A stretch of 64,000 bases of DNA from Vicinamibacteria bacterium (GTDB taxonomy: Bacteria; Acidobacteriota; Vicinamibacteria; Fen-336; CBDFGD01). Below the pieces are notes generated by a model that had not been told where the DNA came from, made no database searches, and saw nothing but the letters and a program-made list of their open reading frames with translations. Below, piece by piece: positions 1 through 64,000 of this stretch. How positions within the stretch are numbered: the stretch's first letter is position 1; each line of letters begins with the position of its first letter. The stretch is from assembly GCA_965246965.1 (NCBI GenBank), contig CBDFGD010000002.1, positions 3,701,208 to 3,765,207 on the forward strand, in the 5' to 3' direction. Both the position numbers and the translations under genes were made by a program.

Positions 1-1
1 C

Positions 2-2179
2 GAAGGCATCCTCTCGAAAGCCGCCACGGCTCCGGTCGCCCTGAATCCCGATCTACCTGGCGAGATCGAGCGCATCATCAACACCGCCCTCGAGAAAGAC
101 CGTCAGACCCGCTATCAGCACGCGGACGACCTGCTCGCCGACCTGAAACGGCTGCGCCGGGATACGAGCTCGGGCGAGTCCCGGGCTCACGTGGCGGCGG
201 TGCCGGTGGCGACAGGAGCGGACGACGAGCTCTCCATGAGCCGCAGCGCCGTGAGGGCTGCGCGGCGCCATTGGAAGCTCGCGCTCCCCCTGGCAGCAGT
301 CGTCGGCGCGGCGACGATCGCGCTCGTCCTTCAGTCGCGCGAAGGGCCGGCTCTCACCGATCGCGACACGATCCTGCTGACAGACTTCACGAACACGACC
401 GGAGAAGACGTCTTCGACGAGACGCTGAAGCAGGCGTTGCGCGTCCAGCTCGAGTAGTCGCCCTTCCTCAAGCTCGTTGGTAGTGGGCAGGTCCGCTCCA
501 CCCTCGAGCGCATGAAGCGCTCTCCGGACGAGCGTCTCACGGTGCGGGTCGCCCGTGAGGTGTGTCAGCGAATCGGTGCGAAGGCTCAGATCGCCGGGTC
601 GATCGCCAAACTCGGTTCGAGCTACGTAGTCGCTCTCGACGCTCAGGAATGTGCTGTTGGCGAGTCTCTCGCCCTCGAGCAGGAACAGGCGGCAGGCCAG
701 GAGGCCGTGCTCGGCGCCCTGGGCGACGCGGCGCGGCGCCTGCGCGGGCGGTTGGGAGAATCCCTCGCTTCGGTCGCGAAGCTCGACGTCCCGATCGAGC
801 AGGCGACGACGGGCTCCCTCGAAGCGCTGAAGGCGTACAGCCTCGCGAACCAGGAGCGCAGCCGCGGCAACACGGAGGCCGCGATCCGGAGCTTCCGCCG
901 CGCGATCGAGCTGGACCCCGACTTCGCCGTGGCTCACGGAGAACTCGGCACTACCCTGGGCAACAGGGGAGAGCTTCGCGCGCAGCACGAACACTACCGC
1001 CGGGCCTTCGAGCTTCGCGACCGCGTCAGCGAGCTGGAGCGCCTCTACATCTCCGCGCACTACTACAACTCCGTCACCGGAGAGGTCGACAAGGCCCAGG
1101 CGGTTTACGAGCGGTGGAAGAAGACCTACCCGCGCGACTGGACGCCCGTGAACAACCTCTCGGTCCAATACCTCCGCTCGGGGGATCTCAATGCGGCTCT
1201 GGACGAAGCCCTCGCCGCGCTCGCCCTGGAGCCGGATCACGTGCTGCCGTACGCCAACGTCGCGGCGAGCTACTTCTTCATGGGGCGATTCGACGAGATG
1301 CGGGCCATCGTCGCGCGTGCCCACGGGCGCGGGCTAGACAGCTCGACGCTTCGGCTGTTCCTGTTCTGGGCCGGCGTGTGCGATGGTGCCGGCGACGAGC
1401 GCGGGGCCCAGCTGGCGGCGGAGGGTCACTCCGCCGAGCACCGGCTGCTGGGCGCCGCGGCCGTCGAAGCCTGGTCGCACGGGCGGCTGGAGGACTCTCG
1501 CACCTTGGGGGAGCGAGCGAGTCGTCTGGCGAGGGAAGCGGGAAACCCGGAGACCGGCCATCGCTGGACCCTCGACCTGGCAGCGGGGCATGCGCTGGTC
1601 GGGCGGGCTCGTGAGGCGCGCACGTTGATCGCGTCGGTCGAGGCCGACGACGGCGGCGAGGAATCGCTTCGCCTCGCGCTCGCGCGGGCCCTGGTCGGCG
1701 ATAGGGACGGCGCGTCGCAGCTGGGCGACGAGCTCAGCCAGGCTGCTCCGCACGACTCCTACCTGTAGAAGACCGGCTTGCCGTCGCTGCGAGGCGCCGT
1801 GGCTCTTCACTCCGGTGACCCGCGCGCCGCGGCCGACCATCTCGAGGCACTGGGCCCGCTCGACCTCGGCCAGCCCGGGCTGACCATCTACCTGCGCGCC
1901 CGCGCTCACCTGGCGTCGGGTGACGCGGAGCGCGCCCTGGCCGAATACAACTGGATCCTCGACCATCGCGGGCGCTACTGGCACAACCTCGGCCCCAGCA
2001 TCACCCTGCCCTTCCAGCAACTCGCGCTACTCGGCTCGGCCCGTGCGCACGCAGCCCTCGGCGACACATCTGCGGCGCGCCGCGCCTACGAGGACGTCCT
2101 CGCACTCTGGCAGGAAGCCGATCCCGACTTCGAGCCGGCCCTCCAAGCGAAGCGCGAGCTGACCGCGCTTGGCTCCTAG
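2..2179 (+). pseudogene. Ser/Thr protein kinase, C-terminal part (kinase C-lobe, one TM helix, long TPR-like periplasmic domain); 5' partial; two internal in-frame TAG codons
   Basis: One continuous frame (frame 2) gives ...LADLKRLRR..., a TM helix (LALPLAAVVGAATIALVL) and TPR-like repeats. The TAG at 455-457 falls inside a segment that reads as a continuous conserved motif (QLE*SPFL). Second in-frame TAG at 1766-1768; terminal TAG at 2177-2179. Confidence 0.6.
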
Positions 2180-2777
2180 CCGTTACTTCCGGGGGGGGGG
2201 TGCGCTTGACCGCCTCCTCGCGGTTGCGGATGTCCTCGTCCCAGTACTCCTCGAGCGGGACGCCGAGGCCGTCGATCACACGGTTGCACCAGGCGAAGAA
2301 CCCGGCGATGAAGTTCGCGGCTGCGATCGCCTGGTCGCTGTAGCCGACATTGCGCATCCTTTCCAGGAGCTCCTCGGTCACGTCCCACGGCGTCTCGGTG
2401 AGACGGATGACGTAGTCGAGCAGCGCCCGCTGCCGTGGCGCCACCGCCGCGGTATGCGGATTGCGTTTCAGCCCGCTGACCAGCTCCTCGTCGCCGCTCT
2501 CCCGGAGCAGCCCCCGCGCGTGGTGCTCGATTCAATAGTGGCAGCCGTTGAGCACCGAGACGGTGACCGCCACCATCTCGCGTTCGACGTAGGGGAGGTC
2601 ATTGGTACCGTGCATGACCCGCTTGTAGAAGAGCATCAGCGAGTCGAGCGCGTCCGGGACAGGCGAGTGGGCGAGGATGATGTTGTCGGTCGCGTCCCCG
2701 AGCCCGTAGCGCTCGTAGACCCGCTGGAGCTTGCCGCGCGCGTGCGCCGGTAGGGTGTGTTCGATCCACCACTTCAT
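2001..2777 (-). CDS. AhpD-like / carboxymuconolactone decarboxylase family protein with in-frame TGA at the second Cys of the CxxC motif (selenocysteine candidate); 3' end probably shorter (G10 homopolymer at 2191-2200)
   Basis: ATG at 2777-2775 overlaps the upstream TGA (ATGA). Reads MKWWIEHTLPAHARGK...VLNGCHY[TGA]IEHHARGLL, the CMD/AhpD CxxC..H active-site pattern with TGA (2532-2534) where the second Cys is expected. The Arg-rich tail after the 10-G run looks out of frame. Confidence 0.6.
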
Positions 2778-3250
2778 GGAGAGTCTCCGCTCGTGTCTTG
2801 GGTCGCCGCGCGAGCGGTGGATTCCTCCCTTTCCTCCATCACGCGATCGAAGCTCTTGCGCAGGTCCGGCAGGTTGGCGGCCAGCGCGGTGAACTCCCCC
2901 TTGGGCAGGCTCAGGCAGTCCGTCGGCTCCATGCAACGGATCGTGGCGGTGCGCCGGGTCTCGTTGAGCAGCGCCATCTCGCCAAACGTCTCTCCTTGCG
3001 AAAGCGTGGCCAGGCGCTGCTCAACGCCGCCGTCCAGGTGTTTGATGACCTCGACCTTGCCGCGCATGAGGATGTAGACGCGGTCGCCGAGGTCGCCCTG
3101 GCGGAACACCTCCTGGCCGGGTTCGAAGTGCTCGCGGTGGATGCCGCGCGTCCCCTGCAGCTTCAGCTGCACCAGCTCGCGGGGTAGGAACAGATCGTAG
3201 GTCCAGGAGGTCGCGACCTTCATGCGGTGGCCCCAGCCAGGCAGCTTCAT
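2774..3250 (-). CDS. Orphaned 3' fragment of a disrupted gene: NDH-2 C-terminal membrane-anchor segment plus cyclic-nucleotide-binding (CNB) domain
   Basis: N-terminus MKLPGWGHRMKVATSWTYDLFLPRELVQLK matches the conserved NDH-2 C-terminal tail motif (from memory); it is followed by a Crp/CNB-like fold (FGEMALL..RRTATIRC). The ATG lies inside the transposon target-site duplication and is in frame with ndh across the insertion. Confidence 0.65.
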   Translation of the reverse strand: MKLPGWGHRMKVATSWTYDLFLPRELVQLKLQGTRGIHREHFEPGQEVFRQGDLGDRVYILMRGKVEVIKHLDGGVEQRLATLSQGETFGEMALLNETRRTATIRCMEPTDCLSLPKGEFTALAANLPDLRKSFDRVMEEREESTARAATQDTSGDSP

Positions 3251-3311
3251 CAGACGGAATTTCCTAGTTTAAGGTCTCGACAAGTAGCCCTCCCCGTGCG
3301 AGGATCGTCTT

Positions 3312-4220
3312 GTGAGAGAACGATTCAACACGATGAAAGGACTACCTGTCATGAACATTCTACAGATTTTCGAGCGGTTCCCCACACAGCGCGATTGCAT
3401 CGCCCATCTCGAGCGCGCCCGATGGGGTGAGATCCCGCGTTGCCCCTACTGCACCTCCAACCGCACGGCGCGGCTTCAGCATCGACACCGCTGTTACGCG
3501 TGCAAGACCTCCTTCAGCGTCACGGTAGGGACAATTTTCCACCATACCCACCTGCCACTTCAGAAGTGGTTCCTCGCCGTCATGCTCATATTGAACGCGA
3601 AGAAGGGACTCTCAGCGCTTCAGCTCTCGCGGGATCTGAAGGTGAACAAGAACACGGCGTGGCGGATCTCGATGCAGATTCGAAAGGCGATGACGCAAGC
3701 CAATCAACGCCCCCTGCTGACTGGCATCGTCGAGATGGACGAGACCTATGTCGGCGGAAAACCTCGCAAAGGTGGCCCTCCGTCGAAACCTGGGCGCGGA
3801 ACGAAGAAGACACCCGTGATTGGGGCTATTGAACGCGGCGGCTCGGTCACCGCGACGGCGACGAAGAAGACCAGACTGCAGGGGCGTCATCTCCGCGCCT
3901 TCGTGAAGGATCGTATCGACACCACCACGGCCAGCTTGATCACCGATGAATACAAGGGCTACCTCGGCATGGCGAAGGTGCTCCCGCACGCCGTCATCAA
4001 ACACGCGCAGTGGTACGTCGATGGTCAGATTCACACGAACACGATTGAAGGCTTCTGGGCGCTCCTGAAACGCGGCATGTTCGGTCAGTTCCACAGCGTC
4101 AGCCGGAAACACCTGCAACGCTACGTGGACGAGTTCTGCTATCGCTACAATCTGCGGGGCGTCGAGCCCGATCATCAGTTTGCTCTCACCATCGACAGGG
4201 GATTAGGGGTGATCGGATGA
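3312..4220 (+). CDS. IS1595-family transposase (N-terminal zinc ribbon + DDE domain)
   Basis: CPYCTSNRTARLQHRHRCYACKTSF zinc ribbon; MDETYVGG and ...NTIEGFWALLKR DDE region typical of ISXO2-like IS1595 transposases. Confidence 0.85.
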   Translation: MRERFNTMKGLPVMNILQIFERFPTQRDCIAHLERARWGEIPRCPYCTSNRTARLQHRHRCYACKTSFSVTVGTIFHHTHLPLQKWFLAVMLILNAKKGLSALQLSRDLKVNKNTAWRISMQIRKAMTQANQRPLLTGIVEMDETYVGGKPRKGGPPSKPGRGTKKTPVIGAIERGGSVTATATKKTRLQGRHLRAFVKDRIDTTTASLITDEYKGYLGMAKVLPHAVIKHAQWYVDGQIHTNTIEGFWALLKRGMFGQFHSVSRKHLQRYVDEFCYRYNLRGVEPDHQFALTIDRGLGVIG

Positions 4221-5095
4221 GCATTCCGAAGGCCACGCACACCGGTGAACTCCAAATCGGACCCGTCACCATCGACTGCGCGGTGCTAGATAACGGGCTG
4301 AGAGTCCTGACTCAATCCGGCGTACTTCGTGCCTTAGATCGGTCGAGTCGTCCACAAGGAAAGGGAGCCCGTTTCGAACAGATTGCCCCTTTCCTCGCCT
4401 CTGACAACCTTAAACCCTACATAACAAAGGAACTAGCCGCTTCGAGCAGGCGCATCCGTTTCGCTGTACCAGGACGAGGACACGTTTACGGCTATGAAGC
4501 AGAACTGCTTCCGAAAGCCTGCAACGTATACCTCCAGGCGCGTGATGCCAGAGTGCTTCTTCCCTCGCAACAGCGTACAGCGGCCGCAAGTGATGTGCTG
4601 ATGCGCGGTCTAGCGATGGTAGGCATTGTCGCGCTCGTCGATGAGGCCACGAGTTACCAGGAAATCAGGGATAGGAAGGCCCTGAACAAGATCCTCGACA
4701 AGTACTTGCTGGCGGAACAAGCGAAATGGGCGAAGAGATTTCCTGATGAGTTCTACAAGCAAATCTTCCGGCTTCGAGGGTGGCAATGGCAGGGCATGAA
4801 GGTGAATAGACCGCAAGTTATTGGACGGTACACGAACGATTGCGTGTGGGATCGGCTCGCCCCTGGCGTCAGGAACGAACTTGAGAAACTGAACCCAAAG
4901 ACCGAAACAGGACGCAGGCGAGCCATGCATCACCAATGGCTGACGCACGATGCGGGCCATCCGGCGCTTCAGAAGCATATCAGCGGCGTGATGGCGCTCA
5001 TGCGGGCCTCGACCAAATGGGACAACTTCACGAGGCTGTTGCAACGTGCCTATCCGAAGATCAACACAAATCTAGAGCTACCCATCGACGAATGA
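4217..5095 (+). CDS. Hypothetical protein, passenger gene of the transposon (possibly phage-type P63C-like domain)
   Basis: ATGA overlap with transposase stop; 292-aa ORF in the low-GC island; DEATSYQEIRDRKAL motif. Assignment to a named domain is from memory only. Confidence 0.45.
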   Translation: MSIPKATHTGELQIGPVTIDCAVLDNGLRVLTQSGVLRALDRSSRPQGKGARFEQIAPFLASDNLKPYITKELAASSRRIRFAVPGRGHVYGYEAELLPKACNVYLQARDARVLLPSQQRTAAASDVLMRGLAMVGIVALVDEATSYQEIRDRKALNKILDKYLLAEQAKWAKRFPDEFYKQIFRLRGWQWQGMKVNRPQVIGRYTNDCVWDRLAPGVRNELEKLNPKTETGRRRAMHHQWLTHDAGHPALQKHISGVMALMRASTKWDNFTRLLQRAYPKINTNLELPIDE

Positions 5096-6342
5096 GTAGT
5101 CCGAACTGGGCGCACCAAACCATCTGGACGGGGGATTGCCTCGACATCCTACGCGGCATGAACTCGGCATCGGTCGATCTCGTCTACCTCGATCCGCCCT
5201 TCAACTCGAAAGCGAACTACGCCGCGCCCATCGGGAGCAAGGCGGCCGGTGCAGAGTTCAAGGACATCTGGACGCTCTCGGACGTGGACGTGGAATGGAT
5301 CAACCTCATCGAGGCGAAGCATCCAGCGCTGTACCGCGTTCTGCTCGCTGCAATGACCAACAGCGATAAGTCGTATCTCGCCTACATGGCCGCGCGGCTA
5401 CTCGAACTTCGCCGCGTACTGAAGCCTACCGGATCGCTCTTCCTCCACTGCGACCACACGATGAGCCACTACCTCAAGGTGGTCATGGACTCGATCTTTG
5501 GGCGACACCAGTTCAGGAATGAAATCGTTTGGGCATACTCTGGCTGGAACAAGCAATTACGGGCTCATATAGAGCGTCGGCATGACGTTGTGTTGTTCTA
5601 TGCGGCGTCGAAAGTATCGAAGTTTAACTACCCGACTCGCCCTTGGGATGGCAAGGCCGAATACGTCAAGACTCGGAAGCAGAAGGTCCGGGTTGAAGAC
5701 GATAGGCGAGAGTACGTGTTGTCCGATGCGGGGGGTGGAAAGCGCGTCAAGCGCTACCTCGACGAAGCCATGCAATACGGCGTCCCTTTGGACGACGTGT
5801 GGCGCATCGACAAGCTAAACAACTCGGACAGGGTGGAACGCACCGGCTACCCGACGCAAAAGCCGGTGGCTCTATTGGACCGGATCGTTAAGGCCAGCAC
5901 CAACGCCGGAGACATGGTATTGGACCCGTTCTGCGGGTGCGCGACGGCGTGTATCGCCGCCGAACAACTCCACCGGAATTGGGTAGGTATCGACGTCTCA
6001 CCGAAGGCGGCAGAGTTGGTCCGACAGCGTATGCGCGACGAGCTTGGCCTCTTCTACGATGGTGCTCACCGCACGGACATTCCATTTCGAACGGACCTTG
6101 GCAAGCTGCCACGCTACAACAGCCCAGAGAACCGCCGATGGCTGTACGGCGACCAGGGCGGTCACTGCGCGGGGTGTAACGCCCATTTCGAACCACGTCA
6201 TCTGGAAGTCGATCACATCATTGCCAGGCAGCGGGGAGGCACACACGCGCTGGACAATCTGCAACTGCTCTGCGGCAATTGCAACCGGATAAAAGGAAAC
6301 CGTGGCATGGACTACCTGAGAACCAAGTTACAGCTCAGGTAG
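5092..6342 (+). CDS. Beta-class amino-DNA methyltransferase (N6A/N4C, DPPF motif) fused to a C-terminal HNH nuclease domain
   Basis: Motif IV VDLVYLDPPFNS precedes motif I DPFCGCATA (beta order). C-terminus HCAGCN...EVDHIIARQRGGTHALDNLQLLCGNCN is an HNH motif. ATGA overlap with the upstream gene. Confidence 0.8.
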   Translation: MSSPNWAHQTIWTGDCLDILRGMNSASVDLVYLDPPFNSKANYAAPIGSKAAGAEFKDIWTLSDVDVEWINLIEAKHPALYRVLLAAMTNSDKSYLAYMAARLLELRRVLKPTGSLFLHCDHTMSHYLKVVMDSIFGRHQFRNEIVWAYSGWNKQLRAHIERRHDVVLFYAASKVSKFNYPTRPWDGKAEYVKTRKQKVRVEDDRREYVLSDAGGGKRVKRYLDEAMQYGVPLDDVWRIDKLNNSDRVERTGYPTQKPVALLDRIVKASTNAGDMVLDPFCGCATACIAAEQLHRNWVGIDVSPKAAELVRQRMRDELGLFYDGAHRTDIPFRTDLGKLPRYNSPENRRWLYGDQGGHCAGCNAHFEPRHLEVDHIIARQRGGTHALDNLQLLCGNCNRIKGNRGMDYLRTKLQLR

Positions 6343-6350
6343 CTTAACAA

Positions 6351-7604
6351 TCAAGACCGTAATCTAGGAAATTCCGTCATCAGATAGACCGTGCGCCACA
6401 ACCACCACGCCAGGAAGCCGGAGACCTGGAAGCCGAACACTTCGGCCACGGCGCTTCTGTGGCCGAGCGAGCCCATCTGACCGAGGCCCTTGAAGTCGTA
6501 GCGTTTCTTCGAGCCGCCGCGGACCGTGGCGACGACGTTGTGAGCGGCGATGGCCGCCTGGCGCGTCGCGTGCTGTGCGGTTGGGGGCGCGATACCGCCG
6601 CCTGGCGCCGGTACCCTCGCCGTGTCGCCGAGCGCCCAGACGCTGTGGCCGCTATCGACGTGCAGCTCTTGGTTGACGAGGAGCCTGCCGTTCTCGCTGC
6701 AGGGCAGCCCCAGCGCAGAGACCAGCGGATGAGGGAACGACGGCACCGTCGACACGAGCGTTCGCGTCGGGATGCGCTCCCCGCCCTCGAGGACTGCTTC
6801 GGTTCCGGTCGCGGCGTGGAGCCGCGTGAGCAGCCTCAGGTCGACACCGCGCTTCTTGAGCAGCCGTTGCGCGAACAGGGCCAGCTGCTCCGAGACCTCG
6901 GGAAGCACCCGGTCGCGCGAGTGCAGCAGGACGACGCGAAGCTCCGAAGCATCGATGCCGCGGTAGCTCTTGGCAACGCCGCGCACGAAGTCGTTCAGCT
7001 CGGCGACGACCTCGACGCCGGAGAAGCCGCCGCCCGCGACTACGAACGTCAGCAGCTGTCGACGCAGCTCCGGGTCCGACTCGATCGAGGCCTCCTCGAG
7101 GGCGTGGATGACGTGATTGCGGAGGGCGAGCGCGTCGCCCATGTTCTTGAACGGCATCGCGTGCTCGGGCAGGCCGCGCATGCCGCGAAAGTCCGTGACG
7201 GTGCCGAGGGCGACGACCAGGTGGTCGAAGGGGATCACGTGAGGCTGGGGCCGGAAACCCGGCGCCGTGATGATCTGCTTGTGCTAGACGTCGACGCGCT
7301 CGATCTCGCGCACGTGAATGTCGGTGCGCGGCAGCATGCGGCGCAGCGGGCTGACGATGTCCAGGATGCCGACGCCACCCGAGATCACCTCGGGCAGCAT
7401 CGGCTGGAAGACGAAGTAGTTCTCCTTGTTGACGAGGGCGATCTCGAAATCGTCCCCGCGTCCGAGCCGCTTCTCCAGCTCGAGGGCCGTGTAGACGCCG
7501 GCAAAGCCGCCGCCGAGGACCACGACTCGCGGCTTGCGTGGAGCCGTCAGTGGGCGACTCCGATCAACGGCGGCCACGGAGACACAGAGACGCAGAGAAC
7601 GCAC
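6351..7604 (-). pseudogene. ndh: Type II NADH dehydrogenase (NDH-2, ndh) with in-frame TAG and transposon-truncated C-terminus
   Basis: VVVLGGGFAGVYTA dinucleotide fold and second GGGFSGVE motif. In-frame TAG at 7284-7286 (VDV*HKQII) with the same frame continuing. Last 9 codons (MTEFPRLRS*) are encoded by the transposon IR-R. Confidence 0.7.
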
Positions 7605-7820
7605 GGAGGAACGGCAGGCTTCGATCGGTCGTCATCCCGATCGAGGGCATGTGGATCCCGATCGGTCCGCGGCGATCGACTCGCACCACGAGGTGCGACC
7701 GTGTTGCACTCCAAGGCGCGGCCGCCTGGCTTCTTCGAGACGCGGTCAAAGCTGGCTCGTTCTCCGTGTCTCTGTGCCTCTGTGGCTCACCAGATCGTCA
7801 GCTGCTCACCCGGGGTTGGG

Positions 7821-8987
7821 CTACGCCGGCAGTCCGCGCTGGATGACGTGCTCCATCTCCTCGGCGAAGACATCGACCTCGTCCAGTGTGGTGTAGATGT
7901 TGGGCGTGACGCGAATTCCCTGGAATTCATCATGGACGATCGGCACGACGAAGACGCGTCGCTGCTTCCACAGATGCTCCTTGAGCGCCCGCGGGTCCAC
8001 TCCCTCGATGTTCACTGTGGCGATCGCGCCCGCCATCTCCGGATCGAGGCTGGGGAGGAGCCGGACCCTGGGGTGCTCCTTGAGCCGCAGCGCCCAACGG
8101 TCGCGCAGGTAGCGCAGCCGCGCCGCCTTGCGCTCGACGCCGATGCCGTTGTGGAAGGTCAGCGCCTCGGCGACGGCGTTGTGGTTGGCAGCGGGATGGG
8201 TGCCGATCTCCTCGTACTTGCGGACGTCGTCATCCATCTTCCCCGGAGCGGCCATCAGCGGCCACAGCTTCGGGACCTTCTCCTTGCGGACGTAGAGGAA
8301 GCCGCTGCCGATCGGCGCCAGCAGCCACTTGTGCAGGCTCGTGCCGTAGTAGTCGCAATCGAGATCGTCGCGCGTGAACGGGAAGTGGGCGAAGGCGTGG
8401 GCGCCGTCGACGATGACTTCGATGCCGTGCTCGCGCCCCAGTCGGGCGATCTGCTTGATCGGGAAGATCTGGCCCGTGAGGTTGGTGATGTGGCAAACGA
8501 GGATGACCCTGGTCTTCGGCGTGATCGCCCGTTCGAAGCGCTGCGCGAGGTCGTCCATGCTCGGCGGCGGAGTGGGGAACGAGATCGTCTTGAGGACCAG
8601 GCCCTCGCGACGCTCGCGCTGGCGCCAGGTCGTCAGCATGCGCCCGTAGTCCTGATTGGTCGTCAGGATCTCGTCGCCCGGCTCGAGGATTTCCCACATC
8701 GTGTACACGGGACACTCGTTGGAGCGATCCAGATAGCGCTTGAGCGCCTCGTGAACGTCGGCTGGCGACGGAGAGACGCCCCCGTTGTTGAGGTTGATGA
8801 TCGTGCGATCGACCGTGAAGGCCTGTTGGATCTCTCGCCAGTAGTCCTCGTCGGCCGCGACCGCTTCGGGGCCGCGTCCGGACGTGGCGCGGCTCGCCGC
8901 CTGGACCCGCGCGAGCCCGCCTTCGCGAAGCACCGAAACCGCTGCGGCACTGGCGGCCGCCCCCATGAAACTGCGCCTCGTCGTCAT
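7821..8987 (-). CDS. Class V aminotransferase / cysteine-desulfurase-like PLP enzyme with twin-arginine (Tat) signal peptide
   Basis: MTTRRSFMGAAASAAAVSV Tat motif; SLHKWLLAPIGSGFLYV PLP-lysine region; full-length 388 aa; TAG stop. Confidence 0.8.
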   Translation of the reverse strand: MTTRRSFMGAAASAAAVSVLREGGLARVQAASRATSGRGPEAVAADEDYWREIQQAFTVDRTIINLNNGGVSPSPADVHEALKRYLDRSNECPVYTMWEILEPGDEILTTNQDYGRMLTTWRQRERREGLVLKTISFPTPPPSMDDLAQRFERAITPKTRVILVCHITNLTGQIFPIKQIARLGREHGIEVIVDGAHAFAHFPFTRDDLDCDYYGTSLHKWLLAPIGSGFLYVRKEKVPKLWPLMAAPGKMDDDVRKYEEIGTHPAANHNAVAEALTFHNGIGVERKAARLRYLRDRWALRLKEHPRVRLLPSLDPEMAGAIATVNIEGVDPRALKEHLWKQRRVFVVPIVHDEFQGIRVTPNIYTTLDEVDVFAEEMEHVIQRGLPA

Positions 8988-9111
8988 GGTCCCTCCTCGA
9001 TACGATTCGGATGCCGGATCATAGCGCTTGCCCGAGCTCGATCCCGCGCCGCGGTCATTGGCTCGCCAGGCCGGGAGAGCGTCGCATTCACGTCAGCCAC
9101 GCGCCGGGTCT

Positions 9112-10950
9112 TCAGCCACGCGCGAAGAAGGCGAGGATCGCGAAGTAGGCGACGATCCAGAACAGCGTCGCTCCGACGGGAAGCCGATCGTTGTCGGGGC
9201 TGTAGAGACCGTCCGGCGCGGCCGCGCGTAGCCAGGCCAGCGGATCTCGTAGTCGTCGCTCGACGGTCGCGGCCCACGACGAGGATGCGCGTTCGAGGGC
9301 GGCGCCGCCTCGCGCCGCGAGCTGGGTCAGTGCCACACCGAGCCGCCCACCGGGGCGCCTGTAGAACCAGTCGGTATCGAGGCTGATCGTCTTGGGACCG
9401 CCGAGGCTGTCCCGCAGCCACCAGAAGGCGAGTCCCGTTCCGGCCAGCAGGTGCAGCGATGCGAGGACGTGGCCAGACGTGTAGGGGTGATACCCGGCGC
9501 GGAACGGGAGCCACGCATACAGCAGGCCGGGCTGCACGCCGATCGCGAAGCAGAGCGTGGCGGCGATCGCCATCGCGGCCAGCATGTTGCGCGGAACCGG
9601 CTTGACCTCGGCGTCGCAGCGCTCGCCGAAGAAGACGAAGTAGGGCAGCTTGAGGCCGGTATGAAGGAATGTGCCTACACTGGCCACGAGCAGCAGCAGC
9701 TCGACTCCTTCGCGACCGGCGGCGGCGGCGGCCGACACGATCATCGACTTGCTGACGAAGCCGTTGAACAGGGGAAAGCCCGAGATAGACACGGCCCCGA
9801 CGCAATACAGCAGCAGCACCGCCCGCATTCGCGGGGCGAGCCCTCCCAGCTCCGTGAGGCGGTGGCGTCCGGTAGCGTGGATCACCGCTCCGGCGCCCAT
9901 GAAGAGCAGCCCCTTGTAGAGGATGTGGCAGAAGGCGTGCGCCGCGGCGCCATCGAGGCTCAGCGCCGTGCCGAGGCCCACGCCGGTGACCATGTAGCCG
10001 ACCTGGCTGACGATGTGGTACGCGAGCAGCCGGCGGATGTCGTTCTCGAGCACCGCGTAGACGACGCCGTACAAGGCCATCGCCACTCCGAGCCCAACGA
10101 GGACATCGGCGCCGGGGAAGACCCGGATCAGGACGTAGACAGACGTCTTCGTCGCGAACGCGCTCAAGAAGACGGACGCCGTCACCGAAGCGCGCGGGTA
10201 CGCGTCCGTCAGCCAGGCGTGGAGCGGCGGGATCGCCGCGTTGATCGCGACGCCGCCGAGGATCAGCCAGAACGCGACCGGATCCTGCTCGCGGCTGAGG
10301 GGCGAGACCTGCATGCCGGCTCCTTGCCCGACCGTTCGCATGATGCCGGCGAGCAGCAGCGCTCCGCCGCTCGCGTGCAGCATCAGATAGCGCAACCCCG
10401 CACCGCGCGCGTCGTCTTCCTGGCCGAGCCAGATGAGGACCGCCGAGGCGACGGTGATCAGCTCCCATCCTGCGAACAAGGTGATCCAGTCGCCCGCGAA
10501 AACGACCAGCAGCGACCCGGTCGCGGCGACCAACACGGCCACGTGCTCGCGGCGCCTTTCGACGTGCATCGCGTAGAGGGAGCCGATCACGGTGATCAGC
10601 GTGAAGACCAGACCGAAGAGCCAGCTCAGCCGATCGACGTAAAGAGGCGCCAGATCCCACGCGCCCAGGTGAAGCAAGGACGACTGACCCGGGGCGAGAT
10701 TCAGGACCATGGCGGCGCTCGTGAGCGCGCCTGTGAGCATGAGCGCGCCGCCGCCACGACCGCGGAGCGCGACGAGCAGGGCGCCCGTCGAGACGAGCGC
10801 GACAGCGGGATGGAGGCTCACGGTGACTCGTCGTCGTAGTAGCTCTCGGGCCGCTGCAGCCAGCGGCGTCCGAGCCACTTGGAGATCCAGACGATCGCCG
10901 CGCAGCCGACGAGGCCGAGGACCAGGTCGAAGCCCGGCAGACTGCGCCAA
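9112..10950 (-). CDS. Mrp-type antiporter subunit A/D-like (NuoL/M/N family proton-pumping subunit); true start uncertain
   Basis: Multi-TM ORF with the NuoL/MrpD pattern (WLTDAYPRASVTASVFLSAFATKTSVY..., HAFCHILYKGLLFMGAGAV); last gene of the Mrp-like cluster. Confidence 0.7.
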   Translation of the reverse strand: MAQSAGLRPGPRPRRLRGDRLDLQVARTPLAAAARELLRRRVTVSLHPAVALVSTGALLVALRGRGGGALMLTGALTSAAMVLNLAPGQSSLLHLGAWDLAPLYVDRLSWLFGLVFTLITVIGSLYAMHVERRREHVAVLVAATGSLLVVFAGDWITLFAGWELITVASAVLIWLGQEDDARGAGLRYLMLHASGGALLLAGIMRTVGQGAGMQVSPLSREQDPVAFWLILGGVAINAAIPPLHAWLTDAYPRASVTASVFLSAFATKTSVYVLIRVFPGADVLVGLGVAMALYGVVYAVLENDIRRLLAYHIVSQVGYMVTGVGLGTALSLDGAAAHAFCHILYKGLLFMGAGAVIHATGRHRLTELGGLAPRMRAVLLLYCVGAVSISGFPLFNGFVSKSMIVSAAAAAGREGVELLLLVASVGTFLHTGLKLPYFVFFGERCDAEVKPVPRNMLAAMAIAATLCFAIGVQPGLLYAWLPFRAGYHPYTSGHVLASLHLLAGTGLAFWWLRDSLGGPKTISLDTDWFYRRPGGRLGVALTQLAARGGAALERASSSWAATVERRLRDPLAWLRAAAPDGLYSPDNDRLPVGATLFWIVAYFAILAFFARG

Positions 10951-11023
10951 CCTCCGGTCTCGGCGGCCGAAGCGGCGCGCGCGAGGAGTGCGGCGGGGAG
11001 GGTGATTGCCGCTACGGTCCTGC

Positions 11024-12529
11024 TCATGGTCCGACGGCCCAGCGAACCGGCGCGATCACGACGTCTTCGGCGGCGATCGTTGCGAGCTGGTACAGATCGA
11101 ACAGGGCGTCGGGGTAGATGCCCAGCACGACGCTCGCTCCCGCGGTCGCCGCGATCGGGAGCCAGAGTCGCTTATCCCGTGGCTCGAGGGGCTGGGTCGG
11201 CACGTACTCGTCGAAGAAGCCGGTCCGCACGATCGGGATGAGATAGGCCAGATTCAGCACGCCGCTCAGGACGAGCAGCGGGACGAACAGCGCCCGACCT
11301 GCTTCGACGGCGCCCAGGCCGAGGCTCCACTTACTGACGAAGCCGACAAAGAGCGGCACGCCGGCCAACCCCAGAGCAGCGACGCCGAAGGCCGCGAAGG
11401 TGATGGGCATGTGTCGCCCCAACCCCGCGAGGCCGCTGATGAAGCCGCGCCCCGATGTCCGCTGGATCGCCCCCGCGCAGAAGAACAGCGTGATCTTCAT
11501 GAAGGCGTGGGCGGCGATGTGGAAGAAGGCGCCGAGCAGCGCCAGAAACGAGCCCAGAGCAGCGCCGAGCAGGATGTACGAGAGCTGGCCGATGGTCGAG
11601 TAGGCGAGGCGTCGCTTGAGGTGGTCCTCGCCGAAGGCCCGCAGCGACGCCAACAGGATCGTCGTTCCGGCGAGCGCCGCCAGCGCCACGTCGAGACCCA
11701 ACCCACGCATCAGATCGACGCCGAATACGAAACCCACCACGCGCAGACAGCCGAACACGCCGGCCTTGACGACCGCCACCGCGTGCAGCAGCGCGCTCAC
11801 CGGCGTAGGCGCCACCATTGCGGCCGGCAGCCAGCCGTGGAGGGGCATCAGCGCTGCCTTGACCCCCAAGCCCCCGATGAAGAGCGCGAACAGCGCGACG
11901 CCAGTGAGGTCCGAAACGGCACCGTCGAGAAAGCCGCCTCCGCGAAAGCCCTCGCCGGGAAGGATCCAGGATGTCCAGACCACCGCCACCAGCAACAGCT
12001 GCCCGCCGGTCAACGTGTAGAGCAGATACTTTCTCCCGGCGGCCACCGCCTCCTCGGTCCGGTTGAAGACGACCAGCGGGTAGGTGGCGAGCGTCAACAG
12101 CTCGTAGAAGACGAAGAAAGTCGGCAGGTTCGCTGCGAACGCCACGCCGATCGTCGCGCCCAGGCAAAGAGCGAAGCTGGCGAAGTAGCGCGGCTTTCGC
12201 GCCTCGTCCTCGACCTGGATGTAGCCGAGCGAGTAGACGGAGGTCAAGAGCCAGAGCGTCGAGGCGACGAGGGCAAAGAGCAACCCGAGCGCGTCGACGC
12301 GCAGCTGCAGGTCGTGACCCGGAAAGAGCGGCCAGGCGGGAGACGCCACTGTCCCACCGGCCCGGACGACGGGGAGCAGCGAGACGACGACGCCCAGCTT
12401 GACCACGGCGGCGACCAGCGTCCACAGCATCGCGAGCCCCGCCAGGCGCCGCGTCGCGAGGATGAGCACGGCGGCGATCAGCGAAACGGTGACGGCGATC
12501 ACGGGTCGCCAGGAGACCAGCTCGATCAC
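11024..12529 (-). CDS. Mrp antiporter subunit D-like (NuoM/N family), second paralog
   Basis: WLPAAMVAPTPVSALLHAVAVVKAGVFG and HIAAHAFMKITLFFCAGAI motifs; 501 aa; overlaps neighbour by 4 bp. Confidence 0.8.
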   Translation of the reverse strand: MIELVSWRPVIAVTVSLIAAVLILATRRLAGLAMLWTLVAAVVKLGVVVSLLPVVRAGGTVASPAWPLFPGHDLQLRVDALGLLFALVASTLWLLTSVYSLGYIQVEDEARKPRYFASFALCLGATIGVAFAANLPTFFVFYELLTLATYPLVVFNRTEEAVAAGRKYLLYTLTGGQLLLVAVVWTSWILPGEGFRGGGFLDGAVSDLTGVALFALFIGGLGVKAALMPLHGWLPAAMVAPTPVSALLHAVAVVKAGVFGCLRVVGFVFGVDLMRGLGLDVALAALAGTTILLASLRAFGEDHLKRRLAYSTIGQLSYILLGAALGSFLALLGAFFHIAAHAFMKITLFFCAGAIQRTSGRGFISGLAGLGRHMPITFAAFGVAALGLAGVPLFVGFVSKWSLGLGAVEAGRALFVPLLVLSGVLNLAYLIPIVRTGFFDEYVPTQPLEPRDKRLWLPIAATAGASVVLGIYPDALFDLYQLATIAAEDVVIAPVRWAVGP

Positions 12530-13983
12530 TGCAGGCCCGCAGGCAGCGCCGCGCGGATCACGTGCGCCACGATCGGCTGATTGAACAGGCCGACGAGCGC
12601 GATGCCCGCGGCGAGCGTCGCGATCGGGGCGAGCATCGCGGCGGGCAGCTCCGCGGCGGACGCCCCCTCCGGCGCGGGACGCAGATAGACGCGCTCGAGC
12701 AGGCGGAAGCAGTAGCCTGCCGTGAGCAGCGAGCTCACCACGAGCGCGAAGACGGCGACGCCGTCACCCGCCTCGATCGCACCGATCAGGAGGTAGTACT
12801 TACTGAAGAAGCCCGCCGTCGGGGGCAGGCCGATCAGCGACAGCGTCGCGACGACGAAGGCCGCGCTGGTGGCGGGCATGCGACGGGACAGGCCGGAGAA
12901 ACGATCGAGTCGCACCTCGTGGCGCGAGCCGGCGACGCCGCCCGCGATCAGGAACAGACAGGATTTCATCAGCCCGTGGTGGAGGACGTGCAGCAGCGCG
13001 CCGGTCAGCCCGGCGGCGTTGCCGAGCGCCACGCCGAGCAGAATCGCGCCCATCTGCGCGACGCTCGAGTAGGCCAGCATGCGCCGCACCTCCCGTTGCG
13101 CGATCGCCAGGGCGGAACCCGCGAGGATGGCGACGCAGGCCGCCCAGCTCAGCAGAGGCAGCGCGTGGGCGGCGGGTCCGGCGGCGTCGAACACCCCGTA
13201 CAGGATGCGGATCAAGGCGAAGACGCTGACCTTGGCCATGACCCCCGACGTGAACGCCGCGACGGGCGTCGAGGCGTAGCTGTAGACGTCCGGCAGCCAG
13301 CCATGCAGCGGGAACAGCGCCGCCTTCACCGACAGGCCGACCGTGATGAGCCCCAGCGCCACGGCTAGCGCGGACGTCGCGCCGCTCGCGGGGAGGCGAG
13401 CGGCGACGTCGGCCATGTTCAGCGAGCCGGTCAGCGCGTACAGGTAGCCGACGCCGAGGAGATAGAGGCTGCCGGCCACGGTGCCGACGAGCAGGTAGCG
13501 GAAGCCGGCGACGGCGGCCCTGTCTCCGCCCGAAGCGGTGAGCGCGTACGCCGCCAGGCCGGAAATCTCGAGAAAGACGTAGAGGTTGAACAGGTCGCCG
13601 GTGAGGGTCATGCCGACGAGGCCGCCGACGAGCAGCAGGTAAAGCGAGGCGAACGCCCCTGCCGAGATCCCCGCTCGCGCCGCGTCGCGGCCGGAGTAGA
13701 TCCACACGAGCAGAGCGATCAGCTGTAAGAGCGCCGCGAGGGCGGCCGCCACCGGGCCGGCGATCAGCTCGATGCCCCAGGGCGGCGGCCAGCCTCCGAC
13801 GAAGTGGCGCACGCTGCCCAGCTTCAACGTCTCGCCCAGCAGGCCGCAGCACGTAACGAGGCCGGCGACCAGGCTCCAGAGCGTGACGAGACGTACCGCC
13901 CGCGCGGAGCGCAGTCCGACCAACGGAGCGGCGAGCGCGCCGATCAGCGGGACGACGATCGCGAGCGGGAGCGCGCTCGTCAA
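12526..13983 (-). CDS. Mrp antiporter subunit D-like (NuoM/N family), first paralog
   Basis: WLPDVYSYASTPVAAFTSGVMAKVSVF and HVLHHGLMKSCLFLIAGGV motifs; 485 aa. Confidence 0.8.
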   Translation of the reverse strand: MTSALPLAIVVPLIGALAAPLVGLRSARAVRLVTLWSLVAGLVTCCGLLGETLKLGSVRHFVGGWPPPWGIELIAGPVAAALAALLQLIALLVWIYSGRDAARAGISAGAFASLYLLLVGGLVGMTLTGDLFNLYVFLEISGLAAYALTASGGDRAAVAGFRYLLVGTVAGSLYLLGVGYLYALTGSLNMADVAARLPASGATSALAVALGLITVGLSVKAALFPLHGWLPDVYSYASTPVAAFTSGVMAKVSVFALIRILYGVFDAAGPAAHALPLLSWAACVAILAGSALAIAQREVRRMLAYSSVAQMGAILLGVALGNAAGLTGALLHVLHHGLMKSCLFLIAGGVAGSRHEVRLDRFSGLSRRMPATSAAFVVATLSLIGLPPTAGFFSKYYLLIGAIEAGDGVAVFALVVSSLLTAGYCFRLLERVYLRPAPEGASAAELPAAMLAPIATLAAGIALVGLFNQPIVAHVIRAALPAGLQ

Positions 13984-14345
13984 CGTTCGCGCATTCGTTG
14001 CAGAAGCTCGTGCTCATCGAGAGTGCCGTAGCGCCGCGAGATGCGGATCAGCAGTGCCAGAGCCACGCCCGTCGTGCTGACCGCGACGACGATCGCCGTC
14101 AGCATCAGCGTGTGAGGGAGCGGGTTCGCGTAGTCACTCGCGCGCAACAATGACTCGCCGTGCGCGGCCACGGGCGGCGCGGCCTGAGTTTTGTGGCCCA
14201 GGAGTATGAAGAAGACGATCACGCCGACCTGGAGGATGTTGAGCGCCATCAGCTTGCGGAGCAGGTTGGGCGTCTGCACCAACCCGAGCAGACCCAGCGC
14301 TACCAGCGTGACGGTAGCCAGGTAGGCGGCGTCCGAGGCGCTCAT
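13980..14345 (-). CDS. Mrp antiporter subunit C (NuoK-like)
   Basis: 121-aa 3-TM protein, LMALNILQVGVIVFFILLG pattern; operon position between B and D. Confidence 0.8.
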   Translation of the reverse strand: MSASDAAYLATVTLVALGLLGLVQTPNLLRKLMALNILQVGVIVFFILLGHKTQAAPPVAAHGESLLRASDYANPLPHTLMLTAIVVAVSTTGVALALLIRISRRYGTLDEHELLQRMRER

Positions 14346-15073
14346 GCGGCCGCGTCGTCGTCCGAAACGGGGGCGAGGCAGTAGAAGATCAGGGACAGCA
14401 CGCCGGTGACGGCAATGAACACGCTGGCCTCGATGACCAGGGTCGAGAGCGCTCGCTTGGCCGCTCCCGCGGCCGGCAGTGGCAACGCCGAGTAGTCGAG
14501 GTAGCTGCCGCCGAATGCGAGCGCGGCCGCGCCGATCCCGGCGTACAAGAGAGCGCCGCCGCAGGCGAGCGCGACGGCCGCCTCGGGCCTCAGTCCCCAG
14601 GCGACGTCCCGGCCGTGGACCAGACGGACGAGGATCAAGGCGCCAGCCAACACCGCGCCGCCCTGAAAGCCACCCCCGGGGCTGTCGTGTCCGTGGGCGA
14701 GGACGTAGGCGGCGAAGAGCATCAGAAACGGCGTGAGCAATCGCACGGCGGCGTCCAGCACCGGGCTGCCGAAGGCCGCCGGCGCCGGCCGTCGCTCCGC
14801 GGTCGCGTGGCCGCCGAGGAGCAGCAGCATGCAGGCGATTCCGGCGGCGAAGACGACGAGCGTCTCCCCGAGCGTGTCGAAGCCGCGATAGTCGGCGAGC
14901 ACGGCGGTCACCATGTTGTCGGCGCCGGTCTCCGCCCGAGCCCTCTCGATGTAGCGCGGGGAAACGTGGCGGGACGCGGGCGAGTCCGGATCACCGAGCG
15001 ACGGTAGGTCGCGGGCCGCCCAGAACAGCAGCGCCGCCGCCGGCAGCGCTGCCAGCCAGGCCGCCCGCCTCAC
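14342..15073 (-). CDS. Mrp antiporter subunit B (MnhB-like)
   Basis: Contains the MnhB signature ...ETGADNMVTAVLADYRGFDTLGE.... Candidate GTG start at 15073 overlaps the stop of the upstream DUF4040 ORF (GTGA). Confidence 0.65.
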   Translation of the reverse strand: MRRAAWLAALPAAALLFWAARDLPSLGDPDSPASRHVSPRYIERARAETGADNMVTAVLADYRGFDTLGETLVVFAAGIACMLLLLGGHATAERRPAPAAFGSPVLDAAVRLLTPFLMLFAAYVLAHGHDSPGGGFQGGAVLAGALILVRLVHGRDVAWGLRPEAAVALACGGALLYAGIGAAALAFGGSYLDYSALPLPAAGAAKRALSTLVIEASVFIAVTGVLSLIFYCLAPVSDDDAAA

Positions 15074-15333
15074 CGGCGAGCCCTCCGACCGGTGCGGTCG
15101 ATGGCGACGACGAAGAAGACCGTCGTGATGGCGCCACCGATGACGGCCTCCGTGAGGGCGACGTCTACGGCGCCGAGCACGGCAAAGAACAGCGCCGAGA
15201 AGAAGCTGAACGCGCTGAAGACGAGGACCGCCGCGAACAGGTCGCGGACGAGCAGCACGGCGACGGCGCATGCGAGCATGCACACGAGAAACAGCGCGGC
15301 GAGGGGCTCCGTCACTCGGGACTCCGACGCCAC
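15070..15333 (-). CDS. DUF4040-like small membrane protein (MnhB N-terminal / MbhD-like)
   Basis: 87-aa 3-TM ORF ...AVDVALTEAVIGGAITTVFF... typical of the MrpA-C-terminal/MrpB-N-terminal domain. May be fused to the downstream mrpB if a frameshift is present. Confidence 0.55.
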   Translation of the reverse strand: MASESRVTEPLAALFLVCMLACAVAVLLVRDLFAAVLVFSAFSFFSALFFAVLGAVDVALTEAVIGGAITTVFFVVAIDRTGRRARR

Positions 15334-15611
15334 GGCTTCAGGCCGGCTCGATACGCCGCGCGGCCCAGCGCGTGTGTCGCCGTGGGGTTGGCGAGCGCGA
15401 CGAAGAGCAGGATCAACAGGATCTTGCCGCTCTCGAGCACGAAGCCTTCGAGCGCGGCGATTCCGAGCGCGACGAGGGCCATGCCGAGGGTGTCGTTCTT
15501 GCCGAGCACGTGAAGGCGCGTGTAGAAATCGGGGAGGCGGATGACGCCGACGGCGCCCGTGAGGAGAATCAGGGTGCCGGCCGCCAGCAGCGGGAGGGCG
15601 ACCACGCTCAT
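15312..15611 (-). CDS. Mrp antiporter subunit G
   Basis: 99 aa, LLTGAVGVIRLPDFYTRLHVLGKNDTLG motif of MnhG. Confidence 0.75.
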   Translation of the reverse strand: MSVVALPLLAAGTLILLTGAVGVIRLPDFYTRLHVLGKNDTLGMALVALGIAALEGFVLESGKILLILLFVALANPTATHALGRAAYRAGLKPWRRSPE

Positions 15612-15877
15612 TCGGCCGCCTTGCGGATCTCGACGTAGCGCGCCAGCGCCAGCGTTCCGATGAAAGCGATCATCGCGTAGGCGAGCGCGATGTCGAGGTA
15701 GACGTCGAGGCGATCGCTCAACTCTCCGACCAGCAGCAGCAATACGATCGTCTTGGTGAGCATGACACCGAGGCCGCTGAGTCGATCCCAGATCGTTGGG
15801 CCACGCAGCACCCGGTACAGCGCCGCGAGCAGTCCGAGCAGGATCGCGCCGCCCGCGGCTTGAAGGGCGTACGTCAT
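15608..15877 (-). CDS. Mrp antiporter subunit F
   Basis: 89 aa, YRVLRGPTIWDRLSGLGVM pattern of MnhF. Confidence 0.75.
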   Translation of the reverse strand: MTYALQAAGGAILLGLLAALYRVLRGPTIWDRLSGLGVMLTKTIVLLLLVGELSDRLDVYLDIALAYAMIAFIGTLALARYVEIRKAAE

Positions 15878-16425
15878 TTCGTTTCGGGGGGCGCCTCGAA
15901 CAGCGCTGCGACTCTCGTGACCAGGGGGTCGGAGGCGTCGATCCGATCCCCTCGCGTCAGCGCGTGGACGACGTACTCGTCGCCCTCGACGTCGAGGGTC
16001 ACCGTGCCGGGAGTCAGCGTTATCGAGTTGGCCAGCGTGAGCCTGGCGAGATTGTGAGGCAGCGGGCGGGTGACGCGAACGACGTCAGGATCGATAGGCA
16101 GGGACGGGTGAATCACCACGTAAGCGACCTGCAGGCTCGCCTGGACGATGCGCACGATCAGCCACGGTATGTAGCCGAGCAGGCGCATCCAGGGGTGGCC
16201 CGCGAGCGGGTGCTCGCCGGGGTTTCCGATCGGGGGTGCGAGCAGCAGCAGCGGCTGCGTCGCCACCGCGATCCCGAGGGCGCTCAGGATGCCCAGGCCG
16301 AGATGGAATGGATCGGCCCGGCCCGAAAGGAGCAGCCAGAAGAAGAGCAGAACGCCCGCGAGCGGGAGTACGTGCCGACCGAAACGGCGTGGGATCCGGC
16401 TCGGGGCCGGCTGGCGCTGGCTCAC
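15874..16425 (-). CDS. Mrp antiporter subunit E
   Basis: 183 aa, two N-terminal TM helices and soluble C-domain resembling MnhE; first gene of the cluster. Confidence 0.65.
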   Translation of the reverse strand: MSQRQPAPSRIPRRFGRHVLPLAGVLLFFWLLLSGRADPFHLGLGILSALGIAVATQPLLLLAPPIGNPGEHPLAGHPWMRLLGYIPWLIVRIVQASLQVAYVVIHPSLPIDPDVVRVTRPLPHNLARLTLANSITLTPGTVTLDVEGDEYVVHALTRGDRIDASDPLVTRVAALFEAPPETK

Positions 16426-16462
16426 TCGCCCGAAAACTCTACCCGAAACGTCTGAGGTGCGC

Positions 16463-17200
16463 TCAGCCGACCCACAGCAGTACCGCGAACACGATCACGG
16501 CCAGGTTGACCACGACCCGCAGCCAGCGATGGCCTTTGAGGATCGTCATCCGGACGCCGAACTCGCTCCCGACCATGCTGCCCACGGCGAGGCAGAGTCC
16601 CGGTCCCCACTCGACCATTCCCTGCCAGACGAAGATCGCGAGGGAGAGCGGGGTGAAGACCAGGATGCAGGCGAACTTGAGGGCGTTGCCACGGACCAGG
16701 TCGACGCCCGCCAGCGTCGTGACGGAGAGGATCAGAAAGCCCACGCCCGCCTGCACGAAGCCACCGTAGATTCCGACGACGAAGAAGCCGCCCGAGACGA
16801 GCAGGGAGGTCGGCGGGGCAGGCGTCTCGCGCGGCTGCCAGGGAACGACCAGCGTGAGCAGCGTGAGCACGACCATGAGCATGGCGAGCAGCCGCCTGAA
16901 GTCGGGGTCTTCCACGAGCAGCGCCAGTCCCGTTCCGAGCACGGCTCCGAGGACGGCGGCGGGCGCCGTCGCACTGGCCCAGCGTCGGTCGAGGACGCCC
17001 CGCTGATCGAACGCGTGCGCTCCCCAGAGGCTCTGAGCGAGGATCCCGACCCGATTGGTGGCGTTCGCGACGGTGGGGGGAAGGCCCATCCAGATCAGGA
17101 CGGGGAGTGTCAGAAACGATCCGCCCCCCGCCACGACGTTGATCGCTGCGGCGACGGCCCCGGCGACCGCGAGCGCGACGTAGGAGAGGGCTTCGTCCAT
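16463..17200 (-). CDS. TauE/SafE family sulfite/anion exporter (DUF81)
   Basis: 245-aa, 7-8 TM; internally duplicated GxxxG-rich halves typical of DUF81. Confidence 0.75.
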   Translation of the reverse strand: MDEALSYVALAVAGAVAAAINVVAGGGSFLTLPVLIWMGLPPTVANATNRVGILAQSLWGAHAFDQRGVLDRRWASATAPAAVLGAVLGTGLALLVEDPDFRRLLAMLMVVLTLLTLVVPWQPRETPAPPTSLLVSGGFFVVGIYGGFVQAGVGFLILSVTTLAGVDLVRGNALKFACILVFTPLSLAIFVWQGMVEWGPGLCLAVGSMVGSEFGVRMTILKGHRWLRVVVNLAVIVFAVLLWVG

Positions 17201-17252
17201 GCGATAACCTACCTCGCTCTGACGTCACGGATCGGGCGATCTCGGAGGTGCG

Positions 17253-18365
17253 ATGGACTGGCTGAATCAATGGCTCCCGTTCGAGGGACAGGTCGTGTGG
17301 CTCGGGGACGTCGTGGTTCTCCTCGTTGCCGGGGTCGTCGTGGATTTTCTCCAGCGACGGCTGCTCTCGCGGCTCGCCGTCAAAGCGCAGCGCACGGTGA
17401 ACTTCTGGGATGATGCGCTGATTGGGGCGCTGCGCGCGCCCCTGAGCCTGCTCGTCTGGGTCGTCGTCACCACGCTGTCACTCCAGATTGCCAATCAGGG
17501 AGCCCCGGAGGGCTTCGCCCGCTTCGTTCCCGAGGTTCGTGAGATCGGGGTGCTCGTCGCGGTCACGTGGATCATGATCCGATGGATCAGCAACGTTCAC
17601 GCCTCGCTGCTGGATCGTCCGCGGCTCGCGGGCCGCGATCTTGACAAGACGACCATCGACGCGCTGAGTCGACTCGCCAACCTTGCGATCGCGGTGGTCG
17701 CGACGATCACCGTGTTGCAGACTATGGGCTTCGATCTGAGCGCGGTGCTCGCCGTCGGTGGCATCGGTGGTGTGGCCGTCGGCTTCGCGAGCCGAGACGT
17801 CGTGGCCAACTTCTTCGGTGGCCTGATGATCTTCGCGATGCAGCCCTTCAACGAGGGCGACTGGATCCGCTCGCCGGACCGAGAGATCGAGGGGACGGTC
17901 GAGCAGGTCGGCTGGTACTCGACGATCATTCGGACCTTTGACAGTCGTCCTCTCTACGTGCCGAACGCGATCTTCACGGGCATCTCTCTCGAGAACCCGT
18001 CGCGGATGAAGAACCGGCGCATCTACGAGACGTTCGGGCTCAGCTACGACGACTTCGCACAGGTCGAGCCGATCGTCGCCGCCGTCGAGAAGATGCTGCG
18101 AGAGCACCCGGAGATCGAGGCCGAACGGCAGACTCTGATGGTCAACCTCAACCAGTTCTCGCCGTCGACGCTCGATTTCTTCATCTACGTCTTCACGAAG
18201 ACCAGGAGCTGGACCGAGTTTCACGCGGTCAAGCAGGACGTGCTTCGCCGCATCGGCGAGATCGTGGCGGAACATGGCGCCGAGTTGGCGTTCCCGACGC
18301 AGACGATCCTGCTGCCGGAGTCCATGATCGAAGCTCGCGCGAGCCGCCGTACGGGCGAGTCCTAG
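17253..18365 (+). CDS. Mechanosensitive ion channel family protein (MscS-like)
   Basis: SD GGAGG before the ATG; conserved MscS core ...VGGIGGVAVGFASRDVVANFFGGLMIFAMQPFNEGDWI... Confidence 0.85.
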   Translation: MDWLNQWLPFEGQVVWLGDVVVLLVAGVVVDFLQRRLLSRLAVKAQRTVNFWDDALIGALRAPLSLLVWVVVTTLSLQIANQGAPEGFARFVPEVREIGVLVAVTWIMIRWISNVHASLLDRPRLAGRDLDKTTIDALSRLANLAIAVVATITVLQTMGFDLSAVLAVGGIGGVAVGFASRDVVANFFGGLMIFAMQPFNEGDWIRSPDREIEGTVEQVGWYSTIIRTFDSRPLYVPNAIFTGISLENPSRMKNRRIYETFGLSYDDFAQVEPIVAAVEKMLREHPEIEAERQTLMVNLNQFSPSTLDFFIYVFTKTRSWTEFHAVKQDVLRRIGEIVAEHGAELAFPTQTILLPESMIEARASRRTGES

Positions 18366-18414
18366 TCGCTCGCTGCGAAGACCGGCTGCACGCGGTCCGG
18401 CGTGCCGCGCTCCG

Positions 18415-19354
18415 TCAGCTGAGTGCGATGCCGAGGAGCGCCAGAAGCGCCACGACGGCCGCGGCTCCGCGCGAGAGGCACCCTCCAGCCGGCTTCTTCT
18501 CCTCCTCGACCTGCTTCCGCCGCGCCGCGATCAGCGCGGAGCGCAAGTCGGCCAGCAAATCCGCGCGGATCGGGTCATCCGGAGCGTCGGGCAGGAAAAT
18601 GCCAGCCTCGCGCATCGATTGGTAGCGCTGCTTGGGGTCGAGCTTCAGGCTTTGTCCGAGAATGCGCAGGAGGATCGCTGCAGTCTCCTGGCTGACGTTG
18701 AAGTCCGCGGCTGGGAATTCCGGTGCCGGCCCCTGGAGGATCGCGCTCATCACCGCCATGCCGTCCTTGCCAGTGAAGGGTGGCTTGCCGGTGAGCATTG
18801 CGTAGAACATCCCGCCGAAGCTGAAGATGTCGCTGCGGATGTCGACGGACGTGCCACCCACCTGCTCCGGAGCCAGAGCCTCTGACACCTTGACGGTATC
18901 CTGGAGCGCGTGGACGCCGAAGTCGATGACCTTCGTCAGGCGGCCCTTGCTGAGAATCACGTTGGCGGGTTTGAGATCGCGATGAATCAACCCCTTGTCG
19001 TGGCTGCGTGCGAGCGCCTCGGCGACGTCCCTGGCGATCTCGAGCGCACGCTCGGGAGGAATCGGGCCAGCGGCCATGAGATCGACGAGGCGCTCGCCCT
19101 CGACCAGCTCGATCGTGACGAACTCGCGATCGCCGTCGGCTTGTACCGCGCTGACGTGGGCGATGTTGCGGTGCTCGAGCGTGGAAGCGATGCGCGCCTC
19201 GGACACGAGGCGCCGGCAGCAAGGCGAGCACAATGTCGCGCCCCCCTCGCTTGTCGCGAGCCCGGGGAAAGCGACCCAGTCCGCCGTACCCGATCTCGCC
19301 GCCGACTTCGTAGTGTGAGAGTGTGTCGCCAGGCATCTGGTTGATCGGTCGCAT
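18415..19354 (-). pseudogene. Hanks-type Ser/Thr protein kinase with C-terminal TM anchor; frameshifted and locally degraded
   Basis: N-terminus YEVGGEIGYGGLG in one frame; catalytic core HRDLKPANVIL, DFG and APEQ in another. The region between the VAxK and alphaC-Glu motifs is shortened, with a shift around 19180-19260. Confidence 0.55.
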
Positions 19355-19452
19355 TGTATTTGGTGGACGACGGGAGTCAAAGGTCGGCTTCTATAATCCC
19401 AGCGAGTGCGAGACCGGGTCGAGGGGGAAGCCGAGATGAAGTGCCAGAGCAC

Positions 19453-22258
19453 ATGGCGATGAGCGCGACCATCGTGCTGTCCCTCATGGAAGTCATCATC
19501 GCCTTGCGCGGTATCCCGCTTTTTGCCGCGGTCCACGGTGAGGCGTTGCGGCGTCTGGCAGACGCGGTCCACCAGCGTGTCCTGCGCGGCGGAGAATGGG
19601 TCTTCACCGAGGGCGAGGCCGGCGAGGAGCTCCGCCGCCGTGATGCTGAGCGGCGCCTTGCTTCTTCCATTGATCGATCGGCTGGACCGCGGACGCTTCC
19701 TCACATCGCTGCTCGCCGTCGCGGCTTTTTCGATACTGCTGTTCGCCTGGCTCGGACGCGCGGCTCCCGGTCTCGCGTTCCGCGCCCTGTATCTGCTCTG
19801 GTACCTGTTCGAGCAGATCCTCTTTCTGCAGTTCTGGGTGGTGGCGGCCCAGGTCTGCGACATCCGCCAGGCGAAGCGGCTCTTCCCACCACTCCTGGGC
19901 CTGAGCCTGCTGGGTGGCTTCGTTGCGGCGGCCCTGTCGTCCGCGCTGGCGCTGCGCGTCTCGATCTCCGTCCTGCTGGTCGTGGCGGCGCTGCTGCTCG
20001 CGCTCGGCCTGCTGCCCGCCCGCGAGCTGGCTCGAGACTATCGGGATCGACTCACGCCCCATCCGCTCGCGCGACCGGCTCGCCTCGAGGGCGGGCTGCG
20101 GCGCGTCCGCTCGGAGGCGCGGCAGGCGCTCGCGGAGCCGATGGTCGCCCGCCTGGCGGGGGCGTTTCTGCTGGCGGCGCTGCTGTCGCGTTTCATGGAC
20201 TACCTGATGGGCAGCGCGGCCACTCTGCGCTTCGCGGACTCGAGTGGTCACGCGGACGTGGCGCGGCTCACGACCTTCTACGGCCTGTTGAACGGCACCG
20301 TGATCGGAGCCGGGTCGATCATCCAGCTGTTCCTGGCGAATCGACTGATGGCTTCGCTCGGCGTCGCGCGGACGATGCTGGTGCTGCCGATCGTCCTCGG
20401 CATCGGCTTCGCGACCATCACGTTTGCCGCCGCTTCGGGACGTGGCGTCGGCATCGTCATCCTCGTCATCCTCGTCGTGCGCTGGCTACGGAAGCTGGGC
20501 TGGGTCTCCTTGTTCCGTTCCACCGCCGACCTCCTCATGAACCCGATCGCCGCCGAAAGTCGGGGCCGGGCTCGCACGTTGCGCGACACGCTCGTGCAAC
20601 CGGCCGGCGCCCTCGCGGGAGGTGCGCTGCTGGTGGCGTTCGGGCGCGGCGATCTCGCGCCCCTCGCGCTCGTGGGCCTGATGGTCAGCCTGGCCTTCGT
20701 CGCGGTCGCGATTCGGCTCGAGCGCGACTACCTGGAGAGCCTGATGGGCGGGTTGCTCGCGCGGTCGCGCTTCGCCCCGCCGGTCGGCTCCGAGCCGGCG
20801 AGTTCCTTCGCCGAGAGCGGACGCGCCGTCTCGAAGGTGCGGCGCGAGCTCGCGGCCGAGGACCCGGTCGTTCGTCTCATCGCGGTGAGGGTGATGGCCG
20901 AGATGCGCGCACCGGGGGTGACGAAGGCGCTGCTCGCGCGGCTGGACGCGGAGCCGGACGACCGCGTGCGGGCCACGATTCTCTCGGCCCTCGCATCGGT
21001 GGGCCGCGGCGACCGCGTGGTCGAGGCGGTGGTGGCCGGTCACCTCGAACACGCAGACAGCCGGGTCCGGGCCAACGCGCTCGAGTGTGCCCGGCGGCTC
21101 GGCGTCAGTGGGTCCGAGCGTCTCGGCGATCTGCTCGCGGACGATGCTCCTCGGGTTCGCGTCAATGCTGCGCTGTGGCACGATGCGGTCGAGCCCGGGA
21201 GCGGTCGCGCTCGGCTGCTGGAGCTCGCCCGCTCGCGCAAGCCCACCGAGCGCGTCGCGGCGATCTACGGGCTGGCCGTCCTCGGGACGCCGGAGGACGT
21301 CGACGTCATTGCGCGGGGAATCGATGACGAGGCGCAGGCCGTCAGGCGCCAGGCCGTTCTCAGCCTGGCCGAGACGGGGCAGCGCAAGGCCTTGCAGACA
21401 CTGATCGAGATCGTCGAGGAGCGGCGCGGGAGCATTCGACACCTCGCGGCCCGCACCCTCGCGCGCTTCGGCGACGATGCGGTCGACGATCTGGTGCTCT
21501 CGCTCTGGGGCGGCGACATAGACACACGACGCCATCTGATCTCGGCGCTCGCGGCGATCGGCAGTCCCCGCGCTATCCAGGCGCTCAAGCCGGTGCTCTC
21601 TCTCGAGTCCGTCGAGTGCTACTACGACTCGTTGCGGCTGGCTCGGCTCGGCGAGCTGCCCCGTACGGAGGGTCTGCGGCTGCTCGAGGACTCGCTGGAA
21701 ACGCGCGTGCGCGGCGGTCGCGACAACGCCGTGACGGTTCTGCGCACTGCATACGGCCAGGACGAGGCCTTCGAGGCGGCCCTCGGTCATCTCAACCACC
21801 CCGATCCCGCGAGCCGCGCGCGCGCCGTCGAGGCGCTCGAAGTCCGTCTCGGATCCAGTCTCATGGCGAGCGCCTCGCCGATGTTCGAGCACGGCGCCCA
21901 CGACCGTGCTGCCGAGCATGGTGGCACCTTCTTTCAGCTGCCCAGCAAGAGCCCGATGCAGACGCTGCGGGAGCTGACTCACAGCCGCTCGCGCTGGCTG
22001 CGAGCACTCGCGCTCTACGCGCTCGGTGAGGCACGCGGTGCGGTGCCGCTCGAGGACTTCGCGAGGGGAGCATCGGACGACTACGACCTCGCCCGCGCCA
22101 ATGCTGCGACAGGGATCGGCCGCCAAGGCGGGGCCGATGGGCGCGTCGTGCTCGAGCGGTTGCGGGTCGACGAATCGGCCATCGTGAGAGCCGCGGCCAG
22201 CTCTGCGCTTCACCACCTGGGGCAGGCTGCGGGCGACGTCGAGAAGCATGCTCCCTGA
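19453..22258 (+). CDS. Fusion protein: N-terminal cyclic-nucleotide-binding domain, TLC/MFS-like transporter, C-terminal HEAT/PBS-lyase-like repeats; apparent +1 frameshift near 19625-19650
   Basis: Frame 1 gives the start of a CNB fold (LRGIPLFAAV...VFTEGEAGEEL) and frame 2 continues (AVMLSGALLLPLIDRL); 11-12 TM segments follow, then repeated HEAT-like units (DRVRATILSAL, SRVRANALECARRLG, APRVRVNAALW...). Confidence 0.6.
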
Positions 22259-23344
22259 CCCGGCCTCCGGCGGCTCGCTGCTCTTGCTGCCGGGTGCGTT
22301 CCACGCGCTGGGTGGAATCGAACGTTTCAACCGGAACTTGGTGCAGGCCTTCTCGTCTGGAGTACCGGGCGCCACCCGCGCTCTGGTGTTGCGCGATCGG
22401 CCCGATCAGGTGAATGTCGATGAGTGGGCGGGCGTCGAGCACGCGATCTTCTCAGGCCGTCGCCCCGCGTTCGCGGCGGCGAGCCTGCGCGCCTCTCGGC
22501 TCGCCCCTCCCGCATCGTGATCGGTCACCGCAACTTTCTGGTCCTGGCGCCTTTTCTGCGAGCGTTGTCGCCGCGCAGCTCACGCTGGCTCATCCTGCAC
22601 GGGGTGGAGGCGTGGCATCGGCTCGGCTTCCTCGAGCGGCTCGCCTGCGCCTCGATCGACTGCGCGTTCGCGGTCAGCCCGCAAACCGCCGCAGCGTTTC
22701 GCGGCTCAGGATACCCGGGGCGTATCGAGATCTGGCCGAACTGCCTGCCATTCGACCTTCCCGTTCCTAGCGCCGCTCCGCCAACCTTCGCAACCCGCAG
22801 CCGCCTGCTGGCGGTGACGCGGCTGGCGGCCGCCGATCGCTACAAGGGGATCGACGACATCCTCGAGGCGATGGCGCACCTCTCGGGGCGCTTCGAGCGG
22901 ATCGAGCTCGACGTCGTGGGCGACGGCGACGACCGAACCAGGCTGGCCGATCGCGCGAGTGAGCTGGGGCTGGACGGAGCCGTGCGTTTCCACGGCGCCG
23001 TCAGCGATGCCGAGCGCGATCGGCTCTACGCGGCGTGCGACCTCTTCGTGCTGCCCTCGACCGGGGAAGGGTTCGGGATCGTCTACCTCGAGGCTCTCGC
23101 GCACGCCAAGCCGGTCATCGCTGCCGATGCCGGGGGAGCGCCGTTCGTCGTGCGGCCTGGCGTGAGCGGCTACCTCGTGCCGCCGCGGCAGCCGAAGGCG
23201 CTCGCGTCGTGCATCGCCGATCGGGTCCGCGCGGCCCGGGAGTCGCGGCGGATCGGGGCCAGCGGGCGTGAGATGGTGTTGCGGGAATTCTCCTTCGAAG
23301 CGTTCCTCGCGAGGACGCGCGAGATCGTCGGGGCCGAGGCGTGA
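22248..23344 (+). CDS. Glycosyltransferase family 4 (GT4); single-base frameshift near 22495-22520
   Basis: N-terminal part (LLLPGAFHALGGIERFNRNLV) in frame 0 and the rest (...EGFGIVYLEALAHAKPVIAAD...) in frame 2. Confidence 0.6.
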
Positions 23345-24480
23345 GAGTTCTCTTCGTGGCCTCGGAGCTGGGGCCCGCGTCGGGCGGCGTCGGCTCGATG
23401 ACCGTCGACCTGGCCCAGGCGCTCGGAGAGATCGATGTCGAGGTCACGCTTCACTGCGTTGGGGCCGCGCCGCAGCGCACCGAGCGTCTCGACATCCACG
23501 CCCATGCTGCGGTCTGGCCACGTCGCCTGGCGCGGAGCCCGTCGCTGGCCCGCGTCCTCGAGAAACGCGGCTCGGACGTCATCCACGCCCATGGCATGTG
23601 GCAGCTTCCATTGCGGTACGCGGCAGCGGTTGCGGCGCGCCGGCACACACCGCTCGTAGTCAGCCCGCACGGGATGCTCGCGCCGTGGGCGCTGGCGCGG
23701 CGCCGAGCTCTCAAGCTGATGGCCCGCGCCATCCTCCACCCGAGGGCTTTGCGGCAAGCGGGGTACCACGCGGCGTCGGGAAGCGAGGCCCGCGACATCC
23801 GCGCCTTTGACGCGAGCGCGCCGATCTGTGAGGCGCCGTTCGGAGTGCGGGGGCTGAGCGAGGCCGAGCGCGAAGCGGGCCTCGCCGTGCTCCGCGACCA
23901 GCTTCCGGAACTCGAGGGGCGTCGCATCCTGCTGTTCTATTCGCGGTTCCACCCAGTCAAGGGAATCGTCGAGCTGCTCGACTCCTTCGTCGACCTGTCG
24001 TCCACCCATCCGAACTGGCACCTGCTTGCGGTCGGCCAGCCCGAGGAGTACTCGGTGGAGTGGCTCGAGCGCAGGGTGGCTCGACTCGGCCTGAACGGTC
24101 GGGTGACGGTTCTCGACGGCAAGGGCCTGCCGGCTCCGTATCCCGTTGCCGATCTCTTCGTCCTACCATCGCGACACGAGAGCTACGGGGCAGTGGTGGC
24201 GGAGGCGCTCGTTTCGGGGGTACCCGTCGTCACCACCACGGGTACGCCCTGGACGTCTCTGGAAGAGGCCGGCGTCGGCCGTTGTGTCGACCCGGCCGAG
24301 CTGCCTGTGGCTCTCGGCGCCTGGATGGAACGGTCGCCCGACGCGCTCGCGGAGCTCGGAGCCCGCGGCCGTGATTGGGTCCTGGGAGCGTGTGATTGGC
24401 CGAAGACCGCCGAAACGGTCGCCAGCTTCTACCGAGCCGTCCTGAAGAGTAGACGCCGCCCTCGACAGCTCTCCTCGTAG
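23341..24480 (+). CDS. Glycosyltransferase family 4 (GT4)
   Basis: Intact 379-aa ORF; MRVLFVASELGPASGGVGS N-terminus; HESYGAVVAEALVSGVPVV E-x7-E region. Confidence 0.85.
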   Translation: MRVLFVASELGPASGGVGSMTVDLAQALGEIDVEVTLHCVGAAPQRTERLDIHAHAAVWPRRLARSPSLARVLEKRGSDVIHAHGMWQLPLRYAAAVAARRHTPLVVSPHGMLAPWALARRRALKLMARAILHPRALRQAGYHAASGSEARDIRAFDASAPICEAPFGVRGLSEAEREAGLAVLRDQLPELEGRRILLFYSRFHPVKGIVELLDSFVDLSSTHPNWHLLAVGQPEEYSVEWLERRVARLGLNGRVTVLDGKGLPAPYPVADLFVLPSRHESYGAVVAEALVSGVPVVTTTGTPWTSLEEAGVGRCVDPAELPVALGAWMERSPDALAELGARGRDWVLGACDWPKTAETVASFYRAVLKSRRRPRQLSS

Positions 24481-24507
24481 CTCGCCGGCGTTCGAGGTTG
24501 ATGTATC

Positions 24508-25990
24508 GTGGCTAACGTGGCCGTGCCCCGCAACGTCATGGCGTATCACCCTTGGCGCGTGTGGGGCGCCACCGTAGTCGTGGTGGCGGCGGTTCACGCC
24601 GCGACCCTGACCATCTCGCCGACGGTCGGGCAGGACGAGGTACAGGTCCTGGACTACGGCCGCGCCATTCTCGAGCCCGAGAGCGATTGGGCGCTGGCCT
24701 GGGATGCTAACGCCGGCCGACCTCAGCAGGCGATCACCTATCTGGGCCCCTTGATTCAACGAGTGGGGCTACCGGCTGACAGGCGGGTCCATGGTTGGTT
24801 CTCGGCTGGGCGGTTTGCTCGGTGCCCTCGTGGCGGCGAGCTTCTGCTTCGCCTGGCTGCGCAGTCGCGGTCTGGACACGTCGCTCTGCTGGACGCTGGC
24901 CTTGCTGTGGCTTCTGGATCCGTTGAATGTGCAGAACTACCGCCACGCCCGCGTGGACGTGTGGGCGCAGGCCTGCTGTTTCGCAAGCGCCCTATTCCTT
25001 TCTCGTTACCCGAAGTCCGGAAGCCGGGCCAGCCTCGTTGCGGCTGGCGGGCTCGCGCTGGCAATGGTATTCACCTGGCCAGCCGTGGTGCTCCTGTCGC
25101 CGCTACTGATCTGGGCGCTCGCCGAGGGGTTGGGCGTCATGCGCTCCAGAGGTCTCGGTAGGGGAGAGCTCACGAGGGCGCTCGGAGCGTTCGGGATCGG
25201 TGCAGTGGTGTGCGGGGCGCTGATACTCCTTCCCATTGCTCCACTGCTGCCCCGGATGTGGAACTGGCTGATTGAATGGCTCCCGCTCTATTCCAACCTG
25301 TCGGGTTGGAGTTGGTCGATGCGGACGGCGAGCGTGCTGAGCCTTTTCGGTCGATCTCCGCTCTGGCCGCTTGCGGCCGCGCTGGCCTTGGCAATCGTCC
25401 CCGACCGCAGGGTCAGGCTCACGGTTCTCGTGGCGGCGGCAAGCGTGTTCCTCACGAAGCCGTACCTCCACCGCGTCGTATACCTGGGGCCGTTCATGGT
25501 TCTCTGCGTTGCGACAGCGCTATCGCGGCCCGGCGGAGTGCCCGAGCAGTGGGTGATGCGACTGAAGCTGTTGACCTCGGCGGCGTTGGCCTGGGCCGTT
25601 CTCGTGTCGCTCGTCGCGCGACCCGCACTCGCTCTGATCGAGAAGGACGGTCGCGATCCATGGCGCGCTGTGGTCGCGGCGCGGTCCGGGCCCATTCAGA
25701 GGGGAGATACGGTTTGGATGGGCACCTGGCAGATCTACTTCGCGGGGAGAGCACAGGGCTGGAAGATGCTCGGACCCGCAGTCTTTGGTACAGGTCGGGC
25801 GCGCCAGGCGGCCTGCCTCAGGGCCGATTACGCAGTAGTACGTAGGCGTTTCGCCTCTCCCTCACTCGAGGGCTGTGGGCTCGAGTGGCTCGGCTTCCTG
25901 GATGTCGGGCGAGAGGCGTCGCCGCCCAGTTTGGCGCAGGGGTACGGGCCCTACGCGCTTTGGGGCAGGATCACTCCCGCGTCCCGCTAG
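24508..25990 (+). CDS. Polytopic membrane protein of the polysaccharide locus (polymerase/GT-C-like); frameshift near 24775-24795
   Basis: Two overlapping frames (24508.. and 24791..) together give a ~490-aa, >10-TM protein. Confidence 0.45.
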
Positions 25991-27536
25991 GTTGCGCGCT
26001 TCGGAGATCCTCGACGCGCGCCGTCCCGCCCGCGAGCCGCACGAAGCGAAGCCCATCGCGTGTCAGCGATTCGCCAGCCGGCAAGTCTCGAATCCGAGCC
26101 AGGGACCACATGCCCCGATCTCGATTGAAGTTCGGGTAGCTGAGCAGGTGGGTCACGTGCCGGTCCCGTAGATAGCCGACGTGATCGTAGTTTCCGCCGT
26201 GGAAAAAATCCGCGAGGCGGCGATCGACGATTCCGTCGAGAGAGCGCACCGTGATGCGGTCGTCCCAGAAGTAGCGAAGCTGGACCTCGACGCTCGCCAC
26301 CACGACCGCCTCGGCAGGGCGAGCCGCGAGTCTCCTGAGCAGGTGATCCGTCCGTTCGCGGCGCTGCTCGGGGGCCCGGGCGACTTCCATTACCCGGTGT
26401 CCTCGGGGCCGCGTGAGTCGAACGGAGGTTTCGACGGCGAAGATGAGACTCTGGCAGACGAGCAACGTCGCGACCCAGGCGCGCCACCTGGTCGCGATGC
26501 CCTCTCGCCAGCGGTCTGCGCCTCTGCTGATGCCGAGGGCCGCGACCAGCGAGAAGAGCGGCCAGACGAAGATCGTATAGCGCGCCAGATGCGTGCTGCT
26601 GAGGATCGTGCTGTAGAGGACGAAGAAGGCTGCCACCTGAACCGCGCAGTCCACCAGAAGACCGCGCCGCTCCGGATCCGTCTCGCTCCGCAGCGCCCTC
26701 GCTCCAGTCACGAAAAGCACGGAAAGGGGAAGGTACGCGATGAGCCGGAGCGCAACGTTGCCATGGATGACCAGCGGACCCAGGGACAGACCTCCGGCAG
26801 CCGAGAGGTTGGCCCGAGCTACGCCGGCACTCCAGGGCCAGTGCCCCGCAAACGCGAGATGAAGCAAGATGAGGGCGATTGTGGGTGCGGCGAATCCCAG
26901 CGCGAATGCGGCCACGTCCCGGCGGGCCAGATGGGACCGGGCCAGGCGAAGCGAGCCAGCGATCACGAAGAACGGAATCGACTCGGGTCGGATCCACGTC
27001 GTCGCACCGGCGCCGAGACCCAGAAGGACGGACGGCGCCAGGCCGAGCGACCGCTCCCCAAACCACCCGATCGCAAGAGCGACCAGGAGCCAGAGCAGAA
27101 TCGCGGTGGCGAAGTGCACGTTCTCCATTCCCAACAGCGCGTTCTGGCCCGAGCCGGGGAAGGACGCTGCGATCGCGGTGGCCAGTAGAGCGGTACCGGC
27201 GTCAAAGAGGCGACGCGCCAGCAGCCACACGAGCGCGAGACTCGCGAACCAGGATGCGATCGCCAGCAGCTTCACACTGATGGCCGCCCCGGCGGCGCCG
27301 AGCGAGAGCAGCAGTGCCGCGATCAGCAGCATGTAGCCGGGCGACGTTTCTCCGCCAGACGCCTCACCTCGATTGAATTGGAACAGGTCTCCAGAGGCGG
27401 CGTTTTCCGCGAAGATGAAGTGAATCACCGTATCCCCGGCGAAGTAGGGAAGGTGCAACAACGTGGGCAGCAGGGAAAGAGCGAGAACGGCGGCGCACGG
27501 CCAACGCGAGCCGGCCGTCGTACGCGCTGTCGCCAC
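25971..27536 (-). CDS. GT-C-type membrane glycosyltransferase (ArnT/PMT-like, GT39/GT83-like)
   Basis: 521 aa, ~12 TM helices in the N-terminal two thirds and a soluble C-terminal domain. Confidence 0.55.
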   Translation of the reverse strand: MATARTTAGSRWPCAAVLALSLLPTLLHLPYFAGDTVIHFIFAENAASGDLFQFNRGEASGGETSPGYMLLIAALLLSLGAAGAAISVKLLAIASWFASLALVWLLARRLFDAGTALLATAIAASFPGSGQNALLGMENVHFATAILLWLLVALAIGWFGERSLGLAPSVLLGLGAGATTWIRPESIPFFVIAGSLRLARSHLARRDVAAFALGFAAPTIALILLHLAFAGHWPWSAGVARANLSAAGGLSLGPLVIHGNVALRLIAYLPLSVLFVTGARALRSETDPERRGLLVDCAVQVAAFFVLYSTILSSTHLARYTIFVWPLFSLVAALGISRGADRWREGIATRWRAWVATLLVCQSLIFAVETSVRLTRPRGHRVMEVARAPEQRRERTDHLLRRLAARPAEAVVVASVEVQLRYFWDDRITVRSLDGIVDRRLADFFHGGNYDHVGYLRDRHVTHLLSYPNFNRDRGMWSLARIRDLPAGESLTRDGLRFVRLAGGTARVEDLRSAQPSGTRE

Positions 27537-27541
27537 TCTCG

Positions 27542-28384
27542 CTAGCCTCGGGTGGCGGAGCGGCGCGCCGCCCGGAGCTCTTCAACCTTGAGCACACTCA
27601 ATAGCTCGTAGGTCGCGAGTAGCCGACACAGAACGTACCCGGGGCGCCCGTCAAGGAAGCCGCCCATGACGACGTAGCTGTAGAGGAACCGAAGCGACGG
27701 CCGAAACGGAAGGCGACGGGACATGCCCCGGAGCCAACGGCGTATCGACCGATGGTTGTCCGGGCCCAGAGAGGCGAGCCTGCCGAGCTCGACGCGAGCC
27801 TCCCAATTCGAGTAGCGGTTGTGCTTCTCGACCCAGCCGGAGATGTCCGGGTATGCGTAGTGGAGGAGGTCGTGCTCGAGGCGGCCCGGGTCGTCTTTGA
27901 GCACCACGTGTTCGTGGACCTCATTGTCCCCCGAAGCCGTATCTCCTTCGACGAGCTTCTCGTAGCGGCCTTGCGAGCGACGGAAGAGCCGCAGGCTCCA
28001 GCCTGGGTAGAAGCCGCAATGGCGGATCCAGCGGTCCATGAAGAAGAGTCGACGTTTGATCAGGTAGCCGTCGATGTCGCCATCCTCGGATGCCTTCCCG
28101 AGCTCCAAGGCAAGCTCCCGCGAGACGCGCTCGTCGGCGTCCAGGATCAGGATCCAGTCGTGCCGCCAGTCGATGTTCGAGAGGGCCCAGCTCTTCTTCT
28201 TCGGAAGCTTCCCGTTCCAGCGAAACGGCACGACCCTGGCGTCCTTCTGGCGAGCCAACTCCGCGGTACCGTCGCTCGATTCCGAGTCCACGACGACGAC
28301 GTCGTCGCTCCACGAGACGCTGTCCAGGCAGTCGCCCAGGTTCGAACGCTCGTTGAGAGTGGGGATGAGAACCGAGACCCTCAC
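27542..28384 (-). CDS. Glycosyltransferase family 2
   Basis: GTG start overlapping the upstream stop (GTGA); VSVLIPTLNE...DSESSDGT...ILILDADE DxD region. Confidence 0.8.
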   Translation of the reverse strand: MRVSVLIPTLNERSNLGDCLDSVSWSDDVVVVDSESSDGTAELARQKDARVVPFRWNGKLPKKKSWALSNIDWRHDWILILDADERVSRELALELGKASEDGDIDGYLIKRRLFFMDRWIRHCGFYPGWSLRLFRRSQGRYEKLVEGDTASGDNEVHEHVVLKDDPGRLEHDLLHYAYPDISGWVEKHNRYSNWEARVELGRLASLGPDNHRSIRRWLRGMSRRLPFRPSLRFLYSYVVMGGFLDGRPGYVLCRLLATYELLSVLKVEELRAARRSATRG

Positions 28385-28920
28385 TTCTCGAACGAGCGGC
28401 GCCCCACCACCCGGGCCGGGTTCCCGGCGACGACGGTCCACGGTTCGACGTTTCGCACGACGACGGCGCGCGCTCCGACGACAGCTCCCTCGCCGACGCT
28501 CACGCCCGGTCCGATGAATGCATCCGCGCAGATCCAAGCCGCGTCGCCGACCGAGATGGGACGTCTTTCGAGCGGCATGCTCGCCCGCCGATGGTCGTGA
28601 GTGCCCGCACAGAGGTGAGCCCTTTGTGAAATTGTGACGCGGGAGCCGATTCGGACGCTTCCGAGGTTGTAGACGAGGACGCTCTCACCCAACGCCGACC
28701 ACTCACCGACTTCGAGCAACCAGGGGAGAGTGATGATGGCGGACGGGTAGACGTGAACGTCCGCTCCTACAGTCGCCCCGAAGGCGCGCAGCAATGATCG
28801 TCTCCAAGAGAAGAACGGGCGCGGGCTCCATGCGAAGAGCGGCTGCGCCGTAGCCCAGGCCAGGCGTCCGGCCTGCTCGCGAGGAGAGTAGACGCGCGAC
28901 CGGCGGTTCCGCGCAACGTC
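28381..28920 (-). CDS. WcaF-like hexapeptide-repeat O-acetyltransferase; start codon uncertain
   Basis: ...LAWATAQPLFAWSPRPFFSWRRSLLRAFGATVG... matches the WcaF N-terminal pattern; left-handed beta-helix repeats follow. No canonical start upstream of the conserved N-terminus before the stop at 29023. Confidence 0.65.
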   Translation of the reverse strand, partial: DVARNRRSRVYSPREQAGRLAWATAQPLFAWSPRPFFSWRRSLLRAFGATVGADVHVYPSAIITLPWLLEVGEWSALGESVLVYNLGSVRIGSRVTISQRAHLCAGTHDHRRASMPLERRPISVGDAAWICADAFIGPGVSVGEGAVVGARAVVVRNVEPWTVVAGNPARVVGRRSFEK

Positions 28921-28924
28921 GGGC

Positions 28925-30200
28925 TCAGTTGGGTTCAGCTCGAGCTCCGTCGTCTCCGGGTTTGCCCGCGTAGCTCGCGTGACGCCGCCTCCAATGGGGC
29001 GCGGAAAGTGCGATACCCGCGATCAATCCGGTGAGGCACATGATGTTGACGTCGCCATAGGCGTGGTGGGAGACGGTGTACGAGATCGCATATCCAAACA
29101 GGCAGCCCGTGAGCCCGGCCTGGATACCCGCCGTCGGCGTGGTCGACGACTCTGGAAGCTGTCGAACCAGGCTTTGTGCCACGGCGAAGGCGAGCGCCAC
29201 CCCGGAAAGAAGGCCGACCACTCCGAGCTCGATCACGAGTCGTGACCATCCTCCCTCACCCCATCTGAGGCGCTCTCGATCGATGGGTGAGACCGTGTTC
29301 CTCTCGCGAATGTATCGCGTCCCCGTGGCGATCGCTCCGACCCCGTGGCCGACGACCCCTCCGGACGGAACGCTTCTGATCAGCTCATCCGCGATGGCGC
29401 CGAAGCGACCCGGCGCTTCGGCCGCGGAAGAGACAGCACGTTCATAGTAGCTGGCCTGCACCTGGATCATCCCGGCGGTCGTATAGAGGAGCACCCCCGC
29501 CAATCCCGAAGCGGCCACGAGGCCCACGGTGCGTCTTCCCATGTCGGCTCTTCTGGCCGCAACGATCTGCGTCCAGGCCCAGAGGATCGGCATTGCGATC
29601 ATCTTGCGGCGGCCTCCGAAGAGTAGACAGACTATCCCCAAAGCGGCGGCTGCCAGGGCGGGCACTCTTCCCCGACGCTTGGTCAAGACCAGCGTGAGAG
29701 CCAGCATGACCGTTGTCGCCGCGTGCCAACTCATGAGCTCCGGGCTGCGGAAGAAGCCAGCCGACATCCCAGCTGGCTCCGAGCGCGTCGACTCCCAAGG
29801 CGGCCCAGTGCGGAAACGCACCGGAAAAGTCCAGGACCGTGCCGATGAGGACGAGGCCCATGAAGCCGCAGTAGAGCGCCAGGAATTGATGGATGTCCCG
29901 CGACGTCCTCACATAGTAGAGACCAGCGAGGGCGGACAGCAGCGGGGCCACGTAGCTGAACAGGCCCAACAGCGCGACGCGCCAGTCACCCGCTTCGCTT
30001 CTGAAGGATACGAGCGTCGCGGGAATCAGGCTGATGCAAAAAAGGAGCGCGTACCGCCCGATCCGGGGATAGGCCTGCCATGCGCGCGCCAGCGCCGCGC
30101 GGTTCGCGATGAGGGCCGATGCGATAGACGCCGTCCAGATCGGCGCCGAGGCCACCGCAAACAGCGCCGGAGTGCCGGGCATGACCTTGCGGATGGGATC
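28925..30200 (-). CDS. O-antigen ligase/polymerase-like (Wzy_C-type) membrane protein; frameshift near 29700-29830; 5' end uncertain
   Basis: Two overlapping minus-strand frames give multi-TM segments. The called N-terminus (30341-30389) lies inside repeat-element copy A and is probably not coding. Confidence 0.45.
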
Positions 30201-30340
30201 CTGAATGACGCCTATGACGATGGCGCAGGCGATCCCGGCTCGCCATCGGATCAGGCCGATCAGGCTGCACGACAGGACCAGCGCGCCGAAGAGGCCCTGG
30301 AGGCTGAAGGGGTTGAGGAATCCGAAATCCAAAGACGCGC

Positions 30341-30383
30341 CTAGTGGCCCGTAACAGGGAGATCGGTGCCAGCGAGACCGCCA
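30341..30383. repeat. Partial copy (left arm only) of the CTAG-bounded hairpin element family
   Basis: CTAGTGGCCCGTAACAGGGAGATCGGTGCCAGCGAGACCGCC matches the left arm of copy C (62429-62470) with 2 mismatches, followed by a degenerate core start (gccgaggccctgg). Confidence 0.6.
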
Positions 30384-30544
30384 CCCCAACGAGATCGGTC
30401 ACCGGCTCGCCGCCGAGGCCCTGGCTCCGATCGTCGAAGCGCTGCTCGAGTAGAGCCCGGCCGCTTCGAAGCGCCAACCGGTCACCTCGCGCACCCAGCC
30501 ATGGTGGACCCCGGGCCGTCCGGGCACCGGGGGTCCGGGAATCC

Positions 30545-32048
30545 CTAGGAGTCTGCGCGGCAGTAGTTCAGCCCGGGTGTGTCATCGTGCCTTGTGACCC
30601 GAGAGATCATCTTGCCTGGGTTAAACGGCAGTAGTGGGCTCGCGGACGAGTGCTCGCGAGGGAGGACGGGCGGATCCAAGGCCGGGCGGTGGTCATACCC
30701 AGACCATCTTCTGATTGAGTCTCCTGAGGTTGAGCGCCAAGCAAACGAGATTCCACTCGGCGCTGGTTTTCTCAAGCCCTCGAAGGCTGAAGGATTGGAA
30801 ACCAAGCACAGCCTTGATCCATCCGAATGGCGGTTCGCCGAGTTTGCGCCGCTTGTACCACTTGCGACCACGTTTTCATGCGGAGCGTCGCTTCGAGCTT
30901 CGAATTCGACGTTGGTGGAGAGTCTTTCTTTTCTCTCCCCAGAGCCACGAAACCGTCGATTCCGGTACGTTCCAAGTGCAGTAGGTTCTTTTCGGAACGG
31001 TAGCCGGCATCGGCCAGGGCACGCTTGGGCTTCTCACCGGTGTTGGCTTGAGCCGTTTTCAGCATCGGCTCGAGCTGACCGACATCCGCAGCGTTGTTGA
31101 TCAACCCGGTCGCAACGATCAGCTGCGATTTCTCGTCGACGGCGGCTTGGGCATTGAAGCACTGCTGGTAGCCACTCGAATCCTTCATGATGCGGCTTTC
31201 GGGATCGGTGAAGTTGTCCTGCTTCTTGTCCGGAGGTACGCCAAATCTCCTTTTGAACTTTGACCCTCGCTTCGATTCCTTGTCATCCCCTGGCCGACGT
31301 CCGGCCTGCTGATCTTCTTCCTTCTGACGGGCCTCCAGACGTGCCTTCGCTGCTTGGATTTTCTTGAGCCGTGAATCTCGGCGCGCCAGCTCTTCTGGCA
31401 GTTCGTCGCCACGAAAATCAGGACCAAACTCGACGTCTTCCGCAGCATCTTCTTGTTTCGCAAGAGCGGTGATAGCCCGAATCTCTCGACGGAGCTGTTT
31501 CTCCGTTTTCTTCATACGCTCGTAGCTCATCGCCTTGTGCTTGCTGGCATTCGCCTTGACCTTCGTTCCATCCAGAATCAACGTCCCAAGCTTGACCAAA
31601 CCCACTTCTTGAGCCAGACGCACGACTTGGACGAATACAGATCGAAACTGGGACAAATGGTCACAACGGAAATCACTGATCGTCCGGTGTGCCGGGAAAT
31701 TGCCTCCGCTCAAATAACGGTATGCGACATCCTCTTCCAGCTTCTTCGCGATCCCACGAGACGAAAACGTCCCTGTCGCATAGCCGTAGATCAGAACCTT
31801 CAGCATCATTCGAGGATCGAATCGTCGGTTCCGACGTCCATCGCCCTCGTAGCGCTCGTAGAAAGCACGCACATCCATCGCCTCCACCGTATCCGAGATG
31901 AAAAACGAAAGATGACCCTCCGGAAGCCAGTCTCGTGGATTCGACGGAAACAAACTCGATCGGTCAGGACTGTACGGACGGAAACTCGTTCCCATAACTT
32001 CAAAAACGCTCATTCACCCGATTTCGTTCCTGCCGCGCAGACTCCTAG
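30545..32048 (-). mobile_element. IS1182-family insertion sequence, 1504 bp, 19-bp perfect terminal inverted repeats beginning with CTAG
   Basis: CTAGGAGTCTGCGCGGCAG at 30545-30563 and its exact reverse complement at 32030-32048. Lower GC than the flanks; contains a single transposase gene. Confidence 0.8.
30772..32013 (-). CDS. IS1182-family transposase
   Basis: 413 aa; [34 protein letters not shown]...[12 protein letters not shown]... and [13 protein letters not shown] motifs typical of IS1182/ISH3-like transposases. C-terminus may be truncated. Confidence 0.75.
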
Positions 32049-32085
32049 CCGGCCCTTCGCCCCCCTTCCGAGGGCGTCTGGGGGG

Positions 32086-32829
32086 ATGCGGTATGATCGC
32101 GATTCCGGCCTCCTCAAGCGGAAGCCATCATCGCGAGCGTACCTCTTGGGCCTTCTCGACATCTTCCGGGGCAAACTCACAGACCCCACCTCCTTTTCGG
32201 GCGTCCAGGGCGGCGGAGACGTCATCACCACCCGCGTCGACGCTCTCGTCAAGTGGGGACGCAAGTCCTCAATCTGGCCGATGCCTTTCGGCACCGCTTG
32301 CTGTGCGATCGAGTTCATGGCGCTTTCCGCCTCGCACTACGATCTGGCCCGGTTCGGCGCCGAGGTGTTGCGTTTTTCGCCCCGGCAGGCCGACCTGATG
32401 TTCGTGGCGGGCACCATCGTCGATAAGGAAGCCCCGATCCTCAAGCGCATCTACGATCAGATGCCCGACCCGAAATGGGTCATCTCGATGGGCGTCTGCG
32501 CCTCCTCAGGAGGGTTCTACCGTTCGTATCACACCATGCAGGGCATCGACGAGATCATTCCGGTCGACGTGTACGTGCCCGGCTGCCCCCCCTCGCCCGA
32601 GGCGCTGATCGCCGCGGTGATGAAGGTGCAGGAGAGAATCCAGCTGGGCGAGCAGCAGAAGACGCCGCAGGGCGCCGCTCGACTCGGTGCCTCCGGCGAG
32701 GCCGCCAAAGACCGTCGCGAGCGCCGCGCCGCCTGGGCCAGGGATGATGCGCAGCGGCGCGAGCAGGATCTCGAGCCGCGCGGGGAGATCGCCTTTGGTG
32801 AATCTCCGGGCGGCGCCGCCCGCGAATGA
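32086..32829 (+). CDS. nuoB: NADH-quinone oxidoreductase subunit B (NuoB, 4Fe-4S N2)
   Basis: ...[24 protein letters not shown]...DVYVPGCPP; stop overlaps nuoCD start (ATGA). Confidence 0.85.
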
Positions 32830-34526
32830 GTAGCCCGAGCGCGGTGGTCGCGAGCGCTTCGCCGCCCGCCGCCCGCGCGCTCGGCCAGCGCCTCGGAGCC
32901 GCCGTCGAGGAGTCTTCTGAATTCCGCGGCGAGCAGTCCCTCACGGTGAATCGGCGGGCCTGGGTCGAGGCCGCGACGCTGCTTCGGGACGATCCCGACC
33001 TCGACTTCAAGCTGTTCCTCGATCTGTGCGGGGTCGACTACCTCGACGAGGACAGCCGCGACCGCTACGAGGTCGTCCTGCACCTCTACTCGCTGTCGAG
33101 TGGAGATCGGGTCCGGTTGAAGACGCGGTTGCCCGAGGAAGACCCCGCCCTCGACACGCTGTGCGGCGTCTTCAAAGGCGCGAACTGGTTCGAGCGCGAG
33201 GCGTGGGACCTCTACGGCATCGTTTTCGAAGGCCACCCGAAGCTGACGCGTATCCTCACCCACGACTCCTTCGTCGGGCACCCGATGCGGAAGGACTACC
33301 CGACCGGGCACCGCCACGTTCTGAAGGAGGCCAAGTCCCACCTGCTCGAAGTGCCCGAGAACACGGAGCACATGCTCGTCAACATCGGTCCCTCCCATCC
33401 CGCGATGCACGGCACCTTCCGGGTCCAGGCGTTACTCGATGGGGAGACGATAGAGGACTGCGAAGCCGAGATCGGCTACATGCACCGCAACTTCGAGAAG
33501 ATGGCCGAAGAGCGGACCTACTGGCAGATCATCCCGTACACGGATCGGCTGAACTACTGCTCCTCGTTCATGAACGGCCACGGCTGGGCCCTCGCCACGG
33601 AGAAGTTGCTCGGCATCGAGGCGCCCCCGCGAGCCGAGGCGGTGCGCGTGATCCTCTCCGAGCTGTCCCGCATCATGGACCACTTCATCTGCGTCGGCAC
33701 GAACGTCGTCGACCTCGGGGGCATGACGCCGTTCTTCATCCTGTTCCGTGCCCGCGAGGCGATCTACGACGTCCTCGATGCCGTCTGCGGGGCGCGGCTC
33801 ACGGTCTCCTACGTGCGGATCGGAGGCCTCGCCCAGGACGTGCCCGACGATTTCGACGCGCGCTGCCGGGCCGCGATGGCCAGTGTGCTTGAGGTGACCG
33901 AGCAGGCCAAAAAATTGCTGACGCGGAACATCATCTTCACGAAACGCTTCAAGGATGTCGGCGTGATGTCCAGGGAAGACGCCCTGTCCTACGGCTGGGT
34001 GGGTCCGTGCCTGCGCGGCTCCGGTGTCGACTTCGATCTGCGCAAGGACCAGCCGTACTCCGGTTACGAGCAGTACGACTTCGACGTGCCCGTCGGCAGC
34101 GTGGGCGATTGCTACGACCGCTACCTCGTCCGGATGGAGGAGATCCGTCAGAGCGTGCGGATCGTCGATCAGGCGCTGAAGACGCTGCCCGAGGGGCCCG
34201 TGATCGTCGATGACAAGGCGGTCGCGCTACCGCCCAAGTCCGAGGTCTACTCGAACATCGAAGCGCTGATGAATCATTTCAAGCTCGTCTACGACGGCAT
34301 CCTGCCGCCCCCGGGCGAGGTGTACGGCGCGACCGAAGCTGCGAACGGAGAACTCGGCTACTACATCGTGTCCGACGGCCGCAAGCACCCGCGGCGCGTG
34401 AAGGTGCGGCCGCCCTGCTACAACATCTACCAGGCCTTCCCCGAAATGATCCGCGGTTGCACGATCGCCGACGCGGTCGCCATCATCGGAGGTCTCAACG
34501 TGATCGCGGGAGAGCTCGACAGGTAA
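32826..34526 (+). CDS. nuoCD: NADH-quinone oxidoreductase fused subunits C/D (NuoCD)
   Basis: 566 aa; NuoC 30-kDa region followed by NuoD 49-kDa region (...[14 protein letters not shown]..., C-terminal ...[14 protein letters not shown]...). Confidence 0.9.
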
Positions 34527-34528
34527 CC

Positions 34529-36119
34529 ATGCCGAAATGCACCATCGACGGGCGCGAGATCGAGGTCGAGCCCGGCACGACCGTGATCCGCGCCGCTCTC
34601 GAGCTGGGGATAGAGATCCCGCATTTCTGCTGGCACCCCGACCTGCCCGTGGACGGCAACTGCCGCATGTGCCTCGTCGAAGTCGAGAAGATGCCAAAGC
34701 TCCAGATCGCGTGCAACAGCCAGGTCAACGACGGCATGGTGGTTCGCACGGACAGTGAAGCCGCGAAGCAGGCGCACCGCACGACCCTCGAGTTCCTGCT
34801 CGTCAACCACCCCATCGATTGCCCCGTGTGTGATCACGCCGGCGAGTGCTACCTGCAGGACCACTACATGGATCACGGTGGCCACGACTCCAAGATCGAG
34901 CTCGAAGAGAAGGTCCGGAAGCGCAAGGTCGTCGACCTCGGGCCGATCATGCTCGACGCCGAGCGCTGCGTGCTCTGCTCACGCTGCATCCGCTTCGAGA
35001 GCGAGGTTACCGGCACGAACAGCTTCGAGTTCGTGAACCGCGGCGACCAAACGCAGATCTCGACGTATCAGAATCGACCGATCACGCACGGCTACGCCGG
35101 CAACCTCGCCGACGTGTGCCCCGTCGGCGCACTGCTCTCCCACGACTTCCGCTTCCGGATGCGGGTGTGGTTTCTCGAGTCGACGGACTCGATCTGTCCC
35201 GGATGCTCGACGGGCTGCAACATCCATCTCGATCACCGCGACGGCGAAGCGCAGCGCTTCCGGCCGCGCCGCAACGTGCAGGTCAACAAGTCCTGGATGT
35301 GCGATGAGGGGCGGGCCCTCTACGCGGGGCTCGGTTCACCAGACCGCCTGAGCCAGGCGCGACTGAACGGAGCGGCCTCGAGCCTCGACGACGCGCTGGA
35401 CGCCGTGGCCGACGCCCTTCGCGACGCAGGATCGTGCGGCGATGCTGGCGAGCCCGCAGGCCAGCAACGAGGACCTTTTCGCACTGCGGCGGCTCGCGGA
35501 CGTGACCGGCGCGCGGCTCGACTTTCGCGTAGGCGATCCCCAGGACAAGCTGCAGGTCCGAGAGGACGAGATCCTGCTCCGCGCCGACCGCAATCCCAAC
35601 ACCAGGGGTTGCCTCGATCGGCAGATGGGGCGCAGCGGCGTGGCGCCGATCCTGGACGCGTGTCGAGCTGGCGAGGTCGAGCTGCTCTTCCTTCAGGATG
35701 CCGGCCTGCTCGACAACGAGCCGCTGGCCGCGGTCGCGAAAGCGGCAAAGAGAGTGGTCGTCATGGCGACCCATGAATCGGCTTCTGCGGACGCGCCGTT
35801 CGCCGTCCTTCCGGCGGCGACCTGGGCGGAGAGCGACGGTACCTTCACCAACTACGCGAGGCGCGTGCAGCGTTTCAAGCGCGCCTTCACCGCGCCCGGC
35901 GCCGCACGGCCCCGCTGGGAGCTGGCCGCCCTGTTGCTGCGACGCCTCGGCGAGCCATTCGAGGCTTCTTCGGCGCGCGACGTATTTCGGCTGCTGGCCC
36001 GGGAGGTCTCCATTTACGCGAGCCTGAGTCATCAGACGATCGGCACGGGAGGCCGCGCTGTCGGCGAGGAACCGGACGCCGCTGCGGCGGCCGAAAGCGG
36101 CGCCGAGGCGAGGGCGTAG
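34529..36119 (+). CDS. nuoG: NADH-quinone oxidoreductase subunit G (short NuoG); single-base frameshift near 35425-35445
   Basis: 2Fe-2S and 4Fe-4S cysteine motifs (CRMCLVEV, HPIDCPVCDHAGEC, CVLCSRCIRF). Frame 2 up to ...ALRDAG, then frame 0 ...AMLASPQASNEDLFALRRLADV... to the TAG at 36117. Confidence 0.8.
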
Positions 36120-36121
36120 CG

Positions 36122-36709
36122 GTGGCCGCCAAGACCGTCACCGTCAACCGGGACACGAGGCCTGGTGTCGTCCCGATTCTGTTCGGGATGTGGATCACGC
36201 TCCGGAACTTGATCCAGTCGTGGTTCATGGGAAAGGTGAGCACGATCCAGTTTCCTGAGCAGAAGCGCACGATCTCGAGTCGCTACCGGGGCATCCATCT
36301 GCTCACCGTGCGGGAGGACGAGTCTCCCAAGTGCGTCGCCTGCTACATGTGCGCGACGGTCTGCCCGGCGGAGTGCATCCACATCGAATCCGCCGAGCGT
36401 CCCGAGGAGACGATCGAGAAGTATCCGACGCGCTTCGAGATCGATCTGCTGCGGTGCGTGTACTGCGGCTTCTGCGTGGACGCCTGCCCGGAGGAGGCGA
36501 TCATGATGAGCCGCGAGAACGACCTCGTCGGCACTTCACGAAAGGAGCTGATCATCGACCGCGATCGGCTGATCGATCGCGGCAAGCTCGCCGAGGCCGG
36601 AGCGGGCTACCGGCCGTCCGACCACGATGTGCGTCGTCCCGTCCGCATCGCGGCGCTCGAGCGGCTCGAGAAGGAGCACGGGATCGTTCCGGGGATGCCG
36701 AAGCGGTAA
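36122..36709 (+). CDS. nuoI: NADH-quinone oxidoreductase subunit I (NuoI, 2x 4Fe-4S ferredoxin)
   Basis: GTG start; CVACYMCATVCP and CVYCGFCVDACP motifs. Confidence 0.85.
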   Translation: MAAKTVTVNRDTRPGVVPILFGMWITLRNLIQSWFMGKVSTIQFPEQKRTISSRYRGIHLLTVREDESPKCVACYMCATVCPAECIHIESAERPEETIEKYPTRFEIDLLRCVYCGFCVDACPEEAIMMSRENDLVGTSRKELIIDRDRLIDRGKLAEAGAGYRPSDHDVRRPVRIAALERLEKEHGIVPGMPKR

Positions 36710-37085
36710 GTGGGCGTAGAGCGCACACCCCAGTAGAGGCGTCCGTCTCCGCCCCGACGGACACGTCGAAGATGGCCTTCCACGACGCTTCGGTCGGAGT
36801 GGGAAATAGGCTCATCCACGGCGTAGACGGCCCCAAACTCCTTCACGAGGGGGCCGTCCCGTCTCTCGGGCTCTTCGGCCGCGCGGCGCTCGAGCCCAGG
36901 CCGGCGAGCCATAGCCAGGTACCCGTCCGCTGCATCGTTACCTCCCTCTATCGATTTCGGCCAGTCGCGATCGGTGATCGGGGCTCCGACCAGCGCGCCG
37001 GGCTCAGCATTCTCGAAGGCTTCGAGCGCCGCACTGGGATCGAATCACATAGTAACAGACACGGCCCCACCCGACGGCCCCGCCG

Positions 37086-37220
37086 CTAGCGCCGCTTGAC
37101 GTGCTCGAGAGGGACGAACTGGGATTTTGCGGGGCGTGGGCCGGGGCCGAGTTTGCGCCAGAGGTAGGCGAGGGCGGCGGCGACGATCAGCCAGACGGTG
37201 ACGTCTTGCCAGCTATGCAC
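37086..37220 (-). CDS. Small single-TM protein immediately downstream of feoB (FeoB-associated small membrane protein-like)
   Basis: GTG overlapping the feoB TAG; 44 aa, VHSWQDVTVWLIVAAALAYLWRKLGPGP...; no Cys-rich tail. Confidence 0.3.
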   Translation of the reverse strand: MHSWQDVTVWLIVAAALAYLWRKLGPGPRPAKSQFVPLEHVKRR

Positions 37221-39387
37221 CGAGGCCGACTCCCAGCAGGCGCCCGCCCTGGTAGACGACGAGCGAAGCGAAGTAGGCGAGCAGAGACATCGCTGCGAAC
37301 ATCATCGCGGGCCAACGCCATGAGCCGGACTCCTTGCGGATCACAGCGATCGTGCTCATGCACTGACACGCGAACACGAAGAAGACCATCAGCGAGACGC
37401 CGGCCAGCGGCGTCATCAGCGGCGCTCCGTCGGGCCAGGTGGCGCCGTGCAGTGCGAGGCGCAGCGGTTGACTCGCCTCGTCGGCCTCCCCGATGTCGAA
37501 GACTATGGCGAGCGTCGAGATGAAGACCTCGCGGGCCGCGAAGGCGCCCAGGATTCCGACGCCGATGCGCCAGTCGAAGCCGAGCGGCTCGATGATCGGC
37601 TCGATCGCGCGGCCCAGGTGACCCATGAAGCTGGCCCGCAGGGCTGCGCCCGAAGCGGCGGCTTCGCTCGACGCGACCTCCGCTATCGCGACGGGAGTGT
37701 CGGCGTTGGGCATCGCCGGCGCATCGGGCAGACGCGGGTAGCTCAGCAGGGCCCAGAGGACGATCGTGAGTGCGAGGATGACGCTGCCGGCGTCGGTGAG
37801 GAATGTTCTCACCGGCCGCCAGGTCCCGGTGACCAGATTGCGCCAGGCCGGCATCCGGTAGGGCGGCATCTCGAGCACCAGCGTCGGGCGCGGTCCCCGC
37901 AGCACCGTCCGTCGCATCACGGCGGCCGCGCCAATGGCCGCGACGACCGAGAGCAGGTACATCGTGAGCAGCACGAGGGCGCCAATGCTGAGAAATCCGA
38001 ACACGCGTAGAGCGGGGTCGAAGACGGCGGCCGTCACCAGCACGTAGACCGGCAGGCGCGCGCTGCAGGACATCAGCGGAATCGCGAGCATCGTCAACAG
38101 CCGATCGCGTGGCTTCTCGATCGTGCGCGTAGCGATGACCGCTGGGATGGCGCAGGCGAAGCCGGACAGCATCGGCACGAAGGCCTTCCCGTGCAGGCCG
38201 ATGCCTCCCATCAGCCGGTCGATGACGAAGGCGACGCGGGCGAGGTAGCCCGAGTCTTCGAGCAGCGTGATGAGCAGGAAGAGCAATCCGATCTGCGGGA
38301 CGAACACGAGCACGTTGCCGACACCCGCCATCACGCCTTCCACGAGGAGGTCCCGAAGCGGCCCCCCGGGAAGGGCGCTCGTCGCGGCGCCCTGAGCCCG
38401 GGCAATGCCGATTTCGATGAGCCCCATCATGGGCTCGGCCCAGCTGAAGAGCGACTGGAAGACGATCAGCATCACCGCCGCGAACGACAGCGCGCCCCAG
38501 AGCCGGTGAGTGAGGATGCCGTCCAGGACATCGGTGAGCGAGCGACTCTCCGGGGGCGATTCGCTCACGCAGTCGGCCACGATGCCGTCGATCACGCCGT
38601 ATCGCGCGGCGATGATCTCCCCATCCAGGTCACGCCCGGCTCTTTCGGCGCGTGCCCGGACCGCTCGGACGACGTCTCGGAGATTTGCGGGGACGCCTTC
38701 GAGCTCGTCGTCGTCAGCGAGCGAGAGGAGCGCCCACAGCGCCCAGGGGCGGGTCGGGCCCGGGCCGACGGGGCTCACGCCGAGAGTGGCCTCGACCTCT
38801 TCGACGTCAGCGACGAGCGTCGTGGGAAGCTCGATCGCAGCCGGCGCGGGTCGCGGCGGATCGCGCAGCGCCTCGCGAAGCTGATCAATCCCCTCGCCGC
38901 GGCGCGCCACCATCGGAACGACCGGTACGCCGAGGCATTGGCTCAGCCTGGCGGTGTCGATCTCGAGCCCCTGGTCTCGCGCTTCGTCCATCAGGTTCAG
39001 CGCGACCACCAGCGGCACACCGGCCTCGGCCAGCTGGCTGATGAGGTACAGGCTCCGTCCGAGCGCCGTCGCGTCGGCCACGGCGATGACCGCACGAGGC
39101 GGCGCGAGGTCGCGACCGAGCAGGGCGTCGACCGCGATCTGCTCGTCGCGCGATCCGGCGCTGACACTGTACGTTCCTGGGAGGTCGAGGATCTCGACTC
39201 TCTGGCCGTCGCCCAGGGTCATCCACCCGGAGAGGCGTCCGACCGTGATGCCGGGGTAGTTACCGACCCTGGCGCGCGCGCCGGTGAGCAGATTGAACAG
39301 GGTGGTCTTGCCGCTGTTTGCGTTGCCCGCGATGAGCAGGTGTCCGGGCCGCTCGAACCTCGCTGCCGCCGCGGGCGCAGGAGTCAT
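37213..39387 (-). CDS. feoB: Ferrous iron transporter FeoB
   Basis: N-terminal G-domain LLIAGNANSGKTTLFN...DLPGTYS followed by a large polytopic membrane domain; 724 aa. Confidence 0.9.
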   Translation of the reverse strand: MTPAPAAAARFERPGHLLIAGNANSGKTTLFNLLTGARARVGNYPGITVGRLSGWMTLGDGQRVEILDLPGTYSVSAGSRDEQIAVDALLGRDLAPPRAVIAVADATALGRSLYLISQLAEAGVPLVVALNLMDEARDQGLEIDTARLSQCLGVPVVPMVARRGEGIDQLREALRDPPRPAPAAIELPTTLVADVEEVEATLGVSPVGPGPTRPWALWALLSLADDDELEGVPANLRDVVRAVRARAERAGRDLDGEIIAARYGVIDGIVADCVSESPPESRSLTDVLDGILTHRLWGALSFAAVMLIVFQSLFSWAEPMMGLIEIGIARAQGAATSALPGGPLRDLLVEGVMAGVGNVLVFVPQIGLLFLLITLLEDSGYLARVAFVIDRLMGGIGLHGKAFVPMLSGFACAIPAVIATRTIEKPRDRLLTMLAIPLMSCSARLPVYVLVTAAVFDPALRVFGFLSIGALVLLTMYLLSVVAAIGAAAVMRRTVLRGPRPTLVLEMPPYRMPAWRNLVTGTWRPVRTFLTDAGSVILALTIVLWALLSYPRLPDAPAMPNADTPVAIAEVASSEAAASGAALRASFMGHLGRAIEPIIEPLGFDWRIGVGILGAFAAREVFISTLAIVFDIGEADEASQPLRLALHGATWPDGAPLMTPLAGVSLMVFFVFACQCMSTIAVIRKESGSWRWPAMMFAAMSLLAYFASLVVYQGGRLLGVGLGA

Positions 39388-39668
39388 CGCTCGGCGCGCA
39401 GCGCGGTCCGCTGCTGTGGCTCGACCTCGATGCGCTCGGCTTCCGAGCGGCGAATCGACAGCGAGAAGCCCCGCAGCCGCAGCTCGATCGGATCACCGAG
39501 TGGGGCGATTCGGCGCACCTGGACGGTCGTCCCCGGGAGCAATCCCATCTCCAGCAGCCGCCGTGCGACGTTTCGCTCGCAGCGAAGCTTTGCGACGGTG
39601 GCGCAGGCTCCGATACTCAGCTCGGCGAGCTGGCGCGCCACCCCAGGCGGCGCGGAACTGTCGGACAT
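39384..39668 (-). CDS. feoA: Ferrous iron transport protein FeoA
   Basis: 94-aa SH3-like protein; overlaps feoB start by 4 bp. Confidence 0.8.
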   Translation of the reverse strand: MSDSSAPPGVARQLAELSIGACATVAKLRCERNVARRLLEMGLLPGTTVQVRRIAPLGDPIELRLRGFSLSIRRSEAERIEVEPQQRTALRAER

Positions 39669-39717
39669 TTGTCCGTCCGGATATTTATGAAAGTGAAAGT
39701 CAATTTCATATTACGAA
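39669..39717 (-). promoter_or_regulatory. AT-rich putative promoter/operator upstream of feoAB (Fur-box-like hexamer repeats)
   Basis: 49-bp ~30% GC island in a ~68% GC context: TTCGTAATATGAAATTGACTTTCACTTTCATAAATATCC (feo sense), with AT-rich hexamer repeats and a TTGACT -35-like hexamer. Confidence 0.3.
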
Positions 39718-41169
39718 TTATCGGGCCTGGCCCATCCGGATGTCAAGAAAGCCGACAGACCACTTGACCGTGAATGTGGCCCGACGCACGTGCTCGCCGC
39801 CGCTCACTTTGTCCTCGAGGCTCAGCTCGACCGAATACTCACCGGGCTCGAAGCTGGCGAGCGGGATCGGGCCGACCGCCGGAACGGAGTCTGGGGTCGT
39901 GTACTCGGCCTCTTGGCTGCGGCTGATCGGACGTCCGTCCTTGAGGATCGTGAACGTGGCTCCCAGCGAGGGCTGGCCAGACACCTCGTCGGCCGCTGCG
40001 CCGTAGACCATCGAGATGATCTGGATCGCTTCATTCTGCTCGAACTCGTTCCCATAGCGCGGGATCACCTGGTTCGTGCCGAGCAGAAAGGCGGCCAGGG
40101 GGTCTTTCTGGTCCACCTCCTGCCGCTGCTCCATCTCGCTGAACACCAGGATGTCCGACACCATCAACTCGTGCCCGCCGAAGTCGCGCGATTCGATGGG
40201 CGTCTCGATCACGGACCCCGCTTCACTCTTTGCGTTCAGTGCGCCGACTTTCAAGGTGTATTCGCCGGGGCGCAAGGCGACACCGTACGAGGCGGTGAAC
40301 TTGCCGTCGTCCCCGACCGGGGTCTCCAGCTCTTTCGCCCCTCTCATCACTGACCGCCCTTCGGCGTCGATGACTTCGAGGGCGAGCGTCAGATCGGCGA
40401 CGCGTCGCCCGTCCCGCTCCGATGTCTCGAACCCGGCGGCGTCGCCGCGCACCAGACCGGCGAGGTAGGTCGCGCCGCCGTCCATCGAGCGCATGCTCAG
40501 TTTCGGTTCCGCCTCCAACGCGAAGTCCTGCCGGGGCGCTTCCAGCAGCGTCAGTGCCGGCGACGGCTTTGGAAGCTGGTCGGCCAGTTTGATGAGCTTC
40601 TCGTCCTTCCTGTGGTACCCGAGTTGCGGCAACGTGATCTTCGTCTCGGTCAATCGCTTCAGCTGGGCCGACCACTGGACGCCGTCGGGCACGGAGCAGG
40701 TCTCGTCGAAGTCGATCACGATCTCGCCGTCCTTGAACATCTCGCCGCGATAGGTCCACGTCTCCGGCGGCCGGGCTCCGATGTCGGCGCCGAACGAGCC
40801 TTTCTGGACTTCGTCCGGCTCTCCCAGCAAGAGGAACGTGCGACCGCAATCCGTCACTCCACCTGCTTTCCCCAGAACCCGGTAGCTCGCGTCGGCGGCC
40901 TTCCGGGCCGCCAGGTAATCGTCCTTGAACGAGTTTTCCTCGCTCACCTTCTCGGGATCGGGATTGCGCCGGGCCCAGAAGATCTCCTCGAAGGTCTTGC
41001 GCTCTCCCTTTTTGAGATCCCGGTAGATTCGCTCCTCTTCCGGCAGAATGATGGGTGTGACGAGTTCGAGCCACTTCTTGTCGTCCTTCGTGAGCTTGTC
41101 TCCCGCGAGCACCGACGAGGCCACGAGAGTGGCGGCGAGAGCGATTGAGATCGAGCGATTCGGCATCAA
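39718..41169 (-). CDS. GWxTD-domain secreted protein
   Basis: Signal peptide MMPNRSISIALAATLVASSVLA; ...FWARRNPDP...GRTFLLLGEPDE... GWxTD-like motifs. Confidence 0.7.
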   Translation of the reverse strand: MMPNRSISIALAATLVASSVLAGDKLTKDDKKWLELVTPIILPEEERIYRDLKKGERKTFEEIFWARRNPDPEKVSEENSFKDDYLAARKAADASYRVLGKAGGVTDCGRTFLLLGEPDEVQKGSFGADIGARPPETWTYRGEMFKDGEIVIDFDETCSVPDGVQWSAQLKRLTETKITLPQLGYHRKDEKLIKLADQLPKPSPALTLLEAPRQDFALEAEPKLSMRSMDGGATYLAGLVRGDAAGFETSERDGRRVADLTLALEVIDAEGRSVMRGAKELETPVGDDGKFTASYGVALRPGEYTLKVGALNAKSEAGSVIETPIESRDFGGHELMVSDILVFSEMEQRQEVDQKDPLAAFLLGTNQVIPRYGNEFEQNEAIQIISMVYGAAADEVSGQPSLGATFTILKDGRPISRSQEAEYTTPDSVPAVGPIPLASFEPGEYSVELSLEDKVSGGEHVRRATFTVKWSVGFLDIRMGQAR

Positions 41170-41255
41170 GAGGTCCTCCTAATGGACCCGCGATTGTACG
41201 CTCTCAGCATCCGGAGCGGCGAGCACTCCGGGGCCTTGTGCTAGCTTCGGTGCGG

Positions 41256-42187
41256 ATGGGAACAGCCAAGGCCCTGACGCTCGCCTGCGTCGTCGCTTCC
41301 GCGGTCTCGCTGTCCGCGGCCCAGCAGCTTCCCGACATGGTCGTAGCGCCGGGGGCCAGCGCCCCCTCGGCAAGCGTCGGGGCGCCGTCGTGGCGATGGA
41401 CCCACGCACGGGGCGCGTGATCGCGATCGTCAAGCCTGTGTACGGACTGCTCCACGCCTATCAACCGTGCTCGGTATTCAAGATCGTCGTGGGCGTAGCG
41501 GGGCTCGCCGAAGGTGTGATTGCGCCGTCCTCCCGCTACCGTTGCCAGCGGGGTTGTTGGGCTTGGCCGGGCCACGATTCAATCGACCTGCGCCGTGCGC
41601 TCGCAGTGTCCTGCAATCCCTACTTCCAGTGGGTGGGCTCGCGCCTGGGGTGGCCCCGCATCCGCGAGTATGCGGATCGTTTCGGCCTGGGTCGGACGAC
41701 GGGCATCAATCTCACTGGCGAGATCAAGGGTCGGCTGCCCTGGTCCGTGACGAAGGCCCGGGTCGGCTACGTGTCGAGCCACGCCGCCGGAATCCGCACG
41801 ACGGCGCTCCAACTCGGTGTCCTGATCTCCGCCACCGTCAACGGCGGCCACGTCATGGAGCCGCGGTTGGCGCCCGAGTCGGGATTCGTCGCGAAGAAGG
41901 GTTGGCGCATCCCAGCCGGAGTGCCCCTCGACGTCCTGGCCGGTGGGTACTACTCGGCCGTCACCGAGGGGAGTGCATTCGGCGCCTTCGACGCGGGCTT
42001 CGTCGCGGGCGGCAAGACAGGCACCTGCTCCGGGGTGGGCTGGCTGGCCTCGTACGCTCCGGTCGACGACCCGGAGCTCGTGATCGTCGTCTTCATCCGA
42101 AACGGCAACGGTCGCGACGCTTCCGCCGTCGCCGGCGACATCTACCGGCGCATCTATGGAAGCGCGAGCCTCGCCGCCGCTCGCTAG
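41256..42187 (+). CDS. Secreted penicillin-binding-protein transpeptidase-domain-only protein (PBP2-like); single-G deletion-type frameshift in the GGGG run at 41379-41382
   Basis: Signal peptide MGTAKALTLACVVASAVSLSAA (frame 0); then frame 2 ...VVAMDPRTGRVIAIV...CSVFK (SxxK)...SCN (SxN)...GKTGT (KTG). Confidence 0.6.
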
Positions 42188-42347
42188 TACTCTGATTCGT
42201 AAATACGGTGTCGCACCGAGAACGCCGAGGCGCCCGGATGGCAAGGAGCCGAAGAGGGAAAATACCGGGAGTATTTGACCGATGAGCGACGCAGCCAGGC
42301 GGGATGCATCGGCGTTCGAATGCAACCGTAGTTGCGGATCCGAGTAC
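42181..42347. repeat. CTAG-bounded hairpin element, copy B (167 bp): 9-bp perfect terminal inverted repeat plus ~35-bp imperfect stem around an 89-bp conserved core
   Basis: CTAGTACTC...GAGTACTAG termini; arms pair (GATTCG/CGGATC, TACGGT/ACCGTA). Core 42225-42313 is identical to copy C except 1 nt. The PBP stop (TAG 42185-42187) and PEGA stop (CTA 42344-42346) lie in the element termini. Confidence 0.7.
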
Positions 42348-44023
42348 TAGTTGGGCCGCAGGTCGATGGCGAGCTCGCTCGTCTCGCCGCTCTTGACGTT
42401 TGCTGTCGCCTGGTAGGTCTTGTAGTCGGGCCGAACCACCTCGATCAGATGCGGGCCCGGCGGCAGCGGGAACGGCTCCCGTCGCAGAATCTGGCTCGTA
42501 CCGACGAAGTGCCCGTCGACGTAGACCGTCGCGTCCTCGGGCCTGACGTCGACCCGAAGACGTCCCGCGTCCGCGGGAAGCGTGGGGGCTCGGGCGTCCT
42601 CGGACCCGGCGCGAGGGGATTCGAGGCTTTGCTGTGACGGCGCCTCGACCCGTCGCTCGCTCGTCTGGACCGGCTCCGCATACGTCTCGCCGCCGGTCAG
42701 ATCCTCGACCGTGGGGGAGCCTTCGCCACGCTCGAGGTCAGCGCGGTACTTCAGCGTCTGTCCTTCCGAGATGAAGACGGCGACCTGGTGGGTCCGGTGG
42801 CCCTCGATCTCGATCGAAATCTCGTGGCGTCCTGTCGTGAGCACCAGCTTCTGGAACGCGCCGTCGAAGTCGTCGACGAGGCCGACGTAGCTCCCGTCCA
42901 AATAGACGAGGGCCTTGTTTGGTTTGACCTGGAGACGGATGGCTCCGGTCGGCTCGTAGTCAACGTGCTCCACCCGGTGTGTCACGGTGCCGCCGTAGTA
43001 GGGGTAGCTGGAGCCATAGCCGTAGTAGGGATAGCCGTACCCGGAGCCGAACGAGAGCCAGGGCCAGCCAAAACCGACATTGAAACCACCGCCCCAGAAT
43101 CCGCCGTAGCGGTAGTACGGCCGGTAGCGGTAGTAGGGGTACCGGTAGCCGTAGTAGCCGGGGCGATAGTAGCCGCCGTAGAGACCGTACGACGGCCCAC
43201 GACGGAAGCGGCCGCGCCCGCCGTAGCCGGTTCCCGTCCCGGGGCGTGGATGACGCGACTGCGCGCCCGTTCGCGGCTGCGCCGATCTGCCACTCGATCG
43301 CCCCTGGGTGACGATGGAGCTGCCGGTGTTCGAGCCGGACGAGCGGCTGGGACCGACGCCTACCTGAGTGTTCGACCCCCGCGGCCGAGCGTGGCGAGAT
43401 CCGGACCGGTCGCTCTCCTGACGAGCCTGGCCGGACGAATTGCGGCTGGCGTTACGACCCGCGGCGGCGCGCAGCGCGTCGACGGAGCTTCGCGAATTCG
43501 CCGCGCGGGAGCGCGTCGGCGACTGCTGCGAATCTCGCGACGACGATCTCGAGGGAGTCGAGCGTTGCGAGATCGACCCCGAGCGGTCCGACTGGCGCTG
43601 CTGCGAATCTCGCGACGACGATTTCGAGGCAGGCGAACGTTGCGACACCGACCTCGAGCGGTTCGCCTGGCGCTGCGAATCTCGGGACGACGACCTCGAG
43701 GCAGTCGAGCGCTGCGAGATCGACCCCGAGCGGTCCGACTGGCGCTGCTGCGAATCTCGGGACGACGACCTCGAGGCAGTCGAGTGTTGCGAGATCGACC
43801 TCGAGCGATCCGCCTGGCGCTGCGACGACCGGGAAGCAGCAGGCCTCGAAGAACGTGAAGAAGATGGTCGGGCCGAGGAGCGGGCCTGGCCTCCCCGGCT
43901 GGACGGCCGGCGAGACGCGGCGCGCGGTTTCTCGTCTTGCCCAAAGGCGGCTCCTGCCGTGAACCCCCCGGGCAGCAGTAGTGCGATTGCTGCTGTCAGG
44001 GTGGCAGCTCGCTTTGCTTGCAT
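42347..44023 (-). CDS. Secreted repeat protein: signal peptide, Ser/Arg-rich 27-aa tandem repeats, Gly/Tyr-rich low-complexity region, two C-terminal PEGA domains
   Basis: SD GAGGAGG 5 nt before the ATG (44023). MQAKRAATLTAAIALLLPGGFTAGAAFG signal. Repeats SRSISQxSTASRSSSRDSQQRQSDRSG x4. PEGA-like ...ALVYLDGSYVG... and ...ATVYVDGHFVG.... Confidence 0.7.
   Translation of the reverse strand: MQAKRAATLTAAIALLLPGGFTAGAAFGQDEKPRAASRRPSSRGGQARSSARPSSSRSSRPAASRSSQRQADRSRSISQHSTASRSSSRDSQQRQSDRSGSISQRSTASRSSSRDSQRQANRSRSVSQRSPASKSSSRDSQQRQSDRSGSISQRSTPSRSSSRDSQQSPTRSRAANSRSSVDALRAAAGRNASRNSSGQARQESDRSGSRHARPRGSNTQVGVGPSRSSGSNTGSSIVTQGRSSGRSAQPRTGAQSRHPRPGTGTGYGGRGRFRRGPSYGLYGGYYRPGYYGYRYPYYRYRPYYRYGGFWGGGFNVGFGWPWLSFGSGYGYPYYGYGSSYPYYGGTVTHRVEHVDYEPTGAIRLQVKPNKALVYLDGSYVGLVDDFDGAFQKLVLTTGRHEISIEIEGHRTHQVAVFISEGQTLKYRADLERGEGSPTVEDLTGGETYAEPVQTSERRVEAPSQQSLESPRAGSEDARAPTLPADAGRLRVDVRPEDATVYVDGHFVGTSQILRREPFPLPPGPHLIEVVRPDYKTYQATANVKSGETSELAIDLRPN
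43480..43830 (-). repeat. Coding tandem repeat, ~81-bp unit x ~4.3, within the PEGA protein gene
   Basis: Near-identical 81-bp units visible directly (e.g. CTGCGAATCTCG(C/G)GACGACGA(T/C)(C/T)TCGAGG...GAGATCGACC(C/T)CGAGCG(G/A)TCCG(A/C)CTGGCG). Confidence 0.8.
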
Positions 44024-44148
44024 CGACGCCTCCTCGGGAATGTGTCCCTGATCACCTTTGTGCAAACGCCATGCCGGCTCGGGTCGCCGAACCAGACGAG
44101 TAAGCAGTTGAGCAGGAACGACTTTCTTGTAGCAGCTCGACGGGGCGT

Positions 44149-44166
44149 TGTCCACGGCCGTGGACA
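44149..44166. promoter_or_regulatory. Perfect 18-bp palindrome TGTCCACGGCCGTGGACA in the divergent intergenic region between the PEGA gene and lpxB (candidate operator)
   Basis: The sequence equals its own reverse complement; it lies 36 bp upstream of the lpxB ATG and ~125 bp upstream of the divergently transcribed PEGA gene. Confidence 0.35.
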
Positions 44167-44201
44167 CTCGCGATCGGAATCAGCGATTAGGATGAAGCAC
44201 A

Positions 44202-45338
44202 GTGAGCGCTTCAAAACGTCTGCTCATCTCCTGCGGCGAGGCGTCGGGTGATACCTACGCCGGCGACCTGGTAGCAGAGCTTCGTCAACGCGTGCCGGTC
44301 TCAGGCTTCGGCCTGGGCGGCGATCGTCTCGAGATGCAGGGCTTTCAGCTCGTCGCCCACATCCGCGAGCTGGCCGTAGCCGGGATCCTGGAAGTCGTCG
44401 TGCACCTCAGACGATTGCGTCGCATTCTCGATGCGGTGATCCGGGAGATCGACCGCAACCCGCCGGACCTGGGCGTGATCGTTGACTACCCGGGCATCAA
44501 CCTTCGCATCGCCAAGGCGCTCAAACGGCGTGGGATCCCGGTCGTGTATTACGTGTCACCGCAGTTCTGGGCCTGGCGCAAGGGGCGCACCCGGGCGATT
44601 CGGAACAACGTGGAGAAAGTGCTCTGTATCTTTCCCTTCGAGCAGGCCTTCTTCGCGGAGTGGGGCGTCTCGGCGACCTACGTGGGACATCCGCTCGTCG
44701 ACCTCGTGAAGCAGCCCGAAGACCCCGCTGGATTCATCGAGGGAATCGGCCTTAGTCCACAGAAGCCGCTGGTCGCCATCCTGCCTGGCAGCCGACCCGG
44801 CGAGCTGCACTTCAATCTGCCCCCGCTGGCCGAGTCGGTGCGACGCTTGCGCGCTGCGCGGCCCGAGCTTCAGTTCGTCGCGGCCGCCGCACCGGCGCTG
44901 GATCCGAACGAGCTGCGCAAAGGGCTCGCCGACGCATCCGTGCCCGTCGTCTCGAATCGCACCCAGGCGGCCATCGCTGCGGCGGATCTCGCGCTCGTCG
45001 CCTCCGGGACCGCCACCGTCGAGGCGGCCCTGCTCGACACGCCGATGGTGGTCGTGTACCGCATCAATCGGCTCTCGTATCTGCTGGGTCGGCCGCTCGT
45101 CGAGGTGCCCCACTACGCGATGGTCAACCTGATCGCGGAGCGGCGCTTCGTGCCCGAGCTGATCCAGGGTGAGTTCACGCCCGACAACGTCGTGCGCCAC
45201 TCGCTCGCCCTGCTGGACGATCCGGCGCGCACCCGGGAGATGCGGGCGGGCCTCGCCGACGTCCGCAAGCGGCTCGGCGGCGGTGGCGCCTCGGCCCGCG
45301 CCGCCGACGAAATCGTGGCACTTCTGGCCGCAAGTTGA
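44202..45338 (+). CDS. lpxB: Lipid-A-disaccharide synthase
   Basis: 378 aa; N-terminal LLISCGEASGD...VVYYVSPQFWAWRKGR...HPLVD motifs of LpxB. Confidence 0.85.
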   Translation: MSASKRLLISCGEASGDTYAGDLVAELRQRVPVSGFGLGGDRLEMQGFQLVAHIRELAVAGILEVVVHLRRLRRILDAVIREIDRNPPDLGVIVDYPGINLRIAKALKRRGIPVVYYVSPQFWAWRKGRTRAIRNNVEKVLCIFPFEQAFFAEWGVSATYVGHPLVDLVKQPEDPAGFIEGIGLSPQKPLVAILPGSRPGELHFNLPPLAESVRRLRAARPELQFVAAAAPALDPNELRKGLADASVPVVSNRTQAAIAAADLALVASGTATVEAALLDTPMVVVYRINRLSYLLGRPLVEVPHYAMVNLIAERRFVPELIQGEFTPDNVVRHSLALLDDPARTREMRAGLADVRKRLGGGGASARAADEIVALLAAS

Positions 45339-45345
45339 GTCCGTG

Positions 45346-45768
45346 CACCAGCTGACGTCGACGCTTCGAGCGCTGACGCGGCCAGACCTCGAGCTCGCCG
45401 ACCTGCTCGAGCGTCGTCTGGTCGCTTTCGAGCGCGTGGCGCGAGGCGAGGTCGACGAAGAAGTCGTCGACCAGCTCGGCGGCTCGGAGAACTTCCGACG
45501 CTTCCTGGCGGCGCGCGAGGGGAGCTGGGACGACGGCGACGAGAACCTGGTTCGCGGCGATCTCGATCGATGGGGGAAGCAGGATGAAGATCCGCCGCGC
45601 GACATCGCCGCCCGCCTGGTCGACGCCGCCAACCACATCGGCTCGATCCGCGCGCGACCCGGGACGGTGTGGTTTCTGCTCTGGGAGATGGAGGGGATGG
45701 TCGCGGATCTGCGCGAGCTGTTGAGCCTCCGGAGCGCGGAACATCCGGGTCCCCGAAAGCGTACTTAA
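45346..45768 (+). CDS. Hypothetical protein (start uncertain)
   Basis: Open frame after lpxB with acidic/helical composition (...EVDEEVVDQLGGSENFRRFLAAREGSWDD...); no recognised domain. Confidence 0.3.
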   Translation, partial: HQLTSTLRALTRPDLELADLLERRLVAFERVARGEVDEEVVDQLGGSENFRRFLAAREGSWDDGDENLVRGDLDRWGKQDEDPPRDIAARLVDAANHIGSIRARPGTVWFLLWEMEGMVADLRELLSLRSAEHPGPRKRT

Positions 45769-45793
45769 GTTAGAGGCAACTCTTTGCTATACT
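45765..45793 (+). promoter_or_regulatory. Sigma70-like promoter upstream of the response-regulator gene
   Basis: TTAAGT (45765-45770) - 17 nt - TATACT (45788-45793) in an AT-rich intergenic stretch; GAGGGG SD-like 8 nt before the TTG start at 45833. Confidence 0.4.
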
Positions 45794-45832
45794 GAGACAT
45801 ACATCGTTTGCCGCCTTTCGCGAGGGGCGCTC

Positions 45833-46216
45833 TTGACGGACGCAATCCTGGTCGTCGACGACGACCAGAACATCCTGAAACTCGAGCAGGCGATCCTCTC
45901 GAGGCAGGGCTACGAAGTGACCCTGGCGCAAGGCGGGAAGGAGTGCCTGGCGCAGCTGGCCGAGCGGGAGTTCGATCTGGTCCTGCTCGACGTGATGATG
46001 CCGGATGTGGACGGCTACACCGTGTGTCGGAAGATCCGGGAAGACGCGCGCTTGAGCGACATGCCCGTGATCTTCCTGACCGCCAAGGGGGGTGGCGAGG
46101 CGATCGGCGAGGGCTTCGATGCCGGGGGCAGCATGTACATCAGCAAGCCGTTCACGGCCAGCAAGCTGTTGGAAATGGTCCGAACGGTGCTCGACGCACG
46201 GGGGGCGAAGGCCTAG
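45833..46216 (+). CDS. Single-domain response regulator (CheY-like receiver)
   Basis: ILVVDDDQN...DLVLLDVMMPDVDG...VIFLTAKGG receiver motifs; TTG start. Confidence 0.8.
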   Translation: MTDAILVVDDDQNILKLEQAILSRQGYEVTLAQGGKECLAQLAEREFDLVLLDVMMPDVDGYTVCRKIREDARLSDMPVIFLTAKGGGEAIGEGFDAGGSMYISKPFTASKLLEMVRTVLDARGAKA

Positions 46217-46378
46217 CAGCCCGTGGTGGAAGTGCTCCGCGTCGAGGGCGAAAAAGGACCGCTCTCGTCGTGGTATGACTTTCGCCAGGCGCTGCTAAGC
46301 TCGGGCCGACGGCGGGGTCGACGCCCGGGGCCGCAGCCGGGCGAGGCGCGAAACGAATCGAAACGAAGGGGGAGAGCA

Positions 46379-46885
46379 ATGGTCCTTGAAGAAGCGAGGG
46401 CAGGGCAGAACATTCTCGAGCGGCTGGCCAACATGGTGCCCGGTCTCAAGGGCTACCGGAAGAAGGAGCTGCGCCGCGATTCCGATCGCATCCTGCGCGA
46501 GCACCTCGCCAAGCAGCTCGAGGAGTGCAAGAAGGGGCTCAACGACATTTCGAGCGCCGCCTTGCGCGCCAAGCAGCTCGACGTGATCAATGACGTCGAG
46601 ACCGCGCGCAAGCGCACCGACAAGCTGGCCAACCGGATCCGCTATGCAGATCGCGGCTACGCCGGCTTCTTCGACGCCGTCAAGGTGGACGATGCGAAGC
46701 TCGGAGCCGTCTACGAGTTCGACATGGGCATGGTGGCGGCGATCGACTCGATCCGGAGCGCCGAGCGCAACGCGTCCGTGGCGAGCGCCGACGTGGCGTC
46801 AGGCGTCCGGGCAATGATCGCGGAGATCGACGCCCTCGACACCAAGTTGAGCGAGCGCGAGCAGATTCTCCGCGGGATCAATTAA
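46379..46885 (+). CDS. Hypothetical coiled-coil protein upstream of the SPFH gene
   Basis: 168-aa ORF from the ATG at 46379, helical/coiled-coil composition; 9-bp gap to the next gene. Confidence 0.45.
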   Translation: MVLEEARAGQNILERLANMVPGLKGYRKKELRRDSDRILREHLAKQLEECKKGLNDISSAALRAKQLDVINDVETARKRTDKLANRIRYADRGYAGFFDAVKVDDAKLGAVYEFDMGMVAAIDSIRSAERNASVASADVASGVRAMIAEIDALDTKLSEREQILRGIN

Positions 46886-46894
46886 GGAGGAATC

Positions 46895-48076
46895 ATGGCC
46901 ATTCTCGAGCTGCTCCAGCATCAGACCGATGCCAAGAACGAGATCGCCTACCGAGAGCCCCAGAAGGGTTCGGCGGACATCAAGGTCGGCGCGCAGCTGA
47001 TCGTTCAAGAGAACCAGTGGGCGGTCTTCTACAGAGACGGCAAGGCGCTCGACACCTTCGCATCGGGTCGCCACACACTGACGACCTTGAACCTGCCGCT
47101 GATCTCGAAGGTGATCGGTAAGCCGTGGGGCGACTCGCCCTTCCAGGCCCATGTCTACTTCATCAGCCGAGCGCTGTACCGGGAGCTGAAGTGGGGGACC
47201 CCGGAGCCGATGATGTTCCCCGACAAGCAGTTCGGGGTCGTGCCGCTGCGCGCGTTCGGCGAATTCTCGATGCGCGTCTCGGACTCACAGCTGTTCCTGC
47301 AGCAGCTCGTCCACACCCAGGCGCGCTTCGCGACGAACGACATCGAGAACTACCTCAAGAAGTTCATCGTCACCCACTTGAACGACATCATGGGCGAGAC
47401 GCTCGAAACGTTCACCGATCTACCGAAGTACCAGCTCGAGATCTCGGGCGCCTTGAAGGCCAGCGTTGCGGACGACTTCGGCAAGGTCGGCATCGAGCTG
47501 GTCGATTTCACGATCGGCGCGATCTCGCCGCCGGAAGACCTCCAGGAGAAGATCAAGGAGGCCGCGGGCGTGCGCGCCTTCGGGGCATTGCTCGGCGGAG
47601 ACGCCGCGTCTCGCTTCCAGCAGGTGCAGGTGGGCAAGGCCGTCGTCGCGGCCGCGTCGAACGAAGGCGAAGGCGGCAATGCCGCGAGCCTGGGGCTCGG
47701 CGCGGGCATCGGCTTCATGATGCCCGGCATGATGGCCGGCGCCATGCAGCAGGGAGCTCAGGGCGCCGCGCCGCCGGGAGCGCCGGGAGCGCCAGGAGCA
47801 GCGGGAGCAGCGGGAGCCGCCGCCGCGGCTATGGTGGCCTGTCCAAAGTGCAACGGGCAGGTGGCAGTGGGCGCCAAGTTCTGTTCGAGCTGTGGCAACG
47901 CGATGCCCGCGCCGTCCGCCTGCTCGAAGTGCAACGCCGAGGTCGCTCCCCGGGCTAAGTTCTGCTCGAGCTGCGGCAATCCCATGGCAGCGGCGCCGGC
48001 GGCATGTCCCAGTTGCAAGGCCGATCTCGAGCCGGGCGCCAAGTTTTGTGGCAGCTGCGGCCACAAGATGGAGTAG
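46895..48076 (+). CDS. SPFH/band-7 domain protein with Ala/Gly-rich linker and three C-terminal zinc-ribbon repeats
   Basis: SD AGGAGG before the ATG; SPFH-like N-terminal ~250 aa; three repeats CP(K/S)C...AKFC(S/G)SCG. Confidence 0.8.
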   Translation: MAILELLQHQTDAKNEIAYREPQKGSADIKVGAQLIVQENQWAVFYRDGKALDTFASGRHTLTTLNLPLISKVIGKPWGDSPFQAHVYFISRALYRELKWGTPEPMMFPDKQFGVVPLRAFGEFSMRVSDSQLFLQQLVHTQARFATNDIENYLKKFIVTHLNDIMGETLETFTDLPKYQLEISGALKASVADDFGKVGIELVDFTIGAISPPEDLQEKIKEAAGVRAFGALLGGDAASRFQQVQVGKAVVAAASNEGEGGNAASLGLGAGIGFMMPGMMAGAMQQGAQGAAPPGAPGAPGAAGAAGAAAAAMVACPKCNGQVAVGAKFCSSCGNAMPAPSACSKCNAEVAPRAKFCSSCGNPMAAAPAACPSCKADLEPGAKFCGSCGHKME

Positions 48077-48081
48077 CGGAG

Positions 48082-48107
48082 GCCCGCCACCCCTGGCGGG
48101 CGTTTCG
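48082..48107. terminator. Putative bidirectional intrinsic terminator between convergent SPFH and osmC-like genes
   Basis: GCCCGCCA-cccc-TGGCGGGC hairpin (8-bp GC stem) followed by GTTTCG; T-tract is weak. Confidence 0.35.
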
Positions 48108-48117
48108 AGGGGGTCCG

Positions 48118-48585
48118 TTACGTCTCCTCGATGTCCGCCTTGATGTCGATCGGGATCGAGCCCCTGACGCTCGTCGCTGCCGGGCACTTCTGCTCGTGCG
48201 TCGCGATCGCGCGCTCGGCGGCGTCTCGTTTGCCCTTCGGGATCTGAAGTGAGTAGCGGACCCGGATGCTCGTGATCCGGAGCACCTTGTCCGCCTCGCC
48301 GACGTCGCCCTCGACGTTGGCGATGAGGCTCTCTCTCGTCACCGGAATTTCGCGCACCTCCAGTGCACGTGCAAGGGTGCCGAGCAGTCAGCCGCCGACC
48401 GCGGCCACGATATGATCGAGCGTCGCCGGCACCTCCTCTTCAGGCTCCACGCCGTAGAACCGCTTGATCTCGCTGTGGACGCCGAACCGGAGCGGCTCGT
48501 CGAACGGTGCCACCCACGCGTGCCGGATCGGGCCTTTGATACGCTCGACACGAACGCGGCTGGTGTAAATCTCCTGTATCGCCAT
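48118..48585 (-). CDS. OsmC/Ohr-family peroxiredoxin-like protein with in-frame TGA at the first conserved (peroxidatic) Cys position (selenocysteine candidate)
   Basis: SD GAGGAG 5 nt before the ATG (48585). Reads ...LDHIVAAVGG[TGA 48388-48390]LLGTLARALEVREIP...HEQKCPAATSVRG.... The TGA aligns with the Cys of the AAxxGC motif; the second Cys (KCP) is present; same frame continues to the TGA at 48118. Confidence 0.65.
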
Positions 48586-48673
48586 GTAGTCTCCTCGCTA
48601 TCGGTGCATCAGCATAGCGAGCGCGGCCGCGTCGGCGCCAACATCGGGCGAAATAAGAGAAGGCGTTCCGGAG

Positions 48674-49156
48674 GTGCGAATGAAAGAGCTGGCCGACGAG
48701 CTGAGGGCCGCGGTTCGCGAAGCCCGCGCGCGACTCGAGGCGATCGACGAGAAGGGGAGCCTCGCGATGGGGCCCGGGACGTGGTCGAAACGGCAGATTC
48801 TCGGTCACTTGATCGACTCGGCGCTGAACAACGACCAACGCTTCGTGAGAGCGCCGTCCAGCGAAACCCTGAATTTTCGCGACTACGAACAAGACGCCTG
48901 GGTGACGGCGCACGGCTACGCCGAGCGACCCTGGGCAGAGCTCGTCGCGCTCTGGGCGTTGCTGAACGAGCAGGTCGCTAGTGCCATCGAGCGGCTGCCG
49001 GCGGAACGGCTCGCGACGCCGTGCCGCATCGGTGGCGGCGACGCCCAGACCCTCGAGTTCGTAGCCACCGACTACCCCAAGCACATGCAGCATCACCTGC
49101 TGCAGATTCTCGACCCGGCCGCCGCCGCCGGTAGGCGGTACCCGCCGGTTGCGTAG
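48674..49156 (+). CDS. DinB/YfiT-like (DinB_2 superfamily) protein
   Basis: 160 aa, ...WSKRQILGHLIDSALNNDQRF... and ...DYPKHMQHHLLQI... four-helix-bundle His-rich pattern. Confidence 0.6.
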   Translation: MRMKELADELRAAVREARARLEAIDEKGSLAMGPGTWSKRQILGHLIDSALNNDQRFVRAPSSETLNFRDYEQDAWVTAHGYAERPWAELVALWALLNEQVASAIERLPAERLATPCRIGGGDAQTLEFVATDYPKHMQHHLLQILDPAAAAGRRYPPVA

Positions 49157-49174
49157 ACCGGGAGCGGGCGTCGC

Positions 49175-49588
49175 GTGAGCGGGGAGGATGTTCCGATCGG
49201 CGCCGCCGGCGAGGCGAGCATCGAGGTGGCCGAAGCCGATCTCGCCAGTGCCCTCAACTTCGCTGGCGGCGACGTCTATCCGCGGGTCTTCGCCACCTCT
49301 CGCATGATCGCGCTGATGGAGATCGCCGCCTCGCGGGCGATGAATCGCTACCTCGATCCTGGTCAGCTGTCGGTGGGCGTGACGGTCGACATCGAGCACA
49401 CGGCCCCGACGCCCCACGGCGCGCGCGTCGTGGCCCGCTCGCGATTGGTCGAGAGGCAGGGCAAGCTCCTCGTGTTCGAGGTGATCGCCGAAGACGAGAC
49501 CGGCGAGATCGGTCGGGGTCGCCACAAGCGAGCGGTGGTCGAGGACGCACGGCTCGTCGCGGGAGCAGAACGCCGCCGGCGCTCGTGA
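49175..49588 (+). CDS. Hotdog-fold thioesterase family protein
   Basis: 137 aa; ...FATSRMIALMEIAASRAM...GVTVDIEHTAPTPHGARV... typical of 4HBT/FlK-like thioesterases. Confidence 0.65.
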   Translation: MSGEDVPIGAAGEASIEVAEADLASALNFAGGDVYPRVFATSRMIALMEIAASRAMNRYLDPGQLSVGVTVDIEHTAPTPHGARVVARSRLVERQGKLLVFEVIAEDETGEIGRGRHKRAVVEDARLVAGAERRRRS

Positions 49589-49859
49589 AGCGGCGAGGGA
49601 GACACAACAGGGGGCGAGCGGGCGACGATCTTGCATGACATGGAGCAGACCGGGCTCTTCCTCCGCGATGCTGAGGGCACGGTCCGGCTCGGTGCGGCGC
49701 AGTTCGCGCACGGAGGCGGCGGCTGCGCGCTGCATGGAGAAGAATCCAAGGGGGCGGCGGTCCTCTACCAGAAGGGCGGGAAGGGGTCGCTCTCCTTCTA
49801 CGACGAAGCGGGAGGCGTGACCCATCGAGTGCCGAAGCGGGAGTGAAGACCGCGATGGT

Positions 49860-50997
49860 TTGGTATTGACAACCTCGCTGAGCGCTCCGCGCCGGCAGCT
49901 CGCCGCCATCCTGATGCTCTATCTGCTGTCGAACAGTGGATACCTCCAAACCAGCGACACGACGCCGTCCGTCGCGACCGCCGCGTCGATCCTGACCGAA
50001 GGATCACTTCTGATCGACGCGTCGCTGCAGTGGAACCCCGACATCCCTGCGGGCCCGGTGCCGGGCAAGCAATACTCCCGTACGGAATAATCGGCTTGGC
50101 CATCCTCTACCTGCCCGTCGTGGCCTGGCGAGTTGGACGGCCCACCTGGTGCCGTTGTCGGAGCAACGGCTCGTGGCTGTCTTCGTTTCTTTTCTCAACC
50201 CCTTCTTTGGCTTCTGGGCCTGCGTGCTCTTCTACCGCGTTGCGGTCCACTTCGAGTCGGACGAACGCGGCGCGGTGTTCGGGGCACTGGCCCTCGGCGC
50301 GACCACATCGCTCTGGCCCTACTCGGTGCACGACCACACCGAGAACCTCCAGATGCTCGTCTATCTCGCGGCGTATCTGTCCCTGGTGCGGGGCTCAGGT
50401 GCTCGGCCCCTCAAGACTGGACTGCTGGTTGCGGCGCTCGTCCTCATCAAGCCCGCAAATCTAGTGGCCACGCTTCCGTGTGCCGTGTATGTGCTCAAGT
50501 GCGCGCCATCTCCGCGCGTCGGCTGGTCCCGCTTGTCGTGGCTGGGGCTCCCCATTAGCATCGCGGTCGCCGTAGTGCTGGGGCTGAACGTGTATCGCTT
50601 CGGACAGCTGCTCGAGTTTGGATACGGCGGGGCGATGTCGTTCGATCTGTCGCAGGCCCCGTTTCGCCTGGCGCCCTTGCTGCTTTCGCTGGAGGAAGGG
50701 CTGCTCACGTTCAGTCCCGTTCTACTCCTTGCGCTGATCGCCTGGTCCGGGTTCATGGCTCGCTGGCCGCGAGAGGGGTGGTTTGCGCTGGGCCTTTTTG
50801 CTGTGCTGCTCGCCCTCACGGCCAGCTTCGTGCCCCGCGGAGGCTGGCAATGGGGACCCCGTTACCTCGTGCCGACGATTCCCTTCTTGCTGCTTCCGCT
50901 GTTCCAGCAGCGGGCGGTGGGAGCGGCGCACAGACTCCTCACCGCAGGGGTGCTGGTGTCCTCTCGTCGACCCCTGGGCGAGCGAGTCGAACGGTAG
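49860..50997 (+). CDS. Polytopic membrane protein (GT-C / DUF2029-like); two frameshifts within 50085-50150
   Basis: Three successive frames (49860, 50030, 50149) each give hydrophobic segments that join into one ~370-aa multi-TM protein. Confidence 0.4.
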
Positions 50998-51217
50998 GTT
51001 GAATATCTGGTTTCTTCACGCGGCTCGCCAGTTCGCTTTGCCCTGGCTGCGCTGCCTGTCGATTCCGCTGACGCTGTGCATCGCTGTCATTCTCTGGTGG
51101 CTCTTGTCGCTCGGCTGCTCGGGTCCGTCGCCGCCAGCAGATGGACCCGGAGCCACCGTGTCGCCTACGGAGCGAGCAGCGGCGAGCTGAGCGTCAACGA
51201 GACCGGCGATCGTCCCT

Positions 51218-52609
51218 TCAGGCGGCAGCCGCTTCATCGATCCCGACTGTCGGGGGCGAAGCCCCCGTCGCCGGGCCGCGCGCTTCCCACGCCGAATCGC
51301 TGTAGCGGACGTACAACGCCAGGGCCACCGTACCGAGGTGCAGGATCAAGCAACTCCATGCGCCGACGACGCCGAAGCGGGGCGCCGCGAGCAGCGTGGC
51401 CGGAACGAACAACAGCCAGACGCTGCCGATGTTGACGAGCATGCAGTAGGTCGTGTCGCCCGCGCCACGCAGAGCACCCCACAGGACCATCATGACGAGA
51501 TCGACGCCGAGGCATAGGGACACGATCACGAAAAGGGGTCGCGCCCAGATCGCGAGGGCGGGCAGGTCAGCCGGCTCGACGAACGCCGAGATGAGCTGCT
51601 CGGGGAACCCGAGGTAGCCGATCGCCAGGAAGCTCATCAAGACGAAGCCGATCTTCATGAGGCGCCGGACGGCGATTCGCCCGGTTCGCGGCTCTCCGGC
51701 TCCGACGCTCTGGCCGACGAGCGTCGTGGCGCCGACGCTGAGTGCGAACCCGATCGTGAACGCTACGCTCCACGCCTGGATCACCGCGTTCGTCGCAGCG
51801 AGCTGCGCCTCGCCGAGCCGACCGATGATGGCCGTGAAGACCGTGATGCCGCCCATCTCCATGAACGTCTGGACGCCGATCGGCCAGCTCAGGGCGAAGA
51901 GCGTGCCGAAGCTGTGCCGTTCGAAGCGCCACTCGGATCGGAGCTCGTAGGTATCCCGAAACTCGGCGCGCACGAACAGCAGTCCGACCATGAGAACGCC
52001 GATCGTCAGGTTGGCGACCACGGTCCCGATCGCAGCTCCCACCGGCCCGAACGCCGGGGCACCGAACGCCCCGAAGATCAGCACGTAGTTCAAGCCGCAG
52101 TTGATGCCGAGCTTCACGAAGCCCAGCCACATCGGGATGTCGGTACGCCCGACGCCGCGGTAGAAGTTGTCGGCCACCATCAGCGCGACGAGCCCGAGCC
52201 CGCCGAGCAGGCGTACGCGCATGTAGTCGACGGCGATCGTCTGCACGCGCTGCGACGCCCCGGTGAGGGCGAAGATCTTGGGTGCCAGGGGCCACAGGGC
52301 CAGCATCACGATGGCGCAGCCCAGCCCCAGATAGAGTCCCTGCCAGAGGGCGCGACCGACTCCGCGACGGTCTCCTCCGCCGACACCCTGGGCCACGAGG
52401 GTGTTGACGCCCGCGAGCATCCCCCAGAAGAGGCTCAGCACCCACCATGTGATCATGTTGCCGAGGCCGACGCCCGCCAGCGCGGTGACGCCGAGACGCC
52501 CGACCATGATCGTGTCGATGATGCCCATCGCCGTGTAACTGAGCTGGCTCAGCGCGACGGGTGCCGTGATTCTCCCTATGTTCCTGTAGCTGACGTCGAT
52601 CCTGCTCAT
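51218..52609 (-). CDS. MATE family efflux transporter
   Basis: 12-TM protein from MSRIDVSYRNIGRITAPVALSQLSYTAMGIIDTIMVGRLG... typical MATE N-terminus. Confidence 0.85.
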   Translation of the reverse strand: MSRIDVSYRNIGRITAPVALSQLSYTAMGIIDTIMVGRLGVTALAGVGLGNMITWWVLSLFWGMLAGVNTLVAQGVGGGDRRGVGRALWQGLYLGLGCAIVMLALWPLAPKIFALTGASQRVQTIAVDYMRVRLLGGLGLVALMVADNFYRGVGRTDIPMWLGFVKLGINCGLNYVLIFGAFGAPAFGPVGAAIGTVVANLTIGVLMVGLLFVRAEFRDTYELRSEWRFERHSFGTLFALSWPIGVQTFMEMGGITVFTAIIGRLGEAQLAATNAVIQAWSVAFTIGFALSVGATTLVGQSVGAGEPRTGRIAVRRLMKIGFVLMSFLAIGYLGFPEQLISAFVEPADLPALAIWARPLFVIVSLCLGVDLVMMVLWGALRGAGDTTYCMLVNIGSVWLLFVPATLLAAPRFGVVGAWSCLILHLGTVALALYVRYSDSAWEARGPATGASPPTVGIDEAAAA

Positions 52610-52848
52610 TTCCGCCTCGAACGGGGTCTCCCCCAAGAAGAAAAAAGCCCTGGCCGATGCTGCGGCCCAGGGCTTCGATCCGTTCGGCTAGTTTCTAGTG
52701 CTCTAGCTCGAGGGCCTCCGTCCGCAGCGCGTTCCCAGGGGAACGTTCGGCGAGATGACGACGCCGGTGACGGAGGCTTTCATGTCTCTTCTTCGAGGCG
52801 CTGATCTTCGCAAAGCGCTCGCCGAAGGTCAATAGAAAAACGACCGGG

Positions 52849-53757
52849 CTAGAGCGCCTCGAAATGAGTCAGTTCCTTGAACTGCTGAAAGCGCTCTTGA
52901 AGATCGTCGGGGCGCAGCTCGACGAGACGGTCGAGGCTGAAGGCTTCCACGCAGAACGACGCGAGGGCGGAGCCCATGACGACCGCCTGCCGGAGGCTTT
53001 CTTCGTCGTGTTTGGCCGCGCTCGCCAGGTAGCCGAGGAACCCGCCCCCGAAGGTGTCACCGGCGCCCGTGGGGTCGAACACCTTCTCGAGGGGGTAGGC
53101 GGGCGCGGCGAACGCTCCCTGCGGAGAGAACATCAAGACGCCGTGTTCGCCCTTCTTGATGATCAGGGTGTGCGGTCCCATCTCGCGGATCGCCCGAGCC
53201 GCCTTCACGATGTTCCACTCGCCAGAGAGCTGCCGCGCTTCCGCGTCGTTGATCAATAGGATGTCGACTCGCTCGAGCGTCTTCTTGAGGTTCTCGAGGT
53301 GGTCGCCGATCCAGTAGTTCATCGTGTCGCAGGCCACGATCTTCGGCTTCTCCACCTGCTCCAGGACGCGGGACTGGAGGACGGGGTCGATGTTGGCGAG
53401 GAAGACGTAATCGGACCCGCGGTACGACTCCGGAATCTTGGGGTCGAAGTTTTCGAAGACATTCAGCTCCGTCGTCAGCGTTTCCCGAGCGTTCAGATCG
53501 TAGGAGTACTTGCCCTCCCAGAAGAACGTCTTCCCGCTCGCCCGCTCGAGGCCAGTGAGGTCGATGTCGCGACTTGCGAAGGCGGACAGCTGTGCATCAC
53601 CAAAGTCGTCGCCGACGACGGCGACGAGTCGCACCGGAGTGAAGAACGAGGCGGCGACCGAGAAGAACGAAGCGGCGCCGCCGAGAACCCGATCGGCCCT
53701 GCCGAACGGCGTTTCGACGCTATCGTACGCGACGCTACCGACGACGAGAATGGACAC
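52849..53757 (-). CDS. PfkB-family carbohydrate/nucleoside kinase
   Basis: GTG start overlapping the mtnP TAG by 1 nt; ...ILVVGSVAYD... N-terminus and C-terminal ...DPTGAGDTFGGGFLGYL... anion-hole motif. Confidence 0.8.
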   Translation of the reverse strand: MSILVVGSVAYDSVETPFGRADRVLGGAASFFSVAASFFTPVRLVAVVGDDFGDAQLSAFASRDIDLTGLERASGKTFFWEGKYSYDLNARETLTTELNVFENFDPKIPESYRGSDYVFLANIDPVLQSRVLEQVEKPKIVACDTMNYWIGDHLENLKKTLERVDILLINDAEARQLSGEWNIVKAARAIREMGPHTLIIKKGEHGVLMFSPQGAFAAPAYPLEKVFDPTGAGDTFGGGFLGYLASAAKHDEESLRQAVVMGSALASFCVEAFSLDRLVELRPDDLQERFQQFKELTHFEAL

Positions 53758-54653
53758 TACGCGGCTCCTCTGGGCGGCATGTACTTCCCGATGATCGGTT
53801 CCAGCTCGCGCTTGATCTCCTCGGGGACGAGATCGGGCGCGGTCATCAGGGCGTGGGCGATTGCGCGGTGAGCCTCGCACGCCTCGCGCGACGAGTCGCC
53901 GGGAGGCGGCAGGCGGCGCACGGTGGCGCCGACGACCGCCTTCGCCGCCGCCGCGTTCTTCAGCAGCACCGAGATGACCTGATCGACCGTGACCGAGTCG
54001 TGTTCGGGATGCCAGCAATCGTAGTCCGTGACCATCGCCAGCGCGGCGTACGAGATCTCCGCCTCGCGCGCCAGCTTCGCCTCGGGAAGTGCCGTCATCC
54101 CGATGACGTCCATCCCCCAGGATCGGTAGAGTCCCGATTCGGCCTTCGACGAGAACTGGGGCCCCTCCATGCACACGTAGGTGCCGGAGTCGTGGTGAGT
54201 CACGCCGGCCTCTTCACACGCGGCGATGAGGTGCGCGCGGAGCGGCGTGCTGAAGGGATGGGCGAAAGCGACGTGGCCGACGAGGCCTCGGCCGAAGAAG
54301 GTGCTGCTGCGCTGGCGCGTCCGATCGACGACTTGATCGGGAATCAGCATGTGGAGCGGCTCGTACTGCTCCTTGAGGGAACCGACCGCCGAGATGGACA
54401 CCAGCCACTCCACGCCGAGCGTCTTCATCGCAAAGATGTTGGCGCGGGCGTTCAGCTCGTGAGGAAGAATCCTGTGGCCCCGGCCGTGGCGAGCGAGAAA
54501 CGCGACCCGCTTGCCCTCGAAGCTCCCGAGCGTGAGGGCGTCCGAGGGCTTGCCGAAGGGGGTGTCGATCTCGAGGTCCCGCTTGTCCTCGAATCCCTCG
54601 ATGTCGTACAGGCCGCTGCCTCCGATGATTCCGATCGACGCCGTCTCGTTCAT
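53757..54653 (-). CDS. mtnP: S-methyl-5'-thioadenosine phosphorylase
   Basis: MNETASIGIIGGSGLYDIEG...PFGKPSD... and ...GMDVIGMTALPEAKLAREAEISYA... typical MTAP/PNP-family motifs. Confidence 0.8.
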   Translation of the reverse strand: MNETASIGIIGGSGLYDIEGFEDKRDLEIDTPFGKPSDALTLGSFEGKRVAFLARHGRGHRILPHELNARANIFAMKTLGVEWLVSISAVGSLKEQYEPLHMLIPDQVVDRTRQRSSTFFGRGLVGHVAFAHPFSTPLRAHLIAACEEAGVTHHDSGTYVCMEGPQFSSKAESGLYRSWGMDVIGMTALPEAKLAREAEISYAALAMVTDYDCWHPEHDSVTVDQVISVLLKNAAAAKAVVGATVRRLPPPGDSSREACEAHRAIAHALMTAPDLVPEEIKRELEPIIGKYMPPRGAA

Positions 54654-55489
54654 GCAGGCACCTCGCGAAGAATGTGGCGATCGTTCTCGTACGCGACTCG
54701 TCCGAGTGGCGTGCGGCGGTCGTGGTAGAAAAGCACGAGCCAGCTCTCCTCCACAACTCGCGTCAGAAGCTCCCGCTTGGCCTCGAGCGTCGCGACGGGA
54801 AAAAGGTCGTATCCCATGATGAAGGGCAGCGGCAGATGGCTCGTCGTAGGCAGCAGATCGGTAGGCACCACGAGGCGCTCTCCGCCTGCTTCGACGGTGA
54901 CGACCTGATGGTGTCTGGTGTGGCCCCCGACGGGCTTGACGCGAACGCCGGGAACCAGCTCCTGCTCGCCGTCGATCAGGTCCAGCTGACCCGCGTCGGC
55001 GACGGGCACGTAGTTCGTCTCGATGTAGGACGCCCGGTTGCGCTCGTGTGGATGGGTGGCGTCGTCCCATTCGCCCGACTGCACGACATAGCGCGCGTTC
55101 GGGAATGTCGGTGTGATCCTGCCGTCGCGCGCCACGGTGTTGCCGCCGGCGTGGTCGAAATGAAGATGCGTGTTGATGACGACGTCGATGTCTCCGGGAC
55201 CGAGACCGAGGGCAGCCAGGTCATTCAGTAGGGTGCGCGACCTGTCGAGACTGTAGATGCTCGCTTCCTTTCGCGACCATTTGTCGCCCATCCCGGTGTC
55301 GACGAGCACGCGTTTGTCGGCGGCCTCGATCAGGCAGATATTCAGCGCCAGGGACACGCGATTCTTGTCGTCCGGCGGGTCGGTGCGCTGCCAGAGAACT
55401 CGCGGCACGACGCCGAACATGGCGCCGCCATCGAGGGCGAACGCGCCGTCCGAGAGAACGTGGACGCGGATGTCACCGAGCTCGATCAT
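54650..55489 (-). CDS. MBL-fold metallo-hydrolase (lactonase-like)
   Basis: INTHLHFDHAGGN HxHxDH motif; 279 aa. Confidence 0.8.
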   Translation of the reverse strand: MIELGDIRVHVLSDGAFALDGGAMFGVVPRVLWQRTDPPDDKNRVSLALNICLIEAADKRVLVDTGMGDKWSRKEASIYSLDRSRTLLNDLAALGLGPGDIDVVINTHLHFDHAGGNTVARDGRITPTFPNARYVVQSGEWDDATHPHERNRASYIETNYVPVADAGQLDLIDGEQELVPGVRVKPVGGHTRHHQVVTVEAGGERLVVPTDLLPTTSHLPLPFIMGYDLFPVATLEAKRELLTRVVEESWLVLFYHDRRTPLGRVAYENDRHILREVPA

Positions 55490-55899
55490 CGTCGCTCGGG
55501 AGCCGCTTCCTTCAGCTCGATCAACACGCCGGATGCCGCCTTCGGATGGATAAAGGCGACCCGACAGCCGCCGGCGCCGACGCGCGGCTCGCGATCCACG
55601 CGGCGAACGCCTCGCTCGTCCAATTCACGCAGCGCGGCCTCGAGGTCGTCTACCAGAACGCAGATGTGGTGGATCCCCGTCCGCTTTTCCAGGAACTTCG
55701 CGATCACGGAGTCGGGCCCGGTCGGCTCGAGCAGCTCGAGGGTCGAATCGCCGATCGGAAGAAACGCCGTCCGCACCTTCTCGCTCGGCACGTCGTGCCT
55801 GTCCGCGACCTCGAAGCCCAGCGCCTCGTAGGCCGCGATCGCCTCGTCGAGGTCGGGTACGGCGATCCCGACGTGGTCGATGCGCTTCAGATCGATCAC
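55486..55899 (-). CDS. Methylmalonyl-CoA epimerase (VOC/glyoxalase family)
   Basis: 137 aa, IDHVGIAV...ELLEP...IHHICV pattern of MCE. Confidence 0.7.
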   Translation of the reverse strand: MIDLKRIDHVGIAVPDLDEAIAAYEALGFEVADRHDVPSEKVRTAFLPIGDSTLELLEPTGPDSVIAKFLEKRTGIHHICVLVDDLEAALRELDERGVRRVDREPRVGAGGCRVAFIHPKAASGVLIELKEAAPERR

Positions 55900-56864
55900 T
55901 TGCTTCCTCCGAGCGGCAGGCCGATCTTCTGGAAGATGCGGTCCGATGCGGAGAACGGATCGATCTCCCTCGAGACGAGGCGATCGACGGTCCGACGCGT
56001 CTCTTTCTCGCCCAGCTCCTCGCCGACACGTCGCGCCAGCCGCTCGTGGATCGTGTCCTCGAGGAGCCGGCGCAAGTGGGCGCGCCGCTTCTTCTCCAGG
56101 AAGCCGCTCGCCGTTGCCGAGTCGCGGAAGCGGTCGATGGCCGCCATCAGCTCATCGATCCCTACCTCTTCGGTCGCGATCGTCCGGACGATCTCGGGTC
56201 GATGCGCGTCGCTCTCGGCCATCGACAGCATGGACTCGATTTCGGAGAAGACGCGATCGACACCGTCCCGGTCCGCCTTGTTGACGACGAAGACATCGGC
56301 GATCTCCATGATGCCGGCTTTGAGCGCCTGCACCTCGTCGCCGAGCCCGGGAACGAGGACGACGAGGGAGACGTCGGCGGTGCCGGCGACGTCGATCTCG
56401 CCCTGCCCGACGCCTACGGTCTCGACGATGACGACGTCTTTGCCCGACGCCGCGAGCACCGTGATGACGTGCCGCGTGGCCGCGGCGAGGCCCCCGAGGT
56501 GGCCCCGCGTCGCCATCGAGCGGATGAAGGTCCCGGGATCCGTGGCGTGGGACTGCATGCGGATGCGGTCGCCCAGAATGGCGCCACCGCTGAAGGGTGA
56601 AGTGGGATCGACGGCGATCACCCCGACCGTCTTCCGATTGCCGCGGAGATGGCGCGTGATCTGATCGACCAGCGTCGACTTGCCGCCCCCCGGCGGTCCC
56701 GTCACGCCGATCACCAGCGCCTCGCCGGCGTGCGGGAACAGCGCCTCGAGCAGCGGACGCGCTCCCAGCGGGTCGTCCTCGACGGCGCTGATGGCGCGCG
56801 CCACTGAGCGCACCTCTCCCTCGCGCACACCTGTGGCCAAGTCAGTCGCTTCGTTCGGGGTCAC
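55896..56864 (-). CDS. meaB: Methylmalonyl-CoA mutase-associated GTPase MeaB/ArgK
   Basis: GVTGPPGGGKSTL P-loop, ...VETVGVGQ..., ...VNKADR... G-motifs. Confidence 0.85.
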   Translation of the reverse strand: MTPNEATDLATGVREGEVRSVARAISAVEDDPLGARPLLEALFPHAGEALVIGVTGPPGGGKSTLVDQITRHLRGNRKTVGVIAVDPTSPFSGGAILGDRIRMQSHATDPGTFIRSMATRGHLGGLAAATRHVITVLAASGKDVVIVETVGVGQGEIDVAGTADVSLVVLVPGLGDEVQALKAGIMEIADVFVVNKADRDGVDRVFSEIESMLSMAESDAHRPEIVRTIATEEVGIDELMAAIDRFRDSATASGFLEKKRRAHLRRLLEDTIHERLARRVGEELGEKETRRTVDRLVSREIDPFSASDRIFQKIGLPLGGSK

Positions 56865-56901
56865 TTCGAAGAAAAAGGAGGTGCCTAAAGTAGGGAGTCT
56901 A

Positions 56902-58060
56902 CTATCGCACCATGCGCTCGAGACCGAGCAGCCCGCGCGCGATCACGAGACGCTGAATCTCGCTGGTCCCCTCGCCGATCGTACCGAGCTTCGAATCGCG
57001 GAGATAGCGCTCGACGGGGTAGTCCTTCGTGTAGCCGTAGCCGCCGTGGAGCTGAACCGCGTCGGGCGCCACCTCGACTGCGGCCTCGCTCGCATACAGC
57101 TTCGCCATCGAGGACTCGACGGTGTGCTGCTCGCCCGAGTCCCGCAATGACGCGGCCCGCCAGGCGAGCAGTCGCGCCGCTTCGACCTTCACCGCCATGT
57201 CGGCGACCTTCCACTGCACCGCCTGGAAGTCTGCAATGGCGTGGCCGAACTGAGTCCGTCCCTTCGCATACTGGAGCGAAGCCTCGAACGACGCCTGCGC
57301 GATGCCGATCGAGAAGGCGGCGATGCCAATGCGTCCGCGGTCGAGAATGCGCAGAGTGTCGATGAAACCCTGGCCCTGTTCGCCGAGCAGGTTCGCCGCC
57401 GGCACGCGGCAATCCTCGAACGCCAGCTCCGACGTGTCCGAGGAGCGGACGCCCAGCTTGTCCTCCTTCTTGCCCGTCTTGAAGCCGGCTGTGCCGCGCT
57501 CGACGATAAACGCCGAGATGCCCTTCTTGCCCTGGGACTTGTCCGTGACCGCCATGACCACCGCGGTGTCGGCGAAGCCGCCGTTCGTGATGAAGGTCTT
57601 GGAGCCGTTGAGAATCCAGCTCTCACCGTCGCGCACGGCCGTCGTCTTCGTTCCGCCCGCGTCCGACCCAGCGCTGTTCTCGGTCAGGCCCCAGCATCCG
57701 ATCTTCTCGCCCTTGGCGAGCGGCGTGAGGAACTCACGCTTCTGGGCGTCGCTGCCGGCCAGGAAGATGTGACCGGAGCAGAGGCTGCTGTGAGCGGCGA
57801 CGGAGAGCGCGACGCCGGCATCGACCCGCGCCAGCTCTTCCATCACGATCGCGTAGTCGAGGGTCGACATGTTCGAGTCGCCGTACTCCGCGGGCCACAC
57901 CACGCCCATGAGGCCCAGCTCTCCGAGCTTGGCGAACACGGAGCGGGGGAACTCCTGCTTGGCGTCCCATTCGCGGCTGTGGGGGGGCCAGCTCCTGCTC
58001 CGCGAAGTCGCGGACGGTTTTCTTGAGGAGCTGCTGCTCCTCGCTCAGCTTGAAATCCAA
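56902..58060 (-). CDS. Acyl-CoA dehydrogenase; single-base frameshift in a G7 homopolymer (57981-57987)
   Basis: N-terminus [24 protein letters not shown] in one frame; the rest (...[16 protein letters not shown]...[22 protein letters not shown]...) in the 56902..57939 frame. Confidence 0.75.
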
Positions 58061-58202
58061 CGGTCGTCTCCTCGCTCAACAGTGGTGACTCGGCGCGCCC
58101 GGCGAACACCCGACGCCCGGCATGTGGGGGGCCGCCTTCCGGGCATCGTAGAGGATGGCGGCGATGCTCGGCAAGAGCGCAGGGAGGGGTACGATAGACG
58201 CC

Positions 58203-58646
58203 ATGGAGCAGAGTGATCGGTCGGTCCGTAAGCGGGTCGTCTCCGACGTCATGACGAAGGAGCCGGTGACGCTGGGTCCCGAGGACAACCTGATGCACGC
58301 TCTCGAGATCATGCGCCGTCATCGGATCAGGCGGCTGCCGGTGGTGGTAGGCGACCGGTTGGTCGGTCTCGTAGCGGAAGGCGACATCAAGCGGGCACAG
58401 CCGTCGATTCTCTCGAGCAACCAGGACGAGTTCGACCGGGTCATGGAGGGCACCGAGGTCTCGAGAGTGATGATCCGCGAGCCGGTGACGGTGAACGCCA
58501 CGACCACCCTTCTCGAAGTGGCCCAGACGCTCCACAAGACCAAGTTCGGGACGCTGCCCGTCGTCGATGGCGAGAAGCTGATCGGGATCGTGACCGACGC
58601 CGATTGCCTCCGGGTGCTGATCGAGCTGCTCGACTCGGAGGAGTAG
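58203..58646 (+). CDS. CBS-pair domain protein
   Basis: Two CBS motifs (VMTKEPVTLGPEDNLMHALEIMRRHRIRRLPVV and VMIREPVTVNATTTLLEVAQTLHKTKFGTLPVV). Confidence 0.75.
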   Translation: MEQSDRSVRKRVVSDVMTKEPVTLGPEDNLMHALEIMRRHRIRRLPVVVGDRLVGLVAEGDIKRAQPSILSSNQDEFDRVMEGTEVSRVMIREPVTVNATTTLLEVAQTLHKTKFGTLPVVDGEKLIGIVTDADCLRVLIELLDSEE

Positions 58647-59356
58647 CCGTCCCCTTCGCTGACGTCGAGACCTCGTCGGACGCCTACGCCCTTCGCTTCT
58701 CCGGCCCGGTCGGTGAATGGTTTCTGGGGCTCCAGACCCGGCTCACTCTGGAGGCTCTCCGCGGTTTCGGCGGCGGGCGGGCTCTGGACGTCGGGGGAGG
58801 CCACGCTCAGCTCACTGGACCCCTGCTGGACGCGGGCTTCCATGTCACCGTGCTCGCCAGCGACGAGGTGTGTCGCAGCCGAGTCTCGCGTTGGGTGGAT
58901 GCCGGGCAGGCCGATTTCCGGGTCGGGGATCTTCTGCACATGCCGCTCGAGAACGGGAGCTTCGATCTCGTCCTGGCGTATCGGCTGCTGCCTCACGTGG
59001 ATGTCTGGCCCCGCCTGCTCGGCGAGATGAGCCGCGTCGCGAGTCGCGCCGTCATCTTCGACTATCCCACGCGGCGCAGCGTCAACGCCGTCTCGGACCT
59101 GCTCTTCGGAATCAAGCGGGGCGTCGAGGGTGACACCCGACCGTTCACCGTCTTCCGCGATGCCGAGGTGGCGCGCGTCCTGCGAGAGTTGGGCTTCGAG
59201 CCCGTCGCGCGACTCGGCGAGTTCGTGCTGCCGATGGCGCTGCATCGGGCCCTGGGCTGGGCGCCGCTTTCTCGCGCGAGCGAGGGCGTCGCGGCTGGGC
59301 TCGGTCTCCGAAGGCTGCTCGGCTCGCCGGTCATCCTTCGGGCCGACCGGAGATGA
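58604..59356 (+). CDS. Class I SAM-dependent methyltransferase
   Basis: ALDVGGGHAQLT motif I and LVLAYRLLPHV post-I region; start assignment (ATG 58604, overlapping the CBS gene 3' end) is uncertain. Confidence 0.65.
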   Translation: MPPGADRAARLGGVAVPFADVETSSDAYALRFSGPVGEWFLGLQTRLTLEALRGFGGGRALDVGGGHAQLTGPLLDAGFHVTVLASDEVCRSRVSRWVDAGQADFRVGDLLHMPLENGSFDLVLAYRLLPHVDVWPRLLGEMSRVASRAVIFDYPTRRSVNAVSDLLFGIKRGVEGDTRPFTVFRDAEVARVLRELGFEPVARLGEFVLPMALHRALGWAPLSRASEGVAAGLGLRRLLGSPVILRADRR

Positions 59357-60132
59357 GCGAGCCCTGGTCCCTCCGCCTGTATCGGCGTTCGGTGTTGAAG
59401 CGACGCAAGCTGCACGAGCTGACCCGGGCGCTCGGGGAGACCGAGGGGTTTCGCTGCCTGGACCTGGGCTCGGACAACGGCGTCGTGAGCCTGGTGCTTC
59501 GTCGCCGCGGCGGAAGCTGGGCCTCGGCGGATCTCACCGAAGAGGCGACTCAGGCGATCCGCGGACTGGTCGGCGACGACGTGCATCTGATCGACGCTGC
59601 TTCGCTGCCCTTTCGGGAGGGCGAGTTCGACCGCGTCGTCGTCGTCGACATGCTCGAGCATGTGAAGGACGAAGCCGCCTTCGTCTCCGAGCTGATCCGG
59701 ATCACACGCCCAGGCGGGCGGCTGATCGTCAACACGCCGCACCTCAAGCAGACGGCGCTGCGACGCTTCCGCCACGCGATCGGACAGACCGACGAGAAGC
59801 ACGGGCACCTGCGCGCGGGCTACACGGCCGTGCGTCTCGAGGAGCTGCTCGGCACTGACTTCGCGCTCGAGAGCCACCGGACCTACTCGCGCTTCTTCTC
59901 AGAGACCGTCGACGCGGCGATCAACTGGGGAGTGGGGCGCCTCGGAAAGCGAGGGTCGGCGAAGGGGATGGTCGTGACGGGTGGCGATGTGAGCAAGCAC
60001 CGGCGGCTGTTCGCCGCCTACTCTTTGATCTACCCGTTGTGCTGGGCGTGGTCGCAGCTCGACGCCCTGCTCCCCTGGACGTCCGGCTACATGCTCATCG
60101 CCACGGCGACGCGACGCTCTGATGCCAAATGA
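59353..60132 (+). CDS. Class I SAM-dependent methyltransferase
   Basis: CLDLGSDNG motif I, ...FDRVVVVDMLEHV..., ...PGGRLIVNTP.... Confidence 0.8.
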   Translation: MSEPWSLRLYRRSVLKRRKLHELTRALGETEGFRCLDLGSDNGVVSLVLRRRGGSWASADLTEEATQAIRGLVGDDVHLIDAASLPFREGEFDRVVVVDMLEHVKDEAAFVSELIRITRPGGRLIVNTPHLKQTALRRFRHAIGQTDEKHGHLRAGYTAVRLEELLGTDFALESHRTYSRFFSETVDAAINWGVGRLGKRGSAKGMVVTGGDVSKHRRLFAAYSLIYPLCWAWSQLDALLPWTSGYMLIATATRRSDAK

Positions 60133-60157
60133 CTTCAGCGAACCGGCCGCTCGACTC

Positions 60158-61612
60158 TCAAGGCTTCCGGCCCGCTTGCACCCGCTTGAGGAAGGTGCCG
60201 GCCTTCACGACTTCGCCTGAATCGAGGCCGTTGATGAGGGCCAGGGTCTCGATCGGCACGGCGGAGGGGTACGTGCGGTCGAACTCCGTGAGCGTCATGT
60301 CGCGGTCGATCCTCACGATGCGCACCTGGTCCGGCTGGACGTTCAGCTTGCGCCGATCGGTGAGCACCGCGAAGCTCATCACGGCGGCGCGAGCTGCCGC
60401 CTCGTTGCGGCTCCATCCGGCCTGGCTCCCGTACGCGAGCAGGCGGTACACGTTGCCCCCGAGACTGACGAACGTCGCCGCCCCGACCAGGGCGCCCGCC
60501 TGCGACGACGCGACGAAGCGGCGACTCACGACGGGGCCGGCAGTGACACGGGCGAGCCAGGGACGTCCTTCACTGACGCCGCTCTTCACGAAAAACACCC
60601 TCGCGGCGGCCTCCGGCGTGGCCTCGGACGCGAGGCTGAAGGTGACCGCGGCTTCGCGCCCCGCGCTCTGGGCCGCGACCTCCTGCTTGCCGTTGAAGGT
60701 CTTCCAGCCGGGCGGGAACTCGAGCTGGAAGGCCAGGTCGGGGTGGTAGAAATGCGAGCCCTGAAAAAACCCCTCGCGCGGGTTTTCACCAAAGACCATC
60801 CCCTCGAGTCTGGCGAGATAGCGATTGCGGCCGGCGTCCGCCGAGGTCGCCTCGCCGCCATCCGTCAGCGCCTCGATTCGTCGCTGTCGGTCCTGCGGAT
60901 CGGGATGAGTGGACAGCCAACCGGGCAGGCTGCCGCCGGAGCCTTGCGAGACCCCGGCCAGCATCGCCATGACGTTCTCGAGCGCCGCGGGAGGATAGTC
61001 GCCGTTCCGCATGTAGCGCACACCGAGCGCATCGGCCTCCCGTTCCTGATCGCGGCCGAACTTCAAGAACAGCAACCCGAGACCCGTTTCTCCGAGTCCG
61101 CTGAAGCGGCGAACGCCTTCCGAGAGGATGCTGCCGACACCCAGGCCGAGCTGCGCGAGCTGGGCCTTGCTCATCTGGTTCACCGAGTGCCGCCCGGTGA
61201 CGTGACCGATCTCGTGGCCCAGGACGCCGGCCAGCTCGGCTTCGGAGCTCAAGTGGGCGAGGATGCCGCGCGTCACGAAGATGTACCCGCCGGGCAGCGC
61301 GAATGCGTTGACGCTCGGATCGTCGACGACGCGGAAGCTCCAGGGGAGGCTCGGCCGCTCGGACTCACTCGCCAGGCTGTGACCCAGACCCGCCACGTAG
61401 TCTGCGACCGCGTCGTCCGGATAGTGGCCGAGCTGCTGAGTGAACTCGGCGTCCGCCTGACGGCCCATCTCGATCTCTTGCGCTTCTCCGATCAGACTGA
61501 ACTGACGCTTGCCCGTCGCGGGATTGACCGCACAACCCAGCGCCAGGCATGCGACCATCGAGCAGAGCAGGGCCGTTCGCGGCGGGAGGGAGCGGGGCGA
61601 CTTCAAGGTCAT
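60158..61612 (-). CDS. M48-family zinc metalloprotease lipoprotein
   Basis: Lipobox LALGC after the signal peptide; HEIGHV zinc motif; 484 aa. Confidence 0.8.
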   Translation of the reverse strand: MTLKSPRSLPPRTALLCSMVACLALGCAVNPATGKRQFSLIGEAQEIEMGRQADAEFTQQLGHYPDDAVADYVAGLGHSLASESERPSLPWSFRVVDDPSVNAFALPGGYIFVTRGILAHLSSEAELAGVLGHEIGHVTGRHSVNQMSKAQLAQLGLGVGSILSEGVRRFSGLGETGLGLLFLKFGRDQEREADALGVRYMRNGDYPPAALENVMAMLAGVSQGSGGSLPGWLSTHPDPQDRQRRIEALTDGGEATSADAGRNRYLARLEGMVFGENPREGFFQGSHFYHPDLAFQLEFPPGWKTFNGKQEVAAQSAGREAAVTFSLASEATPEAAARVFFVKSGVSEGRPWLARVTAGPVVSRRFVASSQAGALVGAATFVSLGGNVYRLLAYGSQAGWSRNEAAARAAVMSFAVLTDRRKLNVQPDQVRIVRIDRDMTLTEFDRTYPSAVPIETLALINGLDSGEVVKAGTFLKRVQAGRKP

Positions 61613-61670
61613 GACCATTATCTCTAGGATGACATATCGGAAGTCCGCGGGGGCGGAGCAGGGAGTCTCG

Positions 61671-62432
61671 ATGCGATCGCTTGTGTCTCTGATCACAATC
61701 GCCCTGCTCGGCCTCCAGAGCCAGGTCGCCGCCGCCGAGCGCGTCAAGATCGAAACCGATCGGGCGATCGTCTTCGATTCCGGTGCGCTGGCGCGGACGA
61801 AAATGGAGGAGTTCGCGGGACGGGTCGATCGCGGCGTGCGCGACATCGAGGCTTTCCTGCGCCGTGGTCCCGGCGGAACAGCCTTCGAAACGCGCCGCAT
61901 CACCTTCTATGTCAGCGACGAGGTGCGCATCTCGCGGGCGAAACGCCACTCGGTGATGCTGCCGCTCACCCGTGTGCGACGCGACGAGGCTCCCTACCTC
62001 CACGAGGCGACCCACGTGCTGGTGCCCGGACGCAGCGAAATGGTCTGGCTCAACGAGGGATTCGCCAGCTACGTGGAGAGCTGGGTGGCGGAGGACAAAG
62101 GGGGCTACGACGCCCACGTCTTCAGCCGGGCGGGAAACGCCGGCATCGATCGCGACGCCGTCCGTCACCTGCGCACGGGGCACGGGCAGTCCGCGCTCGA
62201 CTACGTCGGGACAGCAGGCGTGCCGCGGGGCTTCTATCGGCATCGACGCAGAGTCGCAGCCCCGTTCTACGTCTTGTCTCAATCCTTCGTGAAGTTCCTC
62301 GTCGAGCGGACCGGCCTGCACCTCGTGGTGGACCTCTTCGCCGAGCGCGACGTCGGCCAGGCCGTGCGGATTCGCACGGGCCGCTCGATCGGCGAGTGGA
62401 AAGCGGACTGGCTGGCCGAGCTGCAGCCCTAG
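61671..62432 (+). CDS. Secreted hypothetical protein with HExxH motif (putative zinc-peptidase-like)
   Basis: SD GGGAG; signal peptide MRSLVSLITIALLGLQSQVAAA; YLHEATHVL HExxH; the TAG stop lies in the first CTAG of repeat copy C. Confidence 0.5.
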   Translation: MRSLVSLITIALLGLQSQVAAAERVKIETDRAIVFDSGALARTKMEEFAGRVDRGVRDIEAFLRRGPGGTAFETRRITFYVSDEVRISRAKRHSVMLPLTRVRRDEAPYLHEATHVLVPGRSEMVWLNEGFASYVESWVAEDKGGYDAHVFSRAGNAGIDRDAVRHLRTGHGQSALDYVGTAGVPRGFYRHRRRVAAPFYVLSQSFVKFLVERTGLHLVVDLFAERDVGQAVRIRTGRSIGEWKADWLAELQP

Positions 62433-62596
62433 TGGCCCGTAACAGGGAGATCGATGCCAGCGAGACTGCCGAGGCGCCCGGATGGCAAGGAGCCGAAGAG
62501 GGAGAATACCGGGAGTATTTGACCGATGAGCGACGCAGCCAGGCGGGATGCATCGGCGGTCGCAGCGGTATCGAATCCCCTGTTACAGGCCACTAG
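62429..62596. repeat. CTAG-bounded hairpin element, copy C (168 bp): ~38-bp imperfect inverted-repeat stem around the conserved 89-bp core
   Basis: CTAGTGGCCCGTAACAGGGAGATCGATGCC... pairs with ...GGTATCGAATCCCCTGTTACAGGCCACTAG. Core 62472-62560 is identical to copy B except 1 nt and contains a 15-codon mini-ORF with a GAGG SD. Confidence 0.7.
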
Positions 62597-62649
62597 CAAG
62601 CGGACCCTGGCCGCTTCCGGCGGGGGCGGCCACGGTAGGATCGCGCGCC

Positions 62650-63939
62650 ATGTCCGAAGCGAGGGGTCCGGGCGGCGATGGCGGGTTCAGCCGCGCCGGA
62701 GGTGTCGAGACGTCATGGGGCTCGTCGCTCTCGGTCGTCTTCGTCACGGTGTTCCTCGACATGGTGGGCTTCGGGATCCTGATTCCGATCCAGCCGTTCT
62801 ACGCCGAGTCGTTCGGGGCCAGGCCCGCGGTCGTGACGCTGCTGGGTGCGTGCTTCTCCCTGATGCAGTTTCTTTTCGCACCCTGGCTGGGGCGGGTGTC
62901 GGATCGGATCGGACGTCGCCCGGTGATGCTGGCGACGATCGCGCTCAACGCCACCGGCTACCTTCTGTTCGCTTTCGCGCAGAGCCTGCCCGCACTCTTC
63001 TTCGCGCGCATGGTGTCGGGGCTCGGCAGCGCCAATCTGGGGACCGCTCAGGCGATCGTGGCCGACGTGACCGAGCCGTCGACCCGCGCGCGAGGTATGG
63101 GTGTGGTCGGCGCGGCGTTTGGCCTTGGTTTCGTTCTCGGCCCGGCGCTCGGCGGCTACTTCGGTCAGTTCGGCCTCGCAGTACCGGCGTTCGTAGCGGC
63201 GGCCTTCTCCGCCACCAACCTGCTGCTCGCCTTCGGGCGGCTGCCCGAGACCCGTCGCGCCGTGGACGTCGAGGCGCGCGAGCCGGGGCGTCTGCAGGCC
63301 TTGCGTTCGGCTCTCGGGCTCACGGGCGTGCCGCCACTGCTCTGGCTCTATCTCGTCGGGACCCTCGCGTTCTCTCAGCTCGAGCATTCGTTGGGTCTTT
63401 TCATCGAGCGCCACTTCGTGCCGTCCGACCTACTGGGAGCCGACGGCTACATGAGGGCGGCGCTCCTGACGGCGCAATACCTGGTTCTCGTCGGTCTGAC
63501 GGCCGTGATCGTTCAGGGCACTCTGATCGGTTTCTTGACGCGGCGTTTCGGGGAGCGGCGGCTCGTGCAGGTGGGGCAGGCTCTGACGACGCTCGGCCTC
63601 TTCGCACTCCCGGCGATGGCCAGCGGCGGAAGCTACGCGTTCTTCGTGCTGCTCGCGCCGGTGCTGGCGGTCGGGACCGGGCTCTCGCACTCCGTTCTTC
63701 CCAGCCTGCTCACACAAGCGGTGGGTCGCGGCGGGCATGGGGGTATCCTGGGTCTCGGGAACTCGTTCTCGGCGCTCGGCCGCGTACTCGGACCCAGCTT
63801 CGCCGGTGCGCTGTTCGAGCTCGATCCCCGATACCCTTTCTGGGTGGGCGGCGCGCTGATGACGACATGCTTGCTGACGGCATTGACGCTCGGGCGGCCT
63901 TCGGCCAGCGATGGCGCGGCGTCGGCGCGACAGCCATGA
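62650..63939 (+). CDS. MFS transporter (DHA1/TCR-like drug:H+ antiporter family)
   Basis: 12 TM; ...FLDMVGFGILIPIQPFY..., WLGRVSDRIGRRPVM motif A; the ORF-track start at 62548 lies inside repeat copy C, so the ATG at 62650 is preferred. Confidence 0.8.
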   Translation: MSEARGPGGDGGFSRAGGVETSWGSSLSVVFVTVFLDMVGFGILIPIQPFYAESFGARPAVVTLLGACFSLMQFLFAPWLGRVSDRIGRRPVMLATIALNATGYLLFAFAQSLPALFFARMVSGLGSANLGTAQAIVADVTEPSTRARGMGVVGAAFGLGFVLGPALGGYFGQFGLAVPAFVAAAFSATNLLLAFGRLPETRRAVDVEAREPGRLQALRSALGLTGVPPLLWLYLVGTLAFSQLEHSLGLFIERHFVPSDLLGADGYMRAALLTAQYLVLVGLTAVIVQGTLIGFLTRRFGERRLVQVGQALTTLGLFALPAMASGGSYAFFVLLAPVLAVGTGLSHSVLPSLLTQAVGRGGHGGILGLGNSFSALGRVLGPSFAGALFELDPRYPFWVGGALMTTCLLTALTLGRPSASDGAASARQP

Positions 63940-64000
63940 GCGGAGAGCGTGGTGCTCTCGGCGTCGGATGCATCCTTCTCCTGGGTGTCAGCGCGGCGGC

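Follow-up and report, generated by a model that had tools for sequence, protein, structure and literature searches.

It is customary to treat the genes of complex I as a single operon, the completeness of which predicts function. A four-gene nuo cluster in a Vicinamibacteria bacterium (assembly GCA_965246965.1) raises the question of whether such a partial set is a remnant or a working unit of its own. The window analysed here is a stretch of 64,000 nt of contig CBDFGD010000002.1 (positions 3,701,208-3,765,207, forward strand). A sequence-only reading of it had described the cluster as truncated and non-canonical, and had proposed a peripheral-arm module which uses a different electron-input module or partners with membrane subunits encoded elsewhere.

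Gene order and boundaries of the cluster

By Pfam and NCBIfam assignments, nuoB, a fused nuoCD, nuoG (carrying one frameshift) and nuoI are contiguous on the + strand between 32086 or 32146 and 36709, with feoBA next on the opposite strand (Table 1), as the sequence-only reading had it. Its description of overlapping stops and starts holds for nuoB and nuoCD, which share ATGA, but not for the CD/G and G/I junctions, each of which is a 2-nt spacer. The final gene of the unit is nuoI, which begins with GTG 2 nt past the nuoG stop. The local absence of E, F and H was also confirmed, and A and J-N are absent too: tblastn with reference proteins detected no NuoA, E, F, H, J, K, L, M or N in the 64 kb window. 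The only matches, three antiporter-like genes at 9-14 kb, were rejected as belonging to an Mrp operon and not to nuo. In relatives, no flanking gene was conserved across 26 loci of the unit, which places its boundary where it had been drawn before.

Table 1. Features of the nuo unit and its neighbourhood (positions in the window)
Feature	Position	Strand	Basis
Probable IS1182-family insertion element, defective	30545-32048	-	inverted repeats, Pfam, NCBIfam
Transposase ORF of this element	30772-32013	-	DUF772 + DDE_Tnp_1
nuoB	32086 (ATG) or 32146 (TTG)-32829	+	PF01058, TIGR01957, NF005012
nuoCD, fused, 566 aa, one ORF	32826-34526	+	PF00329 + PF00346
nuoG 5' part, residues 1-302	34529-35434	+	Fer2_4, NADH-G_4Fe-4S_3, Fer4_Nqo3, Molybdop_Fe4S4
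nuoG frameshift site	35435	+	three-frame translation, alignment, tblastn
nuoG 3' part, residues 303-529, next frame	35436-36119	+	PF00384
nuoI, 195 aa	36122-36709	+	Fer4 families, TIGR01971
feoB	37213-39387	-	Pfam
feoA	39384-39668	-	Pfam

Upstream of nuoB lies an insertion element that the sequence-only reading did not mention, ending 37 bp (ATG) or 97 bp (TTG) before the gene start. It is bounded by perfect 19-nt terminal inverted repeats (30545-30563 and 32030-32048) with CTAG at the outer ends, the only two copies of this repeat in the window (0.05 expected by chance), and GC falls to 0.59 across it. The transposase scored 298.9 bits against the NCBIfam model transpos_IS1182 (cutoff 270), covering profile positions 1-346 of 488, and the ORF downstream of it gave no profile match. 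The element is probably a non-autonomous member of the IS1182 family. Its removal in silico brought no nuoA beside nuoB.

Complex I identity and the short NuoG

Several lines of evidence identify the four products. NuoB, the 20-kDa/PSST subunit and carrier of cluster N2, scored well above the cutoffs of TIGR01957 (229.3 vs 142.7) and NF005012 (229.9 vs 116), and the four N2 cysteine ligands CC...C...CP were found by motif search. Homology places its start at TTG 32146, in agreement with the MGLLD... of relatives; it shows 79-80% identity to NuoB of loci L001 and L002, and its C-terminal extension of about 60 aa also has a counterpart in relatives (229-230 aa). The fused 30-kDa and 49-kDa subunits passed the cutoffs in both parts (NuoC: TIGR01961, 133.8 vs 122.45; NuoD: TIGR01962, 484.5 vs 459.35, and NF004739, 482 vs 360), and both quinone-site motifs, GPSHPAMHG (His) and DRLNY (Tyr), are present in the D subunit. 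NuoI, the TYKY subunit housing clusters N6a/N6b, contains two CxxCxxCxxxCP motifs, scored 123.2 against TIGR01971 (cutoff 113.05) and is 77-78% identical to NuoI of L001/L002. The closest solved structures to the cluster proteins are those of E. coli and mitochondrial complex I, with E. coli NuoCD (7p61_C, E=3e-121) as the top match of NuoCD.

Judged by their sequences, the four predicted proteins are genuine complex I (Nuo) subunits, with Fe-S ligands and quinone-site residues all in place. The B, D and I subunits are common to the Nuo, hydrogenase, Fpo and NDH-1 families and E/F are missing from the gene set, which would also suit a group-4 [NiFe] hydrogenase-like, Fpo-like or cyanobacterial NDH-1-like module, but this identity was rejected as almost certainly wrong, since the Fpo (FpoD 340.7 vs 600, FpoI 65.2 vs 180) and NDH-1 models (NdhH 348.4 vs 583, ndhI 55.3 vs 302) stayed below their cutoffs while the NuoD equivalogs passed, the formate hydrogenlyase and hydrogenase-4 Fe-S-subunit models matched by NuoI fell far under theirs, the aligned N-terminal metal-site position of the D subunit has no cysteine pair, the Mbh, Mbs and formate hydrogenlyase structures matched with E values of 1e-41 to 1e-46, compared with 1e-121 for complex I, and a complex I-type NuoG forms part of the cluster.

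The short G of about 530 aa with a frameshift was correctly recognized in the sequence-only reading: joined across two frames, nuoG encodes 529 aa, and the frame is lost in a single event at about 35435, between ...LRDAGS and AAMLASPQ, where no homopolymer is found. The event can be read as a surplus T in ...GGA TCG T GCG GCG ATG... or equivalently as a 2-nt deletion; an alignment of 13 intact orthologues reads AGS-A-AAF/L at this site, and in tblastn the gene appears as two HSPs that lie in different frames. In the frame-corrected protein, the motifs for N1b, N5, N4 and N7 were all found. The 5' part, an N-terminal Fe-S domain, is 73-80% identical to Vicinamibacteria orthologues, the range that these also show among themselves. 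The 3' part is a reduced molybdopterin-oxidoreductase-like domain, which aligns with NDUFS1 residues 529-628; compared with long NuoG forms, about 170 internal and about 90 C-terminal residues are missing. It shares 50-59% identity with orthologues, which share 62-78% with one another, and the family motifs are kept.

The whole protein scored 419.7 bits against TIGR01973, below the cutoff of 470.05, with the best stretch at profile positions 2-339 of 606. This shortfall reflects its length and not membership of another family, as the same architecture occurs in canonical operons. Nor is the short G the oddity for which it had been taken: about 526-530 aa is usual in this complex I lineage, including canonical operons and clusters with adjacent E and F (L055, L062, L083), and one complex I clade has a short NuoG with a mean of 493 aa (PMC4453560).

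Conservation of the unit and related cluster layouts

The B-CD-G-I arrangement with an intact G of 528-533 aa was found at 31 other Vicinamibacteria loci (L001 and L002 among them), all four genes being visible in 26. It was present in every Vicinamibacteria locus of a species-representative genome scan and also in Eisenbacteria and in L030, with flanks that vary between loci. Of the five close pairs, four had a dN/dS of 0.02-0.17 in all four genes and the fifth one of about 0.1-0.3. Thus B-CD-G-I is a predicted self-contained operon conserved across some 30 soil Vicinamibacteria species and, by these ratios, kept under purifying selection; the term 'truncated' does not fit a native, conserved form shared with Eisenbacteria. 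The case that the sequence-only reading had named as its own refutation, a decaying duplicate, is contradicted by the same data. Related genomes do have other nuo clusters, and similar soils contain canonical nuo operons (taxon unassigned), but it is very improbable that the family is a functionless leftover of a duplicated operon, given the gene order and reading frames kept across these genomes and other phyla, the low dN/dS and the conserved Fe-S ligands.

A NuoD phylogeny, which the sequence-only reading had suggested, was also constructed. In the neighbour-joining tree, which carries no support values, a single group of 62 leaves, defined by a short branch (0.011), takes in all B-CD-G-I and B-CD-I loci; the B-CD-I clusters are those of Thermoanaerobaculia. 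Full-operon and Bdellovibrionales relatives fall outside it, including L055 (A-B-C-D-E-F-G-H-I-J-K-L-M-N, with a G of 526 aa and NuoA confirmed by Pfam) and L062 of Bdellovibrionaceae (B-CD-E-F-G-I, with a G of 529 aa and E and F confirmed by Pfam). At nine Vicinamibacteria loci, B-CD-G-I lies directly downstream of a second nuo cluster with its own B, C, D and I, the gap being 140 bp in L006. Such a tandem would fit in-situ reduction at least as well as relocation.

Proposed role, state of this copy and significance

We consider it likely, with some reservation, that B-CD-G-I is a single transcription unit for one part of a complex I with genes at several loci. Electrons would pass from NuoG (N1b, N4 and N5, with N7 off-path) through NuoI (N6a, N6b) and NuoB (N2) to the quinone site of NuoCD, and the four products would need NuoH/A/J/K and the antiporter-like subunits to dock on, the genes of which would lie elsewhere in the genome, like those of NuoE/F, the most probable electron source. 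The earlier proposal of a peripheral-arm module is therefore upheld as regards the missing local E, F and H and the need for membrane subunits from other loci; that the partner genes lie elsewhere, and which ones they are, we infer. Separate clusters have precedents, such as the nuoAHJKLMN cluster and 'split arrangement' of Bdellovibrionota (PMC13147790), and split nuo clusters are common in general (PMC12361115). Metagenome contigs also carry partial nuo clusters without I, G, F or B, for example A-C-D-E-H-J-K-L-M-N without B, F, G and I. Clusters lacking B/F/G/I have their own C and D, and their composition-based taxon assignment was inconsistent (0.19-0.99). Searches of relatives and metagenome contigs tied no A/E/F/H/J-N partner set to a Vicinamibacteria genome, and a NuoF profile search had matches only in Bdellovibrio and in lineages with canonical operons, with no orphan E-F pair. 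The different electron-input module suggested earlier is not favoured, because the short G keeps all four Fe-S sites, including N1b, and its homologues in related lineages stand beside NuoE/F.

The unit is a gene-order variant of a known system. Bdellovibrionota (L062, L070, L052) resemble it: their operon, too, is limited to the peripheral arm, CD is fused, G has 529 aa, and I comes right after G with no H; E and F lie between CD and G there and are absent here, and Bdellovibrio falls outside the B-CD-(G)-I group of NuoD. The E. coli Nuo13 complex I (PDB 7p61, 7awt) shares the fused NuoCD and the N7 motif in G, but is encoded by one 13-gene operon with a 908-aa NuoG. Short-NuoG lineages ('clade C' of Spero et al. 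2015, mean 493 aa) and the canonical operons L055, L083 and L085, with a 526-aa G, have the same short architecture with all Fe-S motifs; unlike here, A, E, F, H and J-N adjoin G. The 11-subunit complex I-like enzymes without an N-module likewise have no E/F in the cluster, but G is missing there as well and A, H and J-N stay part of the operon, as exemplified by the second cluster in L002/L006. In Campylobacter and Helicobacter, the place of E/F is taken by two substitute genes in a nuo operon that is otherwise intact. These genera share a NuoG without adjacent NuoE/F (PMC4453560) and differ from the present unit, in which 2 nt separate CD from G and A, H and J-N are likewise absent from the locus.

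Besides a multi-locus complex I, the unit might represent a peripheral arm that is an alternative to another or can be swapped with it: a second nuo operon would have lost its membrane and NADH-input genes rather than had them relocated, and B-CD-G-I would dock on the membrane arm of another cluster in the same genome and/or take electrons from a non-NuoE/F donor, giving two enzyme isoforms on one membrane arm. The 11-subunit-type cluster (A'-B'-C'-D'-H-I-J-K-N') directly upstream at the nine tandem loci, the two complete nuo operons in tandem in L055 (suggestive of in-situ reduction), the retention of exactly the hydrophilic Fe-S subunits with all membrane subunits gone, the failure to find an orphan E-F pair and the precedent of Campylobacter jejuni, which keeps NuoG without NuoE/F and uses flavodoxin (PMC4453560), all speak for this. 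However, the window and roughly half of the loci in which the upstream flank is long do not contain that cluster, and as it brings B, C, D and I of its own but no L or M, it offers no obvious free docking site. Moreover, the well-conserved N-terminal domain of the short G, N1b included, is as expected if NuoF/E still bind, and the CD-G spacer leaves nothing in place of E/F, unlike in Campylobacter. A swappable arm is considered rather improbable. Similarly doubtful is a bolder reading, in which B-CD-(G)-I is an old 'satellite Q-module' family under purifying selection, present together with other nuo clusters that have their own C and D, so that Vicinamibacteria would mix modules of different ancestry in complex I. 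Possibly, a main cluster of the metagenome type A-C-D-E-H-J-K-L-M-N, without B, F, G and I, draws B, G and I from the satellite; it is also possible that one membrane arm is shared and that the satellite forms its second, interchangeable peripheral arm.

Independently of the role of the family in other genomes, the copy in the window may be expressed poorly, or be inactive, in this strain, unless a sequencing error accounts for the nuoG frameshift, because two lesions are present: the IS1182 element 37-97 bp upstream of nuoB, between the operon and any native upstream promoter, and the +1/-2 frameshift. That these have made this copy a pseudogene is unlikely on balance. The lack of a homopolymer at the frameshift points in this direction, as do the lower identity of the post-frameshift part (about 10 points below that among orthologues) and its departures from conserved columns, at 14.6% twice the 7.8% of the median orthologue. 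In addition, the IS transposase itself is truncated, and an NDH-2-like NADH dehydrogenase gene at 6351-7631 has an in-frame TAG, so that both NADH dehydrogenase loci in the window bear a lesion. On the other hand, B, CD, N-terminal G and I deviate from conserved columns no more than intact orthologues do, every cofactor ligand is preserved, and four orthologues are equally or more divergent in C-terminal G. Several long-read MAG loci of the family (L028, L029) contain multiple frameshifts resembling assembly errors, and one indel in one sequence is therefore weak evidence.

For the family as a whole, these results indicate that four hydrophilic Fe-S subunits form a conserved unit of their own in an abundant soil class; in related lineages the corresponding unit has three members (B-CD-I) or six (B-CD-E-F-G-I). 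Pipelines that rely on gene clustering to rate nuo 'completeness' will misjudge these genomes. The family offers a natural system for studying how the expression and assembly of unlinked peripheral and membrane arms are coordinated, and also suits the question of whether Q-modules are exchangeable between enzymes.

Gene content and identity of the nuo unit

The window has a G+C content of approximately 66%, and four consecutive plus-strand genes in it were assigned by Pfam to NuoB, a NuoC-NuoD fusion, NuoG, and NuoI (B-CD-G-I), followed by feoB and then feoA on the opposite strand. By using reference proteins in tblastn searches, no NuoA, E, F, H, J, K, L, M, or N could be detected in the 64-kb window. 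Therefore, the sequence-only reading was correct in describing a contiguous cluster without local A, E, F, or H, a short nuoG with one frameshift, and feo genes on the other strand beyond it. The overlapping stops and starts that it reported exist between nuoB and nuoCD, but the other two junctions are spaced. No exact-sequence match for the NuoCD of the window was on record, and promoter, terminator, Rfam, and tRNA scans gave nothing relevant.

Coordinates of the nuo genes, other features of the window, and features of compared loci
Feature	Location	Strand	Details
nuoB	32086 (ATG) or 32146 (TTG, start used by relatives) to 32829	+	PF01058
NuoB C-terminal extension	32650-32829	+	approximately 60 residues
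nuoCD	start overlaps nuoB end (ATGA)	+	single 566-aa ORF; PF00329 and PF00346
nuoG	begins 2 nt past nuoCD stop; break at about 35435	+	Fer2_4, NADH-G_4Fe-4S_3, Fer4_Nqo3, and Molybdop_Fe4S4 in one frame; PF00384 in the next
nuoI	GTG 36122, 2 nt past nuoG stop	+	assigned by Pfam
IS1182-family element	30545-32048		1,504 bp; perfect 19-nt inverted repeats, CTAG at both ends
Mrp/Mnh cation:proton antiporter operon	9112-16425	-	complete, E-F-G-B(MbhE-like)-C-D-D-D; three antiporter-like subunits
NDH-2-like oxidoreductase gene	6351-7631	-	in-frame TAG at 7284-7286
Low-GC patch (0.57)	3312-6342		IS1595-family transposase (3312-4220); DNA methylase-HNH endonuclease fusion (4936-6342)
Second nuo cluster of other Vicinamibacteria loci	L002 1-4488; L006 2293-9182; also L007, L009, L012, L015, L022, L028, L029		A'-B'-C'-D'-H-I-J-K-N'
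A-C-D-E-H-J-K-L-M-N cluster	L170 7438-16760		metagenome contig of the L167-L173 type
Toxin-antitoxin pair	L083 9473-9996		groundwater contig; Unstab_antitox / ParE-like

On sequence grounds, the four products are genuine subunits of complex I. B, C, D, and I scored above the NCBIfam Nuo cutoffs, while the FpoD, NdhH, FpoI, and NdhI models, as well as those for hydrogenase and formate hydrogenlyase to which NuoI matched, remained below theirs. NuoG reached 419.7 with TIGR01973 (cutoff 470), because only its N-terminal part of approximately 335 residues fits this long-form model well; it aligns to the solved NDUFS1 at positions 35-358 and 529-628 and therefore lacks approximately 170 internal and 90 C-terminal residues. 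All ligand motifs of the Fe-S clusters are present (N1b, N5, N4, and N7 in G, N2 in B, and N6a/b in I), as are the quinone-site His and Tyr motifs in D, and among solved structures, E. coli NuoCD is the nearest match. The C-terminal extension of NuoB is charged and rich in R, E, A, and Q, and its length is kept in Vicinamibacteria orthologues (229-230 aa).

Conservation of the four-gene unit

The nearest NuoCD homologues (75-89% identical) came from soil metagenomes and metagenome-assembled genomes (MAGs), and the one with a taxon name carries the label Vicinamibacteria. Two contigs carry B-CD-G-I with an intact G of 528/529 aa and unrelated flanking genes. A scan in which each GTDB species was represented by a single genome yielded 80 loci, which were annotated by tblastn. 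B-CD-G-I was found in all of the approximately 30 Vicinamibacteria loci (71-78% identity), in three Eisenbacteria loci, and in one further locus (L030), whereas about 30 Thermoanaerobaculia or Holophagales-type loci (L031-L069) contain B-CD-I, with no further nuo gene in the up to 10 kb examined on each side. B-CD-E-F-G-I was present in Bdellovibrionales and one other MAG, and more distant loci have the canonical order A-B-C-D-E-F-G-H-I-J-K-L-M-N. A neighbour-joining tree built from the D domain, without support values, unites every B-CD-G-I and B-CD-I locus in a single 62-leaf group, although the branch defining it is short.

The small size of NuoG is shared by loci that encode E and F alongside it. 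In a Bdellovibrionaceae locus (L062), the presence of E and F, the G of 529 aa, and the position of I straight after G were confirmed by Pfam, and the canonical operon L055, with a Pfam-confirmed NuoA, has a G of 526 aa. Thus, a G of approximately 530 aa is normal for this whole complex I lineage, and short NuoG is also on record in the literature (PMC4453560). The cluster had been called truncated from its sequence, a description that does not agree with its conservation in approximately 30 Vicinamibacteria loci with a G of this length. Across all four genes, dN/dS was 0.02-0.17 in four of five close pairs and about 0.1-0.3 in the fifth. When conserved neighbours were considered as new partner subunits, no flanking family occurred in more than 11 of 26 Vicinamibacteria loci, and none was adjacent.

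State of the copy in this genome

The reading frame of nuoG has a single break, between ...LRDAGS and AAMLASPQ, which either an additional T or the loss of 2 nt would explain and which does not lie in a homopolymer; with the frames joined, NuoG has 529 aa. The frameshift may be a recent real mutation or an assembly error. It is possible, though on balance unlikely, that the B-CD-G-I copy of this genome has been inactivated. After the frameshift, NuoG shares 50-59% identity with its orthologues, compared with 62-78% among the orthologues, and deviates at 14.6% of conserved columns (kept in at least 80% of orthologues) against an orthologue median of 7.8%; four orthologues deviate as much or more. 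The N-terminal part of NuoG, on the other hand, shows 73-80% identity to orthologues, the same as the orthologues among themselves, and the conserved-column deviation of B, CD, N-terminal G, and I is within the normal range. Several family members from long-read MAGs (L028, L029) likewise contain multiple obvious frameshifts.

The sequence-only reading did not include the IS1182-family element directly upstream of nuoB, which ends 37 bp before the ATG and 97 bp before the TTG start and whose transposase spans only profile positions 1-346 of 488. Separation of nuoA from nuoB by this insertion was rejected, as no NuoA results when the flanks are joined in silico; on the left side there is a divergent membrane-protein ORF with no Pfam or NCBIfam match. 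Elsewhere in the window, the low-GC patch is probably a second mobile insertion. In the NDH-2-like pyridine-nucleotide-disulphide oxidoreductase gene, the TAG (...ERVDV*HKQII...) breaks a sequence that is otherwise continuous on both sides; counting the nuoG frameshift, both NADH dehydrogenase loci of the window carry a lesion.

Candidate partner genes and interpretation

Split nuo clusters are common across bacteria (PMC12361115). Among cultured organisms, the best analogy for split encoding is Bdellovibrionota, in which nuoAHJKLMN are reported to form a cluster of their own and a 'split arrangement' has been described (PMC13147790). A search of the supplement of a 2025 complex I survey found no Vicinamibacteria genera, and nothing specific on nuo genes of Vicinamibacteria was found in the literature.

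In nine Vicinamibacteria loci, a second nuo cluster lies 0.1-7 kb upstream of B-CD-G-I (140 bp away in L006), with one N-like antiporter subunit but no L, M, E, F, or G; it is absent from the window. A similar tandem, with both operons complete, occurs in L055, a Deltaproteobacteria MAG. No orphan E-F pair was detected in Vicinamibacteria, the NuoF profile search yielding only Bdellovibrio and canonical operons. A NuoH-based metagenome scan revealed numerous split arrangements (H-J without I, E-H-J, F-H-J, and A-H-J), and the named matches of the scan and profile search were Binatia or 'Deltaproteobacteria'. An abundant high-GC metagenome cluster type (L167-L173) contains A-C-D-E-H-J-K-L-M-N and has no B, F, G, or I. 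This set is almost complementary to B-CD-G-I and is a possible partner set for clusters of the B-CD-G-I type. These clusters encode a C and a D of their own in which the motifs are intact, their D falling elsewhere in the tree. Assigning them by composition, with a tetranucleotide comparison and a masked-flank classifier (cross-validated accuracy 0.89), gave inconsistent results, with predictions of 0.19-0.99 for four loci. Their flanks are conserved (patatin, NTP-transferase/APH). In the groundwater contig L083, nuoE and nuoF are separated by the toxin-antitoxin pair, in an operon that is canonical apart from this and from the absence of nuoI between H and J.

Three antiporter-like genes at 9-14 kb of the window were ruled out as NuoL/M/N, being part of the Mrp operon, in which one antiporter-like subunit exceeds the MrpD equivalog cutoff. 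In its gene order, this operon is similar to the membrane module of Mbh-type complexes. Its distance to the nuo cluster is 16 kb, and the two are not linked in relatives.

The products of B-CD-G-I would constitute the electron wire NuoG-NuoI-NuoB-NuoCD of complex I, and the unit is probably a conserved electron-wire operon of a complex I whose genes occupy several loci. It seems rather improbable that it instead specifies an alternative peripheral arm, seated on the membrane arm of another cluster or working with another electron donor. Decay of the whole B-CD-G-I family is contradicted by its conservation and dN/dS values. B-CD-G-I represents a known system with a variant gene order.

Follow-up and report, generated by a model that had tools for sequence, protein, structure and literature searches.

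Among described systems, the RUP repeat (repeat unit of pneumococcus) linked to IS630-Spn1 is accepted as a bacterial MITE mobilised by an IS630 element on evidence like that presented here (PMC2229807). RUP is likewise a small non-coding repeat whose inverted-repeat ends are like those of the resident IS630-family element and which inserts at TA; it is often found beside or inside IS elements and its transcript folds as a long stem-loop (PMC2229807). However, its sequence is unrelated to that of the family described here, it belongs to the Firmicutes rather than the Acidobacteriota, it measures 107 bp against 161–177 nt, and here several arm classes are found on one covarying core, with CTAG regenerated at both ends. 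Correia (NEMIS) elements of Neisseria are also similar, being about 100–155 bp long with inverted repeats of about 24 bp, TA duplication and a hairpin formed by the whole element, short and long variants produced by internal deletion, and RNA-level effects on neighbouring genes (PMC2229807). Their sequence is unrelated as well, and their IHF site and promoter motifs were not found in our element. To our knowledge, Correia elements have no autonomous partner, while several subfamilies of the present family have evident IS630 partners. ERIC and REP/BIME of enterobacteria resemble the present family as intergenic imperfect palindromes transcribed within neighbouring mRNAs (PMC2229807). ERIC also shows compensatory changes, yet differs by its 7-bp inverted repeats. 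We know of no partner for ERIC. In plants, Stowaway MITEs are short hairpin elements with TA duplication that are mobilised by Tc1/mariner transposases, and mariner-like transposases are reported to cross-mobilise Stowaway via the inverted repeats (Feschotte et al. 2005, cited in PMC2170065). Stowaway elements differ in being eukaryotic, and their interiors are not known as more conserved than their inverted repeats.

In the window, that is, the whole 64-kb stretch of DNA that was analysed, we have identified two full copies of a hairpin element, B (42184–42350) and C (62429–62596, CTAG ends included in both), in addition to a half copy and a short relative. Each full copy forms a single long hairpin, with predicted folds of −84.6 kcal/mol (z = −8.2) and −100 kcal/mol (z = −11.3) for the two. 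The features are as follows, where OZ252227.1 is a Vicinamibacterales chromosome that carries many copies.

42187–42347, + strand: copy B, element proper, a B-type MITE of 161 nt with ends G...C (CM 169 bits)
42185–42186, no strand: left TA of the B target-site duplication, inside CTAG 42184–42187, whose TAG is the stop of the PBP gene ending at 42187
42348–42349, no strand: right TA of the B target-site duplication, inside CTAG 42347–42350; CTA 42347–42349 serves the minus-strand PEGA gene as its TAG stop
42187–42209, + strand: left terminal inverted repeat of B, GTACTCTGATTCGTAAATACGGT, best IS630 tip match 8/12
42325–42347, + strand: right terminal inverted repeat (arm) of B
42214–42318, + strand: conserved core hairpin of B, with P2–P4, three tandem G·A motifs and the apical stem AAAUAC-CGGGA-GUAUUU
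62432–62593, + strand: copy C, element proper, a C-type MITE of 162 nt (CM 148 bits)
62430–62431, no strand: left TA duplication of C, inside CTAG 62429–62432, whose TAG is the stop of gene 61509–62432
62594–62595, no strand: right TA duplication of C, inside CTAG 62593–62596
62432–62457, + strand: left terminal inverted repeat of C, GTGGCCCGTAACAGGGAGATCG..., like the IS630 repeats of L006 and L032 (10–11/12, 15/20)
62563–62593, + strand: right terminal inverted repeat of C
62458–62562, + strand: conserved core hairpin of C, matching the core of the L048 copy at 94 of 95 positions
30344–30382, + strand: half copy A, a C-type left arm, with TA at 30342–30343
46216–46295, + strand: short relative of 80 nt with OZ252227.1-type arms (GCAGCCCGTGGTGGAAGT...) and a different short centre (CM 26.5 bits)

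As the original prediction had it, the core is nearly identical in both copies (95% over 105 nt), and the 33-mer and the 50-mer that flank its single A/G difference occur exactly twice each where none would be expected. The claims of CTAG at both ends of B and C, and of a terminal TAG serving as the stop codon of the adjacent gene in three cases (PBP, PEGA and 61509–62432), were equally borne out. Within each copy the arms are self-complementary, as had been proposed, over 26 nt in B (85%) and 47 nt in C (77%), with arms of 23–47 nt overall. That they differ completely between copies is true of the outer arms; the two have in common the flanking TA and a loose GTGnCCyGT-like motif at the tip, and the regions just inside are homologous.

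A search with a 22-mer of the core hit 21 metagenome contigs and, among reference genomes, 24 loci, of which 21 lie on the 6.64-Mb chromosome OZ252227.1, so that the core is present in other Acidobacteria genomes and metagenomes as well; further diverged copies were added by nhmmer and a covariance model, and no copy was found in the viral contigs searched. Copies are 161–177 nt long, or 230 nt where an extra branch is present. The core module was found with at least five arm classes, extra hairpins of variable length sit at fixed positions, and deletion derivatives and ends-only remnants occur among the copies; at L015:1617–1706 the arms are kept and the apical core is deleted. OZ252227.1 carries 22 dispersed copies, which confirms a genuine repeated hairpin family. 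Since these have the same arms and TA flanks within one genome, a pattern that the original prediction itself had tied to an ordinary MITE, its view that the family is something else was abandoned. A literature search by sequence string and organism returned no earlier description. The element is of an ordinary kind, a MITE and not a free-standing RNA gene.

A 2-bp TA duplication is the signature of IS630/Tc1-mariner elements. TA lies on both flanks in 25 of the 35 full copies, while the bases outside it vary. The inferred target was CTAG in 16 of these 25, the others being CTAC, CTAT, CTAA, TTAA, GTAA, ATAA and ATAG; the short relative also lies between TAs (CTAG ... CTAA). In the related genome L048 (82% amino acid identity to the window), the site of copy C is a single CTAG (...GCCGCCCTAGCAGCCC...) where the window reads CTAG-element C-CTAG, and both flanks align. 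Conversely, L048 carries a B-type copy (L048:1288–1517) between methyltransferase and M48 peptidase genes, which is non-orthologous to the window's B site and whose counterpart in the window, 60133–60157, is without the element. The L046 ortholog of the PBP/PEGA junction is 12 nt long and also without it. Only site C provides a base-exact empty site, the window 60133–60157 and L046 sites being too diverged. Together, the TA target duplications and the empty sites demonstrate insertion. IS630-family elements duplicate TA (PMC2170065), and the same source gives a preference of IS630 for the TA in CTAG, for which it cites Tenzen & Ohtsubo 1991 by title.

Moreover, IS630-family transposase genes (DDE_3 and HTH domains) directly adjoin copies in L006, L017, L031, L032 and L040, with the TA in common. 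The M1 arms match the inverted repeats of the L031 IS at 12/12 tip bases and 17–18/20, those of L010b match the L006 IS (11–12/12 and 16–17/20), those of L004b match IS630 repeats at 12/12, and those of C do so in part (10–11/12, 15/20, in L006 and L032). The arms of the subfamilies differ because different arms match the repeats of different IS630 elements. For the B-type and OZ252227.1-type arms, a cognate IS was not found in the about 0.3 Mb of flanking DNA searched (best 8/12 and 6/12, respectively), and the 64-kb window holds no IS630 transposase gene. The family is small and non-coding, with terminal inverted repeats, TA duplication and dispersed copies that vary in presence and absence; likeness of the repeats to an IS630 element was seen for M1, L010b and L004b, in part for C, and, in the flanking DNA searched, not for B or the OZ252227.1 type.

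Very probably, then, B and C represent two subfamilies of a Vicinamibacterales MITE family moved in trans by IS630/Tc1-mariner-family transposases. From its ends and target sites we infer such mobilisation for the family as a whole, and an IS630 transposase would presumably also have moved the B and OZ252227.1 types. Transposases encoded elsewhere in the genome would bind the outer 20–26 bp of the arms as terminal inverted repeats; the element would be excised and integrated at a TA, chiefly that inside CTAG, which would be duplicated. As the element begins with G and ends with C, each insertion would rebuild CTAG on both sides, keeping the neighbour's TAG stop codon and making fresh targets, and these in turn would explain copies and IS630 elements standing back to back. 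The arm classes may correspond to different IS630 lineages, with the same central module of about 105 nt joined to at least five arm classes. CTAG is scarce in the window (31 observed against 89–198 expected), with 8 of the 31 at the ends of mobile elements; a hairpin or remnant was sought at the CTAG sites 48978, 50461 and 52688–52706, and none was evident.

Half copy A agrees with the left arm of C at 41 of 43 positions over 30340–30382, flanking CTAG included, and breaks off exactly where arm meets core. Its right half was not found within the window, and the DNA that follows seems to resemble the 3′ end of another ORF. It had been said to abut an IS, but the inverted repeat of that IS (30545–30563) lies about 160 bp away. 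This IS5/IS1182-like element (30545–32048) ends in CTAG and has perfect 19-bp repeats, CTAGGAGTCTGCGCGGCAG, at 30545–30563 and 32030–32048. One arm variant of OZ252227.1 has the tip CTAGGAG, the same 7 bases with which this IS begins, which would be in favour of a MITE moved by an element of this kind; a REP-associated tyrosine transposase was another candidate. Yet beyond these 7 bases the similarity is at chance (6–7/12, 9/20), several subfamilies match IS630 repeats at 12/12, IS630 elements adjoin copies, and TA duplication is the IS630/Tc1-mariner signature (PMC2170065). As for the REP route, REP units are 20–40 nt long, have GTAG-type tips and RAYT transposases and make no TA duplication, whereas our element is about 165 nt long with TA flanks and IS630-like tips, and no RAYT gene was seen; classification as REP/BIME was rejected. 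Mobilisation by either of these other transposases is thus highly improbable.

We now turn to the core, a rod-like hairpin in which helices P2 and P4 covary, other helices are fixed in sequence, and three tandem G·A/A·G motifs bias folding towards one strand. The core is under genuine structural constraint. In its alignment 96.4% of cells are paired, and double changes were found at 37 of 52 pairs, against 15.3 ± 1.9 in shuffles and 9–15 with partners slid; helix 1 is paired in 95.5% across the 35 copies. The Watson-Crick pairs separating the tandem G·A motifs covary in diverged subfamilies. The two strands are not equivalent: 40 cells are G:U and 16 are A·C, two G:U pairs are nearly invariant, and the + strand fold is more stable than that of the minus strand by 10–15 kcal/mol. 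Cut-and-paste DNA transposition needs no such strand asymmetry. The original prediction had seen in the arms a selected stem rather than a transposase-binding inverted repeat; the compensatory covariation is real, but the arms are IS630-type terminal inverted repeats. Its conserved mini-ORF was not sustained. An ATG is found in 5 of 35 copies, within the hypervariable, compensated stem P4, where the start column reads CTC in 10, CTG in 9, ATG in 5, GTC in 3 and other triplets in the rest, and a gene for a 15-aa small protein was rejected. The single core difference, A at 42260 in B and G at 62504 in C, which had been taken for a conservative K/R codon change, instead gives the apical stem either an A:U or a G:U closing pair.

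Covariation of this strength throughout, including internal helices outside the inverted-repeat tips, could also suggest a structured non-coding RNA gene or a cis-regulatory RNA family, in which the hairpin is the product, the copies are paralogous and the arms form a structure-only stem. The nearly invariant G:U pairs and the excess of G:U over A·C, the three conserved tandem G·A motifs with their covarying separators, the variable-length hairpins at fixed positions, reminiscent of expansion segments, and a core better conserved than neighbouring genes would all fit. Even so, we regard an RNA gene as improbable: insertion is evident from the duplicated TA targets and the empty sites, the arms agree with IS630 repeats, and deletion derivatives and ends-only remnants are as expected of a decaying mobile element. 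In addition, neither B nor C contains a sigma-70-like promoter or an intrinsic terminator, and orientation relative to neighbouring genes is mixed, with about 7 copies in the same and 4 in the opposite direction in tandem contexts (the GC3-based gene calls being crude), so that an independent non-coding RNA gene is not what these copies look like. Rfam 15 gave no match at gathering score for the whole window and none at E ≤ 10 for the element, in accordance with the original prediction, which did not recognise the element as a described RNA family.

Other readings were tried and rejected. On OZ252227.1, the minus strand carries 16 of 21 copies, across both GC-skew halves and with no switch at the skew change; as the 16:5 ratio does not flip with GC skew, a single-strand DNA element (IS200/IS605-type PATE or integron attC) was dismissed. 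The symmetric internal TAs in B and M1 might recall an older MITE, the core, nested at TA inside a palindromic ends-only MITE, but any TA in one arm necessarily has its mirror image in the opposite arm, and subfamilies do not agree in their inferred inner ends, which leaves this reading without support. Resemblances to hammerhead, SRP RNA, kink-turn and CsrA-binding GGA loops were considered and had no support from model searches.

What the core does can be approached through its conservation. The core of C and that of the L048 copy are identical at 94 of 95 positions, while the flanking genes are 80–89% identical. Between B and its L048 relative there are 6 differences in about 50 nt of arms (about 11%) and 1 in about 115 nt of interior (about 1%). 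Within one genome, pi is 0.08 for the core 5′ of the probe, 0.10–0.12 for the arms and 0.33 for P4, which is about three times as variable as arms or core and is still paired. The diverged subfamilies L024b, L004b and L010b retain the architecture through compensatory changes. Judging from these divergences, the interior has changed less than the inverted repeats, unlike in a textbook MITE.

It is possible, though we would not favour it, that the core has no function and that its conservation reflects recent spread or horizontal transfer, ascertainment, and palindrome-driven correction keeping the arms complementary. All copies were collected with a core probe, so the picture of one core with many arms is in part a product of the search; the same arms are also seen with another centre (46213–46298) or without the apical core (L015:1617–1706), the pi of the core 5′ of the probe is only slightly below that of the arms in the one genome, and there is neither promoter nor orientation bias. 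On the other hand, P4 is three times as variable as arms or core yet stays paired, which makes the rest look constrained and not merely young; divergence of about 11% in the arms and about 1% in the interior is not what a recent transfer of the entire element would produce; and L024b, L004b and L010b keep the architecture by compensatory changes. Tentatively, we suggest that the core of about 105 nt may instead be a functional single-strand module, most likely RNA but possibly a transposition-aiding fold, spread by MITEs with interchangeable IS630-type ends. Such a module would explain why the core survives end swaps and has changed less than the repeats or the genes around it, and why covarying helices, invariant G:U pairs and G·A motifs are found on one strand only. 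Our best guess is that it would act as a single-strand fold that aids transposition, or one that makes read-through transcripts harmless or stable.

Annotators should mask such hairpins as MITEs and not take them for RNA genes, small ORFs or terminators. The element accounts for odd gene ends with stops inside CTAG, for clustered back-to-back elements and for rearrangements such as the half copy at 30341–30382, and it offers a way to follow IS630 activity in a soil phylum that has hardly been studied. It is also a clean natural example of a MITE whose interior appears constrained more tightly than its transposase-binding ends and which has been re-fitted with several ends. If the core aids transposition or acts as RNA, this would be a new facet of the biology of IS630/Tc1-mariner MITEs.

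The window carries two CTAG-bounded hairpin elements.

Copy B: 42184-42350, CTAG at start and end, read in the window sequence.
Copy C: 62429-62596, CTAG at start and end, read in the window sequence.

Both share a core of 105 nt (42214-42318 in B and 62458-62562 in C) with 95% identity, within which long exact stretches occur twice each in the window against 0 expected. The outer arms of B and C are unlike in sequence, yet self-complementary within each copy, so the repeats, CTAG ends, common core and copy-specific self-complementary arms of the original prediction are all borne out by the window sequence. Each copy folds as a single long imperfect hairpin (-84.6 kcal/mol, z = -8.2 for B; -100 kcal/mol, z = -11.3 for C), and the fold of the reverse strand is weaker by 13-14 kcal/mol. 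Bacterial MITEs (small non-coding mobile elements with inverted-repeat ends) in the 100-200 bp range generally form long stem-loops (PMC2229807). Elsewhere, at 7573-7786, lies a ~214-bp inverted-repeat element with 29-nt arms of 86% complementarity (GCCACGGAGACACAGAGACGCAGAGAACG...), which lacks flanking TA and has no relation to this family.

Public collections were probed with a 22-mer of the apical core, which was found at 24 loci in reference genomes: 21 in OZ252227.1, a 6.64-Mb Vicinamibacterales chromosome, 2 in another Vicinamibacterales genome and 1 in Acidobacteria UBA2161. It was also found in 21 metagenome contigs, with no match in viral contigs. No prior description was found in Rfam or in the literature searched, and the family appears undescribed. 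The OZ252227.1 copies have one arm type throughout, CTAG-CAGCCCGTGGTGAAAGT...ACTTTCACCACGGGCTG-CTAG, with a minor variant starting in GGAG and ending in CTCC, while metagenome copies bear further arm classes on the same core (M1, GTGTTCCGTCCGCGAGG...; M2, ending ...AACAGGACAC). Profile and covariance-model searches of the retrieved DNA (loci with L numbers) added one more full copy, as well as diverged subfamilies whose arms differ and whose apical stem is compensated (L024:6613-6777, L004:3234-3411, L010:421-586); a derivative without the apical core lies at L015:1617-1706. Element tips alone were seen as mini-palindromes, CTAGGAGCCCGTGGCTCCTAG at L009 ~7905-7925 (minus) and TAGCAGCCTGCTAG at L019 ~1957-1970, which excision or a hairpin-mediated deletion may have left behind. 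The window holds one related short element.

Short element: 46213-46298, an 80-nt TA-flanked hairpin whose arms are OZ252227.1-type but whose centre differs.

With this element, the window's genome holds at least 3 arm classes. All copies were ascertained with the core probe; the same arms are also found on other centres, so mosaicism runs both ways.

The sole constant flank of the 35 full copies is TA on each side, present on both sides in 25 of them, which defines the element proper as G...C and TA as its target-site duplication. The original prediction had suggested looking for CTAG target duplications at additional copies; bases outside the TA vary, and the inferred target is CTAG in 16 of the 25, the others being CTAC, CTAT, CTAA, TTAA, GTAA, ATAA and ATAG. 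An empty site for C was found in a relative, L048, with the same gene order (82% identity of the upstream protein): a single CTAG (...GCCGCCCTAGCAGCCC...) stands exactly at the window's CTAG-element C-CTAG and both flanks align. The ortholog of the PBP/PEGA junction, where B lies, is 12 nt with no element. Conversely, L048 has a B-type copy of 230 nt, including a 63-nt extra branch, between methyltransferase and M48-peptidase genes, where the window has a 25-nt spacer and no element. The PEGA gene beside B (42347-44167, minus strand) is a 606-aa ORF ending in PEGA domains, with internal tandem repeats of 75-nt and 27-nt units at 42992-43169 and 43509-43877; the closest homologue spans no more than 337 aa, so the repeat-rich portion upstream may be a region apart or one that evolves fast.

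CTAG is rare in the window (31 observed vs 89-198 expected), and 8 of the 31 sites are mobile-element ends. Three CTAGs within 19 nt at 52688-52706 (GGCTAGTTTCTAGTGCTCTAGC) show no evident hairpin remnant. C-TAG stop codons are among the few available targets, and the G...C ends restore CTAG on both sides, such that the adjacent stop codon survives and a new target arises. The coincidence of element ends with TAG stops noted originally is real, and scarce targets together with ends that rebuild CTAG explain it. The new target at each end also accounts for copies and IS elements that abut with TA in common (L006, L017, L025, L031, L032, L040).

ORFs with DDE_3 and helix-turn-helix domains directly adjoin copies at five loci. 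They belong to IS630-family elements, whose own terminal repeats likewise lie within C-TA-G. Transposons of this family move by cut-and-paste, entering at TA and duplicating it (PMC2170065), and IS630 itself is reported to favour TA in CTAG (PMC2170065, citing Tenzen & Ohtsubo 1991).

Agreement of MITE arms with IS630 terminal repeats over the first 12 nt and the first 20 nt (M1, L010b and L004b are arm classes or subfamilies of the family)
M1 arms: IS630 of L031, 12/12 and 17-18/20
L010b arms: IS630 of L006, 11-12/12 and 16-17/20
L004b arms: L006b, 12/12; L032, 16/20
Window copy C arms: L006b, 10-11/12; L032, 15/20
Window copy B arms: best available IS630, 8/12
OZ252227.1-type arms: best available IS630, 6/12

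No IS630 partner for copy B or the OZ252227.1-type arms was found in the ~0.3 Mb examined. Judged from these terminal sequences, the partner of the family is very probably an IS630-family transposase, and the copy-specific compensatory arms would be the inverted repeats of different IS630 lineages; since both ends would have to fit the same transposase, the two ends of each copy co-vary. The arms had been read as a selected stem rather than as transposase-binding inverted repeats, a reading that gives way to arm tips matching IS630 terminal repeats at up to 12/12. The family is an IS630/Tc1-mariner-type MITE, a well-known kind of element; the same lines of evidence led to the acceptance of pneumococcal RUP as a MITE mobilised by IS630 (PMC2229807). 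At L032:1-1313 and L040:1-1191, an IS630-family element lies between two hairpin MITEs in inverted orientation, sharing TA with them, an arrangement that could move as a composite or yield chimeric elements. At L006:6059-7500, an IS630 transposase gene beside a MITE is truncated after ~150 aa; next to it, an ORF on the opposite strand resembles, by eye, a group II intron reverse transcriptase.

The half copy A (30340-30382) agrees with C's left arm at 41 of 43 positions and consists of a C-type left arm plus TA, ending exactly at the arm/core junction; no right half was found in the window. The DNA after it resembles the C-terminus of a different ORF (...PNEIGHRLAAEALAPIVEALLE, then a stop). 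Copy A was described as abutting an IS1182 element, from which it is in fact separated by ~160 bp.

Complete IS: 30545-32048, ~1.5 kb, both ends in CTAG, perfect 19-bp inverted repeats CTAGGAGTCTGCGCGGCAG at 30545-30563 and 32030-32048.
IS transposase ORF: 30772-32013, minus strand, DUF772 and DDE_Tnp_1, IS5/IS1182-like.

This IS seems to insert at the same scarce CTAG sites as the MITEs. Copy A is probably the product of a deletion beside a MITE; the IS5/IS1182-like element entered this region too.

In the 35 copies aligned to the covariance model, 96.4% of cells are paired, and double changes are seen in 37 of 52 pairs vs 15.3±1.9 in column shuffles and 9-15 with partners slid, counts that are not probabilities given the kinship of the sequences and an alignment made to fit the model. 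The compensatory covariation originally proposed is confirmed, and extends from the arms to internal helices. Helix P2 and above all P4 (5-6 bp) are hypervariable but compensated; within OZ252227.1, P4 has a pi of 0.33, the arms 0.10-0.12 and the part of the core not covered by the probe 0.08. Purine-rich "loops" align to give one unbroken helix that holds three tandem G·A/A·G motifs; the Watson-Crick pairs between these motifs covary (A:U to C:G in L024b; G:C to A:U in L007 and L020). The sole B/C core difference is the closing pair of the apical stem, A:U vs G:U. Two G:U pairs are nearly invariant, and elsewhere G:U outnumbers A·C cells by 40 to 16. In all subfamilies tested, the plus strand gives the better fold, except for the short derivative L015s, where the strands are equal. 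Between the window and L048, coding DNA is 80-89% identical and cores 94/95, with 6 arm positions and 1 interior position distinguishing B from the B-type copy of L048. Additional hairpins 11-63 nt long, some with GAAA or CGAAG-type loops, occur at a few fixed core positions (5' of P4, or between P1b and P2).

Carriers of extra hairpins: L027, L028, L038, L039, L045; L004:2133-2308, L010:3026-3202, L013:7778-7954; L048:1325-1387.

Covariation, strand asymmetry, conservation and fixed insertions together indicate that the interior has been constrained in the lineages that went on transposing, and that the fold of one strand matters. A conserved 15-aa mini-ORF, also proposed, finds no support: its ATG, in which the A stands in place of a paired C in the window copies, falls in the hypervariable 5' strand of P4, and the start column in the 35 copies reads CTC in 10, CTG in 9, ATG in 5, GTC in 3 and other triplets in the rest.

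Several observations speak against an independent RNA gene. No promoter or terminator was found in B and C, orientation relative to neighbouring genes is mixed, and no Rfam family matches, in keeping with the earlier remark that no known RNA family was recognised. In OZ252227.1 (L001-L024), 16 of 21 copies are on the minus strand, in both GC-skew halves, with no strand switch following replication direction; a rough, uncomputed estimate of this overall bias gives p ~0.03. By judgement rather than measurement, three readings of the core carry nearly equal weight, each short of probable: it may aid transposition, e.g. by joining two ends ~110 bp apart or binding a factor; it may have no function; or, only slightly less likely, it may work as RNA within read-through transcripts, lending them stability or insulation. 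The part that merits follow-up is the core, which is constrained, strand-biased and has been joined to several different sets of transposon ends.

Follow-up and report, generated by a model that had tools for sequence, protein, structure and literature searches.

On the minus strand of the window, by which we mean the whole 64-kb stretch of DNA analysed here, a gene of the OsmC/Ohr type (48118..48585) very probably encodes a true selenoprotein of 155 residues, in which selenocysteine (Sec) takes the place of the catalytic cysteine (Cys). By analogy with known selenoprotein genes, Sec would be inserted at codon 66, an in-frame UGA. The product may well act as a hydroperoxide reductase (peroxidase), a function that we propose with less confidence because it follows from the family to which the protein belongs. 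We set out below the gene and its protein, the conservation of the UGA codon, the hairpin that follows it, and the place of the gene among known selenoproteins and in the genome.

The OsmC-like gene and its active-site residues

Read on the minus strand from 48585 to 48118, the gene keeps to a single frame of 155 codons followed by a TAA stop, and its translation meets one internal stop, the TGA at 48390-48388, which translation and alignment place at codon 66, the position of the peroxidatic Cys. The ATG start codon (48585-48583) lies 5 nt downstream of a Shine-Dalgarno sequence, GAGGAG (48591..48596, minus strand), read directly from the sequence, and is the first start past an in-frame TAG at 48600-48598, which rules out an earlier start. 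These features agree with the original prediction, which had described a minus-strand gene in one frame with a good Shine-Dalgarno sequence and an ATG. The open reading frame (ORF) runs ...LDHIVAAVGG-TGA-LLGTLARALEVREIP...HEQKCPAATSVRG..., and the translated surroundings of the TGA are ...VAAVGG*LLGTLARALEV...HEQKCPAA.... Composition is of coding type in both halves, with GC3 values of 0.83 and 0.87 and GC2 values of 0.42 and 0.46 on the two sides of the TGA. Stricter scans of the entire window for TGA-split ORFs with coding-like flanks returned very few candidates, and among the seven split-ORF candidates listed the OsmC-like locus was the sole convincing protein. A context-based scan contributed one further TGA, at 2534-2532, in an AhpD-like gene that we describe at the end.

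If the stop is written as Cys, the translation falls into the Pfam OsmC family PF02566, its 49.2 bits (E=7.3e-13) lying above the gathering score of 27.5. Alignment with sequences from the PDB sets residue 66 against Cys60 of the Pseudomonas aeruginosa Ohr protein 1N2F and Cys134, which sits in a C-P motif, against Cys124 of the same protein; the OsmC-like protein 4MH4 gives a matching alignment of residue 66 and Cys134 with its own two Cys. The TGA had been proposed to stand at the first conserved Cys of OsmC, with the second conserved Cys (KCP) left intact, and both assignments are upheld by these alignments. The TGC codon of Cys134 (48184..48186, minus strand), the presumed resolving Cys according to the 1N2F and family alignments, is invariant at the protein level in 81 of 81 full-length members, as are U66, G69, T70, L71 and P135. 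A further set of residues is at least 95% conserved among these members: R21, H37, G38, K41, F43, Y44, D57, R78 and E92. In Ohr, the partners of the peroxidatic Cys are Arg18 and Glu50; in the family alignment, R21 is conserved in 78 and D57 in 79 of the 81 sequences.

A structure model was made with AlphaFold for P0002, a Cys-containing homolog that is 63% identical to the window protein (pLDDT 84.5, pTM 0.81). When this model was compared with the PDB using Foldseek, the top 50 matches shown were all OsmC, Ohr or OsmC-like proteins at a probability of 1.00. By way of this Cys homolog, the clade is predicted to have the OsmC fold. Relatives carry JGI labels of a similar kind, full-length proteins being called 'uncharacterized OsmC-like protein' and fragments 'organic hydroperoxide reductase OsmC/OhrA', labels which we take to be COG1765 and COG1764, respectively.

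We propose the following course of events. The UGA at codon 66 would be recoded to Sec on the signal of a SECIS hairpin within the gene itself; if this hairpin works like those of all other bacterial selenoprotein genes, it would recruit SelB carrying Sec-tRNA(Sec). Sec would thereby come to head the active-site helix, the site of the peroxidatic Cys of OsmC and Ohr proteins. There, the Sec66 selenolate would reduce a hydroperoxide and become a selenenic acid, which Cys134 of the CP motif would capture to form a selenenylsulfide. A thiol reductant would then reduce the Sec66-Cys134 selenenylsulfide, regenerating the enzyme.

Conservation of the UGA codon and its Cys counterparts

Relatives were sought in a collection holding one genome for each species; 113 came back, and the best 80 loci were examined. 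All 80 carry TGA at the codon-66 column, with the flanking protein and the frame conserved on both sides. The carriers are mostly metagenome-assembled genomes (MAGs) of Vicinamibacterales, complete chromosomes included (e.g., OY759970.1, OZ244838.1 and OZ252227.1), and others belong to Bryobacterales, Terriglobia, delta-proteobacteria, Desulfomonilaceae, Dehalococcoidia, Clostridia and Acidimicrobiia. Two Bacillota isolates, Cytobacillus sp. NCCP-133 and Mesobacillus maritimus MER TA 152, are also among the TGA loci. Homolog alignment, the check that the original prediction had named for itself, thus speaks for it, with the TGA kept in every related locus examined and Cys-containing homologs in existence.

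This conservation bears directly on the possibility that the TGA is a true stop, be it in a pseudogene, through a Cys codon misread in sequencing or assembly, or as the end of the first of two small ORFs (65 and 79 residues). Gene callers do split the gene, so that relatives are filed as fragments of 85-94 residues, and the ORF listing of the window likewise gives two ORFs. However, 80 of 80 independent assemblies share the identical TGA, and the protein is conserved on either side of it, which excludes an error or a decaying gene. Moreover, the first start downstream is a GTG 11 codons past the TGA, and initiation there would sever the active-site helix and break up the OsmC fold, while synonymous sites near the hairpin described below are under selection in the TGA forms only. 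A true stop is, in our judgement, scarcely credible.

Protein databases record the same column in several guises. In a first protein search, the N-terminal fragment entries stop at ...AAVGG and the C-terminal ones (85-94 residues) begin just past it, and only four entries are full-length, with 'W' at the column in three and Cys in one (P0002). This picture was extended when P0002 was run with HMMER against 1.84 billion representatives: among the best 150 matches, 49 clusters, more distant, span the column with Cys and four span it with W, while 36 are N-terminal fragments stopping just short of the column and 21 are C-terminal fragments beginning just past it. This spread of fragments, W and Cys marks the codon-66 column as a classical Sec/Cys pair. 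Furthermore, in a Cys-encoding metagenomic sister clade, the codon is TGC (61 loci) or TGT (15 loci) in 76 of 76 loci. The annotation of this widespread soil OsmC-like clade is wrong throughout the public data examined, the calls being either truncated or given a W.

The entries with W at the column (P0001, P0003, P0004 and P0023) could be taken to favor an alternative genetic code, with UGA read as Trp or Gly (code 4 or 25). For P0001 (locus L081), the sole 'W' entry whose DNA could be read, the column is TGA in the DNA, and L081 does not translate to the P0001 query under table 11; the W therefore stems from a gene call under another code table. Stop-codon usage within the window led us to reject an alternative code: of the 55 ORFs that a composition-based map marked as probable genes, about 30 terminate in TGA, which points to the standard code, and in-frame TGAs in coding-like sequence are confined to two redox-Cys positions, in the OsmC-like and AhpD-like genes. 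Additionally, the GC content is 57-71%, which is unlike the known code-4 and code-25 lineages. We regard the chance of an alternative code as negligible.

The hairpin downstream of the UGA codon

A hairpin with the features of a bacterial SECIS core lies at 48351..48369 on the minus strand, identified by folding, RNAalifold, covariation, comparison with Cys forms and consensus criteria. Its 5' arm, CGUGCACU (48369-48362), and its 3' arm, GGUGCGCG (48358-48351), enclose the loop GGA (48361-48359), so that nt 22-29 pair with nt 33-40, counted from the U of UGA, in a stem of 8 bp. The bacterial SECIS (bSECIS) consensus asks for a loop of 3-9 nt with a G in its first two positions, a stem of 4-16 bp, a distance of 16-37 nt from the UGA and a minimum free energy (MFE) of <= -7.5 kcal/mol (PMC13188914). 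The window hairpin lies within all four constraints, with its GGA loop, 8 bp, a UGA-loop spacing of 26 nt and, folded on its own, -10.2 kcal/mol. Viewed as a 5-nt loop reading U-GGA-G, it also fits the bSECISearch consensus N1-G-[G/U]-N-N2 (PMC13188914 Fig. 2A), whereas it has no sequence similarity to the E. coli fdhF SECIS. A search of the whole window with Rfam at gathering thresholds gave zero SECIS and zero matches of any kind, and one restricted to 48200-48500, with E values of up to 10 admitted, brought up no SECIS and nothing meaningful.

The hairpin falls where a SECIS element had been anticipated, within 48330-48387 of the minus strand, and it shows covariation. The original prediction had further drawn attention to complementary segments downstream of the TGA; a hairpin is indeed present, but the pairing suggested, GCACC (nt 11-15) with GGUGC, fell away, the conserved stem being formed by the two arms given above. 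Only when a 50-nt excerpt is folded does the GCACC/GGUGC pairing come up, as an alternative structure (z = -0.09). Folding of the 60 nt from the UGA gives -22.6 kcal/mol with z = -2.07.

Covariation was assessed in a gapless alignment of 55 distinct Sec-form sequences, in which 96.1% of cells are paired and four of the eight stem pairs show compensatory changes. The pairs concerned are 22-40 (CG in 29 sequences, GC in 17), 27-35 (AU in 41, GC in 9), 23-39 (GC in 38, CG in 3) and 26-36 (CG in 51, UA in 2). For pair 27-35, which of the synonymous Ala codons GCA and GCG is used goes along with whether Val or Ala is encoded four codons downstream. RNAalifold independently predicts the same 8-pair helix, and registers slid along the alignment reach only 19-67% pairing. 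The observed pairing and covariation values were reached in 0 of 500 shuffles, a control that overstates independence because many of the Sec forms come from related Vicinamibacterales. In three divergent homologs (L064, L078 and L080), the hairpin stands about as far from the UGA but is shifted or of a different form.

The stem lies within the codons of a conserved peptide, ALEV/AR, so that the pairing could in part be a by-product of the protein, and for this reason the Cys forms were used as a control. This set comprised 80 metagenomic loci of the sister clade, in 76 of which the motif was located, giving 67 distinct sequences, and these Cys forms retain the peptide as GALEAR or GALEGR. In the 22-29/33-40 register, the Sec forms have on average 7.69 of 8 pairs (n=55) versus 5.72 of 8 in the Cys forms (n=67; Mann-Whitney p = 6e-19). 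Third codon positions at nt 24, 27, 30 and 36 have entropies of 0.66, 0.91, 0.13 and 0.36 bits in the Sec forms versus 1.47, 1.54, 1.64 and 1.53 bits in the Cys forms, while outside the stem third positions vary as freely in one set as in the other. For example, the Leu codon that supplies G30 of the loop is CUG in 54 of 55 Sec forms; in the 67 Cys forms it is CUC in 28, CUG in 23 and other codons in 16. Sec and Cys forms cannot be told apart by their MFE over nt 18-45 (p = 0.2). Since thermodynamics is weak alone, both for single sequences and between Sec and Cys forms, we rely on the register-specific pairing and the constraint on synonymous sites. In the Sec forms, the hairpin is under RNA-level selection beyond coding need. 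One close Cys form (P0022, locus L082) retains 8/8 pairs around a CGA loop, which may reflect a recent change from Sec to Cys.

A SECIS-like hairpin could likewise be used by a selC*-type system, and the UGA might then be recoded to a residue other than Sec: to Cys, through a tRNA(Sec)-like tRNA(Cys) with a UCA anticodon and a SelB paralog, or through a suppressor allo-tRNA. Opal suppressors of the selC* tRNA(Cys) type and acidobacterial allo-tRNAs have been described, and a UCA-anticodon tRNA(Cys) working with a SelB paralog was proposed for some delta-proteobacteria (PMC5389517). Such a reading could also point to the absence of Sec machinery from the 64-kb window, within which we found no selA, selB or selD gene and, by six-frame motif scan, no SelB or SelD signature. 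However, the TGA and the hairpin are shared by lineages as distant as the Bacillota isolates, Dehalococcoidia and Clostridia, a distribution that a universal Sec system fits better than a lineage-specific suppressor. Moreover, selC* was reported from Firmicutes, Thermodesulfobacteria, Nitrospirae and Proteobacteria, not from Acidobacteria (PMC5389517), and were Cys the product, a plain TGC would suffice, as it does in the Cys clade. ARAGORN was run on the window and on the first 60 of the 80 loci; it detected no tRNA in either, neither tRNA-Sec nor an unusual tRNA. We therefore consider recoding to another residue very unlikely and keep to Sec as the residue encoded by the UGA. Selenoproteins are known in Acidobacteria (PMC1794560); a literature search on Vicinamibacter and selenocysteine found nothing relevant. 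If the gene encodes a selenoprotein as we propose, the host of the window would be a selenocysteine-using bacterium, in all likelihood an acidobacterium related closely to Vicinamibacterales.

Known relatives and genomic surroundings

In 2005, Zhang, Fomenko and Gladyshev reported an 'OsmC-like protein' family of selenoproteins from the Sargasso Sea (COG1765, PF02566, motif UxxT; PMC1088965), and a 2026 review still counts OsmC-like selenoproteins as a single family (PMC13188914). The window protein resembles the Sargasso family in belonging to PF02566, in having Sec in place of a redox Cys, in the SECIS just downstream and in the existence of Cys homologs. Unlike that family, it carries the motif U-L-L-G-T (Ux3T, with Thr at +4) instead of UxxT, and its clade is found mainly in soil Acidobacteriota (Vicinamibacterales) as opposed to marine plankton. 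In the 81-member alignment, the window clade also has its own conserved N-terminal loop, GVHGGIKxFYG (residues 35-45). The thiol peroxidases Ohr (1N2F) and E. coli OsmC (1QWI/1NYE) share with it the fold, the correspondences of U66 with Cys60 and C134 with Cys124, and the C-P motif, but have Cys where the window protein would have Sec, and the window protein scores below the cutoffs of their subfamilies: 16.8 bits for Ohr (TIGR03561, cutoff 88.85) and 18.9 bits for OsmC (TIGR03562, cutoff 85.8), with other members reaching at most 30.4 bits against these two models. Its best NCBIfam match is NF041052, 'OsmC-related (seleno)protein', at 27.7 bits, likewise short of the cutoff of 95; of seven other diverse members, six score 17.5-25.9 bits against this model and one has no match at E <= 0.01.

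Because the protein falls outside the NF041052, Ohr and OsmC models and lacks the UxxT motif, we file its clade as new and uncurated within a known kind of selenoprotein. Judged by sequence, it is a new, uncurated member of the OsmC-like selenoproteins and not a new kind. That it forms a distinct clade of the OsmC superfamily, with a substrate or redox partner differing from those of Ohr and OsmC, is a tentative and rather unlikely extension. This extension draws on the fact that all close members fetched encode Sec, on the invariant GVHGGIKxFYG loop and on the DUF255 gene found downstream in Vicinamibacterales. The practical value of the clade, which no curated NCBIfam model among those scored captures, lies in a corrected annotation, in a seed for a new (seleno)protein model and in a further Sec/Cys pair that marks a catalytic residue; the understanding of Sec decoding and of OsmC chemistry is unchanged by the window gene.

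Gene neighborhoods were compared across the same 80 loci. A gene for a DUF255 thioredoxin-like protein lies directly downstream in 49 of them, an arrangement conserved in Vicinamibacterales, and this gene is absent from the 64-kb window. Eight neighbors in the window (LpxB, a response regulator, SPFH, DinB_2, an FlK thioesterase, MatE and two unannotated ORFs) were in turn searched for beside the gene in the 80 loci, and none was found there. In the Cytobacillus isolate, the neighbors are transporters and a glycerate kinase, and are uninformative.

The second TGA-containing gene of the window is an AhpD/CMD-like selenoprotein candidate on the minus strand (2176..2777), with its ATG at 2777-2775 and the TGA at 2534-2532. 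The original prediction had counted a second redox-Cys TGA within the 64 kb in favor of Sec decoding, and such a codon is present here, lending Sec decoding in this genome indirect support, as do the standard code and the selenoproteins known in Acidobacteria: the gene reads ...VSVLNGCHY-U-IEHH, a CxxU motif, and its protein scores 119.1 bits against the NCBIfam model TIGR01926 (cutoff 81.8) and also passes the AhpD core domain model. The 3' boundary of the gene is in doubt, with an in-frame stop at 2001-2003 and a run of ten C (C10, about 2191-2200) that could hide a frameshift. Downstream of the TGA, a hairpin of 7 bp with the loop CGGGA, GCUGCUC-CGGGA-GAGCGGC (2511-2493, minus strand), has a free energy of -10.1 kcal/mol and a UGA-loop spacing of 27 nt. 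The closest homologs of this gene are fragments beginning just past the TGA; in those further removed the motif is CxxC, a Cys occupying the TGA column. AhpD-like proteins with CxxU are a known selenoprotein family (PMC1088965).

Hairpin variation within the OsmC-like family

A close Cys form of the OsmC-like protein, P0022 (L082:533-991), carries TGC at the codon corresponding to Sec codon 66 and still retains all eight of eight pairs of the SECIS stem, the hairpin spanning nucleotides 22-40 counted from the U of UGA. Its loop reads CGA, not GGA, through a synonymous CUG to CUC change. P0022 thus has the appearance of a form that switched from Sec to Cys not long ago and whose SECIS is now decaying. 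The 22-40 hairpin is not kept in divergent Sec forms from Acidimicrobiia, Desulfomonilaceae and an Acidobacteriota MAG (L064:2968-3018, L078:2998-3048 and L080:2998-3048). Because other or shifted hairpins form 3' of their UGA, SECIS turnover inside the family is suggested.

In public gene calls, several family members (P0001, P0003, P0004, P0023, P0065, P0160 and P0168) show Trp at the Sec column, the alignment column of codon 66. The underlying DNA of P0001 is TGA at this column, and therefore at least the P0001 contig was translated with another code table.

Conserved residues and a candidate redox partner

Codon 143 of the OsmC-like protein (48157-48159) encodes Ser in the context VRG-S-IPI, a position occupied by Cys (RGC) in at least 90% of aligned C-terminal fragments; it is a third, non-universal Cys. 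Towards the N-terminus lies the family-specific motif GVHGGIKxFYG (codons 35-45, 48451-48483), of which H37, G38, K41, F43 and Y44 are at least 95% conserved. This motif is not covered by the Pfam OsmC match, and it falls in the sole low-confidence stretch (residues 37-47, pLDDT below 50) of the AlphaFold model of P0002, a Cys homolog.

Among the best 80 of 113 relatives (L001-L080), the OsmC-like gene is followed in 49 loci by a same-strand DUF255/Thioredox_DsbH gene, located about 300-500 nt downstream (e.g. L001:3301-4782) and absent from the window. Its product of about 490 residues, with the domain at the N-terminus, could be a redox partner.

The AhpD-like gene and its surroundings

The second selenoprotein candidate of the window is an AhpD/CMD-like gene (2176-2777, minus strand; TGA 2534-2532; hairpin 2511-2493), whose protein passes TIGR01926 and contains a CxxU motif (NGCHY-U-IEHH). 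Its nearest homologs are fragments beginning directly after the TGA, and remoter ones carry CxxC. Close to the 3' end, the minus strand reads a run of ten C (about 2191-2200), which could be a homopolymer length error: the in-frame ORF continues to 2001 via a low-complexity tail overlapping a plus-strand gene (1778-2179), and a one-base shift gives a stop at about 2176 (PPPGSNG*). Directly upstream of the AhpD-like gene lies a cNMP-binding protein gene (2774-3250), on the far side of which is a plus-strand IS1595/ISXO2-like transposase (3312-4220; PF12762 and PF12760). GC content drops to 0.57 in 4001-6000.
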